IMG/VR virus record: IMGVR_UViG_3300008107_000114
Location: 1-52,914 of that record
From: a virus
Taxonomy: Duplodnaviria > Caudoviricetes
DNA length: 52,914 nt
Direction: 5' to 3' (one strand)
A model generated the notes under the pieces. The model was not told where the DNA came from. It searched no databases and saw only the letters and a list, made by a program, of their open reading frames with translations. Below, piece by piece: positions 1 to 52,914 of the stretch; position 1 is the stretch's first letter; every line of letters starts with the position of its first letter. The translations under genes were made by a program, and so were the position numbers.

Positions 1-2
1 AA

Positions 3-98
3 TTCGCAGTTGATTGGTTTCAGAATTGCCCAATTGGCGGGGATGTAAATAGCACCGAGGATGCGACAGAATACTACAACGAAACATACGGAAGGTAA
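3..98 (+). CDS. Partial (5'-truncated) small phage protein, paralog of 102..317
   Basis: Manual translation of frame 3: FAVDWFQNCPIGGDVNSTEDATEYYNETYGR*; the EYYNETYG end resembles EEYYNQQFG of the next gene. Confidence 0.55.
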   Translation, partial: FAVDWFQNCPIGGDVNSTEDATEYYNETYGR

Positions 99-101
99 CA
101 A

Positions 102-317
102 ATGAGCAATAATAAACAAAGTAGCGTTGAATGGTTATTCGACCAAATGAGTAACTATGCGGCAGGTGCAGTTACAGAACTGAACCCTCAGGAGATGTTA
201 GAAAAAGCCAAAGACATGCACAGAGAAGAGATTACAGATTCCTACACCGAAGGCTTTGTGGGCAAGTTTGTAACCTTTGAAGAGTACTACAACCAACAGT
301 TTGGAGGTGACAAATGA
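102..317 (+). CDS. Small hypothetical early protein (KQ[S/T]xVEWL...YYN type of Bacteroidota phages)
   Basis: 71 aa ORF, motif KQSSVEWL...LEKAKDMHREEI...EEYYN; ATGA overlap with the next gene. Confidence 0.7.
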   Translation: MSNNKQSSVEWLFDQMSNYAAGAVTELNPQEMLEKAKDMHREEITDSYTEGFVGKFVTFEEYYNQQFGGDK

Positions 318-694
318 CACAAGAAGAAATTAAAATATTCATTGACAAGTTTGAAGCTTTCGAAGAATTGGTAGATAGCACATTAAGAAAACTTCAGAAA
401 GTAAGTTACCATAGATGGTCAACAGATGGTTACTCAACTTCAATTAGGATAGATGATGACTCAGTAGTCTCAAGTTACGAGGACAGATTTGGTGAGTACA
501 ATACCGTTGAATTTCCGGCTAATTGGTTGCTTATTTCTGATGAAGATTTGATACTGACGGCTACCATTGACGATAAAATAAAGACAGAAGAGGCGCAGCG
601 TATTAAACTTGAACGTGAAGAAGCAGCACAAAAATCAAGAGAAGACAGAGAGAGGGAAGAGTATCTAAAATTAAAAGCAAAGTTTGAATCATGA
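314..694 (+). CDS. Hypothetical protein with C-terminal coiled coil
   Basis: 126 aa; ends EREEYLKLKAKFE; ATGA overlaps at both ends. Confidence 0.75.
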   Translation: MTQEEIKIFIDKFEAFEELVDSTLRKLQKVSYHRWSTDGYSTSIRIDDDSVVSSYEDRFGEYNTVEFPANWLLISDEDLILTATIDDKIKTEEAQRIKLEREEAAQKSREDREREEYLKLKAKFES

Positions 695-990
695 ACGATA
701 ATCAAAATCACAAAAAAGTATTGAGTCTGGGGTTCAGAGTAGATACCCCACAACTCCTAAAAGAAATAGCTCAGAACAATGGGGTCTCTGCTCTTAAAGT
801 TCCACTGAATGTTCTTCAGCACTGGCTAGGGAGATTAAGCGAAAGAGCAATCGAGTTGGATGACCCTGAACTAAACATCATCATGCTATCAATGGCTCTT
901 TATGAAGGTACTTCTTTGGAATTAATTCGAGCTATAGAAGGGCAATTTAACAGACTAAATTCTGCGGAGGTGAAAAGCAATGAGCAATAA
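691..990 (+). CDS. Hypothetical protein
   Basis: 99 aa ORF translationally coupled to its neighbours. Confidence 0.7.
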   Translation: MNDNQNHKKVLSLGFRVDTPQLLKEIAQNNGVSALKVPLNVLQHWLGRLSERAIELDDPELNIIMLSMALYEGTSLELIRAIEGQFNRLNSAEVKSNEQ

Positions 991-1147
991 CGAAATGAAA
1001 ACATATGCCGTCACCGGTGTACATCACGGTTCCATAGTGTCTGCGGTCTCAGAAGAAAAGGCTCGTGAAATTTTTCAAAGACACTACAGCAATGAAGAAA
1101 TCATTGCAGTCAAGGACATAACCGATTACAACCTAGAAAATCTATAA
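980..1147 (+). CDS. Small hypothetical protein (55 aa, absent from ORF track)
   Basis: ATG at 980, MSNNEMKTYAVTGVHHGSIVSAVSEEKAREIF...NLENL*; fills the gap, and the start ATGAGCAATAA is the same as at gene 102. Confidence 0.6.
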   Translation: MSNNEMKTYAVTGVHHGSIVSAVSEEKAREIFQRHYSNEEIIAVKDITDYNLENL

Positions 1148-1168
1148 ACAAAAAACATAACTAAAACA

Positions 1169-1573
1169 ATGGAAAATGAAATGAAATTCAGAGTAGGTCA
1201 ACGTGCGTGGTCATCTCGTCACGGTTGGGGAACGATTGATGGTTTTGATGCGGCCTCACAATACCCGATAATATTTAAACCAGATAATTTCACAAGGCAC
1301 TGGAACTATACACGTGATGGAAGGGACTATCAAGTAGATATGCATCCGACTCTATTCCACAAGGAGCAGGTGTTTGATTTCTCAGAGCCCAATTTTCCCA
1401 AAGGGACGCTTGGGTATTTTTGGGATGACAGCATGAAAGATAGGGTTCTATTTGGTTTTTATTCACATAAATCAGATCACGGTCATCACTATTCAGCAAA
1501 TGGTCCTGAGTACATAAATTTCTGTGCGTATCCGGAGTTACCGCCACAGTTCAAAGACAAATCAAAATCATGA
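1169..1573 (+). CDS. Hypothetical protein (SH3/KOW-like N-terminus possible)
   Basis: 134 aa; FRVGQRAWSSRHGWGTI N-terminus; A-rich leader. Confidence 0.7.
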   Translation: MENEMKFRVGQRAWSSRHGWGTIDGFDAASQYPIIFKPDNFTRHWNYTRDGRDYQVDMHPTLFHKEQVFDFSEPNFPKGTLGYFWDDSMKDRVLFGFYSHKSDHGHHYSANGPEYINFCAYPELPPQFKDKSKS

Positions 1574-1938
1574 CTGACGATCAAGTATTATTATATACAA
1601 TTGCTGAGATTCTTCTGGAAGTAAATCTCCCTGCCGAAAAGAAGCAACGCCTTGCTGATGCGATGTGTGGCGTATACGTACCCGCACTTGAAGTCCAAGC
1701 CAAAAGCAAAAGCAAAAGGTTTGAGGTTCCCGCTATCTCAGATGTCTTGGCCCACATGGAAAGCCTTCAGGTAATCAACTCTGAACGGCACTCAGCTGAG
1801 TTCTGGCACTTCTACGAATCCAAAGGTTGGATGGTAGGCAAGAACAAAATGAAGAACTGGAAATCAGCAGCCAGTAGGTGGTGCATTGAACTACCTCGTG
1901 GATCCAACGAACCTCAAAAGAAAAGGATAATCGTATGA
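1570..1938 (+). CDS. Replisome-organizer / replication-initiator-like protein
   Basis: C-terminal FxxPxxxDV...FWHFYESKGWMVGKNKMKNWKSAASRW motif typical of phage replication proteins; directly upstream of the primase-helicase. Confidence 0.65.
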   Translation: MTDDQVLLYTIAEILLEVNLPAEKKQRLADAMCGVYVPALEVQAKSKSKRFEVPAISDVLAHMESLQVINSERHSAEFWHFYESKGWMVGKNKMKNWKSAASRWCIELPRGSNEPQKKRIIV

Positions 1939-3662
1939 GTTACGTTGCAGATTTACAAAGACTGGGGATTGATACGAAAGGTAAGTTCTCTGGCTTGGTT
2001 AAAACAGTATGTCCTCGGTGTGCCAATCAGCGAAAGAAATCTAGTGAGCCTAGTCTATCAGCGAGTATCGATGAGGGTTGGTACAAATGTCATCACTGCC
2101 AATGGAAGGGTTCAGTAGTAGAACAGAAGTACAATCGGCCAGAACGTGTTGGCGAGGCTTTGGACCCACAGGTTTATCAGTACTTTACAAACCGAGGCAT
2201 TGACTACGAAACCGTAAATCACTTTAGAGTTACGCAAAGCGTAGAGAAGATGTCTGATGGCCAACAGCACAAGACCATAAACTTCAACTATTGGGATGGG
2301 GATGTACTCATCAACGTAAAGTACAAAACCCGAGACAAGCAGTTCAAAATGGTTAGCGGAGCTAAGAAGATTCCGTACAACCTGAATGCTATCAAGAACA
2401 GCGACACGATTATTATCTGTGAAGGTGAAGAAGAAACGATGTGTTGGCATGAAGCAGGATATCCTTTTGCTGTGAGTTGTCCCGCAGGAGCCAGCACAGG
2501 AAACAACAATCTTGAATGGCTAGACAATAGCTACAACTACTTTCAAGACAAGAAGATTTACTTGGCCACTGATAACGATGGCCCGGGTAAGAAGCTAAGG
2601 GAAGATTTATCTAGGCGATTTGAACCGTGCGATGTCTACGTAATCGAGTTTACTGAATACAAAGATGCCAATGACTATCTGAAAGCCAAGGGAAAGGAAT
2701 CTCTTGTCAGTCTATTTGAACAAGCAAAGCCGCTACCTATTCCTGAGATATCTACCGTAGATGATTTCAGAAACGAACTGATGGACATCTATGAGAACGG
2801 CTATCCGGTGGGTGATAGCGTAGGCTATCCTGAGTTCGATGAACTATTGACATGGAAGCGTGGTCAGTTTGTGGTGGTAAGCGGAGTCCCCGGCTCAGGA
2901 AAATCTACGTTCGTAGATCAAATCTGCTTGAGACTTGCCTTACGAAAGAACTGGAAGTTCGCAATGTTTTCTCCTGAGAATGACAACGTACTTAAAAGTA
3001 TTCGAATGGTTGAGCAGATTACAGGACAAGCCGTGGCCGGTAGCACACAAAGAAAGATGCCAAGGCCCATGTATGAACGTGCGCTCACGTACATAAATGA
3101 CCACTTTTCTTTCTATGATACTGCGAATCTAGACGATTTTAAAATCGACAACCTACTTCGAATAGCCAAGTCGCTTATCCGTCAGAAGGGTGTCGATGGA
3201 ATCGTATTGGATCCGTTCAATTACATTGAGCACGACAACCAAAACGATATCATGAATGAGAAAATCGGCAGGATGCTTGTCAAGATGAAGAAGTTTGCCA
3301 TTACAAACAAGGTGATGATTATCCTTGTTGCGCATCCTAAGAAGATGCAGAAGAGCAAATCTGGAAATCAGTACGAAGTACCACGCCTTTATGACATCAG
3401 CGGCTCCCACCACTTCTTTAACGTAACCGACAACGGATTTGTAGTGCATCGTGACTACGATACCGGGCTCGTGGATGTTTATGTCCAGAAGGTGAAACAC
3501 TATTTCATGGGTAAACTTGGGTATGCAACATTTGACTTTGACCCAAGCACCGGAAGATACAAAGAACAAAGTCAAGAATTTTACGATAACGAATTACACA
3601 ACTATGATCAAACCGATATCTTTAATCAAACTCCTGACCTACCTGATTGGCCAGCGTTATAA
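1935..3662 (+). CDS. Bifunctional DNA primase-helicase (T7 gp4/Twinkle-like)
   Basis: Zn-binding CPRC...CHHC, TOPRIM (ICEGE; ATDNDGPG; KDANDYL), SF4 helicase Walker A GVPGSGKS, VLDPFN, VAHPKK, YDISGS. Confidence 0.93.
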   Translation: MSYVADLQRLGIDTKGKFSGLVKTVCPRCANQRKKSSEPSLSASIDEGWYKCHHCQWKGSVVEQKYNRPERVGEALDPQVYQYFTNRGIDYETVNHFRVTQSVEKMSDGQQHKTINFNYWDGDVLINVKYKTRDKQFKMVSGAKKIPYNLNAIKNSDTIIICEGEEETMCWHEAGYPFAVSCPAGASTGNNNLEWLDNSYNYFQDKKIYLATDNDGPGKKLREDLSRRFEPCDVYVIEFTEYKDANDYLKAKGKESLVSLFEQAKPLPIPEISTVDDFRNELMDIYENGYPVGDSVGYPEFDELLTWKRGQFVVVSGVPGSGKSTFVDQICLRLALRKNWKFAMFSPENDNVLKSIRMVEQITGQAVAGSTQRKMPRPMYERALTYINDHFSFYDTANLDDFKIDNLLRIAKSLIRQKGVDGIVLDPFNYIEHDNQNDIMNEKIGRMLVKMKKFAITNKVMIILVAHPKKMQKSKSGNQYEVPRLYDISGSHHFFNVTDNGFVVHRDYDTGLVDVYVQKVKHYFMGKLGYATFDFDPSTGRYKEQSQEFYDNELHNYDQTDIFNQTPDLPDWPAL

Positions 3663-3912
3663 CGTTGAATACGTAAACCTAGCACCGACTCCAATGAGAG
3701 GTGTGGTTACCCTATTCAGAAAAATCAAAACGTATGAGGTAAAGTTCTTCGACACTTACCTGATAATCTACATCAATTCAAAACCCATTAAGATATTTTC
3801 AGAAGGGTGGAATACTAGGGCCGATCAAGAACTCTACATTGATCCGAAGACTCAAGCAATTTATCACGACTCAATAATAAAATATCACCGAGATGAACAC
3901 AGTAGTATATGA
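3604..3912 (+). CDS. Hypothetical protein (likely start MIKPISL at 3604)
   Basis: Internal ATG of track ORF 3517..3912; bridges helicase and polymerase. Confidence 0.55.
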   Translation: MIKPISLIKLLTYLIGQRYNVEYVNLAPTPMRGVVTLFRKIKTYEVKFFDTYLIIYINSKPIKIFSEGWNTRADQELYIDPKTQAIYHDSIIKYHRDEHSSI

Positions 3913-5565
3913 CGTTGAGATATTCCCTAATTTCTTTTCCTACACTGACATCGATGTTAAGACTCTGGAGAAAAATGTGTTTGTCCTGCATGAAAGTCAA
4001 GATGATTTAGATTCGCTTTATGAATACTTGATGGAACCAAGGTATCGAATTGGTTACAACAACGTTCACTTTGACCGGGTAGTTTGTGAACTTATCACAG
4101 ATAACTTTCGCAAAATGAAAACGCTTCCAACCAATGTATACCTGATTCACCTTTACAACAAGGTCCAGAACATGATGCGTGAGGAACAGCGTGAGTTTTA
4201 CAAAGGTGAGACTGAGATAGATTTATTCTTATTGAATCACTTCAACAACAAAAGTAAACTCACATCACTGAAAGCTCTACAGTGTAGTATTTTCTGGCCA
4301 GTGGTTCAGGATATGCCGTATCATCACACAGCGAAGGTCACCAAGGAAATGATTCCTGAGATTTTAGATTACAACTTGAATGATGTTCTGAGCACCAAGG
4401 CATTCTTTGAATTGTGTGTGCCTCAGCTGACTTTCAGAAAAGAACTAGGTAGCAAGTATAGGCGTTTCATGTTGAACATGCCGGACATTACAATCGGTGA
4501 GGAAATATTCCTAAAGGCCATTCGCAAGGATTTCGGATTGAGCAAGAAGGAGTTGAAGGAAGCGGTTGAGTTTGACAAAACGGTTGACTTGAATAAATGC
4601 ATTCTCCCCTACGTTAAATTTCAAAGCGAAGCTTTCCAAGACTTGCTGACTAAAGTCAAGTGGACGGTCGTTTCTGATAAGCAGAAGCTAAATTATTCTG
4701 TGAAATACAAAGGCTTTCAGTATGACTACGGAGTTGGTGGGATCCATGGATGCATTGCACCCGGGATTTACCAAAGCGATGATAAGTACATCATCATTGA
4801 CTTCGATGTTAAGAGTTACTATCCGAATCTTGCGATTCAAAATGATCTGCACCCCAAGCATATCCCTCAGGCAGCGTTCGTTGAAACCTACAAATCACTC
4901 TTTGAAAAACGTGTCGAAGCCCAGAAGGCCGAGAACAAAACTGAAGATACAGGTTTGAAATTCGCCCTGAACGGAGTGTTTGGAAAGACTGGTGAGATAA
5001 CCTCAGCCTTCTTTGACAGATACTACTTCTATTCAATCACGCTGAACGGACAGCTTCTGCTTTCAATGTTGGCCGAGCAGTACGTAGACAATGTTTCCGG
5101 CTTAGAAATGCTTCAGATTAACACCGATGGTATTACGGTCCGGATCCCTCGTGACAAGGTTCACATCGTAAACCAAATCAACGAGAAGTGGCAAGAAGAA
5201 ACCAAGTTGATTCTTGAATCAGTTGAATATTCTAAGATGATAATCCGTGATGTAAACAACTATTTGGCCATAAGCATGAATGGTAAAGTCAAAAAGAAAG
5301 GTATCTTTGAAACTGAAAAGCAACTACACAAAGACAACTCATTCTTGGCAGTACCAAAAGCTCTTGAAGCTTACTACGTAAACAACACACCGATTGAAGA
5401 AACAATAAAAAGCAACACTAACATCTATGATTTTTGCGGAAGATATAAGGCGTATAAAGGCTGGTCAGCAGTATTCAACTACTCGGACAAGGGCAAAGTT
5501 ATACAGGAGAATCACGGCAGAAGATTATTGATGCCGTAGAACCCAAACAATTGAGATTATTTTAA
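3893..5565 (+). CDS. polB: DNA polymerase family B with 3'-5' exonuclease; C-terminus disrupted near 5515-5521
   Basis: ExoI YDVE, ExoII GYNNVHFD, ExoIII YNLNDV; Pol motif A DFDVKSYYP, B KFALNGVFGK, C QINTDG; main ORF stops at 5539, while a shifted frame at 5521-5565 gives KIIDAVEPKQLRLF*. Confidence 0.9.
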
Positions 5566-6065
5566 TGAAAAACATACACACTTACACACTAGAGATCATT
5601 GACACTGTAATGGAGGCAGCGAATGTAGAAGATATCTACAGACACAAGATTCTCAAACACGTTTACAACCTAAAAAGTTACAAGGACTTCAAGCATAGGG
5701 AGCTTCCTGAAAGGAAACCAATGACCTTCAAAAAGCCAGCTGTCAAACTGGTATTTCACACGGTTCCTAACCATGTCCAAAAAATCATGCTTCTCTCTTG
5801 TGAGAAAAATGACATAGATATCGATGCGTTCTGCAGCAACAGGAGATTCCCAGAGATCCTCGAAGCGCAGCGCATGGTAATCTTCTTTCTACACAAGCAC
5901 GTAAACTACAATTCAGTGAAAGTTGCGAGGTGGTTTATGAAAGACCACAGTACGATTTTAAATGCATGCCGGGTACACGAAGCAAGAATGGAAACAGAAA
6001 AACTCTATCAGATAATTTACAAAAACTTCAGCCAAGAAGCGATGAAGATTATCGATGAAGTTTGA
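5565..6065 (+). CDS. Protein with DnaA C-terminal (domain IV) HTH-like domain, no AAA+ domain
   Basis: RRFPEILEAQRMVIFFL...VARWFMKDHSTILNACR resembles the DnaA signature R..IA.YL...IG..F.RDHTTV.HA. Confidence 0.75.
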   Translation: MKNIHTYTLEIIDTVMEAANVEDIYRHKILKHVYNLKSYKDFKHRELPERKPMTFKKPAVKLVFHTVPNHVQKIMLLSCEKNDIDIDAFCSNRRFPEILEAQRMVIFFLHKHVNYNSVKVARWFMKDHSTILNACRVHEARMETEKLYQIIYKNFSQEAMKIIDEV

Positions 6066-7890
6066 CTTCAACCCAAACCTTGACTGCTTTACCATCCACC
6101 ATTTGAATAGTAGGGATCTTTTTGGCCACTAACTCTGGCCCACGATCCCGCTTATTCTTTTCTAGAATCTGGCGGTGCTGAATCTCACATGAAACCATGG
6201 AGTCAATGATATCCGTGTTATCTACAAGATAGTTCTTTGCTTCGTCGATGATCTCCTGAAAGTAAATCTCCATCCAGAATTTCCTCAGGTAGTCAATAAT
6301 GAAAGCGTTACCACGTTCCCCGGTTGCATCACTCTTGTACCAACCGTAGGTTCTATCTCCTGCATTGAATGCTTTGCCCAGTAGGGTAGGACGATAAGCC
6401 AATAAGTCTTGACGATTGAGCTGTTTGTATTGGTCTAGAATAACGCCTCCTCGGTTTACCTCGATATTCACCTTTGCCTTTCCGAAATAATCCTGCATCA
6501 GAATTGTGTTGTGCATGATTACATCCGGATCCAATGCACGTTCTTTATAGATTGCAACGTACCTATCTGTATCCAAATCTTTGACAGAGGTGCAGTTGTC
6601 GGAACCGTCATTCAGTTTGCTGGAAACAAATGGAATCGGGTCCATTCCAGCAATGTAATTATGCTGTGGGTTGTAGCGTTCCAACATGAGAATCTTACCT
6701 TTTGGATTTGGTTTGACTTCAATCTTTCCATCCAACCCCTTGATTAAATCACACCGTTCAACTGGCGGGGGATTGCCAAGTAAAATTCTTTCTCTTTCGT
6801 TTAGCTTTGACATTACGTCCTGAGGTAATGAACCTTTTGCATTTGCGGTAAATACCTCTTGAATCGTAAGTGGATACTGCTTTATGAATGACTCCAGATA
6901 CTTCTTGTCTTCTAGTTTATCCAAGTTGTCTCTGGTCTTCATCACCCACTCTGTAGCAGCTTTCTCATCACTGTGTCCATTAGGGCAGAAGTTTAGAACC
7001 TTACCTGTTTCTCTGCCGTTGTTATCGAGTTCAGGTGCTGTCTGAATCCCCATCCAACCGGGTAAGAAAACAGTAAGCATCTTGATGATGTCAGCGTTTT
7101 TCCAAAGCTCAGCACCTTTCTTTTGACCTTCTACAGATGATTCACCCGCACTTCCCCCCATAACAATGGGAGCAACTTTCATAAAGCCGTCCTTCGTAGA
7201 CGCTTGGGCCGAACGATAAACCTTGTCAGCAAAAGGGTGTAGAAAGAACTCATCGAGAAATACATGCATCGCACGGAATGCTTCTAGAGAAGTTGGTTGT
7301 TCAACCGTATCACGAGTTACAATCTTGGAATCTAGACCACTGATTTCACCAGTTGCTTTGTCCAGTTTACCCATGTGCAGGTAACCAGTTTGTCTAGTGG
7401 AGATAATACCGGGACGGTAATAAGCATCAATGCCGTCAAAGACAACACGAAGTTTGTCCTTGTACATTTCTTCAAGACGAGTTTTATCCGCTGAAGTCAG
7501 AAGTGAAGTGGAACCGGGATTGGTGAATGCAATCCAAATTGGAATCACTCCACCAAAAGTTAATGATAAACCTGCCTCACGACGTTTGGTAACCATCAAG
7601 TCCCAGAAGGTATTTCTCGCTTCGTGGTATGAACCGTAGATCAAATCATCAAGATCCCTCCACACAGGACGGATCCTAGAACCATTTGCTCTCTTGATAG
7701 TTGCTTGAGTAAGCATGAAGTAGTGAGCAGGAGCTAAACCGAATCGTCCCTCAAGCCAGTATTGCTCACGTTCTTTCCCCCACCATAAATTTTTTTCTTT
7801 ATTGGTGGCGTTTTCGGATAGGCCGTATTTGCTCCACCATTTATCATATTCAAACTTGGAAGCAGTGGCTTTGCGTTTTACGATTTCCAT
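6049..7890 (-). CDS. terL: Terminase large subunit
   Basis: 613 aa; Walker A-like TKRREAGLS, Walker B VFLDE, coupling GGSAG, nuclease IAGMDP...IEVN...D; crAss-like style. Confidence 0.9.
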   Translation of the reverse strand: MEIVKRKATASKFEYDKWWSKYGLSENATNKEKNLWWGKEREQYWLEGRFGLAPAHYFMLTQATIKRANGSRIRPVWRDLDDLIYGSYHEARNTFWDLMVTKRREAGLSLTFGGVIPIWIAFTNPGSTSLLTSADKTRLEEMYKDKLRVVFDGIDAYYRPGIISTRQTGYLHMGKLDKATGEISGLDSKIVTRDTVEQPTSLEAFRAMHVFLDEFFLHPFADKVYRSAQASTKDGFMKVAPIVMGGSAGESSVEGQKKGAELWKNADIIKMLTVFLPGWMGIQTAPELDNNGRETGKVLNFCPNGHSDEKAATEWVMKTRDNLDKLEDKKYLESFIKQYPLTIQEVFTANAKGSLPQDVMSKLNERERILLGNPPPVERCDLIKGLDGKIEVKPNPKGKILMLERYNPQHNYIAGMDPIPFVSSKLNDGSDNCTSVKDLDTDRYVAIYKERALDPDVIMHNTILMQDYFGKAKVNIEVNRGGVILDQYKQLNRQDLLAYRPTLLGKAFNAGDRTYGWYKSDATGERGNAFIIDYLRKFWMEIYFQEIIDEAKNYLVDNTDIIDSMVSCEIQHRQILEKNKRDRGPELVAKKIPTIQMVDGKAVKVWVEVKLHR

Positions 7891-7891
7891 T

Positions 7892-8227
7892 TTACTTTTT
7901 CTTTGAAGATACTCGATCGGCTAGAGGTGTGTCGTCATCATCGTCGTCGTTGGATTCAATGTTTCGGACTGGGTATGCTTCGAGTAATGCAAGCTTCAAG
8001 CTCTTGTTGATTTTATCACCTGCTTGAAGGAGCTGAAAAAGAGCCTTGAAATAAGGATCGTCTAGGTCGATTGTCTTTGATTTAACACCGTCCATTAACT
8101 GCTTAGAAGCAGACACCAGTGTTGCATAAAAATCCTTTGCAGGATCAAACATTTGAGCCTGTAATCTTTCTATCGCCTCATCTTCAGAGAGGTTTTCATC
8201 TTTTAGGAATCTCTTGAGTTTCTCCAT
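7892..8227 (-). CDS. Putative terminase small subunit
   Basis: 111 aa helical protein immediately upstream of terL (mostly positional inference). Confidence 0.5.
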   Translation of the reverse strand: MEKLKRFLKDENLSEDEAIERLQAQMFDPAKDFYATLVSASKQLMDGVKSKTIDLDDPYFKALFQLLQAGDKINKSLKLALLEAYPVRNIESNDDDDDDTPLADRVSSKKK

Positions 8228-8378
8228 GTTTCAAATCTTTGAGGATTCGCTTCTGTTGTTCTATTTCCTTTTGAACCTTGTTGGCTTCTATAGGATTGTT
8301 TTGACCGGCATAGTATTCATGCCAAGAAATTAACTCTTCGAGTTTTTTAAAAGCTTCTTCAAGTTCCTTTTTGCTCAT
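8196..8378 (-). CDS. Hypothetical coiled-coil protein
   Basis: 60 aa ORF overlapping its neighbours in the operon. Confidence 0.6.
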   Translation of the reverse strand: MSKKELEEAFKKLEELISWHEYYAGQNNPIEANKVQKEIEQQKRILKDLKHGETQEIPKR

Positions 8379-8637
8379 TGTGTTGAATCATTTTTTCAAG
8401 ATACCAGCGTGCTTTTTTCAAATCCTCAATGCCGTTCTTGTTTTCGCACCTCCAAATATACTTAATTATATTGGCAGTGCAAACAGCATCGAGTCCATTT
8501 TTATGGACAGTGGCAGCTTCGATCGCATCGATGCATTCAACTTTACCCTGAGTATAGTGACTTGGGTGATTAACGTTATCTTTTATCTCCGTCTCAGGAG
8601 AAAGCCTAGAACTAGGCCGACCATCAAAGTAATCCAT
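8359..8637 (-). CDS. DUF3310 / SaV-like protein
   Basis: DNVNHPSHYTQGKVECIDAI...NIIKYIWRC..KNGIEDLKKARWYL signature. Confidence 0.88.
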   Translation of the reverse strand: MDYFDGRPSSRLSPETEIKDNVNHPSHYTQGKVECIDAIEAATVHKNGLDAVCTANIIKYIWRCENKNGIEDLKKARWYLEKMIQHNEQKGT

Positions 8638-8999
8638 ATGTAATTGTAGTTTGTTTTTTCAATTGTGACAACTTTACCGGGAACCTTTACCTCAAAAGGA
8701 ACCGTATCTTTGACAACAATTTCCTTAGGTTTTACGCTAAGCCAAACTCGATCACCCTTCTTAGTTATAATGACTTCTTTAGTTTCGTAAGCTGTATCGT
8801 GTTTGAATATAAATGAATCTTTATATTCTGGAACCCGAACTTTTACGTCCCTGATAATAGTATCGGTTACCGTCACGGTATCAGTCTGAATAAATTCAGG
8901 ATGTTTCTTTACTAATCTCTTGTAACGATCTTGAGCAGAACAGCTCGTCAAAAGAATAAGGAGCACTAGTGCCCCTATTAAACTTGTTTTATTCATCAC
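8583..8999 (-). CDS. Lipoprotein with C-terminal TM helix; candidate unimolecular spanin
   Basis: Signal peptide with lipobox LTSC; beta-rich middle; C-terminal YIWITLMVGLVLGFLLRRR. Confidence 0.7.
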   Translation of the reverse strand: MMNKTSLIGALVLLILLTSCSAQDRYKRLVKKHPEFIQTDTVTVTDTIIRDVKVRVPEYKDSFIFKHDTAYETKEVIITKKGDRVWLSVKPKEIVVKDTVPFEVKVPGKVVTIEKTNYNYIWITLMVGLVLGFLLRRR

Positions 9000-9237
9000 C
9001 TACAAAGATATCAACTATGCCTGATTTTCTCAAAAACGTAAAGGTGGCCATGAGTTGCTCTCGTGTGTTGCAGGTTTCGCACCCACAGTACGGACCGTAG
9101 CTTTCGAAAATTTCTCCTTCAGGAGTAACAAAGCTGCAGTCTTCTTGATCAAGAGACTCCAAACAGTTCTCCATGTGGTTAGATACGAATTTTTGTAATC
9201 CTTCAGCTTGTTCCGTTGTTAATTGTACTTCTATCAT
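8989..9237 (-). CDS. Hypothetical protein with CxCxxC motif
   Basis: 82 aa, PYCGCETC; promoter-like TATTTTCG just upstream. Confidence 0.65.
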   Translation of the reverse strand: MIEVQLTTEQAEGLQKFVSNHMENCLESLDQEDCSFVTPEGEIFESYGPYCGCETCNTREQLMATFTFLRKSGIVDIFVGDE

Positions 9238-9254
9238 GATCTCGAAAATAGTAT

Positions 9255-9347
9255 TTATTTCTTACGCTTGTTTATCAGCCAGTCTAAAATTATCCACAAC
9301 ACCAAAGTCCAAAACAAACAAACGCCAATGGAGAATACGATTTCCAT
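9255..9347 (-). CDS. 30-aa single-pass membrane micro-protein (absent from ORF track)
   Basis: MEIVFSIGVCLFWTLVLWIILDWLINKRKK*; TGATG coupling to the upstream gene. Confidence 0.6.
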   Translation of the reverse strand: MEIVFSIGVCLFWTLVLWIILDWLINKRKK

Positions 9348-9736
9348 CACTTTCTGAACTTGGCAACTTTTTTAGCGATGCTCTTTGGTTGAGCCACAAA
9401 TTGTTTTCCTTTTGCGTTTCCTTGTGATTTAGCTTTATTCGTTGCTGCTTTTTCCCCGGGGGATAATGACTTCCATGCTGAGTCAGGCAGATATCTTTTC
9501 TTGCCTTTTGAAGGAGAACCGTCTGATGTTCTCCACTTTTGGTCTGACCATTTTTTAAGAGAATTGTCTGAACTCTTTGGACCTACGTAACCACCGCCAG
9601 ATTTCTTGTAGCGTTGGGTAGCGATCTGAGCTTTGCGAGCCGACCATTCCCCGGGATCGCCTCCTTTGCTACCAGCTTTTACACTAGCAACAATGGCTTT
9701 CCACTTGGTTGGATTGGTTTTTTTAGCAGTACTCAT
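9347..9736 (-). CDS. Basic protein, DUF5872-like
   Basis: KGGDPGEWSARKAQ...YKKSGGGY...SLKKWSDQKW...RYLP motif. Confidence 0.75.
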   Translation of the reverse strand: MSTAKKTNPTKWKAIVASVKAGSKGGDPGEWSARKAQIATQRYKKSGGGYVGPKSSDNSLKKWSDQKWRTSDGSPSKGKKRYLPDSAWKSLSPGEKAATNKAKSQGNAKGKQFVAQPKSIAKKVAKFRK

Positions 9737-9873
9737 CCTTGGCCTCTATAAGCTTTTACGTAATTTTTGGAAGTTTTGGTCTTGCTCGTTTTTGTTTTAG
9801 CATGAACCCCGGGTCTAGAAACCTTTGGTTTAACCTTTATCGAAGTTGATACAGTAGCTTTAACCTTTGCCAT
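9733..9873 (-). CDS. 46-aa Lys-rich micro-protein (absent from ORF track)
   Basis: MAKVKATVSTSIKVKPKVSRPGVHAKTKTSKTKTSKNYVKAYRGQG*; TAATG and ATGA overlaps. Confidence 0.75.
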   Translation of the reverse strand: MAKVKATVSTSIKVKPKVSRPGVHAKTKTSKTKTSKNYVKAYRGQG

Positions 9874-10100
9874 TATTTCATCCTTGGTTTAGGTTTAGGT
9901 TTGGCTTTCGCCATTCCAGCTTCAGGACCCATGACAATGCTTTGGAGCTTGCTCATAGATTTTTTTACTTCACCCATTAGCTTTTTATCACCACGGATGG
10001 TTTCTGCTCTTTGAAGTGTGCGAACAGCATCTTCAATTTCCCACTGTCTCTCCATCGGAGATTTTCTGGGAACACTTGTTTTTGTCTTAGCCTTGTTCAT
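9873..10100 (-). CDS. Small basic protein
   Basis: 75 aa; KPKPKPRMK tail. Confidence 0.7.
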   Translation of the reverse strand: MNKAKTKTSVPRKSPMERQWEIEDAVRTLQRAETIRGDKKLMGEVKKSMSKLQSIVMGPEAGMAKAKPKPKPRMK

Positions 10101-10101
10101 A

Positions 10102-10473
10102 TTATTTCATTTCTTTTTTTATCTTAGCTACTGTCACATCGTTTTTCATCATGATGTTTCCTTCCCAACGTTGGATAAGATGTGAGCCACTGTACAAAGA
10201 TACACAGGGGAGTTTACATTTTACCTTGGGATTGTTTGAGACATCTTCATAAACATAAGTACAGTTCGGAATTTTGTCAAGTCCGACAACAGTGTTTTGT
10301 TTATTCCACTCAGCATTCTGCTGTACTAATTTGTAGACAGTTGCTTTTGATGAACGTAACTTTTCACTTTTGATATCTTTGTCTACAAACGGTTGAGTTA
10401 CAAAAACACCAAAGCCCCATCCCCCAACAGCAGCGATGAGAAGTTTACTTGCGATAGTGGCAGTGACTTTCAT
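10102..10473 (-). CDS. Membrane-anchored/secreted protein, possibly degenerate thioredoxin-like fold
   Basis: N-terminal hydrophobic segment; LVQQNAEWN and LPCVSLY..G..IQRWEG resemble Trx beta-F.A.W and P.....G..R..G, but no CxxC. Confidence 0.5.
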   Translation of the reverse strand: MKVTATIASKLLIAAVGGWGFGVFVTQPFVDKDIKSEKLRSSKATVYKLVQQNAEWNKQNTVVGLDKIPNCTYVYEDVSNNPKVKCKLPCVSLYSGSHLIQRWEGNIMMKNDVTVAKIKKEMK

Positions 10474-10754
10474 TACTTTTGATCGTAAACTCTGTCTTCT
10501 AGCTTCTTGATGCTTTCCTTTATATCAGTAACATCTTTCTGAGTGGTAAGGATTGCTTCTCTGATGAGCTCGTCTTTCAGTTTAAATTCTACTTCTGAAA
10601 CCGGAGGCTTCGGAAGTACCTTAGCTTCTTCAATGTCCTGCTTGAGAGTATAATAAACTCCAGCCAATGACATGATTCCACCAACAATGGCAACCAGCAT
10701 TTGCGTGCTGAATTGCCATTTGTTGTTTTCATTAATCTCAATTGGGTCGCTCAT
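10473..10754 (-). CDS. Single-TM protein with coiled coil (likely start MSDPIE at 10754)
   Basis: TM MLVAIVGGIMSLAGVYY; heptad VTDIKESIKKLEDRV; ATGA overlap. Confidence 0.65.
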   Translation of the reverse strand: MSDPIEINENNKWQFSTQMLVAIVGGIMSLAGVYYTLKQDIEEAKVLPKPPVSEVEFKLKDELIREAILTTQKDVTDIKESIKKLEDRVYDQK

Positions 10755-10978
10755 TTCTTTTTCTTGGTCTTTTTCTTGGTCACTGACTTCCACATTTCTT
10801 TTGCAGCGGTAGCCTTTCCGATTTCGGTGGCTTTTGCAGACGACATTCCTTTTTTCTTGTAAGAAGCAGCAACTTTACTGGCAACAGTTTTGAACTCTTT
10901 GCCTTTACCCTGAAGGTCAACACCTGCTCTTGCTTTCTTTACAATTGCTGAACGTTGTTTCTTGGTTCCGTAAGCCAT
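10751..10978 (-). CDS. Small Lys/Ala-rich basic protein
   Basis: 75 aa ending KKKTKKKK. Confidence 0.75.
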   Translation of the reverse strand: MAYGTKKQRSAIVKKARAGVDLQGKGKEFKTVASKVAASYKKKGMSSAKATEIGKATAAKEMWKSVTKKKTKKKK

Positions 10979-11139
10979 TACTTTTTCTTTTGCTTTATCT
11001 TTGTGATAGTCTTCTTCATCTTCAAAGGCTCAATGGTTTTTTTCATCTTGAGCAAAGGCTCGATGGTTTTTGTCATCTTCTTTTTTGGTCCAAGTTCTAA
11101 CTTGTAGCTCTTTGGTTTTGGTTGTTTAGTATTCGCCAT
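10978..11139 (-). CDS. 53-aa Lys-rich micro-protein with KMxKTI(EPL) repeats (absent from ORF track)
   Basis: MANTKQPKPKSYKLELGPKKKMTKTIEPLLKMKKTIEPLKMKKTITKIKQKKK*; TAATG overlap. Confidence 0.7.
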   Translation of the reverse strand: MANTKQPKPKSYKLELGPKKKMTKTIEPLLKMKKTIEPLKMKKTITKIKQKKK

Positions 11140-11144
11140 GACTA

Positions 11145-11477
11145 TTACTTATATCTTTTAACTTCTTTGTACTTGCCGATAACACTACCCGGCACGCCTT
11201 TGCCTTTAACTACGGTTTTCTTAACGAGACCCCCTTTAGTTACGGTTTTTGTTTTTTCTTTAGCCAACATGCGTTTGCCATCGACTTCACGAGAAACGAT
11301 ACCTCTGGTTTTAACCACGGATCTTCCGGGCTTTGGGTACATGGATTTTTCTTTCATCTCCATTGCTTTACCTTCTTTCTTTTCGTGCTTCATCTCAGCC
11401 TTTTTAGAAGAGTACTTCTCCATACCACCGTACTCAGAAACTTTCTTACCGACGGCTTTTTTCATTGGATTTTTCAT
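11145..11477 (-). CDS. Lys-rich basic protein
   Basis: 110 aa, very K-rich; TATATTTG 4 nt upstream of ATG. Confidence 0.75.
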   Translation of the reverse strand: MKNPMKKAVGKKVSEYGGMEKYSSKKAEMKHEKKEGKAMEMKEKSMYPKPGRSVVKTRGIVSREVDGKRMLAKEKTKTVTKGGLVKKTVVKGKGVPGSVIGKYKEVKRYK

Positions 11478-11497
11478 GAATCAAATATAATTATTTT

Positions 11498-11806
11498 TTA
11501 ACCCTTCTTCCATTTTTTACTTGGAGAAGCAGTTTTGCTTGGTGACCACTTGACCTTATCGGCCCAGTAAGCTGCGCTCATTTTACCTTTGGTAATGTTC
11601 TTGGCGTGACGAGATTTGAATGCTTCACGCTGACCAACAGTCTGGTTGGTTTTAACGCCTTGTTGACCAAAGCGAATTGTCTTTACTTGTTCTCCCTGCT
11701 TAGCCACAACAATGTGGCTCTTGGTCGGGTGTCCGGGTGTAGCCTTGGGTTTATTGTACCCTGAGACCCCAGCTCTACTCAGTCGGCTGTCCTTCTTGAT
11801 TGGCAT
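11498..11806 (-). CDS. Basic protein, DUF5754-like (likely start MPIKKD)
   Basis: KTIRFGQQG...REAFKSRH...SAAYWADKVKW motif. Confidence 0.7.
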   Translation of the reverse strand: MPIKKDSRLSRAGVSGYNKPKATPGHPTKSHIVVAKQGEQVKTIRFGQQGVKTNQTVGQREAFKSRHAKNITKGKMSAAYWADKVKWSPSKTASPSKKWKKG

Positions 11807-12002
11807 TTCTCTTTGCAAATTTTTCTACTACCGTACCTAAACCATAAGCAATTGCGATGTACTCAAGTGCTTCCAGTCCACGATCACTATTCTTTGCGAA
11901 GGTGTAAACCGCTACGCAAACTACAGAAAAAAAGGATATCACACGCTTGTGTGATACCCCTTCGCTGCTTGAAAACATATCTAAGAAGAAACTCTTTTTC
12001 AT
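11775..12002 (-). CDS. Putative holin (2 hydrophobic segments)
   Basis: SHKRVISFFSVVCVAVYTF and YIAIAYGLGTVVEKF pattern, charged C-tail. Confidence 0.6.
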   Translation of the reverse strand: MKKSFFLDMFSSSEGVSHKRVISFFSVVCVAVYTFAKNSDRGLEALEYIAIAYGLGTVVEKFAKRNANQEGQPTE

Positions 12003-12053
12003 ATTAGTGATTCCCTCATTTTATTATCTGAGGGCTGTATTCAAAAGTAATTT

Positions 12054-12323
12054 TTATTTATCATTAAAACAAACTAATGCTTGCGCCTTCACAAGGATGG
12101 TCAAGTCATCGTGTTGTTTGATAAAACTCCTAAGCGTTTCGGTGTCAGATTGATCCAACTCCAACGCTTCGCCAGCATAAAGTGCTTGTGCCCAGTTCCA
12201 GTGTTTTAACACATCTCCTTTTGGAGTGTTGACCAACATCTGAGCAATTAATTTTCCAATGTTTGAGTTTGCTAACTCTTCACCATCCAAACCAAGGATG
12301 GGCGTGTTCATATCTATTTTCAT
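12054..12323 (-). CDS. Hypothetical protein (possible tail-fibre chaperone)
   Basis: 89 aa acidic ORF at the end of the fibre cluster. Confidence 0.65.
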   Translation of the reverse strand: MKIDMNTPILGLDGEELANSNIGKLIAQMLVNTPKGDVLKHWNWAQALYAGEALELDQSDTETLRSFIKQHDDLTILVKAQALVCFNDK

Positions 12324-12610
12324 AACCTCTTAAAGTTTAGTTTTTTCATTGCCCAATCAACTGCGTAACTATCGTCTGTTCCCCATAGAGCATACTCTTT
12401 TTCATCCATGTTTAAATTACCACCAAACAATAGCGCACCTACTTTCTTAGTGGGTTGTTCGTCTAGCTCGTCTGCCGGAATAACTATTTCTGAATAAAGT
12501 GTCCAGTGAAATTTAGCCGTTTTTGCGGGAAGGGATTGGTTTAAAAGTACGATTTCAAAATACTTTGCTGTGCCTACTGATGGAAGGATTACAGGTTTAA
12601 TTGGGATCAT
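12320..12610 (-). CDS. Hypothetical tail-fibre-associated protein
   Basis: GNLNMDEKEYALWGTDDSYAVDWAMKKL C-terminus; likely start ATG 12610 with TAACTTTG 5 nt upstream. Confidence 0.65.
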   Translation of the reverse strand: MIPIKPVILPSVGTAKYFEIVLLNQSLPAKTAKFHWTLYSEIVIPADELDEQPTKKVGALLFGGNLNMDEKEYALWGTDDSYAVDWAMKKLNFKRL

Positions 12611-12652
12611 ACCCACAAAGTTACAAATTAAATTTTATATGAACTTGAGGTA

Positions 12653-13033
12653 TTAGCTTCGAGTTAACTTTATTAGATCAGACTCCAGAGCCTTGGTTAC
12701 ACCTGCACTAATCATGCTCACATACTCGCTATAGGCAACTGAACTTTTCAAGTAGTCAAATACTGGTATAACGTCGGCCGGAAGATTATTGACATCCAAA
12801 GTCTGGCCGTCGATCATTACCTCAGTGACAGTGTTGTAGTAAATATTTATACTCATGAAACTAGTCTCATAGGTATAATCTTGAATTATAGTATCGACAT
12901 CGTCTACTGTTTCATAAGTTACTACTCTGAGCCCCACGTAAATATACGAAGGCTTCATATCAATTGACGTAAGCAGCAAATCTCTCTTAAGTCCTGCCTT
13001 GGTAGGTAAGGCAAATTTGTCTATGTATTCCAT
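12653..13033 (-). CDS. Hypothetical protein
   Basis: 126 aa ORF in the tail-fibre cluster. Confidence 0.65.
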   Translation of the reverse strand: MEYIDKFALPTKAGLKRDLLLTSIDMKPSYIYVGLRVVTYETVDDVDTIIQDYTYETSFMSINIYYNTVTEVMIDGQTLDVNNLPADVIPVFDYLKSSVAYSEYVSMISAGVTKALESDLIKLTRS

Positions 13034-13056
13034 TTTGTTGTTGGTTTATTTTGATT

Positions 13057-13851
13057 TTACCCTCCTAGAAAAACTTGTCTTCTTCTTGCTACAATTGCTG
13101 TAGATTCCAAGCTCACGGAAGCACCGGTAAAAGTAATATTTCCCGGTGTTATATTCAAGTTCATAGTTTTAGTTAAGGTGACGGATGCCCCAGCAAAAGT
13201 GATATTACCCGGGGTTATGTTGAAATCTATGTTTTTAGTTAAGGTGGTAGATGCTCCGGTGAAAGTAATGTTTCCCGGAGTTACGTTCAAGTTTGCAACC
13301 TTGGTCAAGGTAACAGGTTCTCCGGTGAAAGTGATATTACCCGGAGTCACATTCAAGTTTATGTTCTTACTTAAAGTAACAGGTACTCCAGTAAAAATTA
13401 CAGAACCGGGTGTAACTATTAATTCTTCAGCCAGTGCTCCTTCTCTGTACCATAATTTTACACCTTGATAAGTTACCGCAGCAGTGTGAGAATCATAAGC
13501 CCTTGCCGTTATTCTCGTATTGGGCAGTATCTCTATCGGCTCCGGTAAAAATATAGTGTGGGAAGTTTGAAAATAATAACCTACCTGTGTATCGTTTCTA
13601 AAACTGTAGGGTATTTGTACTTCTACTACTTCGGAACCAGCTCCACCTATGCCCAATTCTATAAGAATTTGAATGGTGGTATCTAAAGCAGGTATAAGAG
13701 TAGGCTGAAATGTAATACCATTGAGATATATAGTTCTACCTACTCCTGTGGTTACTTCGGTCCAAGAGGGCGTACCCCATGCAGCAGTAGTGGAAGTTAC
13801 ACTAATGCCATTAGCGGTACTCGGTAAACTATCTATATCTGAAACGGCCAT
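13057..13851 (-). CDS. Putative tail-fibre/adhesin with five 22-aa repeats
   Basis: N-terminal beta domain paralogous to 13855..14286; C-terminal LNVTPGNITFTGxxVTLTK x5. Confidence 0.7.
   Translation of the reverse strand: MAVSDIDSLPSTANGISVTSTTAAWGTPSWTEVTTGVGRTIYLNGITFQPTLIPALDTTIQILIELGIGGAGSEVVEVQIPYSFRNDTQVGYYFQTSHTIFLPEPIEILPNTRITARAYDSHTAAVTYQGVKLWYREGALAEELIVTPGSVIFTGVPVTLSKNINLNVTPGNITFTGEPVTLTKVANLNVTPGNITFTGASTTLTKNIDFNITPGNITFAGASVTLTKTMNLNITPGNITFTGASVSLESTAIVARRRQVFLGG
13105..13425 (-). repeat. Coding tandem repeat, 5 x 66 bp
   Basis: CCGG (TPG) cores recur near 13143, 13209, 13275, 13341, 13407. Confidence 0.85.
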
Positions 13852-13854
13852 CTA

Positions 13855-14286
13855 TTACACTATCTGATATAGTATTTTTATTCCGGTTAGAGTATTGGAT
13901 GTTGTCGCTAAAGAATATGCAACCCTTACTGAAATTCTTGTATTGGCTGCAATCTGCCTAGGTTCAGGAAAAATAACCATGTTACTTGGAACATAGCCAA
14001 CCAAGGTATCGCCACGAACACTCGCGGGAATCTGAAGTATTGTTGTTTCGGCTCCTGCTCCACCTGTGCCTATTTCTATAATCCACTCGTAAGTAGTATC
14101 TGCTGCTGCAACAGGGGTGTGCCAAGACCAAGTTAAACCGGCTATGTAAAAAGTAGAAGTAATTGTAGATGCAGGAACAATCTCTGTCCATGCACTTAAA
14201 GTCCATGCAGCACCCCCTGAAGAGGCTCTCGAAATACCCGCTGCAAGAGCAGGGTAAGCTAAGTACCTATTGGTTGTAGTTGCCAT
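13855..14286 (-). CDS. Putative structural beta-sandwich protein, paralog of the N-terminus of 13057..13851
   Basis: Shared AAW...WTE, DTT, IE.G.GGAG.E, QIP.S.R.DT.VGY, PEP..I..NTRI motifs. Confidence 0.7.
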   Translation of the reverse strand: MATTTNRYLAYPALAAGISRASSGGAAWTLSAWTEIVPASTITSTFYIAGLTWSWHTPVAAADTTYEWIIEIGTGGAGAETTILQIPASVRGDTLVGYVPSNMVIFPEPRQIAANTRISVRVAYSLATTSNTLTGIKILYQIV

Positions 14287-14291
14287 CTTTC

Positions 14292-14732
14292 TTAAACTTT
14301 AGCTATGATTCCAAGACCGTTTACTCCGAAGTTTATAGTGAGTGTGTCGGTGTCGGTCAATGTTAAATCTGCGCCTAAATCTAACCAGCCTATCAATGGA
14401 TCTGCCGGAGAAGTAGGATCGTCATCATAGAATGCAACATATCTGAATGCTGCTACACTTCCACCACTTGCGGTGAGAACCAAGTCAGTTGCTGTAAGAG
14501 GTGCTGTACCTGAGACTTGTTCCAACGTTATACCGGTAACCACCCTACTCGATAGGTTGGTATATGATATTTGAGTTAAGTCTGCTAGCACTGAATAAGT
14601 TGCTACAGGAGGGTTTGCTGCAGCAGTCAATGCTACAGTTACTGTACAAGTTGCATCACTGCTGAAGTCATGAACTCCTTTGCCTACGTTTTCTATGAAC
14701 TGGTTAAACCATTTTAAGGTATCTGCTGCCAT
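14292..14732 (-). CDS. Putative tail/fibre structural protein
   Basis: FNQF...LTQISYTNLSSR...LVLTASGGSVAAFRYV..YDD...DPLIGW.D.G pattern seen in phage structural modules. Confidence 0.65.
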   Translation of the reverse strand: MAADTLKWFNQFIENVGKGVHDFSSDATCTVTVALTAAANPPVATYSVLADLTQISYTNLSSRVVTGITLEQVSGTAPLTATDLVLTASGGSVAAFRYVAFYDDDPTSPADPLIGWLDLGADLTLTDTDTLTINFGVNGLGIIAKV

Positions 14733-14752
14733 TTTATTTATTTGTTTATTTA

Positions 14753-17200
14753 TTAATCTTCTGTAACTAAGAATGAAATGTTAAACTCATCTACTGTACC
14801 TGATACAGCCGATAATTCTAACCATATGTAACTGCCAGCCGGAATTGAAGCACTGGCAAAAGTTGTTGTACTTGCTCCTGCAGTAGAAGTTGTTGTTCTA
14901 GCCACAGAAAACAAATTCGTAGGAGTTGCGCTATCACGTGTCGTAGCGTATTTTATTTGCCATGTAACTGAAGGGCTACCGGTTCCTACAACAACGTCGA
15001 ACAATTTTTTAATTGTTATAGCTTTATCCGTTTTGTATAAAGTTATTTTATCTGAGGCCGTCGGGCTCCATATGCTGACAGGTTTAATTAGATCGGGGCT
15101 CAGAGCTGCAGTACTGGTTCCATCATACCACTTGTGCTTCACAGCAGTACTGTTGTAGTAGATGTGACCTGCTTCTGATACGCTTGGGTTACTAGTACGA
15201 GCAGTAAAGCGTAAAGTATCCTGAACTCTTACCCACTTATCTGTAAAGCTGCCTCTGAGAATCTGAGTCCCAACTGCAGAGCCGTTGGCCAGTATGAACG
15301 TATTACTTGCGGTGGTTTCAAGATAGCCTGATAGATAACCTAGAAATACGTTGTTATTACCCAAGTTAGAAAAACCCGATTGATAGCCTACATAAACACT
15401 GCCATCATTCTGTCCACTGGCAGTAGCTACACCATTCTGATAACCTGCCTGATAGCCGATAGCTACCATGTATCTGCTCCAAGGAGCTAATTGCATGGCT
15501 CCGTATCCAACGGCTACATTTGAAGTAGTAGTTTGAAGTGAGTTGAACCAACCCATAGCTGCTCCCCCAATTGCTGTATCATAAGTAGAGGTTCTGAGGC
15601 CGTATCCTGTACGTTCTCCGATAGCAGTTACGCCATCAGCTGTTGCCGCTGACATATCTCTTCCGGCCAAGTATCCTATTAATACGTGTCGACCATTTGA
15701 TACTTGTCTTCCTGCTGTATATCCAATTGCTATAGAATAATCATCTTCAGCACCGTTACCAACAAAGTTTTCCAGAGCACTAGTACCAATGGCTATGGCT
15801 CCAGTACGTACAGATAGTCTTAAAGCAAGGTAGCCTATAGCAATGTTATCGCCAGTGGTGCTGATTGTATACCCTGCAAATTCCCCTATCCCTACGTTAG
15901 CAAAGCCAGAAGTTACACCTCGCAGTGCTCCTCTACTCAAAGCTATATTAGCATTTCCCGAGGTTAGGTTTCGTAACGGTTCGTTGTTACTATTGTCAAA
16001 ACCGATTGCGATATTGTTAAAACCGGATGTCAAACCTAAAGCTATCGCATTATTACCGGCAAAGAAATTGTTATTTGCTGTTGTTACGGATGCGTAAGTA
16101 GCACCGTCAGAACCAAATATAAAGTTATTTAATGTTGAGTTATATCTGGTTACCCACTTGCTTCCTATTTTATAACCAACAGCAAAGGAACCAGTTTGAG
16201 TTACGTTTACAAATGCCGTAGTTCCTCCAACGCTTAAAACGTTTGTTGTTTTGTTCCATGTGAAATCTGCATCTGCACCAAATGCTCCTAAATCATTAAA
16301 CTGTATTTGTGTATCTAAACCCGCAACACTACCGCCACCACCGCCACCTAGACTGTTTTCATCCAGTGTGTTAATACGAATGGCGAGTATACCATTTGCA
16401 TCTGAATGTACCACAAATGCAACAGGCAGTGCCAAGTTAGGTGAAGAAGGTGCGGTCGCAGTTAAGTCTCCGGGAGTAGTTGCATCGCAGTATAGAACGG
16501 AACCTGCAGTAAACGCCAGAGTGTTGACTTGTTTCAACTTACCAATGTTAATTACAAATCCATCTGCTCCATCAGCGATGTCTTCTGCTGCTATACCAAG
16601 TAGGTATTTAGCTGAGACCGAACCATCAGCAACCATTAAATCAATGAGAATGCGACCCGATGAACCCAAAGTACCAACAGCCATCACTGCCTTGCCTTTG
16701 GATATCGTTGCACCACTTTGATTTTTAACATACCAGAAGTTATCTTGACCTAATTTAGCTGATACATCAGTGTCCAATTGGACATCAACTGTACTTCTGT
16801 CTGTATCCCAAAACATCATTCCCTGAACAGGTGTAGGAGTCGCAGCAGTGTCTAATCTGTAATAGTCACTCAGTGCTCCACCAATATCAATCGTATTTGT
16901 GGTTACGTTACCTCTAGTGGTTACGCTGTTCAAAGTGTCAACTTCAGCCGAAAGTGGAGTGTACCCTAAAGCACCGGTAACATCTGAACTTAACAGAGTT
17001 ATTGCACCAGTTCTACCATTGAAAGAGCTTACTGCACTAGTACTAGTTGAAGCTACGATAAGTTTGATGTTCTCAGCAATCCTGCGAAGACGCTGTTCCT
17101 TTACTTTGTACTCGTTCTTCTTGGTAGTATCGTACAGTCGCTTGTATTCAATGGCCGATGCAAGGACATTGGACGCTATGATTTCGGCTTCGGTAGCCAT
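14753..17200 (-). CDS. Tail fibre / receptor-binding protein with beta-roll (trimeric autotransporter head-like) repeats
   Basis: VSSFNGRTGAITL, QIQFNDLGAFGADADFTW, many N.AIG..A repeats; Gly/Thr/Ser-rich. Confidence 0.8.
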   Translation of the reverse strand: MATEAEIIASNVLASAIEYKRLYDTTKKNEYKVKEQRLRRIAENIKLIVASTSTSAVSSFNGRTGAITLLSSDVTGALGYTPLSAEVDTLNSVTTRGNVTTNTIDIGGALSDYYRLDTAATPTPVQGMMFWDTDRSTVDVQLDTDVSAKLGQDNFWYVKNQSGATISKGKAVMAVGTLGSSGRILIDLMVADGSVSAKYLLGIAAEDIADGADGFVINIGKLKQVNTLAFTAGSVLYCDATTPGDLTATAPSSPNLALPVAFVVHSDANGILAIRINTLDENSLGGGGGGSVAGLDTQIQFNDLGAFGADADFTWNKTTNVLSVGGTTAFVNVTQTGSFAVGYKIGSKWVTRYNSTLNNFIFGSDGATYASVTTANNNFFAGNNAIALGLTSGFNNIAIGFDNSNNEPLRNLTSGNANIALSRGALRGVTSGFANVGIGEFAGYTISTTGDNIAIGYLALRLSVRTGAIAIGTSALENFVGNGAEDDYSIAIGYTAGRQVSNGRHVLIGYLAGRDMSAATADGVTAIGERTGYGLRTSTYDTAIGGAAMGWFNSLQTTTSNVAVGYGAMQLAPWSRYMVAIGYQAGYQNGVATASGQNDGSVYVGYQSGFSNLGNNNVFLGYLSGYLETTASNTFILANGSAVGTQILRGSFTDKWVRVQDTLRFTARTSNPSVSEAGHIYYNSTAVKHKWYDGTSTAALSPDLIKPVSIWSPTASDKITLYKTDKAITIKKLFDVVVGTGSPSVTWQIKYATTRDSATPTNLFSVARTTTSTAGASTTTFASASIPAGSYIWLELSAVSGTVDEFNISFLVTED

Positions 17201-17204
17201 TAAA

Positions 17205-17798
17205 TTAGATTATATCTTTTGTTTCGATCAAAGTATAAGTGAACGAGTTTCCGTGCAAAGCAGCAGCTTTTCTACAGATTTTCATAAACTCATCAAAGTC
17301 TTTTACACGTTTGAAAACTTGACAGCCATGGCTCCAGTGATCAATCCAAGTGGAATCTTGACCTGCCTTGTGGATGTTGATTCCATCAAGGTAAGAATCC
17401 GTGATTTTATTTTCATCGTACTCCATGTCTTTATCTGCATCTCGATACAAACGAATGTGTCCTTTTTGACAAAGGGCATCGTATTTACCTTGGTGCTTTC
17501 TGATAAAGTGAGACCCCGGGTATTGGCCGGGAACCACACGAGCAGTGCCTGTACCATTATTCCCTAAAAGCATAGGAGCTTTACCGGGATCGGTAGTGGC
17601 ACTCCAACAAAAGAACTGCCAAGTTCCGTCATCTCCCTTAAAGGAAATAGTCAGCCAATCATCAAATACATTGGTGACTTTCTTCCCGGGTGCATTGTTG
17701 CGGATCCCGATTACGTTTACGTTATAAGTTCCTTTTTCAAAGTACTGATAACCTTTTGCCTTTACAGCTTTTTCAATTTGTTCTCTTGTGAAACTCAT
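17205..17798 (-). CDS. Putative endolysin with L,D-transpeptidase (YkuD)-like His/Cys motif
   Basis: GINIHKAG...IDHWSHGCQV matches HxnSxGC; ATTDPG and PGQY motifs. Confidence 0.7.
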   Translation of the reverse strand: MSFTREQIEKAVKAKGYQYFEKGTYNVNVIGIRNNAPGKKVTNVFDDWLTISFKGDDGTWQFFCWSATTDPGKAPMLLGNNGTGTARVVPGQYPGSHFIRKHQGKYDALCQKGHIRLYRDADKDMEYDENKITDSYLDGINIHKAGQDSTWIDHWSHGCQVFKRVKDFDEFMKICRKAAALHGNSFTYTLIETKDII

Positions 17799-17804
17799 AG
17801 TTTA

Positions 17805-18422
17805 TTATCCTCCACCAATTGGGTCTAAGTAATCAGGTGTTCCGTCACCATCTGTATCAATCGGATTATTAGGGTCCGGACCTGCTTCCATGTTATCAGG
17901 AATACCGTCTCCATCTGAGTCCCAATCCAAATAGTTTGGAATAGTATCGCCATCGGCATCACCAACTCCTTCTACTACATCTGGAATAGTGTCACCGTCG
18001 GTATCTTGCAGTGGAGTCTCTCCACCACCGCCACCACCTTCTCCTTCTCCCGGATCAATGATGATTTCACCACCACCGGTTCCAACGTCAGGTGTTCCGT
18101 CTCCATCACCATCAACCAAGTATTCTTGTCCAGTTATACTCAACAAGAAGTCATTATACTCAGCCTGTGTAACAAAAGTATTTACACCGCAAACACCGGC
18201 AGATAAACCTATAAGTTGATTTACCTCATCCGATGTCAGATATCCGGCATGGTCAATAGCAAAAAGATACATCAAAGCATCTTTCTGATTTTTGATTTTA
18301 CCCTGACAAGGAGCATCATACTTAGCAGACTCCTGCAAAGCAAGTTCACTTGTGCCAATAAACTTAGTTAAGAATATCTTAGACTTAACTAGAGCTTCGA
18401 TTTGTAACGCAGTCAGTGCCAT
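17805..18422 (-). CDS. Structural protein with Ca-binding thrombospondin type 3-like repeats (likely start MALTAL at 18422)
   Basis: [51 protein letters not shown]; TAATG overlap. Confidence 0.75.
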
Positions 18423-18958
18423 TAGCAACCACAACTTCCAGACAAACCTGTGTTTCCACAGCCAGCAACCAAATCATTAAACTCACCTAGGAGAGTTTCA
18501 GCCAAGGTCCATTGTCCTGAATCTTCGGCCAAAACCATCTTGTCATAGATGAATTTTAGTTCTTCAAAGTTTGAATTATTCTGAATCGCAAGTTGGGCCA
18601 AGGTAGCTTTAGCTGCCTCGTACCTCAAGAAATACGTTGTCTCAACTGGAACACTACCTCCGGTGAAAGTAAGTGTAACGGTATACAGCCCATCTGGTAC
18701 AGTTGGGAGCTGAGTAAATATATCTACTTGGCGATAAGCCGAAGTCCAAAAAGTCGAAGTATATAACCCTGTGATTGCATCCGCAACAGTCTGGCCCGGT
18801 CTAAGCACTGTGCATGCTAAAGCGGTAACTGCTGAACGTAGCGTATTCGGAGTACCCCACCCATCAGGGTTGGTCGTAGCATTGTAATCGCCAGTCACAT
18901 CGCTTAAAAGCATTGTGTACTGACCATTTACAACATCGAGTTTAACATTAAGTGCCAT
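18422..18958 (-). CDS. Putative tail hub/fibre-attachment protein
   Basis: LSDVTGDY...[18 protein letters not shown]-terminal CGC; position before the fibre genes. Confidence 0.55.
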
Positions 18959-18991
18959 AGTTCAAAATTACTATTTTATTTTTATAAAACG

Positions 18992-21900
18992 TCAATCAAA
19001 AGGAACATACTCAACACCTTCGCCAAGATCAATATTTGGCTTCGCTAGTTTCTGAGCTGCGTCTCTCTGTTTCACCATAGTATCTACCGCAGCAGACTTC
19101 TTAGTAGGTGCATCAAAAGGAACATACTCAATACCTTCACCCAAGTCTACACCACCTTCGCTTTGCAATTTACTTGATACTGCGTTTCTACCTGTGATAA
19201 TAGCTGTTTTAGGATCGTCGTTCATTTCTTTAAACAGTTGCATAGCACCTGTAGCGAAGTTTTTAAAACGTTTCGGATCACTGATTAAATTTTTATCTAT
19301 CGTGAAATACTGGGCTCCTTGTTGTCTACTAGCATAATTATCGCCACCTGCTTCTTGATTGCCGTAAATCTGCTTAACGAAATCTCCCATTGGAGACAAG
19401 GCTTCAGTTACAACCATGTCTATGTATCTCTCTGGGTCTTCTTCGTACATTTTTCTGCGCTCTGCATCAACAAATGTGTAGGTAGCAATATCCGCAATTT
19501 CTTTACCTGCTTGATTTAAGGTAGACAATAGATCCCCAAGAACTTCGTAACCTAGTAGTATTTTCATATTGTCGATACCCATTCTAGGTAAACCTGTGGC
19601 TTGGTCTTTGTTTACAGCAGAGTTTACATCAATTAGTTCCTGATAAACCTTAGAGTCAATGATAAACTGCTGGACCATGTTACGAGTGATCATACTACTG
19701 TACTGAAGAAGATTGTTGTATTCATCAGGAGCAAACTTATATGCACCTGAAGGTGTATCTACTTTACGTGGAGGTAAAGAAGGCAATGAATGCCAAGCAC
19801 CACCTTTTTTGGTAGCCAAGTAAACTAAAGCTTCCCAATCAGGTGTTTCATAACCCGCCACTGCACGTGTTGCCTTGAATACATCAAATGTATTGTACAA
19901 GAAGCTTCCCATTGTAGCTCCCTCAGGTGTCTGGAGAACTGGTTTACCAAAAGCGTCGTACTTAATTGGCAAATACTCTTGATCGATTTCAACAAAAGGC
20001 AAGTCAACATATTGACTAGGGTCTCCAATTGGCCATCTTTCAGCCATTTTAGTTGCTACTTTATGCCAGTACAAGGTAGCAGCAGTGTTTTCAACCTTCA
20101 TGCCGAATGCTTTGAAAGACGGTGCTTCTTTAGCATCATAGTCAACCATGTATTGTCTTCTCCATTTGTCCATCCAAGCCAAGCTGTTTGGAACCATACC
20201 TGCACTCAAGGTCAAAGTTATATCTGCAAGGAATGCGGGTAATTTGTTTTCGTCCTCGGAGCTAACCGCAGTAGCTACGCTGAGTAAACCTCTTACGAAT
20301 GTCTGGTCCAAAATGTATTTTCCAGCAGATTCATAGTTGCCGAATAGGTTCAAAGTAAAGTCATTTGTTATTTTTTCGAAGTCTCCACGGTTCTGATACT
20401 TCAACTCACTTTGATCCATCAACTTGTTTTCTTTGTACTGCATGTATAAAGCTGCACCAAAAATACCCAGAGCACGGTAGTCAATAATCAAATCGTTTTC
20501 CTTGTCCCACAAATCGTTTCTTTTTGATTTATAGTTAGGGTCAAACATTTCCTTGAATCTTTCTTTTACCAATGTAAGGTTGATTGAGTAAGGTCGCTCA
20601 AGTGTATATGAGTAAGTCATGCTGCTGCCCTTATCCTCATTTTCGTCATCTGGAGCACCGCTAACGGCTCCGGCTTTCACCATCTGAAGTGCGATGAACT
20701 GAACCCCAGTTCCAACAAGTGCTCTGGCCAACACACGGTCCATTGATCTTGCATTGTCTCTGCGTTCACTGAGTGATTCTGCATACTCAGCAGAAGAAGC
20801 ATCCTGTAGTCCACGTGAACGAGTGTATGATTTGTATCCGTTTGATGCTAATTTTATCAAAGCGTATTCTGGCAAGAAAAACTCAGTCAATTCCAAAGCG
20901 TAGTTAGAAGGAATGCGTGTAAATGGAACAATACTAGTACCAATCAATCTTGAGATTTTAGCCATGAAGGAGTTTTCATTTGCTCCTGTACGTGTTATTC
21001 CCTGAACTTGTTTTATTATATCAGTGGTATAGTTGTCATTGTTGTAGACATATCGCATGGCCTCTTTGTTGGCTTCTGTATTTTGGAAGTCAGTGTTTAC
21101 TTCGATATATGCTTTTCTAACTGCATCATACTCGGCTTTCAATTTTGCTTTTTCAGGACCACTGGCATTCCTTATTGCTTGCTGATATCTATCATGTTCT
21201 TTTGTCATTTTAAATTGTTCTGACAAAGAAGAGAAATAAGCAAAATCTCTAAACACCGCATCTGTTGCACCCATCACACGGAATATAACGTCAGGTACTG
21301 CCCCAAAGAAACCCTGAAGAGCAGCTATTGCTTGCTGCTTTTTAGGAATTTCACCTTGCATGCCTAGTTTGAATCCATGTTTTTCAGCCAACTCTTCGGA
21401 TGACATATCACTGTACCCAGCTGCTACACGCATTTGGTCTAGCTTAAGTCCCCAGAATTTCGCAAAGGATTTATAGAAACTATAGCCTTGAACATAGCTA
21501 TCAGGATTTTGATAAGCTTGAGTCATGGTTCCATCCTTGAGGATTTTGTAAGCTCTCTTTATTCCCATTGGCATTCCGTAACGGACACCAGACCACCAAT
21601 CTTTCAGTGAAGTTTTGGTGAACTGCTTTTCAGAAATACCAAGTTTGAATGCTGTCAAACTAATGGCTGACTTTAGAGGATCCACTATCAAGCCAGTTAT
21701 AAACTTGGTTACGTTTGACAATGTGTTTACAGATATAGAACCCGGAGTCATCAAACCACCTTTGACGAAAGTGCGATACATGTCAGTCAGTGAATCGTCT
21801 CCTTCGTATGGTTGACGAGCATCAATAAACCGCTTGGTTGCTTCCTGCAATTGCTCGTAAAGTCCTGTGTGGTACTGCAGATTAGTTTTAGAGGGGTCTG

Positions 21901-24900
21901 CGCTTGATATACCAAATGGATCTGACTCTGCAATTGCTCTGCTTTGTTTGTAGAGTTCTTTGATACGGTCAAGTTCTACAGCCAAATCACGGATTTTCTG
22001 CTTGGCTTTGTCTGGAATATTCAATCCTTTCTTTTCATTGCGTCTAAACATTCCTTCTGCACTGGACAAGTAAGTATCTTTGGTCAACTGTCTAAAAAGC
22101 TGCAACATTCTACCGACATCTGTACCAGCTTTCAGTATTCTGCTGTACAGTTCACCAATCATTTTAGGATCTTTACCGGTTTGCTTAGCTGCGATCAAGT
22201 CTTGAATTGCTTTGGCCAAAGGAACATCACCATCCTCAATTGCATCAAACAATGTCTGAAGTATCACAGGATACTCATTTGGATCCATGTTCTCAATCTC
22301 ATCGATAAGTTCTTTCTGAGACCGAACCACACGCATTGCTTCCTCTTCGCTCTCCATGACATCAGCCTCGTCTTTGAACATGCCTTTGCCCTGCTGCTGT
22401 TTAGCGATATTGGCTCTTTGTTTCAACGAGAAATAATCCTGAACATCACTTGGTTCAAAGCCACTGCGCATCAGTGCAGCGTAGAGTTCGGAATCAGTAA
22501 TCCCTTCGAACTCAGGATTACCTTTAATTTCTTTAATGAACTCAGAGATATCATCAAAGATATCCGTAGATTTTCTTTGCTTCAAATCGTTTACTCTAGC
22601 TTCACCGAGCATTGCGTCATACATCTTACGCATGGGCTCACTGATTTCCATTTCAACAGGAGTGCCTTTTATTCCACCATATACTTTTATCAGCCAGCGT
22701 TTGAAATCTTCAAACATCTTGGTTAATGCACCGGTAGGAGCTTTGCCATCATAGAGATATTTTTCAAAGCCTCTTGCAAATGCTTCTGAAGTTTCTCTTG
22801 ACCAGTCTGAATGCCCAACTGAATCCATGAACATCTGTCTTTCGGTAGCTGTCATATAAGATTCCCAAACGTGTGCTAGCTCGTGCATCGCAGTGGTCAC
22901 GTTTGGATTGGTCAACGCAAAGATGATGTGTTTACCTTGGTCTGTCTTAACTGTAGCACCGTGAGCACCGCCTTCCTCTCCTTGAAACAAAGCCATACCC
23001 TCTGCAACTTTACCGAAACTTTCATCCGTCAGTTTTATAGTATTGAAGAAATTACTAGGTATATATTCACTGGTGGTGTTAGCGAGTGCAGCTTTTTCTA
23101 GAAACATTGGATCTAATTCGCCCACTTCTAAAGCTTGACCTCCATTTATCACAGATTCACCTTGAGAATTAAAATAAACAGGAAACTGCTCAGTACTCAA
23201 GTAAATTTTAGTTTTAGGGTGTAATGCAGCTAGCGGTTTTTCAAGTCTAATTGTACCAATCTCAAAATTAAATTTAGAAGAAAGTTTTTGAACAATGCTA
23301 GGTAATGTCTTATTATAAAATGTGTTTATACCCACCGCCATATCAGCTTCTATTGCACCAACTACTGGTCCAACTGCGTGACCATTGGCCAAGACTATTT
23401 CCCTTACACCATAATCAGCGGCAACTTTCATAGCGTGTTTCAATGCAAGTTCTGCAAACTGATTAGATTCTGTAACAGGAGTTGTTTTTTTAAACTTAGT
23501 AGTGACTTCTCCTAACTCAGTTTCACGCTCAATGTATCTACTTATTTGTTCATCTGAATAACCGTTTTCAATAAGTGCAGCTTTTATTTTTTCAATATCA
23601 CCATTTGCTTTACTCTTAGCTTTATTTCCATCTTGAATAATACTTGGTTTTACATCTGCATACTTTTCTTTTAAAGGATTCAAAACACTCTTTCTGAACT
23701 CTTGAATTTTATCAGACTGAATTTCTTGAACATACAATACTCTTTTTCCATCTGGAGCAATGACAATCTGTGTTCTAAGATGCATCATTACCTCAGAAGG
23801 AACCGATAGAAAATGTTTACTGTTATAATAATCTTTACTCAATGAGTCACGAGTTTTCTTAAGTTCACTCAACTGATTTTCAAGTTGATTTATTTCTTGG
23901 GCAACGAGGCTGCTAGGTTTTTTGCCGTTGAAACTCTTTTCTATTTCAGAAAGTTTTAAAATGATATCTACTATTTTATTATCGTAATCCTTGAGAAGCT
24001 TATTAGATGAAAAAGGAAGTGTTATCAAGTGCTCTTTATACGTACCTTTTACACCTCCGGGGAACATTGCCGTGAATTGTCCAAACTCTTCTAATTGAGT
24101 TGTGCGGTCCATCTCGTCAATTAAATCCGCATAAATTTTAACTAAAGATTTTAAGTGTTGTTTATTTTTATCACTCAGGTCACGTGTGTTAAAGTTCTTC
24201 AGATCATCAAGTGCTTTTTTAAATGCAGTAAATTCCTTACGGCCAATGTACTTTTCGTATAATTCAATGCTTTCATCTTGAACTTCATTTAAACTAATGA
24301 ATTGAACTGTTCCATCACTTCTTCTTATTGCTATAGGTTTTTCAATTGGATCAGATTCAACAGCGTTTCCGGTACGCCCTGCGGCTGCCTCGGTAAAGCC
24401 AAGTAATACAACATCGCTAACTGTTCTTTTCTGAGCTGCAGATTCTGGGTCATAAACAACGAAGCCGTGAATATTTGAGGCCCAGTCCAAGAGATCGCGA
24501 GAGCTTATAAAATCCTTGCCTTTGTTACTCTCAATAAAGCCATCTATGTCTAACCAATCTAACTCTACAGCTTTAGCTCCATTTTTCAATAGTAATGGCT
24601 TTAGTTCAGCCAATGCAATTCTATCTTTACTGCCGATTTGTTCAATGACTTTTGTTGCAGCATAAGCAGTGTTGGAATAAAAAGATGTTCCTATATTTTT
24701 TTCAACTATTTGGCGAATCTTTATTTTATCTCTTAGGGCTTTCTGCTCTTCTGTAGTAAGTTGTTTAAGATTGTCTACAAAATTAGACGCTGTAGAACCA
24801 GTGAACAAATCAGGATTGTTTTCATACCGACTGTAAATTTCATCAAACCTTTCCTGAGAAACTAAACCTTTATCAACCAACTCTGCCTGAAGTTCCTGCT

Positions 24901-27900
24901 TGGTAAAATCACTTATTTTTTTGTAGGGGTCATAAATACCATTGGCAAAGTTTTCAATGCCCGGGAACATCTGATAAAACAAATTGCGTGCTTCTGCATC
25001 AGTCGTCTCAGAAATATAAGACTCTGGTTGTTTTGAAGCTTCAAAGGATTCTACTTTTTCTTGTAAGTCAACAGAAAGCATCACTGGGTCAGGAAACGTG
25101 AATCCTTCATTCTCTAACTGCATCAACTCATCAAGACTGAACAGAGTGCCGGTACTACCATCGTCAAAAGTAAATTCTTCCTGATCAAATACTTTTTGAA
25201 GAAACTCCATGGCTGTTTTAAACTCGGGAGATTTTACTGAGTCAATAAGTTCATTAAATTCTTCTTCAGTCACTGTTCCAAATTCTTTAGAGGTTACATC
25301 ATTTATCAATTGTAATTCTACGAGGCTATCGAAATATTCATACGAATCTTTACCCTGAGCTCTTAGAGCGTCTAACACTTCATCTATACCGTCAACAAAT
25401 GTTTTCAAATCTTGAAAGCTTTGTTCTGTAAAATTCATAGGTGCTGTAGCAGTACCTGATTCAGTTTTACCTGAAGTGTCTTCGGTGATTGGCTCTGTTC
25501 CAACAGCAACTAACTCATCACTATTTAACCCTGCAAATTTACTTGTGGTTACAAAGGCGTTATGAATACTCTTGAGTCTAGCCTTTCCCTTTGGACCGTA
25601 AGCATCGAGGTAATTGTTATAAATTAACTCGAGTGCTTTGCTATCTGCCTCAGTTAAATCGTATTTATTCGAAAACGTTTCGATTGCCGATGCAACCGAT
25701 TTTGGCTCATTACTTAGAAATAGAACTTTAGAAATATCTTTGAATACGCTAGTATAAGTACCAAACTGAAATATATTTTTATCTGCATAAAACTCTACAA
25801 CATCATTTATTAATTTTTCAGTATTGTCATCTATTACACCTGCAGATTTAAGCTCTGACACTTTAGCCCTAACTGCGGTTGGAGTTGCAAATTTTGTAGC
25901 TTCTGGTAACGTAAGTTCATTTTCCATGAACTGAACAGATTGTCTCAGAGATTTTTGAACTTGAGGCAATATACTTTTTTTAAATACACTATCGTAAGTA
26001 AACGGATCTTCTGTTACTTCGGTATACTTCGCTACGTTTATTAGTATTTCTCCGGGAGATGTTGAAGACTTTCCATTCCCTGTGTACAGGTGATTCGGTG
26101 AAAACGAAACCTGAGGCAAACTTACATCATCAACTACACGAATATTTATCAGACCGATATCCGGATAATTTTCATAGATTTTTTGATTATCCTCAATTGG
26201 TATTACAGATGAAATATTGATTATTCTATTGCTTACAGTATACGTAGTCCTATTAGCAATATCACTTAAGCTTTTCTTACCAAAATAAAAAGTTCTTTTT
26301 CCAAATGTAGGTTTCTTAGGAAAGGGACTCTCTTCATCCAGTCTCGAAGCCTCTAATCCAGAGGTAAAATTAAAGATTTCCTTGAGCGTAGAAAAGAAGT
26401 TAACTTTTCCTTCGTAAACTACTTTTCCTGTAGACAAATCAAACCGCTCTTTTGCTCCAGTATCGGCAATCTTAAAAGTAGGGTCAAACGCAATTGCTTC
26501 ACCTTGCTCATTGAAAACAACACCAGTCATCAAAGCTATTTTCTCTGGGGTGAACTTTTTTTCCTTCAGCTGCATGGCTTTCACCATGTTCGGATAAATC
26601 TCTTCGGGAACCAATGTGGCCGGAAGCTGATACAACGGAACTAGTTCAGGAGACATTTTGAGCCATTCTTGAAACTGTTGTTCAGTTCTTTTGAGCATCT
26701 CTATGCGAGTGTCCATGAACTGCTGCAGAGTAATACCTGCACGAGTAGCTGCAGATTCAAAATGCCTCATAGATACATCGGCAACGAATCGCTTCTTTCT
26801 AAGATTTTGTTTCCACTGAAATGGTTTTTTAATTGATGATGTGAAACCCCAAACCTCAGCACCTTTCTTCAACAGTTCCTTTCTGTATTTTTCACGTGTG
26901 GCATCGTTCTTACGAATCAACTCAACTGCTTCGTTGTACTTATTCATATCAACCATGCCCTCAGCTTTGGCTTTAGCTGCTGCTTCAACTTGAGCTGGGT
27001 CTGTAGTAGAAGCAACTGGTTCACCAGTGTTCTCCATGAATTCCTGTGCGGTGATTTCACCATTTAGGAAACGTGCTGCATCAATCTGCTCATCTTTGAT
27101 AAACGCTCCTTCTTCCTGAGTATCCTGAAGAATCTGAGCTACCTCTCTGCGCCTTTGGTTTTCTTTTACCAACTCCGCTGCTTGTTTCTTGTAATCAGCC
27201 TTGCGGTTTTTAGTCGTGGTAGTTGCCATTGGAGTCTGGCGAACAAACTTATCAGTGGCACTGAAAGTGTTGGAGCCAGTGTATTTATTAGCAGTAAAGT
27301 TGTTGAAGTCTTTTCTGAGTTTCTGAAAGTTTTCAAAACCAACTTTATCATTACCGAAAATTTCAGCAGCTTTAGCTCGGCTGTTTTGTAACAGGTTTAT
27401 GATGAAGTTGTCAATGGCATCTTCTTTTGACATTCTTCCATCAGATACCATCTGACCAAATACGTCATTGAAGGTGCTGTTTCTGGCCACAGCTTCACGA
27501 ACTTTATCGGTGACTGCATCTTTGTTTCGCTCACGGATTGGCTGACCAGTGGTCATGTCGGTATCCTCAGTGGTAAACAAAGTATTGTCAAAGTCTCTAA
27601 ACAAAGGAGCCATGTAGTCTGCAACCTTGGCTGCCTTTTTTCTAGCCAAGTCTGTGATTACTGCTTTGCCGTTCATGAAGAATGAAGTCAAGTTTATCTT
27701 CATCTTTGAACCCATGTTTCTGCTGATTTCTGAAGCCGTATCTTTTACATCGGTGTCCGAAACCTTAACTTCTTCTGCTACTCCAGTGAAGAGACCGGTT
27801 CTAGCTTGGCCATCTGCGTCAAACTTTGGGTTGTAACGAGCCTTTGCACTGGCCTCAACTTTATCAATGCGTTCTTTTTTACGACGCGAAGTTTCAGTTT

Positions 27901-30900
27901 GGTTTTGGTATGATACTTTATTGTTGTCTTTACCTGTAGCTCTTTCATTGTCAGCTTGTGACTTTCGTCTAGCTTCGAGGTTTTTAATTGCTATGTTCTC
28001 AATTTTTTCCCTAGAGACAATGCCGTGTTCTTTGGACTGACCTTCAATAAACTCACGAGCTTTTTCGTTTACAGGAACAAACTCTTCTGTAGTACTGGTC
28101 AAACCCTTTGCTTCTAGTTGTCCAGTTTCTGAGTTGTAGCGATATATAACTTTGTTGTCGAGTACTCCATTTACACCAGCAACATAGAACTCTTCTCCCA
28201 TGTTACCAGTTCTCTTTTCTACTTGAACGCCTTCGGATCCGGCTCCAGAACTTGCAGCACTACTGGTGGTTGTCTTTTGGTCTGATTCCACAGGCCCTGA
28301 AGACATCACCATTGGTTGGTCAAGTGGAATTGCAGTAGCATTTCCTCTGCCGTCTATAGCTGCAACTGTAGCTGCAGCACCTTCATATTCTTCATTGCCC
28401 CCTCCATTTCTTGCGTTTTTAATTGTCGAGTCCAACAAATCAAGTATTTCTCGATCGGTTTCAGACGCATTGTCTCCATAGGTAGACTCCAGATAGTTAG
28501 CAAACTCTGTTCGTGATTTAACTAAAACCTCAAGATTACTCAAGTTCATACTAGAAAACACCATCGAAGTGAATGCAATCGAACGCAATGTAAATAACTG
28601 CTCGTCTTCGGTTTTACCATATGCATTTTCTACAGCTTCTGTTATATCAAAGCCGTTTTGTTTAAAGTTAGTCCAAACATTCGCAAATGTTTCTTCTGTG
28701 AAAGAACCAGCTGCTCCGGAAACTGTTCTACCAAGTACAGTAAACATCTTACCGATGATATTATTTGGTACAAATCGACCCAACTCCAACACACCTGTTA
28801 CCTTATCGTATGCCTGAGTACCTAGTTTTTCAGCAACACCTGAAGTACCGTCTTCTCCTGCTAATTCATAACTGAGAAAATCTATACCGTAAACTGTAGC
28901 TGCTTTTTCAAATAACTGAAAAGCACCTAAGCCTGTTCTACCGTATCGAGAGGCCATGTATGTGCGAGTAGCCAATGCTGCTTCAGATGTGAATAATTTA
29001 CTTATGGCTCCAACCGAAACTTTACGAGTTAAAGCAAGTTGCAAACCTATTCCAATTGAACCAATGATACCCTGTGAAATCATTTGATCTTCTTGAACTT
29101 CTTTTATGCGATCAAGAGCCTCGGGGTTTACATACAAACCACTTTCCTGCAGTACTTGAACTGCCGTTGTAAATTCTTCAGCAGGTGTCATGTATTTATC
29201 CCCAGTAAAAACACCGGCTACATTGGCAACACCCTTGCTCACTTCAGCAACAAAGTTGGATCCTACGCCAGTTCCGTCAATTTTAGTAAGGTCGGCATTG
29301 GTGTAAATAATTTTATTAATCGCTTTAAGTTGAGCTTTCTTTTCAATGATTTTATTGTATAGGTTAGCACTATAGATATATGCAGCTCTATCATCATCCG
29401 TTACTTCACGAATGTCACCTTCACGCTGTCTTCTAGCCAATACACGGAAATTCTTATCTACGGCTTCTTTATATTTTTCGTCCAACCCCTCTCGATTATA
29501 AATAACTCGCATGGCTGGATTATTTTCAAAACCCTTGAGTTTTTTTTCTAGAGCCTCTACCTGTTCGTAAAGAATGTTTCGTTTTTCTTTAAGAATTACC
29601 AAATCAGTTTTCTTTTCGCCCTGCATAGTTTGAACGAAAACCTTTTGCGCGTTTTCCTGAGCCTTGCCTTCAAGTCTATTTCCAGATGGGTCAAAAAACT
29701 CCTGCTGAGGAATGGCGTTGAATCCGAAGAACCCACTATCACGTTTAATCTGCTCTATCTGAGCCTTTAGCAAATTAACCTTTTTAAGTTGATCTGGACC
29801 CAGTTGCTTTTGCTGTTTGCCGTTAGCTTTTGGAGCAGTCGCATATATTTCACGAATCTGATCGTATAAACCAGAGATTTTTCTTTCATCATCAGATAAC
29901 TCAGACAATGCCATAGCTTCACGATTTTCGTCATACCTAGAACGCATTGCACCCTTGGCATCTTTGTAATAACCAAGCTGCTTTCTTTTATTCTCATACG
30001 AAGTAATACCCATGGATCTTTCGTACTGGAGTTTAAAATCGTTTAGAATTTCGTCAATTTCATCTTCACGTACTCCCTGTTTAGAAAGCGACTCTATGAG
30101 AGTATTTCTGTTTAAAGCTTGGTATCCTTTGCCGGCAGTGTATGGTACATCAATGTTAATCTCGTTACCCAAATCATACTCATACAAAATCCTACCCAAG
30201 TCTTCTTCGGATATATTTGAAATTGAACCGGCATTTGGATTTTCATCATAAATGGTTCCGGATTTTCCAAGGAAGTCTCTTTTAACAACATCCGAACCTT
30301 TTGCGATTCGCATCTTACGATAATCCTCAGAACGAGCCCAGTCAGCATTAACTGAACTGTCTAAAACAACTGGCTTCAATAGGTCATTGACTGTACTGTA
30401 GCCAATCTCTTTTAGTTGCTTACCGTATTTTCTCTGGTACGCATCTCTATTTAGAGGGTCTTTAATGTAACTGTAAAACTTAGCGGGATCTTCAAATGGT
30501 TGGCCATATGCATCTACTGCAATGCCATTGGACTTCAGTTTATCAAATTGGTTTTGCGCTTCATATTTACGTTGTGCAATGTTGTATGTGGCTTGTACTG
30601 GATCGGGAGCAAACATATCAAATTCTGCTCTGTAACCAAGTTGGCCGGGAGTAGGTGTCTGTCTAGTAAAGACAGGATCGTAGATTGTCTTCCCATAGTA
30701 ATCGGTAAACTGGAGTTTTTCATATTCTGATAACCCACCCCCAATTTTTGTATCAAAATCTTTCTCGCTTATAATGTTAAAATACTTGTTCAGTACTGAT
30801 TTCTTTTCGTTGTAGAACTGAGACCGTTGTGCTGGGTCAGCTAGAACAGCTTCGAGTTCTTCTTTATTCTTGATGAAAGTATTGCCGAAAAATATAACGT

Positions 30901-31246
30901 CACCGTAGTCTTGTTTAGCTGCAACAAATAAAGTCTCTGCGTCTAGAGATGTTCCTGACAAATTCTTAAGTTCCTGTTCTCTAGCTACAGCCTGCTCCTG
31001 AGTAATCTCAGGCTGCTGTTCATTCATCGCTTTTACTATGGGAACAGGTTCTTTTTTCTGACCTGAGATAGCTTTTTCCAACCCAGCTTTAAAAGAAGGT
31101 GTTGTTGTTTTTTTAGGCGCAATAGGACCTACCCTAGTCTCTAAAAAACTTTCTGGTTGATCACTAGTAGTAGAAGTATTGACTACCGGCTTAGTATCAA
31201 TCTTAGCACCCCCTATTCTAGGAGTAAATTTTTTCTCTTCAGGCAT
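18992..31246 (-). CDS. 4084-aa giant virion/ejection (large polyvalent) protein
   Basis: Uninterrupted ORF after the cargo genes; HExxH zincin motif TTAMHELAHVW (~aa 2788) with downstream SEAFARGFE; LPD23-like segment (~aa 1556); YVQEIQSD domain (~aa 2508). Confidence 0.85.
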   Translation of the reverse strand: MPEEKKFTPRIGGAKIDTKPVVNTSTTSDQPESFLETRVGPIAPKKTTTPSFKAGLEKAISGQKKEPVPIVKAMNEQQPEITQEQAVAREQELKNLSGTSLDAETLFVAAKQDYGDVIFFGNTFIKNKEELEAVLADPAQRSQFYNEKKSVLNKYFNIISEKDFDTKIGGGLSEYEKLQFTDYYGKTIYDPVFTRQTPTPGQLGYRAEFDMFAPDPVQATYNIAQRKYEAQNQFDKLKSNGIAVDAYGQPFEDPAKFYSYIKDPLNRDAYQRKYGKQLKEIGYSTVNDLLKPVVLDSSVNADWARSEDYRKMRIAKGSDVVKRDFLGKSGTIYDENPNAGSISNISEEDLGRILYEYDLGNEINIDVPYTAGKGYQALNRNTLIESLSKQGVREDEIDEILNDFKLQYERSMGITSYENKRKQLGYYKDAKGAMRSRYDENREAMALSELSDDERKISGLYDQIREIYATAPKANGKQQKQLGPDQLKKVNLLKAQIEQIKRDSGFFGFNAIPQQEFFDPSGNRLEGKAQENAQKVFVQTMQGEKKTDLVILKEKRNILYEQVEALEKKLKGFENNPAMRVIYNREGLDEKYKEAVDKNFRVLARRQREGDIREVTDDDRAAYIYSANLYNKIIEKKAQLKAINKIIYTNADLTKIDGTGVGSNFVAEVSKGVANVAGVFTGDKYMTPAEEFTTAVQVLQESGLYVNPEALDRIKEVQEDQMISQGIIGSIGIGLQLALTRKVSVGAISKLFTSEAALATRTYMASRYGRTGLGAFQLFEKAATVYGIDFLSYELAGEDGTSGVAEKLGTQAYDKVTGVLELGRFVPNNIIGKMFTVLGRTVSGAAGSFTEETFANVWTNFKQNGFDITEAVENAYGKTEDEQLFTLRSIAFTSMVFSSMNLSNLEVLVKSRTEFANYLESTYGDNASETDREILDLLDSTIKNARNGGGNEEYEGAAATVAAIDGRGNATAIPLDQPMVMSSGPVESDQKTTTSSAASSGAGSEGVQVEKRTGNMGEEFYVAGVNGVLDNKVIYRYNSETGQLEAKGLTSTTEEFVPVNEKAREFIEGQSKEHGIVSREKIENIAIKNLEARRKSQADNERATGKDNNKVSYQNQTETSRRKKERIDKVEASAKARYNPKFDADGQARTGLFTGVAEEVKVSDTDVKDTASEISRNMGSKMKINLTSFFMNGKAVITDLARKKAAKVADYMAPLFRDFDNTLFTTEDTDMTTGQPIRERNKDAVTDKVREAVARNSTFNDVFGQMVSDGRMSKEDAIDNFIINLLQNSRAKAAEIFGNDKVGFENFQKLRKDFNNFTANKYTGSNTFSATDKFVRQTPMATTTTKNRKADYKKQAAELVKENQRRREVAQILQDTQEEGAFIKDEQIDAARFLNGEITAQEFMENTGEPVASTTDPAQVEAAAKAKAEGMVDMNKYNEAVELIRKNDATREKYRKELLKKGAEVWGFTSSIKKPFQWKQNLRKKRFVADVSMRHFESAATRAGITLQQFMDTRIEMLKRTEQQFQEWLKMSPELVPLYQLPATLVPEEIYPNMVKAMQLKEKKFTPEKIALMTGVVFNEQGEAIAFDPTFKIADTGAKERFDLSTGKVVYEGKVNFFSTLKEIFNFTSGLEASRLDEESPFPKKPTFGKRTFYFGKKSLSDIANRTTYTVSNRIINISSVIPIEDNQKIYENYPDIGLINIRVVDDVSLPQVSFSPNHLYTGNGKSSTSPGEILINVAKYTEVTEDPFTYDSVFKKSILPQVQKSLRQSVQFMENELTLPEATKFATPTAVRAKVSELKSAGVIDDNTEKLINDVVEFYADKNIFQFGTYTSVFKDISKVLFLSNEPKSVASAIETFSNKYDLTEADSKALELIYNNYLDAYGPKGKARLKSIHNAFVTTSKFAGLNSDELVAVGTEPITEDTSGKTESGTATAPMNFTEQSFQDLKTFVDGIDEVLDALRAQGKDSYEYFDSLVELQLINDVTSKEFGTVTEEEFNELIDSVKSPEFKTAMEFLQKVFDQEEFTFDDGSTGTLFSLDELMQLENEGFTFPDPVMLSVDLQEKVESFEASKQPESYISETTDAEARNLFYQMFPGIENFANGIYDPYKKISDFTKQELQAELVDKGLVSQERFDEIYSRYENNPDLFTGSTASNFVDNLKQLTTEEQKALRDKIKIRQIVEKNIGTSFYSNTAYAATKVIEQIGSKDRIALAELKPLLLKNGAKAVELDWLDIDGFIESNKGKDFISSRDLLDWASNIHGFVVYDPESAAQKRTVSDVVLLGFTEAAAGRTGNAVESDPIEKPIAIRRSDGTVQFISLNEVQDESIELYEKYIGRKEFTAFKKALDDLKNFNTRDLSDKNKQHLKSLVKIYADLIDEMDRTTQLEEFGQFTAMFPGGVKGTYKEHLITLPFSSNKLLKDYDNKIVDIILKLSEIEKSFNGKKPSSLVAQEINQLENQLSELKKTRDSLSKDYYNSKHFLSVPSEVMMHLRTQIVIAPDGKRVLYVQEIQSDKIQEFRKSVLNPLKEKYADVKPSIIQDGNKAKSKANGDIEKIKAALIENGYSDEQISRYIERETELGEVTTKFKKTTPVTESNQFAELALKHAMKVAADYGVREIVLANGHAVGPVVGAIEADMAVGINTFYNKTLPSIVQKLSSKFNFEIGTIRLEKPLAALHPKTKIYLSTEQFPVYFNSQGESVINGGQALEVGELDPMFLEKAALANTTSEYIPSNFFNTIKLTDESFGKVAEGMALFQGEEGGAHGATVKTDQGKHIIFALTNPNVTTAMHELAHVWESYMTATERQMFMDSVGHSDWSRETSEAFARGFEKYLYDGKAPTGALTKMFEDFKRWLIKVYGGIKGTPVEMEISEPMRKMYDAMLGEARVNDLKQRKSTDIFDDISEFIKEIKGNPEFEGITDSELYAALMRSGFEPSDVQDYFSLKQRANIAKQQQGKGMFKDEADVMESEEEAMRVVRSQKELIDEIENMDPNEYPVILQTLFDAIEDGDVPLAKAIQDLIAAKQTGKDPKMIGELYSRILKAGTDVGRMLQLFRQLTKDTYLSSAEGMFRRNEKKGLNIPDKAKQKIRDLAVELDRIKELYKQSRAIAESDPFGISSADPSKTNLQYHTGLYEQLQEATKRFIDARQPYEGDDSLTDMYRTFVKGGLMTPGSISVNTLSNVTKFITGLIVDPLKSAISLTAFKLGISEKQFTKTSLKDWWSGVRYGMPMGIKRAYKILKDGTMTQAYQNPDSYVQGYSFYKSFAKFWGLKLDQMRVAAGYSDMSSEELAEKHGFKLGMQGEIPKKQQAIAALQGFFGAVPDVIFRVMGATDAVFRDFAYFSSLSEQFKMTKEHDRYQQAIRNASGPEKAKLKAEYDAVRKAYIEVNTDFQNTEANKEAMRYVYNNDNYTTDIIKQVQGITRTGANENSFMAKISRLIGTSIVPFTRIPSNYALELTEFFLPEYALIKLASNGYKSYTRSRGLQDASSAEYAESLSERRDNARSMDRVLARALVGTGVQFIALQMVKAGAVSGAPDDENEDKGSSMTYSYTLERPYSINLTLVKERFKEMFDPNYKSKRNDLWDKENDLIIDYRALGIFGAALYMQYKENKLMDQSELKYQNRGDFEKITNDFTLNLFGNYESAGKYILDQTFVRGLLSVATAVSSEDENKLPAFLADITLTLSAGMVPNSLAWMDKWRRQYMVDYDAKEAPSFKAFGMKVENTAATLYWHKVATKMAERWPIGDPSQYVDLPFVEIDQEYLPIKYDAFGKPVLQTPEGATMGSFLYNTFDVFKATRAVAGYETPDWEALVYLATKKGGAWHSLPSLPPRKVDTPSGAYKFAPDEYNNLLQYSSMITRNMVQQFIIDSKVYQELIDVNSAVNKDQATGLPRMGIDNMKILLGYEVLGDLLSTLNQAGKEIADIATYTFVDAERRKMYEEDPERYIDMVVTEALSPMGDFVKQIYGNQEAGGDNYASRQQGAQYFTIDKNLISDPKRFKNFATGAMQLFKEMNDDPKTAIITGRNAVSSKLQSEGGVDLGEGIEYVPFDAPTKKSAAVDTMVKQRDAAQKLAKPNIDLGEGVEYVPFD

Positions 31247-31290
31247 ACTACAAATATAACACCTGATGAGAAAACTATTTTACTGATAAT

Positions 31291-32889
31291 TTATTTTTGC
31301 TTGATATCGTCTTGGTCCTTAACACCTGCCATTATGCTAAAGAAAGCATTGTCCCAGTTTTTCTGGCTTTCATCACCCCAATCATTTTTCTGTACAACCT
31401 GAGATAATAATGGAGAACCGCCAGTGGTCTTTATTTTTCTAGAATCCTTTGGTACAATCCATCTACCATTTGCATCAGGTTCATAAAGAGGAATTGCATA
31501 GCCGCTGACCCCGACTTCAGGAGCCTTAGATATGCTCAATGATTTGTTGTTTGCGATAGCAAAAGGATACATTAGATACGGTACACCATTTTTTTTCGCC
31601 TCAGCTAATTCATCACTGGTAATTGGCCTAAGATACTCAAATTGTTTAATCTCTTTAGTTACTGGATCCGTGTATTTGTGCTTTGCTTTAACTGCAGGGA
31701 AAATTGCAACTCGGCTGATTGTAAATTCTTTTTGGGCAGTGGTAGTAAAAGCAGGCAAGCCGTCATTCAAACCAACAATGTATCCGTTAGTTGGAATCGT
31801 AGCAGTTGTGCCTTCTGCTTTAGGAGAAACTGGAGCCGAAAGATCACTTTTCAAAGAGTTTGGCTTACCCATATAATTCATAGTCGTTGAGCCAACTACA
31901 TAGTCTGTAGGTGCAACTTTTTGACCTGTATTATCTACATACACACTAATGTTAGTTCTTTTTTCCAGATAGTCTTTGTTTTCATACTTTGCTGGGATAT
32001 TGTACAGAACAACATCTTTGAATAAGCGGTCATAAACCTGTTCTGTTGTCATAGTATTGGGGTCCAGAACATCCATATCCTTCGTGCTGTGATACAACAT
32101 GCTTCGATATTGATTCTGAGCATCTTCATTTCCTTTAAACCAACTTAAACCCATTTCATAAGCATTGTTATTCTCCTTAATGTTAGGGTTTGTTTTCTTC
32201 AGTTCTAATGCCTCTTGTCTAGTTGCAGGGATACTATAGTACCTGCGTGAAACTTGTCCTTTGGTCGTAGGATCTATTTGCTCACTCATCAGTACAGCTG
32301 ATTCGTTGAACTTAAAAACTTGTCCTCCACCAAAAGTTTTTTCAAAATCTATTTTGGGTCTGAACAAGGGATTTATACTAACACCGTTTTCAGTTTGTTC
32401 AAAATCAAAATAGCCATCGGCAACGATTTCAGGATTGTCCAGAAACTTAGCAAACATATCTTCTTCACTATTAGAAGACTTAATTATGTCATACGCTTTT
32501 TCCATAGAAGGAGAAATGTAAAACTCTGATTTTCCTCCTTTACTAATTTCAATATTTGTTTCAAAGTCAAATAAATCTTTTGAAAGATTTGCGTATCTAT
32601 TTTGATTACCCAGCATAGAGGCTCGTATATTATAAGCCTTTTCGATAACATTGGGATCCTTTGTTTTCTCTGCTTGCAGCAACTCAGAAATATTCTTTTT
32701 AAGATTCTCTTCGTTTTTTCCAATGTAAACATTATGAAATTTACTCTTATCAGAAACAAGGGAATCACGTATTGCTTGCAATTCTCTTGCCTGTCTGTCT
32801 GATACCGAAGTATCTACTTCAGGAGCCTTAAGTTTTGGAAACTTACCTGTTGCTCCTATCGCTGCGCCTAATGAAAATCCACTTGCCAT
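31291..32889 (-). CDS. Putative internal virion/ejection protein
   Basis: 532 aa between the pilot-like proteins and the giant protein. Confidence 0.65.
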   Translation of the reverse strand: MASGFSLGAAIGATGKFPKLKAPEVDTSVSDRQARELQAIRDSLVSDKSKFHNVYIGKNEENLKKNISELLQAEKTKDPNVIEKAYNIRASMLGNQNRYANLSKDLFDFETNIEISKGGKSEFYISPSMEKAYDIIKSSNSEEDMFAKFLDNPEIVADGYFDFEQTENGVSINPLFRPKIDFEKTFGGGQVFKFNESAVLMSEQIDPTTKGQVSRRYYSIPATRQEALELKKTNPNIKENNNAYEMGLSWFKGNEDAQNQYRSMLYHSTKDMDVLDPNTMTTEQVYDRLFKDVVLYNIPAKYENKDYLEKRTNISVYVDNTGQKVAPTDYVVGSTTMNYMGKPNSLKSDLSAPVSPKAEGTTATIPTNGYIVGLNDGLPAFTTTAQKEFTISRVAIFPAVKAKHKYTDPVTKEIKQFEYLRPITSDELAEAKKNGVPYLMYPFAIANNKSLSISKAPEVGVSGYAIPLYEPDANGRWIVPKDSRKIKTTGGSPLLSQVVQKNDWGDESQKNWDNAFFSIMAGVKDQDDIKQK

Positions 32890-32901
32890 TTTTATTATTT
32901 A

Positions 32902-33582
32902 TTAAGAACCGCCAGCTCCTATCGAATTGGCAATATTTTCACTTCCTCTTTTGATAGCTGCACCCGCTGCTCTCTCTGCGGTTAATCTAAAATCTCTCTT
33001 CGCTGAAATATCTTTCTGAGTAATCAAGCTCATCGCCTGATTCATACGTTCTACACCAGACATGGCATTTTGCTTCTCTGCTAAATCTGCTTGCAGTATT
33101 CTAGCCTCACCTGATGTTCTGTTGATTGCTGCTGTACGACCAAGAAGAGCTGAAGCCTGAGGTGATGACTGAGAAACAGCATTCATCTGCTGAGCTTGTG
33201 CTCTGCTATTTTCCATACGCATCATGCCTCGCTGTTCGCTTCCGATACCTTGTCTCATGTTATTTTCGTATATCGATTTCATCTCAGCGTATGGTCCTTT
33301 TGCAGCTAGATACCCCGGGAAAGGTAAACGATTTGCCTTTCTCAATTGAGATAACCCAATTGCCATTTGAACTAGTCCCATTCCAGAGGATACTAGCCCG
33401 GGAAGAGCACCGCCACCACCACCGCCACCGCCATTGCTAGCAGTATTATCGCCCGGCATGCTCTTTAAGCCGCTATCGCCAAGTAAAAAATCATTGGGAG
33501 TTTTGGTAGCTGTTGTGACTCCAGCTGCTCTAGTGGCTCCACCTACACTTATACCAGATCCCGAAGATAAACCAAATGCCAT
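32902..33582 (-). CDS. Putative ejection/pilot protein (paralog of 33585..34157)
   Basis: Gly/Ala/Met-rich with hydrophobic segment; QLRKA..LPFP and AAG.AI..GSEN. Confidence 0.7.
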   Translation of the reverse strand: MAFGLSSGSGISVGGATRAAGVTTATKTPNDFLLGDSGLKSMPGDNTASNGGGGGGGGALPGLVSSGMGLVQMAIGLSQLRKANRLPFPGYLAAKGPYAEMKSIYENNMRQGIGSEQRGMMRMENSRAQAQQMNAVSQSSPQASALLGRTAAINRTSGEARILQADLAEKQNAMSGVERMNQAMSLITQKDISAKRDFRLTAERAAGAAIKRGSENIANSIGAGGS

Positions 33583-33584
33583 AA

Positions 33585-34157
33585 TTATTTTAACATGTAT
33601 TGTATTCCTTGAACTAAATTCTCAGAACCGGTTGCAATTGCTTCACCGGCTGCTTGCTGAGCCATCATCTTGTACTCTCGCTTGGCTGTGATATCACGCT
33701 GCTGTATTGTACTTATTTCAGCTGCTGATCTAGTCATACCAGATATAGCACTTCTTCTATAAGCTTCATCCAGCTTACTTAAATTCACTTCGGTTGATAG
33801 TCTGTCCAGAGCCCCAATCCTAGAGGCAGCTTGACCTGCGAATTGCGGAGTTGTCTCAGCAAGTGTACGCAACGTTTTAGCTGTTTGACCTGAACTTTCT
33901 TTTCTAACTCCACCGAGTGTGTCATCTCCCAAACCTTCTTGGTATTGCTTACGGTACATTTCCATGTTTTCGTTAGCATACTGCATGCCAGAAGTATAAT
34001 CAGGAAAAGGAAGTTTTTGAGCTTTTCTCAACTGATTATATCCAACTAACATCTGTATGCCACCAGCAACGCCTCCAATGGTTTGGCCAATTGTCTTAGT
34101 TGCACCCTTTGCAAATTGCGCTAGCATCATTATTGTTGACGGATCCATTACAGCCAT
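33585..34157 (-). CDS. Putative ejection/pilot protein
   Basis: IGGVAGGIQMLVG hydrophobic stretch; QLRKAQKLPFP and AAGEAIATGSEN. Confidence 0.7.
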   Translation of the reverse strand: MAVMDPSTIMMLAQFAKGATKTIGQTIGGVAGGIQMLVGYNQLRKAQKLPFPDYTSGMQYANENMEMYRKQYQEGLGDDTLGGVRKESSGQTAKTLRTLAETTPQFAGQAASRIGALDRLSTEVNLSKLDEAYRRSAISGMTRSAAEISTIQQRDITAKREYKMMAQQAAGEAIATGSENLVQGIQYMLK

Positions 34158-34177
34158 GAGTACAAATTTAAGTTTTT

Positions 34178-37100
34178 TTATTTGTTATACAATCTTGAGT
34201 TCGATCTGTATTTAACTACGTAATCTACCAACTTCTGAAACAAGTTGGGAGCAAAGGTCAATTTAACTTTCAAGTATCTACCCCACAATCTAGAAGTATC
34301 TCCAGAATTGATACCGGTTATGGTGGAATCATTTTTAACAGGAGCATAGTAAAAATCCTCTAGTTCTTCAAACTCAGCACTTGTCAAAAAAGATACATGG
34401 TCACGTGTACCAAAATCAATTCTCTCAGGTGTAGTATGAGTAACTACCTGAACAGCTTCGAAAGTTTTACTGAGGTTGGGATCAATATTGACTACGCCTT
34501 CAATGTGTCCATTATACTGGGCATCATAAAAAGTATTGTAAGCACCTGCATTGTGAACGTATATTTTATTCTGTTCGTTTGGCTTGGTTGTGTAAACTGT
34601 GTTTCCACGAGTAGCCATAATATTTGGCCAAGCTGATTGGAAACAAATAAACCCATTCTTCACCTCGTCATACACCAAATTAAATATTTTGTAGTACTGA
34701 GGATGAGTATCGGGAGTTAGTTTTTCCCAGTTATTTGCCCAAGTTGCACCGAAGTATGGACGTGTGTTTCCAGTATCGGGGTTACTGTTTTTCTTTCTGT
34801 ATATAAAAGGAACTCCTGATAAATGTCTATCTGCAGTTTCAAATTCACTGTAGTAATTAAATGACGTTCCATCCCCTTGGTGGCTGACTTTCACAAGACT
34901 TCCAGAAGCATACTGAACATATGCACTGTAGCTTGTGTTGGTCCAAGTTTGAAATTCTTGAATCGAAGGGTCAACAGCCTTGAACGTGAACATTGCTTCG
35001 TAGAACCTTTGGTTATATCCTGCAGTAACGCCTTCACCAGAGATCGCTCTAAGTGAATCGGCATGCCATGTTGTATTGTTAATCAAGAATGACATCAAGC
35101 CCTTGTCAGAAAGTACTCGGGTTCCGTCTCCACCAAAGCGAACGATCTTCTTGGTTTCAGAATTGTACCAGTACAAGTTTTCATCACCAGTAAAAGTTTT
35201 ACCTTTTACCACGGCAGTTTTATTGGTAGCTCCAAAGCTGCTCAGCTTCTGACCTTTGTTTGTCAGAACCCCACCTGAACCGAGTACAATCTCTGTACCT
35301 TGATCACTCACTAACATTTGAGAATCGTTAATGTAGTGGCGTGTAAAAGCATTTGGCTGAAGAGTGTACAGGTTGCCGTTGATGGTTTCTAGCTCGATGA
35401 TTTCTCCATCATTGGTATCCAAATCAACAACGTCAATTGGTTTGAAGATTCTATAGTTATCCTTTTCGGAGCCAGTGCTTTTGATCTGAGACCAGCGGAT
35501 TGAGGCAGGTCGTTTTCCATCCCAACGATTATCTGCATCATAACCATTTTCAGTAAACAAGTTGTCTATGACGTTATACTGAGAATCGTAATTATTCTGA
35601 TTGTCTACTTCTGGCCATTGTTCTAACCAATAAAGCAAACCTGTTCCCCAAGCACCTTGTTCAAGTTCGGCATAGGTAACAACGTTTGATGATAACTGAG
35701 CATTTCGAGGTGCGCCAAATGAGTCTCTAATGTAAGCGTTACCAGCACGCTTATAACCAGACTCATTTAATCCGGTAATGGTTGTTTCCATATACTGAGG
35801 GAAAACATATCCGGGTCCAGCATGCTCCTTGTTATGTTCTATTGTGTAGAACATTTGAGTATTCGAAACGTTTTGAGAGTAAAAAGAATAGCCTAATCCG
35901 AATCCATAGTTCAAATCATTATGCGTACTCATTCTCGCCTTGAGTGTGGTCTTCTGAGTAAAGACATCTCCACCGAATACCGATACGTTGCTCTGAACCC
36001 CACGCTCATTTCCATTCAAGATGTAAATGTGATTGGTAGTTTCATAAACAGTCTGTTGTTTATCACTTGGATACTTTGCAGCATTTCCTTTATCTCTAAA
36101 AACCTGAGCATAAACTAAACCTTCTTTTGCATACGTACCAGATCCACTTGGATATAAACCTACTGCTCCGGGAAAAGTTGGTTCTATAGCAGTACCCAAC
36201 TTAAAAACCGTGCAGCTTTTCATATTACTGTAAAAAGGACTTGCAAAAGATACACCTTCAGGTGGAACACTGATTCCGTTTTTAACTTTATCAGCTCCAC
36301 CCCAAGCAGCAATCTCTCCGGTACGAAAAAGTCTGGCATCTAAAATGCTAATATTTGTATAGGAAAGTAAGGTTGGATAAAAATACCCAGTGTACTCTTG
36401 ATATACAGATTCAAAATCTCCTGTACTAAAACCCTGAAGAGTAAACTTATCACGAGGTACAGGAACACTTAAAACTTTTAATACGTCACCTGCTGTATAC
36501 TCATACTGCGTCTGATTGAAGTATATATCAGGAGAATGGAAATAACCGTAAATCGATGCACCGTTCTTACCAAGCTTTATATCATTCTGGTACGAGGTTG
36601 TTCTAAAGTTTAAACTGTGATCTCTTCTGCAATAGTTACTAGGGTAACTAGAAAAAGTATTCACAGGCGTTCTTACGACATCCTTGTGGTACGGTATGAT
36701 ATGATTTTCGCCAACTGTATTATCATCAAGAACACCGCCAATTAGAATACCGGTAGCTAAAACTTCAGGGATTCTGTCGGCCCGAACAATCCTGTAGGCT
36801 TTTATCAACTTGTGCAAAGGCTCATTGTTTACCTCGTAGCTCAAGTCAATATTTCCAAATTTAGGATAAAATACGTTTACCACCGTAGAGTCACTATTGG
36901 TCATGTTCGTAGTGGTGATGTTATTTGCGCTTCTTCTGTTTGGAATAGTTACGTTGGTTGCAGTTGTATCAAAACGAATATCATCAAGATAATATGGAGA
37001 AGACCATTTTCCGGTTTCTTTCCACTGAACCTGAATCCCAAAACGATAGGTATCATTCATCATGTACCCTGTATAATTTAATACGTTCTGAGGATCTTGG

Positions 37101-38890
37101 TATTCTCCAAATCGGTAAGCCGGATACGGTCTATTGCAATCATCCGGTCCAAAATAGTTGCTATAGAGTACAGAAGGAATTGTCCTTACTTCTAAAGTAT
37201 GTGTTATTTGCTGAGCCCACGCAGTAAGATCCTCATCAATCAACTCGTTGACGTTAGCCAAAAACAAGCGATTTGAGTTAATTCTAATGCTCTTGACACT
37301 AGTTACTTTGGCTGTGAGGGCCAGAAGTTCAGGAATGGATAATGGGAAATTATCCTGACCGTTGTTACTGTGAATTACATCTAGAGATGTTTCGTTGTTC
37401 AAACGATATCTCTGAACCATGGTAGCGGTAAACGTCTCGCCTTCATACTCAATCGCAACTAATTCAAAGTAAGTAAACTCACCGGGAGGAATATTGTTAA
37501 CACGCAGCTTTATCGCCTTGTTGGTTAGCGTGCCCGGCTGATCACCTTTGACTTCAGATGGAGTAATGGTATTTGCATTGAATACATTGATGGGTCCAGT
37601 TGGATACAGATAATCTGTTCCAATAAAGTCATCTGTTACAAAACGACCAGTGTAACGTTTGTTACCACATATAACTGATCCCCCGCCTTCAATGCTGGCG
37701 ATGTACTGGATTGTGGCCGCTGGAGTATCTACAAATAATGTTGTTTCCTTGTCGACTTTTGCGATATCAATTTCTCCACCGTTCGAAGTCAGTACTCCAT
37801 CTTGAATGTATGGATAAGGAACGCTTAATGCCCTTGGTTTATTAAAGCCATCGGTCCAGTAAATATTTACATCCTGTGTGCGTCTTTCAACTTGTGATTG
37901 GATCTGGTAGTCAACGTTAAAGTTAAGCTGCTTGGATCTAAGCAAGCGAGTATAGGTATAAGCTTCAGTAGCTGGATTAAACTGAACAACACCTATTTCA
38001 CAGAGACTGTTGTACGGTGTATAATAGGTTGAGGTAAGATAATTGCCAGTTGTAGAAAACACTATTGTGTCATTACCAACGCTCTCCATTCCTATAATTT
38101 TAAACTTAGGAGAAAGTGTAAGAAAACTTACGTACTCGGAAAGTTGAATAATGGAGTCAATTATGTTTCCAGTTTTTAAGATTTCAAAATCAGTAAAGGT
38201 TGCATTTGTTACATCAAAGTATGCTGTGCCTCCGGTGAGATACGTAAGACTAGCATATGAAAACCCAGCCGCTAAACCATTCAACATAGACTGTACTTGA
38301 GTTGCAAGGCTAGTCATAGGGGAAAGGTCAATGGTCTGAGTCCCAGTCCCAGCTGTAGTAAAATCGATCTTGTTGATGAGAGTAGACTCAGTGTACAGTT
38401 CTATTGTTGTGGTATTAATTACCTTTACATAATACGCCCCTCCGCTCACCAAAGGCGAAGGAGGTGTTCCACCAATATTTAAGTATCCTACAACTTGGCT
38501 GTTCGATAAACCATGAGGAGAAGCAAAAGATATTTGATCAGTGGTAGTATTTACACTAGAGATAGGTATAGAAGAACCAACGTAACTTCCAGTAAAACTA
38601 CTTGGACCCAGTACAACTCCAGAACTATTTATAACAGAAACGGAGCCGCTGAAACTATAGGGATAATCAGCTCTCAAGTAAATACGCCAAGTACTTACAC
38701 TTTCAGTTGGATCAGGAATCGTAACTTTTAATGCATTACCCAGAACCGGAGAAACGCCAGTCATATTAGCACCCGCATCGTCACGGTGTCTAATATTCTG
38801 GGCATCTATGTAATTACCGCCAGATACCAACTGTAAGTCGGTATCCTTGTCCATAAAACCATTTTGAAGTAATCTTACTATCTGAGACAT
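34178..38890 (-). CDS. Tail nozzle/muzzle (P22 gp10/crAss stabilization protein-like)
   Basis: GFMDKDTD...YIDAQNIR N-terminus, IYWTDGFNKPR, FGGDVFT, SRLWGRYLKVKL C-terminus; follows the ring genes. Confidence 0.85.
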   Translation of the reverse strand: MSQIVRLLQNGFMDKDTDLQLVSGGNYIDAQNIRHRDDAGANMTGVSPVLGNALKVTIPDPTESVSTWRIYLRADYPYSFSGSVSVINSSGVVLGPSSFTGSYVGSSIPISSVNTTTDQISFASPHGLSNSQVVGYLNIGGTPPSPLVSGGAYYVKVINTTTIELYTESTLINKIDFTTAGTGTQTIDLSPMTSLATQVQSMLNGLAAGFSYASLTYLTGGTAYFDVTNATFTDFEILKTGNIIDSIIQLSEYVSFLTLSPKFKIIGMESVGNDTIVFSTTGNYLTSTYYTPYNSLCEIGVVQFNPATEAYTYTRLLRSKQLNFNVDYQIQSQVERRTQDVNIYWTDGFNKPRALSVPYPYIQDGVLTSNGGEIDIAKVDKETTLFVDTPAATIQYIASIEGGGSVICGNKRYTGRFVTDDFIGTDYLYPTGPINVFNANTITPSEVKGDQPGTLTNKAIKLRVNNIPPGEFTYFELVAIEYEGETFTATMVQRYRLNNETSLDVIHSNNGQDNFPLSIPELLALTAKVTSVKSIRINSNRLFLANVNELIDEDLTAWAQQITHTLEVRTIPSVLYSNYFGPDDCNRPYPAYRFGEYQDPQNVLNYTGYMMNDTYRFGIQVQWKETGKWSSPYYLDDIRFDTTATNVTIPNRRSANNITTTNMTNSDSTVVNVFYPKFGNIDLSYEVNNEPLHKLIKAYRIVRADRIPEVLATGILIGGVLDDNTVGENHIIPYHKDVVRTPVNTFSSYPSNYCRRDHSLNFRTTSYQNDIKLGKNGASIYGYFHSPDIYFNQTQYEYTAGDVLKVLSVPVPRDKFTLQGFSTGDFESVYQEYTGYFYPTLLSYTNISILDARLFRTGEIAAWGGADKVKNGISVPPEGVSFASPFYSNMKSCTVFKLGTAIEPTFPGAVGLYPSGSGTYAKEGLVYAQVFRDKGNAAKYPSDKQQTVYETTNHIYILNGNERGVQSNVSVFGGDVFTQKTTLKARMSTHNDLNYGFGLGYSFYSQNVSNTQMFYTIEHNKEHAGPGYVFPQYMETTITGLNESGYKRAGNAYIRDSFGAPRNAQLSSNVVTYAELEQGAWGTGLLYWLEQWPEVDNQNNYDSQYNVIDNLFTENGYDADNRWDGKRPASIRWSQIKSTGSEKDNYRIFKPIDVVDLDTNDGEIIELETINGNLYTLQPNAFTRHYINDSQMLVSDQGTEIVLGSGGVLTNKGQKLSSFGATNKTAVVKGKTFTGDENLYWYNSETKKIVRFGGDGTRVLSDKGLMSFLINNTTWHADSLRAISGEGVTAGYNQRFYEAMFTFKAVDPSIQEFQTWTNTSYSAYVQYASGSLVKVSHQGDGTSFNYYSEFETADRHLSGVPFIYRKKNSNPDTGNTRPYFGATWANNWEKLTPDTHPQYYKIFNLVYDEVKNGFICFQSAWPNIMATRGNTVYTTKPNEQNKIYVHNAGAYNTFYDAQYNGHIEGVVNIDPNLSKTFEAVQVVTHTTPERIDFGTRDHVSFLTSAEFEELEDFYYAPVKNDSTITGINSGDTSRLWGRYLKVKLTFAPNLFQKLVDYVVKYRSNSRLYNK

Positions 38891-38892
38891 AA

Positions 38893-39384
38893 TTACATGT
38901 TAGCTGCTCGTTGAAGTTGATATTCACGCTTGTAGTTTTCCATTACCGGAGCGTAACGTTCAAAGTGTCTACGAGAATATTTCCAGCCAATGTATGCTAC
39001 AAGCATGCGTTCCCACTGATCTTTGAGATAAACGTTTCCAGCTTGGTCAACAGGAAAGCCTTTGTACTCAATCACAAATTTAGAACCGTCTCGTATTTCT
39101 AACGCAGACTCAAATATCACATGCTCATTCTGAATCTCGTAGTCGTAATGTTCGCAGTATCTTGCACCTTCGCAGGTACGAACTACGTTTATTCTTACCC
39201 AGCCTTCAGGCAAAGGAAGTCTTGAATCAAGAACTTCATCTGTAACTGAAAAGTAACGCAAGTTTTCACCTGAGCGAAATGTCTTCAGCACTTGATTCAC
39301 AAGTACCTTAAACCACATTGCGTTTTCTGAATAACTAACTTGTAGTTCTTCACATGCAGCTGCTATAACATCTTCGATCTTCAT
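38893..39384 (-). CDS. Tail ring/tubular protein
   Basis: LPLPEGW, IEYKGFPVD..G..YL pattern; synteny. Confidence 0.7.
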   Translation of the reverse strand: MKIEDVIAAACEELQVSYSENAMWFKVLVNQVLKTFRSGENLRYFSVTDEVLDSRLPLPEGWVRINVVRTCEGARYCEHYDYEIQNEHVIFESALEIRDGSKFVIEYKGFPVDQAGNVYLKDQWERMLVAYIGWKYSRRHFERYAPVMENYKREYQLQRAANM

Positions 39385-39396
39385 CTGTCAATTCGA

Positions 39397-40053
39397 TTAA
39401 TTCGGTTTATTCGGGATAGTATCTAGTGAATCTGAAACCACATCGGATGTGCGAACCATCTGCTTCAATAGATCGTTGGTTATTGTATTCACAATATCAT
39501 TTTCCAAAGTAGCGTCTATAGGATATTGATCAATATCACGACGATAGTTTGGAACTTCAGTGGGGTCATTAAATAACGCCCTTACCAACAGCTTACGCTG
39601 CTTTGGATTTTTATAAACTTGAATGTAAAATTTACCATCATAATCGGCCACATAATCCCAAGCTACTCCTTTTTCTTTTTGAAAAATAGAATGCATAGAC
39701 AAAGCCGTATAGTTTGAGCGAATACGAAGAAATGGCTTTTGACCATTAACGTGCCCAACATATACAAAACCATCATGTCTATCATCAAGCCTAACAACAG
39801 TGGGACAAGGAAATCTAACAACATCACAGTCTGCTTCTGCATCTTCTTCTAGTAATTCTACACTATAAACTTGTACACACGCTTCATTGATGCGGTCAAA
39901 CATTGGTTGTCTACTCATCGCAGACAAAATAGATGCTCTGGCGGTATGAATCTTAGACTCAATGTAAAGAGAATCAAAACGCATTTCATCGGTAGTGTTG
40001 CCACCGTTTACATTGCTAGTAATACGGTGTACAATTTCAGTAAGTGTACTCAT
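39397..40053 (-). CDS. Tail ring/adaptor protein
   Basis: MSTLTEIV..I, VRALFNDPTEV, QYPID pattern; synteny with crAss-like ring genes. Confidence 0.7.
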   Translation of the reverse strand: MSTLTEIVHRITSNVNGGNTTDEMRFDSLYIESKIHTARASILSAMSRQPMFDRINEACVQVYSVELLEEDAEADCDVVRFPCPTVVRLDDRHDGFVYVGHVNGQKPFLRIRSNYTALSMHSIFQKEKGVAWDYVADYDGKFYIQVYKNPKQRKLLVRALFNDPTEVPNYRRDIDQYPIDATLENDIVNTITNDLLKQMVRTSDVVSDSLDTIPNKPN

Positions 40054-40056
40054 TTA

Positions 40057-40881
40057 TTAGGGGTTGAGTGCTATGTCTTGAGCGGAACTCTGACGAAGCT
40101 CGATATCTCGAACTTGGCCAGCGTAGGTCATTACACATTCGTCAGCTAAACGATACAGAAACTTTTCTGTATAAGCTGTTATTTGGGTTGCACCGGTCGA
40201 TAGAAAAATGTGACCATTTGCAACAGTAGGCTGAGCAAAGTAATCAATGATTATTCCGTCTGCTTGAGGAAACAAATAAAGAGCCTTATTGTTTACGGCT
40301 CCTGCTATTCGGTTTTGCAATTGATACTTCGGATGAAAAATGGTAGGTGCATGATACACGTCACGTTTTCTATCCGAATAATAAGGAGATGCTTCAAAAG
40401 TTCTAACTAGATATACTGGTGCAGCTGCGTCAATTGTAGTTGCAGTAGATACTGTAAAATTCAATTTGGTTGTAGCTGTAACTGTTCCAGTAACTGATAA
40501 TACTTTAATCTGATCCCCAACTCGTACCGTGTGACCACTGGATGAAAAGACGGTTGTGTACGGACCCGAACCAGTGGTCGCACGAGTAAGAGCACCCAAA
40601 AGGGTATTGTAGGTACAGGCCACACGAAATAAATGCATGTAGGTTCTGTCCAAGCCAGACAAATCGATGTAAGGAGCAGCGACTGTCTTAACTTCATCTT
40701 TAATTAAAAGGCTCCACAGTTCATCGTAATCTTTCTGAGAATCGAGATCCCTGTAAACCCTTTCACATAACCGATAGATAGTATCTTCAATAATGCGATC
40801 AGCCTTTGCAGTGTCAATATATGCACTGTAAGCTTTGTCGATCTTTTGTTGAAGAAGTGTGTAAAATTGTGCCCCGGTCAT
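40057..40881 (-). CDS. Head-tail adaptor/ring protein
   Basis: MT..QF...L.QKIDK N-terminus, YMHL, IDYFAQP; synteny. Confidence 0.7.
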   Translation of the reverse strand: MTGAQFYTLLQQKIDKAYSAYIDTAKADRIIEDTIYRLCERVYRDLDSQKDYDELWSLLIKDEVKTVAAPYIDLSGLDRTYMHLFRVACTYNTLLGALTRATTGSGPYTTVFSSSGHTVRVGDQIKVLSVTGTVTATTKLNFTVSTATTIDAAAPVYLVRTFEASPYYSDRKRDVYHAPTIFHPKYQLQNRIAGAVNNKALYLFPQADGIIIDYFAQPTVANGHIFLSTGATQITAYTEKFLYRLADECVMTYAGQVRDIELRQSSAQDIALNP

Positions 40882-40907
40882 TTAACACAAATGTACAAAA
40901 TTTATTT

Positions 40908-41507
40908 TTAATCTGATATATCTTTTTGCTTCTTGAGTTTGTCTACTTTTTCAGCGAAGAATTCTATCATCTCAAGCATTTCTTCAGGAGTAAATTTGTA
41001 AACACCTTTGGATTTCTGAACAATCAAATCTGCCATTCCTTCTCCATACTTCAAATCAATTCTCTTGCCGAACTCATACTGCATGCCGCTCATTCCAACG
41101 TTACATGCGTAGCACTGGGGAGCACAGTTAAAAGGATCAAACCTAGTTGACATGAATCGTCTGGATTGAAAGTGGCCATTGTGAATAGACTTGTAGTGAT
41201 GAGGGTTATCGCAAGTGAAACACTTTACCATTCCATTTTTGTTGGAGTTTTCTAGTCTGATGTACAATGAAAAAACAGTGTCTAATCTTTTAGTCAGTTG
41301 AGAAATACTCATGCGTTTCTTTTCACGCTTGACTGCTCTGCGTTCTTTTGCTTTTTCGTCAGCGGCTTTTTTCACACAGGTAGAACAAAGCTTTTTAGTT
41401 TTGTTGGCATAAGGACGATTTCTTTTGCAGCCGGAGCAAATGGTTTCCTTTAGAGGTTTTTCTGAAACCCCCTTGACTGGAATCTTTTTTTCTTTTTTAC
41501 GTATCAT
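40908..41507 (-). CDS. ninG: NinG/Rap-like recombination endonuclease with extra N-terminal Zn ribbon
   Basis: LDTVFSLYIRL, CFTC, HNGHFQSR..STRFD..NC.PQC..CN, KYG; N-terminal CSGC...CSTC. Confidence 0.88.
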   Translation of the reverse strand: MIRKKEKKIPVKGVSEKPLKETICSGCKRNRPYANKTKKLCSTCVKKAADEKAKERRAVKREKKRMSISQLTKRLDTVFSLYIRLENSNKNGMVKCFTCDNPHHYKSIHNGHFQSRRFMSTRFDPFNCAPQCYACNVGMSGMQYEFGKRIDLKYGEGMADLIVQKSKGVYKFTPEEMLEMIEFFAEKVDKLKKQKDISD

Positions 41508-41523
41508 AGATTTACTTTAAACC

Positions 41524-41544
41524 AAAAACCCCTCTGGTGAGGGG
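41524..41544 (-). terminator. Rho-independent terminator
   Basis: CCCCTC-4 nt loop-GAGGGG hairpin followed by T5 on the minus strand, after gene 41574..42437. Confidence 0.7.
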
Positions 41545-41573
41545 CTCTTGGCACTAATTACTAGAAACAATGG

Positions 41574-42437
41574 TTATACGGTTAACGAATCAATGATTTC
41601 GGTTTTCTTACCTCTGAGTTTCTTAATCTCTTGAACCTTTTCAGCAACTACTTCGGTGATATCCTCTTTACTCATATCATCGAGTTTTTCGCTAGGTTTG
41701 GTTATAACCTTATCGACTTCTACCTTGATGAAACCATAGAAGAAATCTTTGTCGCTTAGGCACATGTCAATGACATCACGCTCATTGGTTCCAAGAGTTC
41801 TGCCACCGACACGGTAGTATCCATTCTCAAGTTTGATGATACCCAAGGTAATGGCTTTTTGAGCATACACTTTTACTTTGCGATCTGTATCAGCAGATTC
41901 GTAAAAATGGATGAATACGTTTTTGCGACTGATTGCGTCACCTGTAAGGTTTGGACCAATCAGACGACTTACCAGTTCTTTGTGAGTTAAACCTCTAGCA
42001 TCAATACCTAGGGCATATGCTAAATCAGCTTTTTCCTCAAATGACAAAGCCAAGCACTTCAACGCAACATCCATGTTTTCGTTAAGGTTGGATACTTCGT
42101 TGTCAACAATCTTGTGCTGTAGAACACAAGTGAACAAGCCATTAATCAAATTGATGTTCTGATGACCTTCGGTTTGAACCAATGGGTGGTTCATGTAAAA
42201 GTCAACTACTGCCAATTCATAGGCGTTGCTGTCATCATACTCTAGAGTGTAGATTGCAGCGTTATCAAGCAATACGTCGAATTGCTTAAGAGAGGCATCA
42301 AATTCAAAATCTGAAACCACACGCTTACCGTTTTCTACACAGTAAAGATGTTTACGAGAAGCTTTGTCATAGTAACTGCCCTGAAGAGTATGTGTACCCT
42401 TGGGAGTTCGTGCCGATAAAAGTATTTTGCGGATCAT
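41574..42437 (-). CDS. Conserved hypothetical protein downstream of the capsid genes
   Basis: 287 aa; FYMNHP, AITLGIIK...Y..GG.TLG pattern; capsid-module synteny. Confidence 0.7.
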   Translation of the reverse strand: MIRKILLSARTPKGTHTLQGSYYDKASRKHLYCVENGKRVVSDFEFDASLKQFDVLLDNAAIYTLEYDDSNAYELAVVDFYMNHPLVQTEGHQNINLINGLFTCVLQHKIVDNEVSNLNENMDVALKCLALSFEEKADLAYALGIDARGLTHKELVSRLIGPNLTGDAISRKNVFIHFYESADTDRKVKVYAQKAITLGIIKLENGYYRVGGRTLGTNERDVIDMCLSDKDFFYGFIKVEVDKVITKPSEKLDDMSKEDITEVVAEKVQEIKKLRGKKTEIIDSLTV

Positions 42438-42475
42438 AAATATTTTAACGAAGATAAGTGTTTTTTGTTAAAAAC

Positions 42476-42506
42476 AAAAAAAGGGGGAACCAAGTCCCCC
42501 CTTTTT
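42476..42506 (-). terminator. Rho-independent terminator (likely bidirectional)
   Basis: AAAAAAAGGGGGAACCAAGTCCCCCCTTTTT: GC stem with A/T tracts on both sides, after the capsid genes. Confidence 0.85.
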
Positions 42507-42519
42507 ACAAAACTCCAGA

Positions 42520-43260
42520 TTACAGGTTGTAAGCAGGAGTGGTGAACGGAGCATCACGGAAGGTTGTACCTAACGCAGTGATCAAAGTAGACTGAGTGGT
42601 GTTAATCCAAATAGTCTGCTCAAGGTATTCTTGGCCCGAACTAACGTGACCAGAGGCATAGCCCTGTTTTACTTTGAAAATGAATTCGGTATACAACTGA
42701 CCAGTGGTTGCACTAGCCAAACCACGAGCTTGCAACTCAGCAGCCAAACCGTAAGGTTTAGCGAAAGCTACAGTCTGAGCAACAGCCAACGTACCAGCAC
42801 CAGTGCTAATACAGTTGATGTTCTGAGGAATGGTTGTGTTAGAGGTTACAGTTACCAAAGTAGTACCGTCAGTGGCAGTTACGCCAAAAGCAGCACCGAT
42901 AGCATTGATAGCAGTAGTCAAACCTGCAGTAATTTCAGCTACAGTAGCAGTACCATCTGAGGTATAGCTAGCAGTGAAAGTCTGCAGAATAGGACCAAAG
43001 TAGCCCCAATCAGACTCTTTGTACACCTGAATAGTCACAGTGTAAACTGTGTTATTCGCAGCTGTAGGAGTCAAAGTTTGGCTACGTGAAGTACCAGCAA
43101 CACCGGGAACAATCTCAACATTAAAGATACCAGCTACATCCATAGGGATAGCTCTCATGGCATCTACGTTGTTGATGTCAACACCAACACGAACAAAGTG
43201 CAGCTTACCGTTATCTACGGCAAGGGTAGTTGCACCATTAAATAAAGCTTGATTTTGCAT
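42520..43260 (-). CDS. Auxiliary capsid/decoration protein
   Basis: Thr/Ala-rich beta protein directly after the MCP and before a strong terminator. Confidence 0.65.
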   Translation of the reverse strand: MQNQALFNGATTLAVDNGKLHFVRVGVDINNVDAMRAIPMDVAGIFNVEIVPGVAGTSRSQTLTPTAANNTVYTVTIQVYKESDWGYFGPILQTFTASYTSDGTATVAEITAGLTTAINAIGAAFGVTATDGTTLVTVTSNTTIPQNINCISTGAGTLAVAQTVAFAKPYGLAAELQARGLASATTGQLYTEFIFKVKQGYASGHVSSGQEYLEQTIWINTTQSTLITALGTTFRDAPFTTPAYNL

Positions 43261-43271
43261 TTTCTAAAAGA

Positions 43272-44633
43272 TTAAGCGATTAATTCAACCAATCCGCAAC
43301 GCTCAGCAGCAACGTACAGACCGCAATCAGAAAGAATGTGGAAGTCCACACCGTCAATATCGCTAGTAGCCAATGAACCAGTCAAACCATTAGCAATTGC
43401 TTGCTTAATAGTAGAAGGGTTAGAGTCTTGCAAGCCGATCATACCCGGTACGTAGTTAGCGATCATCTCGTCATTGTTGAAGTGATACTTCTGCAAAGGA
43501 GAAATTGTACCGCTACCGTCAGCAGCTGGAATTGGAGTCATATCCAATACATACATACTGTGAGACATACGAGGCTTACCAGTAACACCAGACAAATCGC
43601 CTTTGAATGCATCGTCATCCAACAATGCCCAACGAACGAAATCAATCTTGATACCAGCGTAGCTGTAAGTCATAACGTTCAAACCTTCTACTGAAACTCC
43701 ACCCAAGGTGTTGGTAGTACCAGCATACTGGATGTAAGCAGACAACAAGGTTTGCAAACGAGCCATCATAGCAGTACCCATCAATGCGATAAGGTTACGG
43801 CCATTTTCAGCACTCTTACGAACCAAAGTTTCCAAGAAGTCGTTAAACTGAGTCTGAGTGATTTCAGCAGTCAATGGAAGGTATGTACCACCGTTGTTGA
43901 TGATAGACCAACGCAAGCCAGCAGTGGTGTAAGATTCACCCTGAGGACCGTTTACGATAGCACGCTCAGAGAACGCATACTTGAACTCCAAGCTCTTAGA
44001 GAACTTACGGAGAGTCAAATCGTCATATGAACGATACCAGAAATCACCTTGCCATTTCACGAAAGAAGCAGCACGATCACGACGTGCTTGGCTAGAGCTT
44101 TCACGAGTGATAGCAGTGTAGGTAAAGTCAGTCTGAGGAACAAAGTTCAACGGAGTCTTACCACCGCTGTAACGGTTTGCGCTAGAGTCAAACAACGACT
44201 TACAGATAGTACCTGACAAGAAGTGGTTAGCAATAACCAAAGTAGTGCTCACACGCTTCACGATAAGCTGGTTAGCACCAGAAGAAGGCTTGTCAATTAC
44301 GATAGCCTGAACCATGTTAGCGTCAGCAACGATATCACCAATACGGAAGTTGGAGTTATCATCTAAGGTTACTAGCAAAGCTTCACCTACAGCATATCCA
44401 CTTGGGGTGGTAGGAGCAGCAGAAATACGAGAATAAACAGAAAGATTTCCAAGTGCGCTGATTTCTACTTTCGGCTGAGGAGTCGAAATAGAAGAAGACA
44501 ACTTAGAAGTCAACTGAGTCAAAACATTGTACCCATAATCTTGGGCGTAAACCATGGCCATTTTATTGGGTAAGCTCAACCCCCTAAGGAGGAGCGACTG
44601 GTTTAAATCTAGGTTTGTAACTGGACTTGCCAT
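43272..44633 (-). CDS. Major capsid protein (HK97 fold)
   Basis: 453 aa after portal and scaffold; NFVPQTDFTYTAITRES, SLEFKYAFSER, TTAGLRWSI. Confidence 0.85.
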   Translation of the reverse strand: MASPVTNLDLNQSLLLRGLSLPNKMAMVYAQDYGYNVLTQLTSKLSSSISTPQPKVEISALGNLSVYSRISAAPTTPSGYAVGEALLVTLDDNSNFRIGDIVADANMVQAIVIDKPSSGANQLIVKRVSTTLVIANHFLSGTICKSLFDSSANRYSGGKTPLNFVPQTDFTYTAITRESSSQARRDRAASFVKWQGDFWYRSYDDLTLRKFSKSLEFKYAFSERAIVNGPQGESYTTAGLRWSIINNGGTYLPLTAEITQTQFNDFLETLVRKSAENGRNLIALMGTAMMARLQTLLSAYIQYAGTTNTLGGVSVEGLNVMTYSYAGIKIDFVRWALLDDDAFKGDLSGVTGKPRMSHSMYVLDMTPIPAADGSGTISPLQKYHFNNDEMIANYVPGMIGLQDSNPSTIKQAIANGLTGSLATSDIDGVDFHILSDCGLYVAAERCGLVELIA

Positions 44634-44644
44634 TTTTTATTTTT

Positions 44645-45649
44645 TTATCTTTTTTTAGCGTTTAGGTAGGCACTGAACGCATCATCTGCCCCGGTGTTTT
44701 TCATACCCGGATTGGCATTGGATGATCCTGCACCACTAGACGGATTTGTTGTCGCTATCAACAGTTCTTTCCGGCCAGCATTTTTGGCTGCGGTAACGTT
44801 TGCTCGAACGATATCTTTTCCATACAAACGCCACAATGCAAAGTCAGCCATTAACTCTGCATCTATAGATCCATCGGCACGATTCAAACTGATTTCTTTT
44901 TTCAAGAATGTTGTGATTTTAGTGGACATTTCGTCAGTCACCTTAAATCCGTACAGTTCTTTTCCTGAAATCTCTTTTGCAATCTGGTCGATTTCTGCTT
45001 CAAAACGCTGTACAGTCTGTTGGATACGGTCATTCTGTTTAGCTGGTTCCTGAGTAAGTTGTTTCAACTTCGACTCGGACTGCTGCATGAATGTGTTTCT
45101 ATACTCTTGTACTAGTTTTTTGCGCTGAAATAAAGACATCTGGTTGAACTCTTCAACAGCAGATGCATAATCGTCTCCAGTAAAGCCTTCTAGTTGCTGA
45201 AGCCCCATCTCAACGATAGTAGCATCATCCATAGCGGCATAATCTGGAACGTTCATCTCATTGATAAAGTCTTTCAAAGTCTTGCCAGACTTCTTGAACT
45301 CCTTTAACAATTTGATATCTTCATCTTCATCTACAACTGGAGTTGGAGCATCAGCGTTAGCTGGTGCATCAGCTGGCTTTGGTGTAGATGAATTTTCTTT
45401 TTCGTACCATGGAACATCATCGCCATCAACCAGTGGATCTGCAGGTGGATCAACAGGTGGCTCCGGTTCAACAGCAAGTGCCTGAGGAGTTGGAGCTGCT
45501 GTAGCAGCTGGAGCTGCCGGAGGAGTTTGAGCAGCTGGCTCAACCGGTGGTTGAGGATCAACTGGTGGTTGAGGATCAGCACTACCAGCACCAGTATCTT
45601 GTTGTTGCTGTTGTTGCTGCTTGATTTGTTGTTCGATAGTATCGTACAT
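44645..45649 (-). CDS. Capsid scaffolding protein
   Basis: Acidic, polyQ and Pro/Ala low-complexity N-terminus, helical; between portal and MCP. Confidence 0.75.
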   Translation of the reverse strand: MYDTIEQQIKQQQQQQQDTGAGSADPQPPVDPQPPVEPAAQTPPAAPAATAAPTPQALAVEPEPPVDPPADPLVDGDDVPWYEKENSSTPKPADAPANADAPTPVVDEDEDIKLLKEFKKSGKTLKDFINEMNVPDYAAMDDATIVEMGLQQLEGFTGDDYASAVEEFNQMSLFQRKKLVQEYRNTFMQQSESKLKQLTQEPAKQNDRIQQTVQRFEAEIDQIAKEISGKELYGFKVTDEMSTKITTFLKKEISLNRADGSIDAELMADFALWRLYGKDIVRANVTAAKNAGRKELLIATTNPSSGAGSSNANPGMKNTGADDAFSAYLNAKKR

Positions 45650-45706
45650 ATTTTTACAAAATTATATAAAAATTTCAAAAGTCAAGTGTGTTCAGAAAAA
45701 TATACA

Positions 45707-47935
45707 TTATTCCATGGGAACTTCTGCAGGTTGTCCAGTCATTTCACCTTCTGCTGCTACAGGTGCTTCTGCCATGGATTCTACAGGTGCTTCCCCTGTT
45801 GAAGGCGGTGGTGAATTTTTAGCCATGTCACCAACAAACTTCAACTCGGAACGATAGTTATTTCCTTCTTGAGCAACTTGAGCTTGTTGCTGCTGCATTG
45901 CCATCTGGGCTTCCATTTGTGCAGCTTGCATAATACGAGCTTGTTCTTCTTGCTGTTTACGCTCACGATCTTTCTTGTCCATTGAGTACTCAAGTTCTTT
46001 GAGAAGCTCAGTGTAAGTCTTGGCTGTTTCGATGCGCAAGTAATCACGCATGTCAATCATTTGAGCTTGCATAGCCGCTTGAGCAATTGCAAGAAGACGT
46101 TCTCTAGATTGTTCATCAACAAAGTCTTTTACTTTGATATAAACGCCAAAGTCTTCAAACTTGAAGTCTTCGGTTATTTCCAAGAACTCGATTCCTCTGT
46201 CATCAAGAAGGCCAAGTGTATCGGTTTCCAAAGTCAACAACGAAACCTTGTATTGGTTCAGTGCATACTGAAGGTCGCGTTCAATGAACTGAATGAAGCC
46301 TTGATATAAATAAGAAGTACCTAGGTTTGATTGAGCAATGGAACCGGCTTGAGTTTTTGCACCGAGATATCCTTGCTGCTGACCCATTGCGATTTTAGGA
46401 ACGTTAACAATCTCTTCCATGATACGTTCTTCTTCTCTGCGAAGCGTAATCATCATGTTAACGTTAGGGTCCAGAGTCATATCAACTACTTCAACGACCT
46501 TGTTGTAATCAGCGTTGTTGAAATCTTCACCAGTCATGTTGCCATCGGTGATGTGAATCCCCATCCTTTCGAAATCGTTTAGGATTTCTTGAGAAGTTGC
46601 AGAGCCAAGTTTATGTTTGTTCAAAACGAAAACCTTGCCTTTGGCCCGGTCCGTCATTTTGGTGATCTCGTAAGTAAGATAGTCAATTCTATCTTGGTGT
46701 TTGTGAAGGCGAGATGCAATCGAACGAGTTTCGCCCATCACCATGTTTGGAAGGAATACTGAAATTGGCAACTGAACCTCACGTGGATCATCGGACCTGC
46801 GAACAATGTTCGTTGTCTCACCAAAGTCTACCACATATTTGTTGGCAATCAGAGTTCCTTTATAAATAGTCTTCACCCAGTACTTTGAGTTTTGACGAGT
46901 TCTCATCTTTGAGAAGTGCTCGTTTCCGTACTGGTCTTTTACTTGTTCGTAACGTAGTTCTTTGTAGCCTACCCAGTAACCTGTAACACAGGCCATCTTT
47001 GGAACGCCAGAGTAATTATACCACCAACGCAGTTTGTTGGAAGTGATGTACTCTTCACCGAGCATCTTGTCCAGTGTCTGAGTATTTACTGTTTTGATTT
47101 CATCGATTTCTTGGGGTGTCAGAGACTCCAAGAATTCTGGACGTGACAAAATTTCACCGGGAGTAAGCCAATCAATTTTACCTACATAGTGAGCCCTAGT
47201 GTTAAAGTCATCATCCACCGAGTTGTCCCAAATCAAGTTGTAAGGCAGAATGATTTCTTTATACTGTCTTCCGTTCTTGATTGAGTTTTCAATTCCGCAA
47301 ACTCCACCAAGCAAAAGATACAAAAATCCTTGTTTGTATTTTTCAATGAAACGGTTCCTGTAAAGAATATCATTAGCCAAACGTTGAGCAATTACTTCTG
47401 CGTACTCTTTGTAATCGTACAGCATGAATCTCTCCAAGTCTTCTGGAGTTTCAAACTGTTCTGCTCCAGTTGGATTGAACTCAGTTCCCCCTTCACTCAT
47501 GTTCATGAAGATTTCCTCATACTTTAATTTAAGCATGCCAAGGGCCAACATCATGTTCTTCTTGGAAACTAGGGCCTCAGATGTACCTTTTACAGACGGC
47601 TCGATGTTTTCAATCATCTTGATAGCATTGCCTATCATGAAATCAATCATCGAAGTCAACTTCTGTCCATTAATCCAGACAGTTGGGAGATCACAGTTGT
47701 TTTCGTCTTTCGTCTTGTAGTAGTAATCTTTGTTTTCTTGTTTGCCAAGGTAGTAAGTGAACATGCGAAGCATTTCATCTACTGGCTTTTCATATGTTGC
47801 AGTGTTCTGATACCCCAACATATTCTGCTGTGTGTTGTACTTTTCAGCAACGTAGCGCAGCGAATCCCTATACCATTCTGGATCTTTTTGATTTTCTGGT
47901 ATAAATTGATTGGGTTGGTCTCTTAAAGCAATCAT
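45707..47935 (-). CDS. Portal protein
   Basis: 742 aa; PNQFIPENQKD..WY N-terminus, EEIVNVPKIAMGQ, C-terminal Q-rich barrel helix. Confidence 0.88.
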   Translation of the reverse strand: MIALRDQPNQFIPENQKDPEWYRDSLRYVAEKYNTQQNMLGYQNTATYEKPVDEMLRMFTYYLGKQENKDYYYKTKDENNCDLPTVWINGQKLTSMIDFMIGNAIKMIENIEPSVKGTSEALVSKKNMMLALGMLKLKYEEIFMNMSEGGTEFNPTGAEQFETPEDLERFMLYDYKEYAEVIAQRLANDILYRNRFIEKYKQGFLYLLLGGVCGIENSIKNGRQYKEIILPYNLIWDNSVDDDFNTRAHYVGKIDWLTPGEILSRPEFLESLTPQEIDEIKTVNTQTLDKMLGEEYITSNKLRWWYNYSGVPKMACVTGYWVGYKELRYEQVKDQYGNEHFSKMRTRQNSKYWVKTIYKGTLIANKYVVDFGETTNIVRRSDDPREVQLPISVFLPNMVMGETRSIASRLHKHQDRIDYLTYEITKMTDRAKGKVFVLNKHKLGSATSQEILNDFERMGIHITDGNMTGEDFNNADYNKVVEVVDMTLDPNVNMMITLRREEERIMEEIVNVPKIAMGQQQGYLGAKTQAGSIAQSNLGTSYLYQGFIQFIERDLQYALNQYKVSLLTLETDTLGLLDDRGIEFLEITEDFKFEDFGVYIKVKDFVDEQSRERLLAIAQAAMQAQMIDMRDYLRIETAKTYTELLKELEYSMDKKDRERKQQEEQARIMQAAQMEAQMAMQQQQAQVAQEGNNYRSELKFVGDMAKNSPPPSTGEAPVESMAEAPVAAEGEMTGQPAEVPME

Positions 47936-48024
47936 TGAATTTTTGCGAAATTTATATAAATTTATACAAATATAACTAAAGTTAAATAAGAATTCTCTTA
48001 TTTAAGATTAAGTACTGTAAAGTA

Positions 48025-48286
48025 ATATAATGATTTGCTTGGAACTGAGGATATGCGTGAGCTATCCCAAAAAGGGTGCTCACCAAAAAAGACTTGCTCG
48101 TAGACTGTCTTCAATGACTGATGTGGAACATGCAAGCCCATCAGCTTGGAATCAACTATCGAAGGTTGCACCCTCCGTCCGGTCCTGCGAATCATTCCTT
48201 AGTGCCATCGCTGTGCTGTGCCGGAATCCCATGGTAGCACACAACCCTATAACGCCACCGTCTTTTCACCGACCGTTAAAGGGGGG
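48025..48286 (-). ncRNA. Candidate structured non-coding RNA (~260 nt), family unknown
   Basis: TACATTTG promoter element at 48296-48289; six hairpins plus a long-range closing stem; G-U pairs favour the minus strand; no credible ORF. Confidence 0.6.
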
Positions 48287-48313
48287 TACAAATGTAAAGC
48301 TCTTTTTGAAAAA

Positions 48314-48739
48314 TCAAAACGGGCTCAACATATTTTTTGAAATTAAATACTCAAGGTCATAAAAAAGCAAATCCCAAGGATTGATGTTCAGACCAAACCC
48401 AAAGTCAATGGCAAAGGTCATGATGTTATCGCACCGATAGTATTCTGAAGTAAGTAAATCTTTGTTGCGGTATACAGTTTCCAAGCCACCTGACTTGCGA
48501 CTTATCTCTCCGGCCAGATCCTTCAGCGTCATGTTTCGCTTTTTGAGGATGTAGATTAGGTTCTTGACCAGTGTCTTAGAGAGGCTATTGATTTTAAGTT
48601 CCCTTTGGTCGTAGTAGTAGCTTTTCAGCAACTCTTGGATTCTCCGATCCTCTAGAAATTTTGGACCGCCTTCTTGTCGAATGTTGATAATTTCCTGCTC
48701 AATTTCGTCGATGGTGAGTTGTCTTTTTAAAATTCTCAT
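48314..48739 (-). CDS. Putative HTH (Cro/C1-like) transcriptional regulator
   Basis: NLIYILKKRNMTLKDLAGEIS...GLNINPWDLL pattern. Confidence 0.6.
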   Translation of the reverse strand: MRILKRQLTIDEIEQEIINIRQEGGPKFLEDRRIQELLKSYYYDQRELKINSLSKTLVKNLIYILKKRNMTLKDLAGEISRKSGGLETVYRNKDLLTSEYYRCDNIMTFAIDFGFGLNINPWDLLFYDLEYLISKNMLSPF

Positions 48740-48748
48740 ATATCTTTG
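48719..48748 (+). promoter_or_regulatory. Bacteroidota sigma70-type promoter for the right-arm operon
   Basis: TTG (48719-21), 19 nt spacer, TATCTTTG (48741-48), upstream of ATG 48800. Confidence 0.65.
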
Positions 48749-48799
48749 CTCTATTCGTTTTTACGGACACAAAAATAGGGAACCTAAAATTAAATATAT

Positions 48800-49492
48800 A
48801 TGGCACTAGGAAACAACACGTCTGCAATCTATGTGGACCTGCGTAACGGCAAAGTAATGCGTTACAGCAAAACAAACGAAACCGGCACATTCCCGGTTGT
48901 TACTTCAAAAGGTGACACACGTTACTACTTCATGTACGACTACATCGAAGGACATGTTACCGGCTTCAGCACAAGAGAAGAAGAAATCGCTGGTAAGCCC
49001 AAACTGAAATTCCAAGTTCATCTTTCTGACCAAGGAGAAAACTACATTTTGAAAATGGATGTCGATTCATCTTACTTCAGAATGTTCTGCTGCGTACTTC
49101 CAAACATCAACTGGAGCTACCCGGTACGTTTCATTCCTCGTTTGAAAGAAGAGAACGGAATCAAGAAAAGCTCTCTGATTCTAGTTAACAACGGCACTCC
49201 TTTAAAGTTTGCGTTTACCAAAGACAATCCAAACGGAAAGCCTGAGGTAACTTTCACCAAGAACAAGAAAGGTGAAATCATTGACATCGACCGTGAAGAA
49301 GAACAAAAGTTTTTCTTTGACTTGATTGCCAAAGCAAAATCTCAATTGGTACACCCGGCTGTTGCACAAGAGGCTCCTTCACATCGTCCGAGCTCTAGTA
49401 TCCCAACTGGTACACCTAAGTCAGTTGATACTTTCAGCTCTGACGAAACTCAAGAAACTCCATTTACAGAAGACGACGGCTTACCTTGGTAA
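48800..49492 (+). CDS. Putative single-stranded DNA-binding protein
   Basis: Beta-rich core, disordered linker, acidic-aromatic tail EDDGLPW; near the exonuclease. Confidence 0.7.
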   Translation: MALGNNTSAIYVDLRNGKVMRYSKTNETGTFPVVTSKGDTRYYFMYDYIEGHVTGFSTREEEIAGKPKLKFQVHLSDQGENYILKMDVDSSYFRMFCCVLPNINWSYPVRFIPRLKEENGIKKSSLILVNNGTPLKFAFTKDNPNGKPEVTFTKNKKGEIIDIDREEEQKFFFDLIAKAKSQLVHPAVAQEAPSHRPSSSIPTGTPKSVDTFSSDETQETPFTEDDGLPW

Positions 49493-49502
49493 TCAATAAA
49501 CC

Positions 49503-49865
49503 ATGACAAAAATAGCTAACCCTGCGTTAGCTCAAGCCATTGCTGAAGGTATTGTAAAACCAGCCAGCGAACTCAAAGCAAAAGCAAAACCCCAAGCTCA
49601 ACCTAAAAAGGAAGCTTACGTGGAAGAAGATCCTACCAATACGGTAGGTTCTCTTCCCGGTGGTGATGCTTTGCAGCGAGTAGAAAAGAAAACGCTTGAG
49701 CACATCCAACATCATTACGATAAGGACGCAAAAATTCAAAAGCAGTCTTGCATGAAAGCAGCTGCATCCGTGTACAATCCCCCTTTTGGCGAAGACCCTG
49801 AGATGATCGCCAGTAAGGTTATTCAAATCGCAGAAAAATTATTCCAATGGGTGAACTCAAATTAA
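49503..49865 (+). CDS. Hypothetical protein (recombination-module associated)
   Basis: C-terminal IQKQSCMKAAA...IAEKLFQWV helical motif. Confidence 0.65.
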   Translation: MTKIANPALAQAIAEGIVKPASELKAKAKPQAQPKKEAYVEEDPTNTVGSLPGGDALQRVEKKTLEHIQHHYDKDAKIQKQSCMKAAASVYNPPFGEDPEMIASKVIQIAEKLFQWVNSN

Positions 49866-50851
49866 TCAACATCGACAAGGAGACCAACTACGACGAGTGG
49901 TTGGCATTCAGAACCAATGGCCTTGGGGCTTCGGACATAGGTACATTGATGGGCTTGAATCCATACAAGTCCAAGATAGAACTGTTTTATCAAAAGCTAG
50001 GGCTTATACCAATCAAGCAGGACGAGAACATTCCTATGTTCTACGGAAACCGATTGGAAGAATTCGTAGCCAACATGTGGGAGTATTACGATGGTGAGGA
50101 TCCTGAATCCGTAATCAGAAACTATGCAGCCGGAACCAAAATCCGAATCTGCAAACCGATTACTGGCTACATCACCAACAGTGATTACCCTCACTTGTTC
50201 CTTTCTCCTGACCGAGTAATGGTGTCCAAAGAAACGGACAAGATTGTTTACGGTGGAAAACTAGTAAACAAGAACTTCACTGGAGTTTTGGAAGTGAAGA
50301 CCATTAATGGTTTTGCGTCCAAGCAGTGGGAAGGCGGCATTCCTCCGTCCTACGTAACTCAGCTGCAGACTTACTTGTTTGGCTTGGAGCTTGAGTACGG
50401 TGAGATTGTTTTCTTGGAAGATGGCCGAAAGCTCTGGACAATTCCAATGGAGCTGAACCTGAACTTGAGAGACAAGATTGTTTCCGAGATGAACGAGTTC
50501 ATGCACCGCATTGATGCAGCCAAAGCTGATATCGAGAACGTTCAGATGTACGAACCAGAACCAGACGGAACCGAAGCCTTTGAAAAATTCTTGAACACCA
50601 AATACGCTGACAGTGAGTCCAAGACTTTGCAGGGAAGCGATGATATGTTCCAGATTGCTGTTCGCCACAAGGTACTGGCCGGTGAAATCAAAGAGATGGA
50701 AAGCCAACACAGAGAATGTTCAAACCTTCTCAAGAACCACATGAAAGAACACGATGCACTTGACTTCGGTGAAGAGCGTGGTAAGATTAGCTGGAGAACA
50801 GACAACCGTGGTATTAGGTCCTTGCGTAACAACATCAAACTTATAAAGTAA
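49847..50851 (+). CDS. YqaJ/lambda-exonuclease-like recombination nuclease
   Basis: EWLAFRTNGLGASD, GNRLE, SPDR, LEVKT, YVTQLQTYL. Confidence 0.92.
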   Translation: MGELKLINIDKETNYDEWLAFRTNGLGASDIGTLMGLNPYKSKIELFYQKLGLIPIKQDENIPMFYGNRLEEFVANMWEYYDGEDPESVIRNYAAGTKIRICKPITGYITNSDYPHLFLSPDRVMVSKETDKIVYGGKLVNKNFTGVLEVKTINGFASKQWEGGIPPSYVTQLQTYLFGLELEYGEIVFLEDGRKLWTIPMELNLNLRDKIVSEMNEFMHRIDAAKADIENVQMYEPEPDGTEAFEKFLNTKYADSESKTLQGSDDMFQIAVRHKVLAGEIKEMESQHRECSNLLKNHMKEHDALDFGEERGKISWRTDNRGIRSLRNNIKLIK

Positions 50852-51303
50852 TGGAAGACTCAAAGAACATAAACGAGGTAATCACCGTGTGTCCTAATCA
50901 CACTAATCCTGAAGAAATCATGCCATTGGTGTACAACAGCAAAAGCGGAGACTCCATATGCGTAACCTGCGGTGAACGCTATAGGCTTTTAGAGGGGGTT
51001 CAGGTGATGTGGACCAGAGAACTGCAAGCTCGTGCAATCAAGGCAGCAAAAACATTAGCCAATGGTGGAGAAGTAGAAGTTCACCGTTTGACTGAAAAGG
51101 CCGAATCCACTTCAAAAAATTTTGAGCAACTGCTGCACGACTTCATTCTCGAGTGGAAAGAAAACAATCCAAACGCAGACGAAAGCTCCAAGATCAAAGC
51201 GTCAGTGGTCCTATGCAGACTATACATGGAGAAAGTATCCAGCAAGTGGACCATTGAGCAGATGAAAGAGTACTTCGACGTAGACACCATAACCATATAC
51301 TGA
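50851..51303 (+). CDS. Hypothetical protein with possible Zn ribbon
   Basis: CPNH...CVTC. Confidence 0.65.
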   Translation: MEDSKNINEVITVCPNHTNPEEIMPLVYNSKSGDSICVTCGERYRLLEGVQVMWTRELQARAIKAAKTLANGGEVEVHRLTEKAESTSKNFEQLLHDFILEWKENNPNADESSKIKASVVLCRLYMEKVSSKWTIEQMKEYFDVDTITIY

Positions 51304-51314
51304 TTACACTAGTT

Positions 51315-51560
51315 ATGACACTGAAAGAAGAAGCAGAAGTATTACTCGAAGGTATTTTGAAGGAAATCAAATTTATCGATAGTTATAATTACCGAAGTCA
51401 CAATACAATGTCATTCGTTGCTAAACAGTGTGCGTTGCTAGCAGTAGACTTTGCTGAAAAGATTATGACCGAGTATGGCAGTGAAACTAACGAACTACAG
51501 AACATGGATAGATTCTTCCACGATTTAGAACAACTCAAAAAAGAAATCGAACAATCATGA
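51315..51560 (+). CDS. Small hypothetical protein (AKQCAL.AVD family of Bacteroidota phages)
   Basis: MT.KE.A..L...AKQCALLAVD...LKKEIE. Confidence 0.7.
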   Translation: MTLKEEAEVLLEGILKEIKFIDSYNYRSHNTMSFVAKQCALLAVDFAEKIMTEYGSETNELQNMDRFFHDLEQLKKEIEQS

Positions 51561-51826
51561 CAAAATACAAAGAAGTACACCCTACAGTAAGGCGAATCTT
51601 ATCGATGCGAGATGAAATCGAATATCATCTCTCACGTGAGAATCGAACCGTTGAGCAAGAGTTCAATCTCATCCTCAAGAAAGAGTCAAAATTACCAGCT
51701 CGCTTACGTGAGTTCATTCTAGAATACTTTGATAAGATCGATACAAATGAAGAATCTGAAACTCAAGGGGAGAATATTACTAATGTTCACCCTGATGTTC
51801 CTGCTGAGCTACATCCCGGAGAATAA
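51557..51826 (+). CDS. Hypothetical protein
   Basis: EQEFNLILKKESKLPARLREFI; ATGA overlap. Confidence 0.65.
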   Translation: MTKYKEVHPTVRRILSMRDEIEYHLSRENRTVEQEFNLILKKESKLPARLREFILEYFDKIDTNEESETQGENITNVHPDVPAELHPGE

Positions 51827-52034
51827 TCCTAAGATGTTCGGGGACTACATGTGTAAAGGCGGCCACTCAATCGGAGTAGGAACCGATAACTACCGTCGTG
51901 TAGGCTGTAAACAAGACGACGAACCTTCCAAGCACTGGGGGTTCAGGCATTGGGTCTGGATGTTTGCTGGTCTTACATTCGCACTATGGAACGTAGGAGA
52001 TGTAATAACGGAGATTGATCGCAACCTTAATTGA
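51747..52034 (+). CDS. Small two-TM membrane protein
   Basis: ILLMFTLMFLLSYIP and HWVWMFAGLTFALW; likely start MKNLK. Confidence 0.6.
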   Translation: MKNLKLKGRILLMFTLMFLLSYIPENNPKMFGDYMCKGGHSIGVGTDNYRRVGCKQDDEPSKHWGFRHWVWMFAGLTFALWNVGDVITEIDRNLN

Positions 52035-52609
52035 AAAATTTAGCCAACATGAATATAAAAAAATTACCTACCGTCAACTCGATACACAAGATGATTCTCA
52101 AGAACGCTTGTGACTACTTCTCTGGTCAAAGTACTCGTTCCCCATGGAGAACCGATTATGTTGTGGTGAGAAACTCTGGACGTGCAAGCAAGCATTACCA
52201 AGATACGATCTTTATCCCGAATTTTAACGATAAAGACGACTTCGAGTACTACTCTCCATTCAATTGTAATGCGTATGCTTCCGACGCAATAAAGATTATC
52301 ACAGGATCATACCAGTACCGGCTTGCTAAAAGACTCGGTATGGTATTTGGCCAGCAAATGGAGCCTGTATTCTTTAACGATTATAAGCTTGGACATGCTA
52401 TCAGTGATGCCGGTGAACAATTTCTCAAGGGAATCAACCTACTGGCGCACCCAATCCATAAGATTATCCCTCCTGTCACACCAATATCGAACGTTTCTAA
52501 AGCGTCGATCGTAATTGACCCAGCTGCACACGCTTTATTAAAACACAATTTCAATAATAGAAGTGTGAACTTTAATCTGTACGTCGTTGACCTCTCATTT
52601 TTGATGTAA
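52031..52609 (+). CDS. Hypothetical protein
   Basis: 192 aa ORF (start may be the ATG at 52049). Confidence 0.6.
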   Translation: MKNLANMNIKKLPTVNSIHKMILKNACDYFSGQSTRSPWRTDYVVVRNSGRASKHYQDTIFIPNFNDKDDFEYYSPFNCNAYASDAIKIITGSYQYRLAKRLGMVFGQQMEPVFFNDYKLGHAISDAGEQFLKGINLLAHPIHKIIPPVTPISNVSKASIVIDPAAHALLKHNFNNRSVNFNLYVVDLSFLM

Positions 52610-52626
52610 AGTGGCTAAAATGACGC

Positions 52627-52702
52627 TTGTATAACTTTTTGTAGAAGTTTTTTGGTCTCCACCCGGGAAAATCGGAGACCCAGTTCGTAAAAAGTTATAC
52701 AA
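52627..52702. repeat. Nested inverted repeat
   Basis: TTGTATAACTTTTT (52627-40) / AAAAAGTTATACAA (52689-702), perfect 14 bp; inner GGTCTCC (52654-60) / GGAGACC (52674-80). Confidence 0.85.
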
Positions 52703-52914
52703 AACCTTATACAAAACACCACTTTAAGGCCCTCTGGTAACAACCGGGGGGCTTTTTTAATGTACCCGGGGGGTCTGTATACCCGGGGGTACTGCTTGTG
52801 TGAGCGGTGGAGGTTAACGTTATAAAAATCTTCAATAAATCACTCAAAAAAACACCCCCCGCCTTCATGCATGCCCGCCCCCGCGAAACCATGCGCAAGG
52901 AACATACACGGTTT

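What the first reader, a model, noticed from the sequence alone, without database searches (positions are those of the whole stretch)
48025..48296. Promoter-driven ~260-nt multibranched RNA immediately upstream of the portal gene
Seen: a relatively GC-rich non-coding gap with a TACATTTG element at 48296-48289 (minus strand). Stems in + coordinates: 48245-54/48274-83, 48212-17/48236-41, 48161-65/48171-75, 48118-23/48139-44, 48089-93/48107-11, 48057-62/48078-83. A long-range stem (48187-96 with 48029-38; AAUGAUU/AAUCAUU) encloses the last four hairpins into one multibranch domain. G-U pairs form on the minus strand. The portal has its own TATATTTG at 47974-47967, so this could be an independent RNA. 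I do not recognise it as a tRNA, tmRNA, RNase P or known ribozyme. Inference: an undescribed phage RNA, such as a packaging/prohead RNA analogue (phi29 pRNA binds the portal vertex), a protein decoy or antitoxin mimic, or a late-operon antitermination leader.
Basis: partly seen in the sequence, partly recalled or inferred. Interest (0 to 1): 0.85.

Follow-up and report, generated by a model that had tools for sequence, protein, structure and literature searches.

The report
Knotted phage RNA gene, function unknown
The GC-rich gap in front of the portal gene is a real RNA gene with its own promoter-like box, folded by three pseudoknots. It is shared by a group of uncultured phages and is distantly related to a catalogued RNA family whose function nobody knows.

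Summary
Related phages keep them through compensating changes. The proposed long-range stem is not conserved and clashes with better-supported pairs.

On 30 distinct sequences, 93.6% of cells pair (shuffles 74.6%, 0 of 500 as high), and 31 of 41 pairs change on both sides.

The RNA is a separate gene, not a portal leader. In L010 it lies on the opposite strand. In two distant relatives it converges on its neighbour.

Its 5' domain is a distant relative of Rfam RF02932, Betaproteobacteria-1. It scores 32.8 bits against a cut-off of 49.4, E 2e-4. Bona fide members share its knots. Neighbouring genes differ across the wider family, so nothing ties it to DNA packaging.

One feature is unexplained. 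A lineage-specific 6-8 nt word in a hairpin loop is repeated in the 3' tail, and both copies change together.

The function is unknown. My best guess is a trans-acting RNA that presents one word twice to one partner.

Two earlier notes of this scan describe the same superfamily on other DNA.

The parts
48289..48296 (-). Promoter-like -7 box, TACATTTG, ending 5 nt before helix P1.
   Evidence: Read. A TAnnTTTG box within 45 nt upstream of P1 was found by script in 17 of 32 homologues. Four more (L007, L263, L278, L280) have it by eye, cut off by my extraction. That TAnnTTTG is the Bacteroidota promoter consensus is recalled, not taken from a call.
48033..48283 (-). Conserved structured part of the RNA gene, from P1 to word 2, about 251 nt. 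The true 5' and 3' ends are not mapped.
   Evidence: Alignments. Coordinates.
48144..48285 (-). 5' domain: P1, P2, P3, P4 and three pseudoknots.
   Evidence: Covariance model R1 scores 142.9 bits, E 4e-36. RF02932 scores 32.8 bits on 48170-48283.
48245..48283 (-). P1 (CCCUUUAAC / GUUAUAGGG), enclosing the conserved GGUCGG ... ACGGUGGC internal loop.
   Evidence: helix 1: 9 pairs, 8 with changes on both sides, 81.5% of cells paired.
48231..48258 (-). PK1: GUGG (48255-48258, in the P1 internal loop) pairs with CCAU (48231-48234, in the P2 loop).
   Evidence: helix 3: 98.3% paired, 3 of 4 pairs change on both sides. This helix was not part of the model that made the alignment.
48213..48240 (-). 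P2 (GUGCU / AGCAC), with the loop ACCAUGGGAUUCCGGCAC.
   Evidence: helix 4: 100% paired, 3 of 4 pairs change on both sides.
48178..48225 (-). PK2: UCCGG (48221-48225, in the P2 loop) pairs with CCGGA (48178-48182).
   Evidence: helix 5: 96.2% paired, 5 of 5 pairs change on both sides.
48187..48211 (-). P3 (GCGAU / UUCGC), with the conserved loop GGCACUAAGGAAUGA.
   Evidence: helix 6: 98.0% paired, 4 of 5 pairs change on both sides.
48148..48198 (-). PK3: GGAAU (48194-48198, in the P3 loop) pairs with AUUCC (48148-48152).
   Evidence: helix 7: 99.3% paired, 4 of 5 pairs change on both sides (GGACU/AGUCC, GGAUU/AAUCC, GACAU/AUGUC).
48160..48177 (-). P4 (CGGAGG / CCUUCG).
   Evidence: helix 8: 98.3% paired, 3 of 6 pairs change on both sides. 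The G-U pairs fix the strand.
48118..48144 (-). P5 (CUGAUG / CAUCAG), with a 15-nt loop GGCUUGCAUGUUCCA.
   Evidence: The stems differ between lineages: CCGAUG/CAUCGG, CUAGUG/CACUAG, UCGUAG/CUACGG, UUGUAG/CUACAA, CUGAGU/ACUCAG.
48089..48111 (-). P7 (AAGAC / GUCUU). Its loop carries word 1, GAGCAAGU, at 48092-48099.
   Evidence: In 21 of 30 one-by-one folds, the word is a hexaloop that recurs in the tail.
48057..48084 (-). P6 (GGUGAGC / GCUCAC), with an inner hairpin at 48065-48077.
   Evidence: GUGA/UCAC is kept in 22 of 23 aligned sequences. The inner hairpin varies in length and sequence.
48033..48040 (-). Word 2, AAGCAAAU, in the 3' tail. It is a copy of word 1.
47984..48003 (-). A/U-rich hairpin, AAAUAAGAGAAUUCUUAUUU, between the RNA and the portal promoter box. 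It may be the end of the RNA; this is inferred.
   Evidence: Kept in the 7 closest distinct sequences (by eye). The terminator scan does not call it: 0 sites.
47967..47974 (-). The portal gene's own promoter-like box, TATATTTG.
   Evidence: Kept in relatives.
45707..47935 (-). Portal gene, 742 aa. A neighbour, not part of the RNA.
   Evidence: phrog_6547, E 2.8e-53.
48314..48739 (-). orf141, a small gene upstream of the RNA. It is a regulator-like neighbour kept beside the RNA in this phage group.
   Evidence: No Pfam or PHROG family. tblastn finds homologues in 9 loci. The L006 homologue matches the L010 ORF at E 1e-8.

Best explanation
Window 48283-48033 (minus strand) is a stand-alone gene for a non-coding RNA of about 250-300 nt. 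The RNA is read from its own promoter-like box.

It has two domains.
- The 5' domain of about 140 nt is a compact fold. Four hairpins (P1-P4) are locked together by three pseudoknots.
- The 3' domain holds three hairpins (P5, P7, P6) and a single-stranded tail.

It is a diverged branch, carried by phages with Bacteroidota-type promoters, of the superfamily whose proteobacterial members are catalogued as Rfam RF02932.

How it works is inferred, not shown. The RNA is not a leader of the portal message. I think it acts in trans. The knotted core would serve as a rigid platform or protein-binding body. The RNA would show one lineage-specific 6-8 nt word twice, once in the P7 loop and once in the 3' tail, to a single partner. 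That partner could be a complementary RNA or DNA site, or a protein that reads that word.

My odds:
- real structured RNA gene: about 0.95
- relative of RF02932: about 0.85
- independent of the portal gene: about 0.8
- two-fold display of one word to one external partner: about 0.35
For: Shown: conservation and covariation.
- 7 of 9 loci found through the portal protein carry the RNA.
- 33 distinct sequences were collected from viral and metagenome contigs. One of them, L274, is a chance match.
- On 30 distinct 5' domains, 93.6% of cells pair, against 74.6% in shuffles (0 of 500 as high) and 39-48% when partners are slid.
- 31 of 41 pairs change on both sides.
- The three pseudoknots were not in the model that made the alignment. 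They pair in 96-99% of cells.

Shown: specificity. Model R1 gave 16 matches at E <= 3e-18. Among the 75 background loci, only one reached E 0.46.

Shown: kinship with RF02932.
- RF02932 scores 32.8 bits, E 2.3e-4, and the loop letters match.
- L149 passes RF02932 at 94.3 bits and also matches R1 at E 1.9e-4.
- RF02932 members keep PK1 (GCAG/CUGU).
- They also keep a covarying PK2: GCAUU/AAUGC, GUGUC/GACAC, CAGGC/GCUUG, GAUU/AAUC (by eye).

Shown: independence from the portal gene.
- The RNA is on the opposite strand in L010, where it lies ahead of a regulator-like ORF.
- In L155 and L206 it sits between two genes of the other strand.
- The portal gene has its own box.
- Only 1 of 151 genomes of the phylum searched has a match, and that one is the genome I started from.

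Shown: the two-copy word.
- The variable letters agree between the two copies in 12 of 13 lineages (by eye).
- A hexaloop that recurs in the tail appears in 21 of 30 folds.
Against: - No expression data exist, so the transcript, its ends and its abundance are not shown.
- Folding energy is no better than shuffles (z = -0.79).
- The terminator scan finds no terminator after the RNA.
- No partner for the word was found. Inside the RNA, the P5 loop offers 5 or more pairs in only 6 of 14 sequences. No conserved complementary site turned up in flanking phage DNA or at the portal start.
- In the window's own fold, word 1 lies in a 13-nt loop with part of it paired, not in a clean hexaloop.
- L008 and L009 belong to the same phage group but give no match (best 0.7 bits), so the RNA can be lost.
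- P1a (GUC/GAC) is weak: 84.4% paired, and 1 of 3 pairs changes on both sides.
- The 12-of-13 count and the PK2 reading in RF02932 members were made by eye. The lineages are related, so the co-changes are fewer than 12 independent events.
Confidence: 0.45

Rival explanations
1. Self-processing RNA. The knotted 5' core is a catalytic or guiding module. It acts on the two identical words, cutting or joining there, and so releases or rearranges the P6 hairpin that lies between them.
For: - The fold is compact and pseudoknotted, with many invariant unpaired letters: GGUCGG, UGGGA, GGCACnAAGGA, AGUUGA. This is typical of ribozymes and aptamers; that statement is general knowledge, recalled.
- Two sites that must stay identical fit one recognition module acting twice.
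- The same CUCCG-word ... CACCA-word layout is seen in proteobacterial relatives (by eye).
Against: - No Rfam ribozyme family matches.
- No internal guide covaries with the words.
- The spacing of the two words varies from 59 to 86 nt.
- No data on cleavage exist.
Confidence: 0.15
2. Ligand or protein sponge. The conserved knotted core binds a small molecule or a host protein, for instance a defence or RNA-binding factor. The words are incidental.
For: - It is a stand-alone gene on phages and mobile elements, with no constant neighbour. This fits an accessory gene that acts on the host.
- The core is far more conserved than the 3' domain.
Against: - It does not explain why the two words change together.
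- No known aptamer family matches.
Confidence: 0.1
3. Cis-acting leader of the late operon. This is a processive antitermination element. Polymerase starting at the RNA promoter would read through into the portal gene and the 42-kb structural operon.
For: - The RNA lies at the head of a long same-strand operon, from the portal gene down to about 6049.
- No strong terminator is called between the RNA and the portal gene.
Against: - The RNA is inverted relative to the portal in L010.
- It converges on the next gene in L155 and L206.
- The portal gene keeps its own promoter-like box behind a conserved hairpin.
- L008 and L009 keep the operon without the RNA.
Confidence: 0.07
4. The words are DNA sites, not RNA features. 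They would be two direct-repeat operators for the neighbouring regulator-like protein (orf141 and its homologues), lying inside the RNA gene and co-evolving with that protein.
For: - A homologue of orf141 sits beside the RNA in all loci of this phage group, and it diverges strongly (22-89% identity). This could drive co-change of both sites.
- Word 2 lies about 60 nt upstream of the portal promoter box.
Against: - Word 1 is presented in the loop of a hairpin whose stem covaries, which is an RNA-level feature.
- Proteobacterial relatives show a two-copy word without this neighbour.
Confidence: 0.07
5. Packaging RNA analogous to phi29 pRNA. It would bind the portal vertex as a ring during DNA packaging.
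For: Only its position next to the portal gene in this phage group.
Against: - No match to any Rfam family at its cut-off.
- No covarying pair of complementary loops that could close a ring.
- Relatives in other phages lie away from packaging genes.
- L008 and L009 keep the portal gene without the RNA.
Confidence: 0.03

Closest known systems
Rfam RF02932, Betaproteobacteria-1 RNA motif. Typed 'Gene; sRNA' in Rfam. It comes from the 224-motif survey PMC5737381. I searched that paper's main text, which does not name the motif. Its description sits in supplements I could not open.
   Same: - The P1 hairpin has the same internal loop, GGUCGG ... ACGG(Y)(R)GC.
- The P2 hairpin has the UGGGA loop.
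- PK1 and PK2 are present in bona fide members (by eye).
- It is carried on phage or mobile DNA.
- No function is known.
   Different: - The window RNA scores 32.8 bits, below the 49.4 cut-off.
- It sits in a phage with Bacteroidota-type promoter boxes, not in Betaproteobacteria.
- The Rfam model covers 120 nt and two hairpins only. Here the RNA has four hairpins, three pseudoknots and a 3' domain of about 110 nt.
- The P3 loop and PK3 letters differ: GGAAU/AUUCC here, GGUGG/CCACC-like there.
GOLLD and ROOL, large ornate RNAs often found in prophages. PMC5737381: passages read. PMC12286853: abstract seen in the listing.
   Same: - Complex, conserved RNA folds.
- Carried by phages and prophages.
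- Stand-alone genes.
- Biological role unknown.
   Different: - They are two to three times longer.
- There is no sequence or model match.
- They form RNA-only multimers. No such evidence exists here.
phi29 pRNA (recalled, not from a call).
   Same: A phage-encoded structured RNA.
   Different: - No model match.
- No ring-closing loop pair.
- No constant link to packaging genes across the family.
Regulatory RNAs that repeat one seed in several loops, such as Staphylococcus RNAIII and RsaE. Also the P4 CI / P1 c4 immunity RNAs, whose complementary target sequence occurs in two copies (there the repeat lies in the target, not in the RNA). All recalled, not from a call.
   Same: One short sequence is presented, or met, twice, in unpaired places of a structured RNA.
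   Different: - There the partner is known, and the seed is constant within a genus. Here the word differs between phage lineages and no partner was found.
- No homology.

Membership tests
Rfam RF02932 Betaproteobacteria-1 | Score at or above the curated gathering cut-off of 49.4 bits. | tested here: not met
   32.8 bits, E 2.3e-4 over 701 nt. The same score gives E 4.1e-6 over the whole record.
Rfam RF02932 Betaproteobacteria-1 | First hairpin with the conserved internal loop GGuCGG ... ACggCAGC. | tested here: met
   The window has GGUCGG ... ACGGUGGC, aligned to model positions 1-39. Clade B relatives have ACGGCAGC / ACAGCAGC.
Rfam RF02932 Betaproteobacteria-1 | Second hairpin with the loop CUGuGGGaaA. 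| tested here: met
   The window has ACCAUGGGAU. Clade B has ACUGUGGGAA.
Rfam RF02932 Betaproteobacteria-1 | Found in Betaproteobacteria. | tested here: not met
   - The window is an IMG/VR virus record with TAnnTTTG boxes. The link of that box to Bacteroidota is recalled.
- Matches above the cut-off were in Burkholderiales-type contigs and two viral contigs.
Wider superfamily (RF02932 plus diverged phage branches) | Shared architecture: P1, PK1 (P1 loop to P2 loop), P2, PK2 (P2 loop to the strand after P3) and P3. | tested here: met
   - Counted for this branch.
- Read by eye in L143, L149, L206, L219, L229, L230 and L245, which pass RF02932, and in L140, L145, L148 and L155, which do not.
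phi29-type pRNA | Match to the catalogued pRNA model. | tested here: not met
   No Rfam family at its cut-off in the window. No pRNA among the 4 sub-threshold matches.
phi29-type pRNA | Two loops complementary to each other, closing a ring of RNAs. | tested here: inconclusive
   The P5 loop pairs with the word over 5 or more base pairs in only 6 of 14 sequences, and the pairing does not follow the changes. Pairing between molecules cannot be told apart from pairing within one.
phi29-type pRNA | Constant association with packaging genes and the prohead. | tested here: not met
   Neighbours in other family members are ParB-like, helicase, HNH, resolvase, replication-initiator, regulator, methyltransferase and transposase genes. 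Binding to proheads cannot be tested with these tools.
Processive antitermination leaders (HK022 put, EAR; named from memory) | Lies in the transcribed leader of the operon it controls, on the same strand, in all members. | tested here: not met
   L010 is inverted relative to the portal. In L155 and L206 the RNA converges on the next gene.
Type III antitoxin RNAs (ToxI-like; named from memory) | Tandem array of short repeats next to a toxin gene. | tested here: not met
   Tandem Repeats Finder finds no array within 48025-48296. The only array, at 47948-47989, is A/T-rich promoter DNA. The two words are 59 nt apart, with unrelated sequence between them.

The most novel reading that the evidence does not exclude
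The superfamily is an undescribed class of RNA device, spread among phages of several bacterial phyla. Its three-pseudoknot core would recognise and act on two identical, lineage-specific words in its own 3' domain. Possible actions are self-cleavage or ligation that frees the hairpin between them, or a two-state switch between the copies. If so, it is a new ribozyme or switch architecture rather than a passive small RNA.
Probability: 0.12. Interest if true: 0.85.

Novelty: new variant of a known kind. Interest (0 to 1): 0.55.

Why it matters
Complex RNA folds with several pseudoknots are rare. Those whose roles are known are nearly all ribozymes, riboswitches or cores of ribonucleoproteins.

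This finding links a catalogued two-hairpin orphan motif to a much larger fold of three pseudoknots plus a second domain. It extends that fold from proteobacterial prophages to uncultured phages with Bacteroidota-type promoters.

It also supplies a concrete handle for experiments: the two-copy word that changes in step.

If the partner of that word is found, the function of a whole phage-borne RNA family would follow.

The packaging idea that made the finding look exciting is not supported.

Tried and rejected
1. Folding energy as evidence: no better than shuffles on the RNA strand. RNAalifold on a MAFFT alignment gave a partly wrong nested structure, so I built the structure by hand.
2. Known families: 0 matches at Rfam cut-offs in the whole window. 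No tRNA or tmRNA.
3. Cultured phages:
   - The RNA region gave one spurious 45-nt hit.
   - The portal protein gave none.
   - An RF02932 member from L232 gave none.
   - So no isolate is at hand for experiments.
4. Expression: no RNA holder listed among the 24 runs returned.
5. A looser DNA pattern returned mostly chance loci. I used them as background for the model.
6. P5 loop as partner of the words: partial fit only. It fails in the L267 group and in L258.
7. Words pairing with the portal start codon region: this fits the window and L004, but not L005, L015, L024 or clade B.
8. Complementary sites elsewhere in phage DNA: many short chance hits, none at a conserved place. The word itself is not enriched in the window.
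9. A coding or repeat-unit reading of the stretch between the words: spacing is 59-86 nt and not in threes. No ORF is conserved.
10. L008 and L009: no significant match even with filters off. By eye there are remnants on the opposite strand, which I do not claim.
11. Column-wise counts for P5 and P6a on the MAFFT alignment A6 failed, because indels shift the register. I relied on one-by-one folds instead.
12. Papers:
    - A full-text search for 'Betaproteobacteria-1' found 3 unrelated papers.
    - Two further searches found no paper on this RNA.
    - PMC10690425 lists over 8,000 candidate phage RNAs of at most 151 nt. Its lists are in supplements I could not open, so this RNA may be among them.
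13. 14 well-known control genomes: RF02932 was found in none.

Full report
**What is at the site**

The window is a 52.9-kb uncultured virus record. The minus strand carries a small ORF (orf141, 48314-48739), a 378-nt gap, and then the portal gene (45707-47935; phrog_6547, E 2.8e-53). The rest of a long structural operon follows. The middle of the gap is 47-54% G+C, against 19-43% around it. A box TACATTTG lies at 48296-48289, and a second box, TATATTTG, lies at 47974-47967 before the portal gene. That TAnnTTTG is the Bacteroidota promoter consensus is my recollection, not a tool result.

**Is it more than chance?**

Folding energy alone does not say so. The z-score is -0.79 on the minus strand and -2.18 on the plus strand. 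Comparison with relatives does.
- The portal protein found 9 related viral loci.
- A pattern taken from two conserved blocks found 15 viral and 31 metagenome stretches.
- Together these gave 33 distinct sequences, one of which (L274) is a chance hit in coding DNA.
- All clade A and B loci belong to one phage group. Their portals are 52-94% identical, and the gene order is the same: a YqaJ-type recombination module, a regulator-like ORF, the RNA, then the portal.
- No reading frame is conserved across the gap.

**The fold**

I derived the structure by hand from two diverged clades. I then built a covariance model of the 5' domain (R1) and realigned 35 matches with it.

On 30 distinct sequences:
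- 93.6% of cells form standard pairs, against 74.6% in shuffles (0 of 500 as high).
- When partners are slid, 39-48% pair.
- 31 of 41 pairs change on both sides.

The nested helices were in the model, so their counts lean towards it. The three pseudoknots were not in the model, and they pair in 98.3%, 96.2% and 99.3% of cells. They change on both sides in 3 of 4, 5 of 5 and 4 of 5 pairs. One small helix, P1a, is weak. Frequent G-U pairs in P4 fix the RNA to the minus strand.

The model is specific. It gave 16 matches at E <= 3e-18, and only one of E 0.46 among 75 background loci.

The 3' domain (P5, P7, P6, tail) was too variable in length for a column count. Thirty sequences folded one by one give the same three hairpins, with different stem letters.

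All six local hairpins coincide with P1, P2, P4, P5, P7 and P6. The long-range stem does not hold. It is intact in 2 of 13 sequences and no better than shuffles. It also uses letters that belong to P3 and PK3.

**Independent gene or portal leader?**

- In L010 (portal 63% identical) the RNA matches R1 at 77.5 bits on the strand opposite to the portal. It sits behind its own TATATTTG box and ahead of a regulator-like ORF.
- In the distant members L155 and L206 the RNA lies between two genes of the other strand.
- L008 and L009 keep the portal operon but give no match.
- These facts argue for a stand-alone gene and against a leader.
- The 3' end is not defined. A conserved A/U-rich hairpin at 47984-48003 is a candidate, but the terminator scan calls nothing.

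**What family?**

No Rfam family reaches its cut-off. With relaxed thresholds, the first 114 nt match RF02932 (Betaproteobacteria-1) at 32.8 bits against a cut-off of 49.4, E 2.3e-4, with the same loop letters.

A pattern built on those letters found further members in viral contigs and in bacterial genomes. Of 15 such loci, 8 hold RF02932 above its cut-off and 7 do not. L149 passes RF02932 and also matches R1, so the branches are bridged.

By eye, bona fide RF02932 members keep PK1 and a covarying PK2. The Rfam model has only two hairpins.

So the window RNA is a diverged branch of a wider superfamily. It fails the formal membership test for RF02932 itself. Two earlier notes of this scan (e1-3416422, e1-3411490) describe the same superfamily on other DNA. 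I reached the RF02932 link, the knots and the repeated word before reading them.

**Context across the superfamily**

The neighbours are ParB-like proteins, a helicase, an HNH nuclease, a Holliday-junction resolvase, a replication initiator, regulators, a methyltransferase and a transposase. No gene is constant, and none is a packaging gene. R1 matched 1 of 151 genomes drawn from the phylum of L155, and that one was the starting genome. RF02932 was found in none of 14 control genomes. The RNA therefore travels with phages and mobile DNA.

**The unexplained feature**

The loop of P7 (GAGCAAGU in the window, 48092-48099) is repeated in the 3' tail (AAGCAAAU, 48033-48040). Across 13 lineages the variable letters of the two copies agree in 12 (by eye):
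- GCAA, GAAA, ACAA, AGAA, UCAA
- UUCAA against UUCAG
- AACAAG against AGCAA
- AGCAU

The copies are 59-86 nt apart. Proteobacterial relatives show the same layout as CUCCG-word ... CACCA-word (by eye).

I found no partner that follows these changes. I looked in the RNA (6 of 14 sequences for the P5 loop), at the portal start and in flanking phage DNA.

**Most likely mechanism**

What is shown: a conserved, knotted RNA with its own promoter-like box, carried by phages. What is inferred: it acts in trans, and it presents one word twice to one partner, with the core serving as a platform.

The rivals are:
- self-processing at the two words
- a sponge for a ligand or protein
- a cis leader
- DNA operators for the neighbouring regulator
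- a packaging RNA

Their odds are given in the fields above. No expression data could be had.

**Verdict**

This is a real and interesting orphan RNA. It is partly catalogued already, and this scan has seen it before. The packaging reading that drove the first score is not supported.

Noticed in passing
window 18992-31246 (-): A 4084-aa ORF inside the structural operon has no PHROG family at E <= 1e-5. The 1570-aa ORF at 34178-38890 matches virion structural protein families.
   Followed up: partly
L140 1407-1475 (+): A type II hammerhead ribozyme (RF02276, 54.4 bits) lies on the same viral contig as a diverged member of the RNA family.
   Followed up: no
L219 61-160 and 3795-3911 (+): Two RF02932 copies lie 3.7 kb apart in one Paraburkholderia contig. 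The first scores lower, 77.5 against 107.3 bits.
   Followed up: no
L229 4325-4409 and 756-1040: A tRNA gene lies about 300 nt upstream of the RF02932 RNA. On the same contig a match to 5_ureB_sRNA (94.2 bits) looks out of place.
   Followed up: no
L013, L021, L022, between the RNA tail and the portal promoter: Three direct repeats of about 14 nt (TCTAGAnATATAAG-like) look like protein binding sites or iterons.
   Followed up: no
L282, about 150 nt after the RNA: A long GA-rich stretch of simple sequence follows the RNA.
   Followed up: no
L008 and L009, 2560-3000: These loci belong to the same phage group, but the 430-nt gap before the portal holds a different GC-rich sequence. It gives no model match (best 0.7 bits). 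It may be a decayed or replaced copy.
   Followed up: partly
window 48314-48739 (-) and homologues: orf141 has no Pfam or PHROG family. It is nonetheless kept next to the RNA throughout this phage group, at 22-89% identity. By eye it resembles a helix-turn-helix regulator.
   Followed up: partly
window 1935-5539 (+): A primase-helicase (phrog_239) and a DNA polymerase (phrog_1252) lie at the far end of the record.
   Followed up: no
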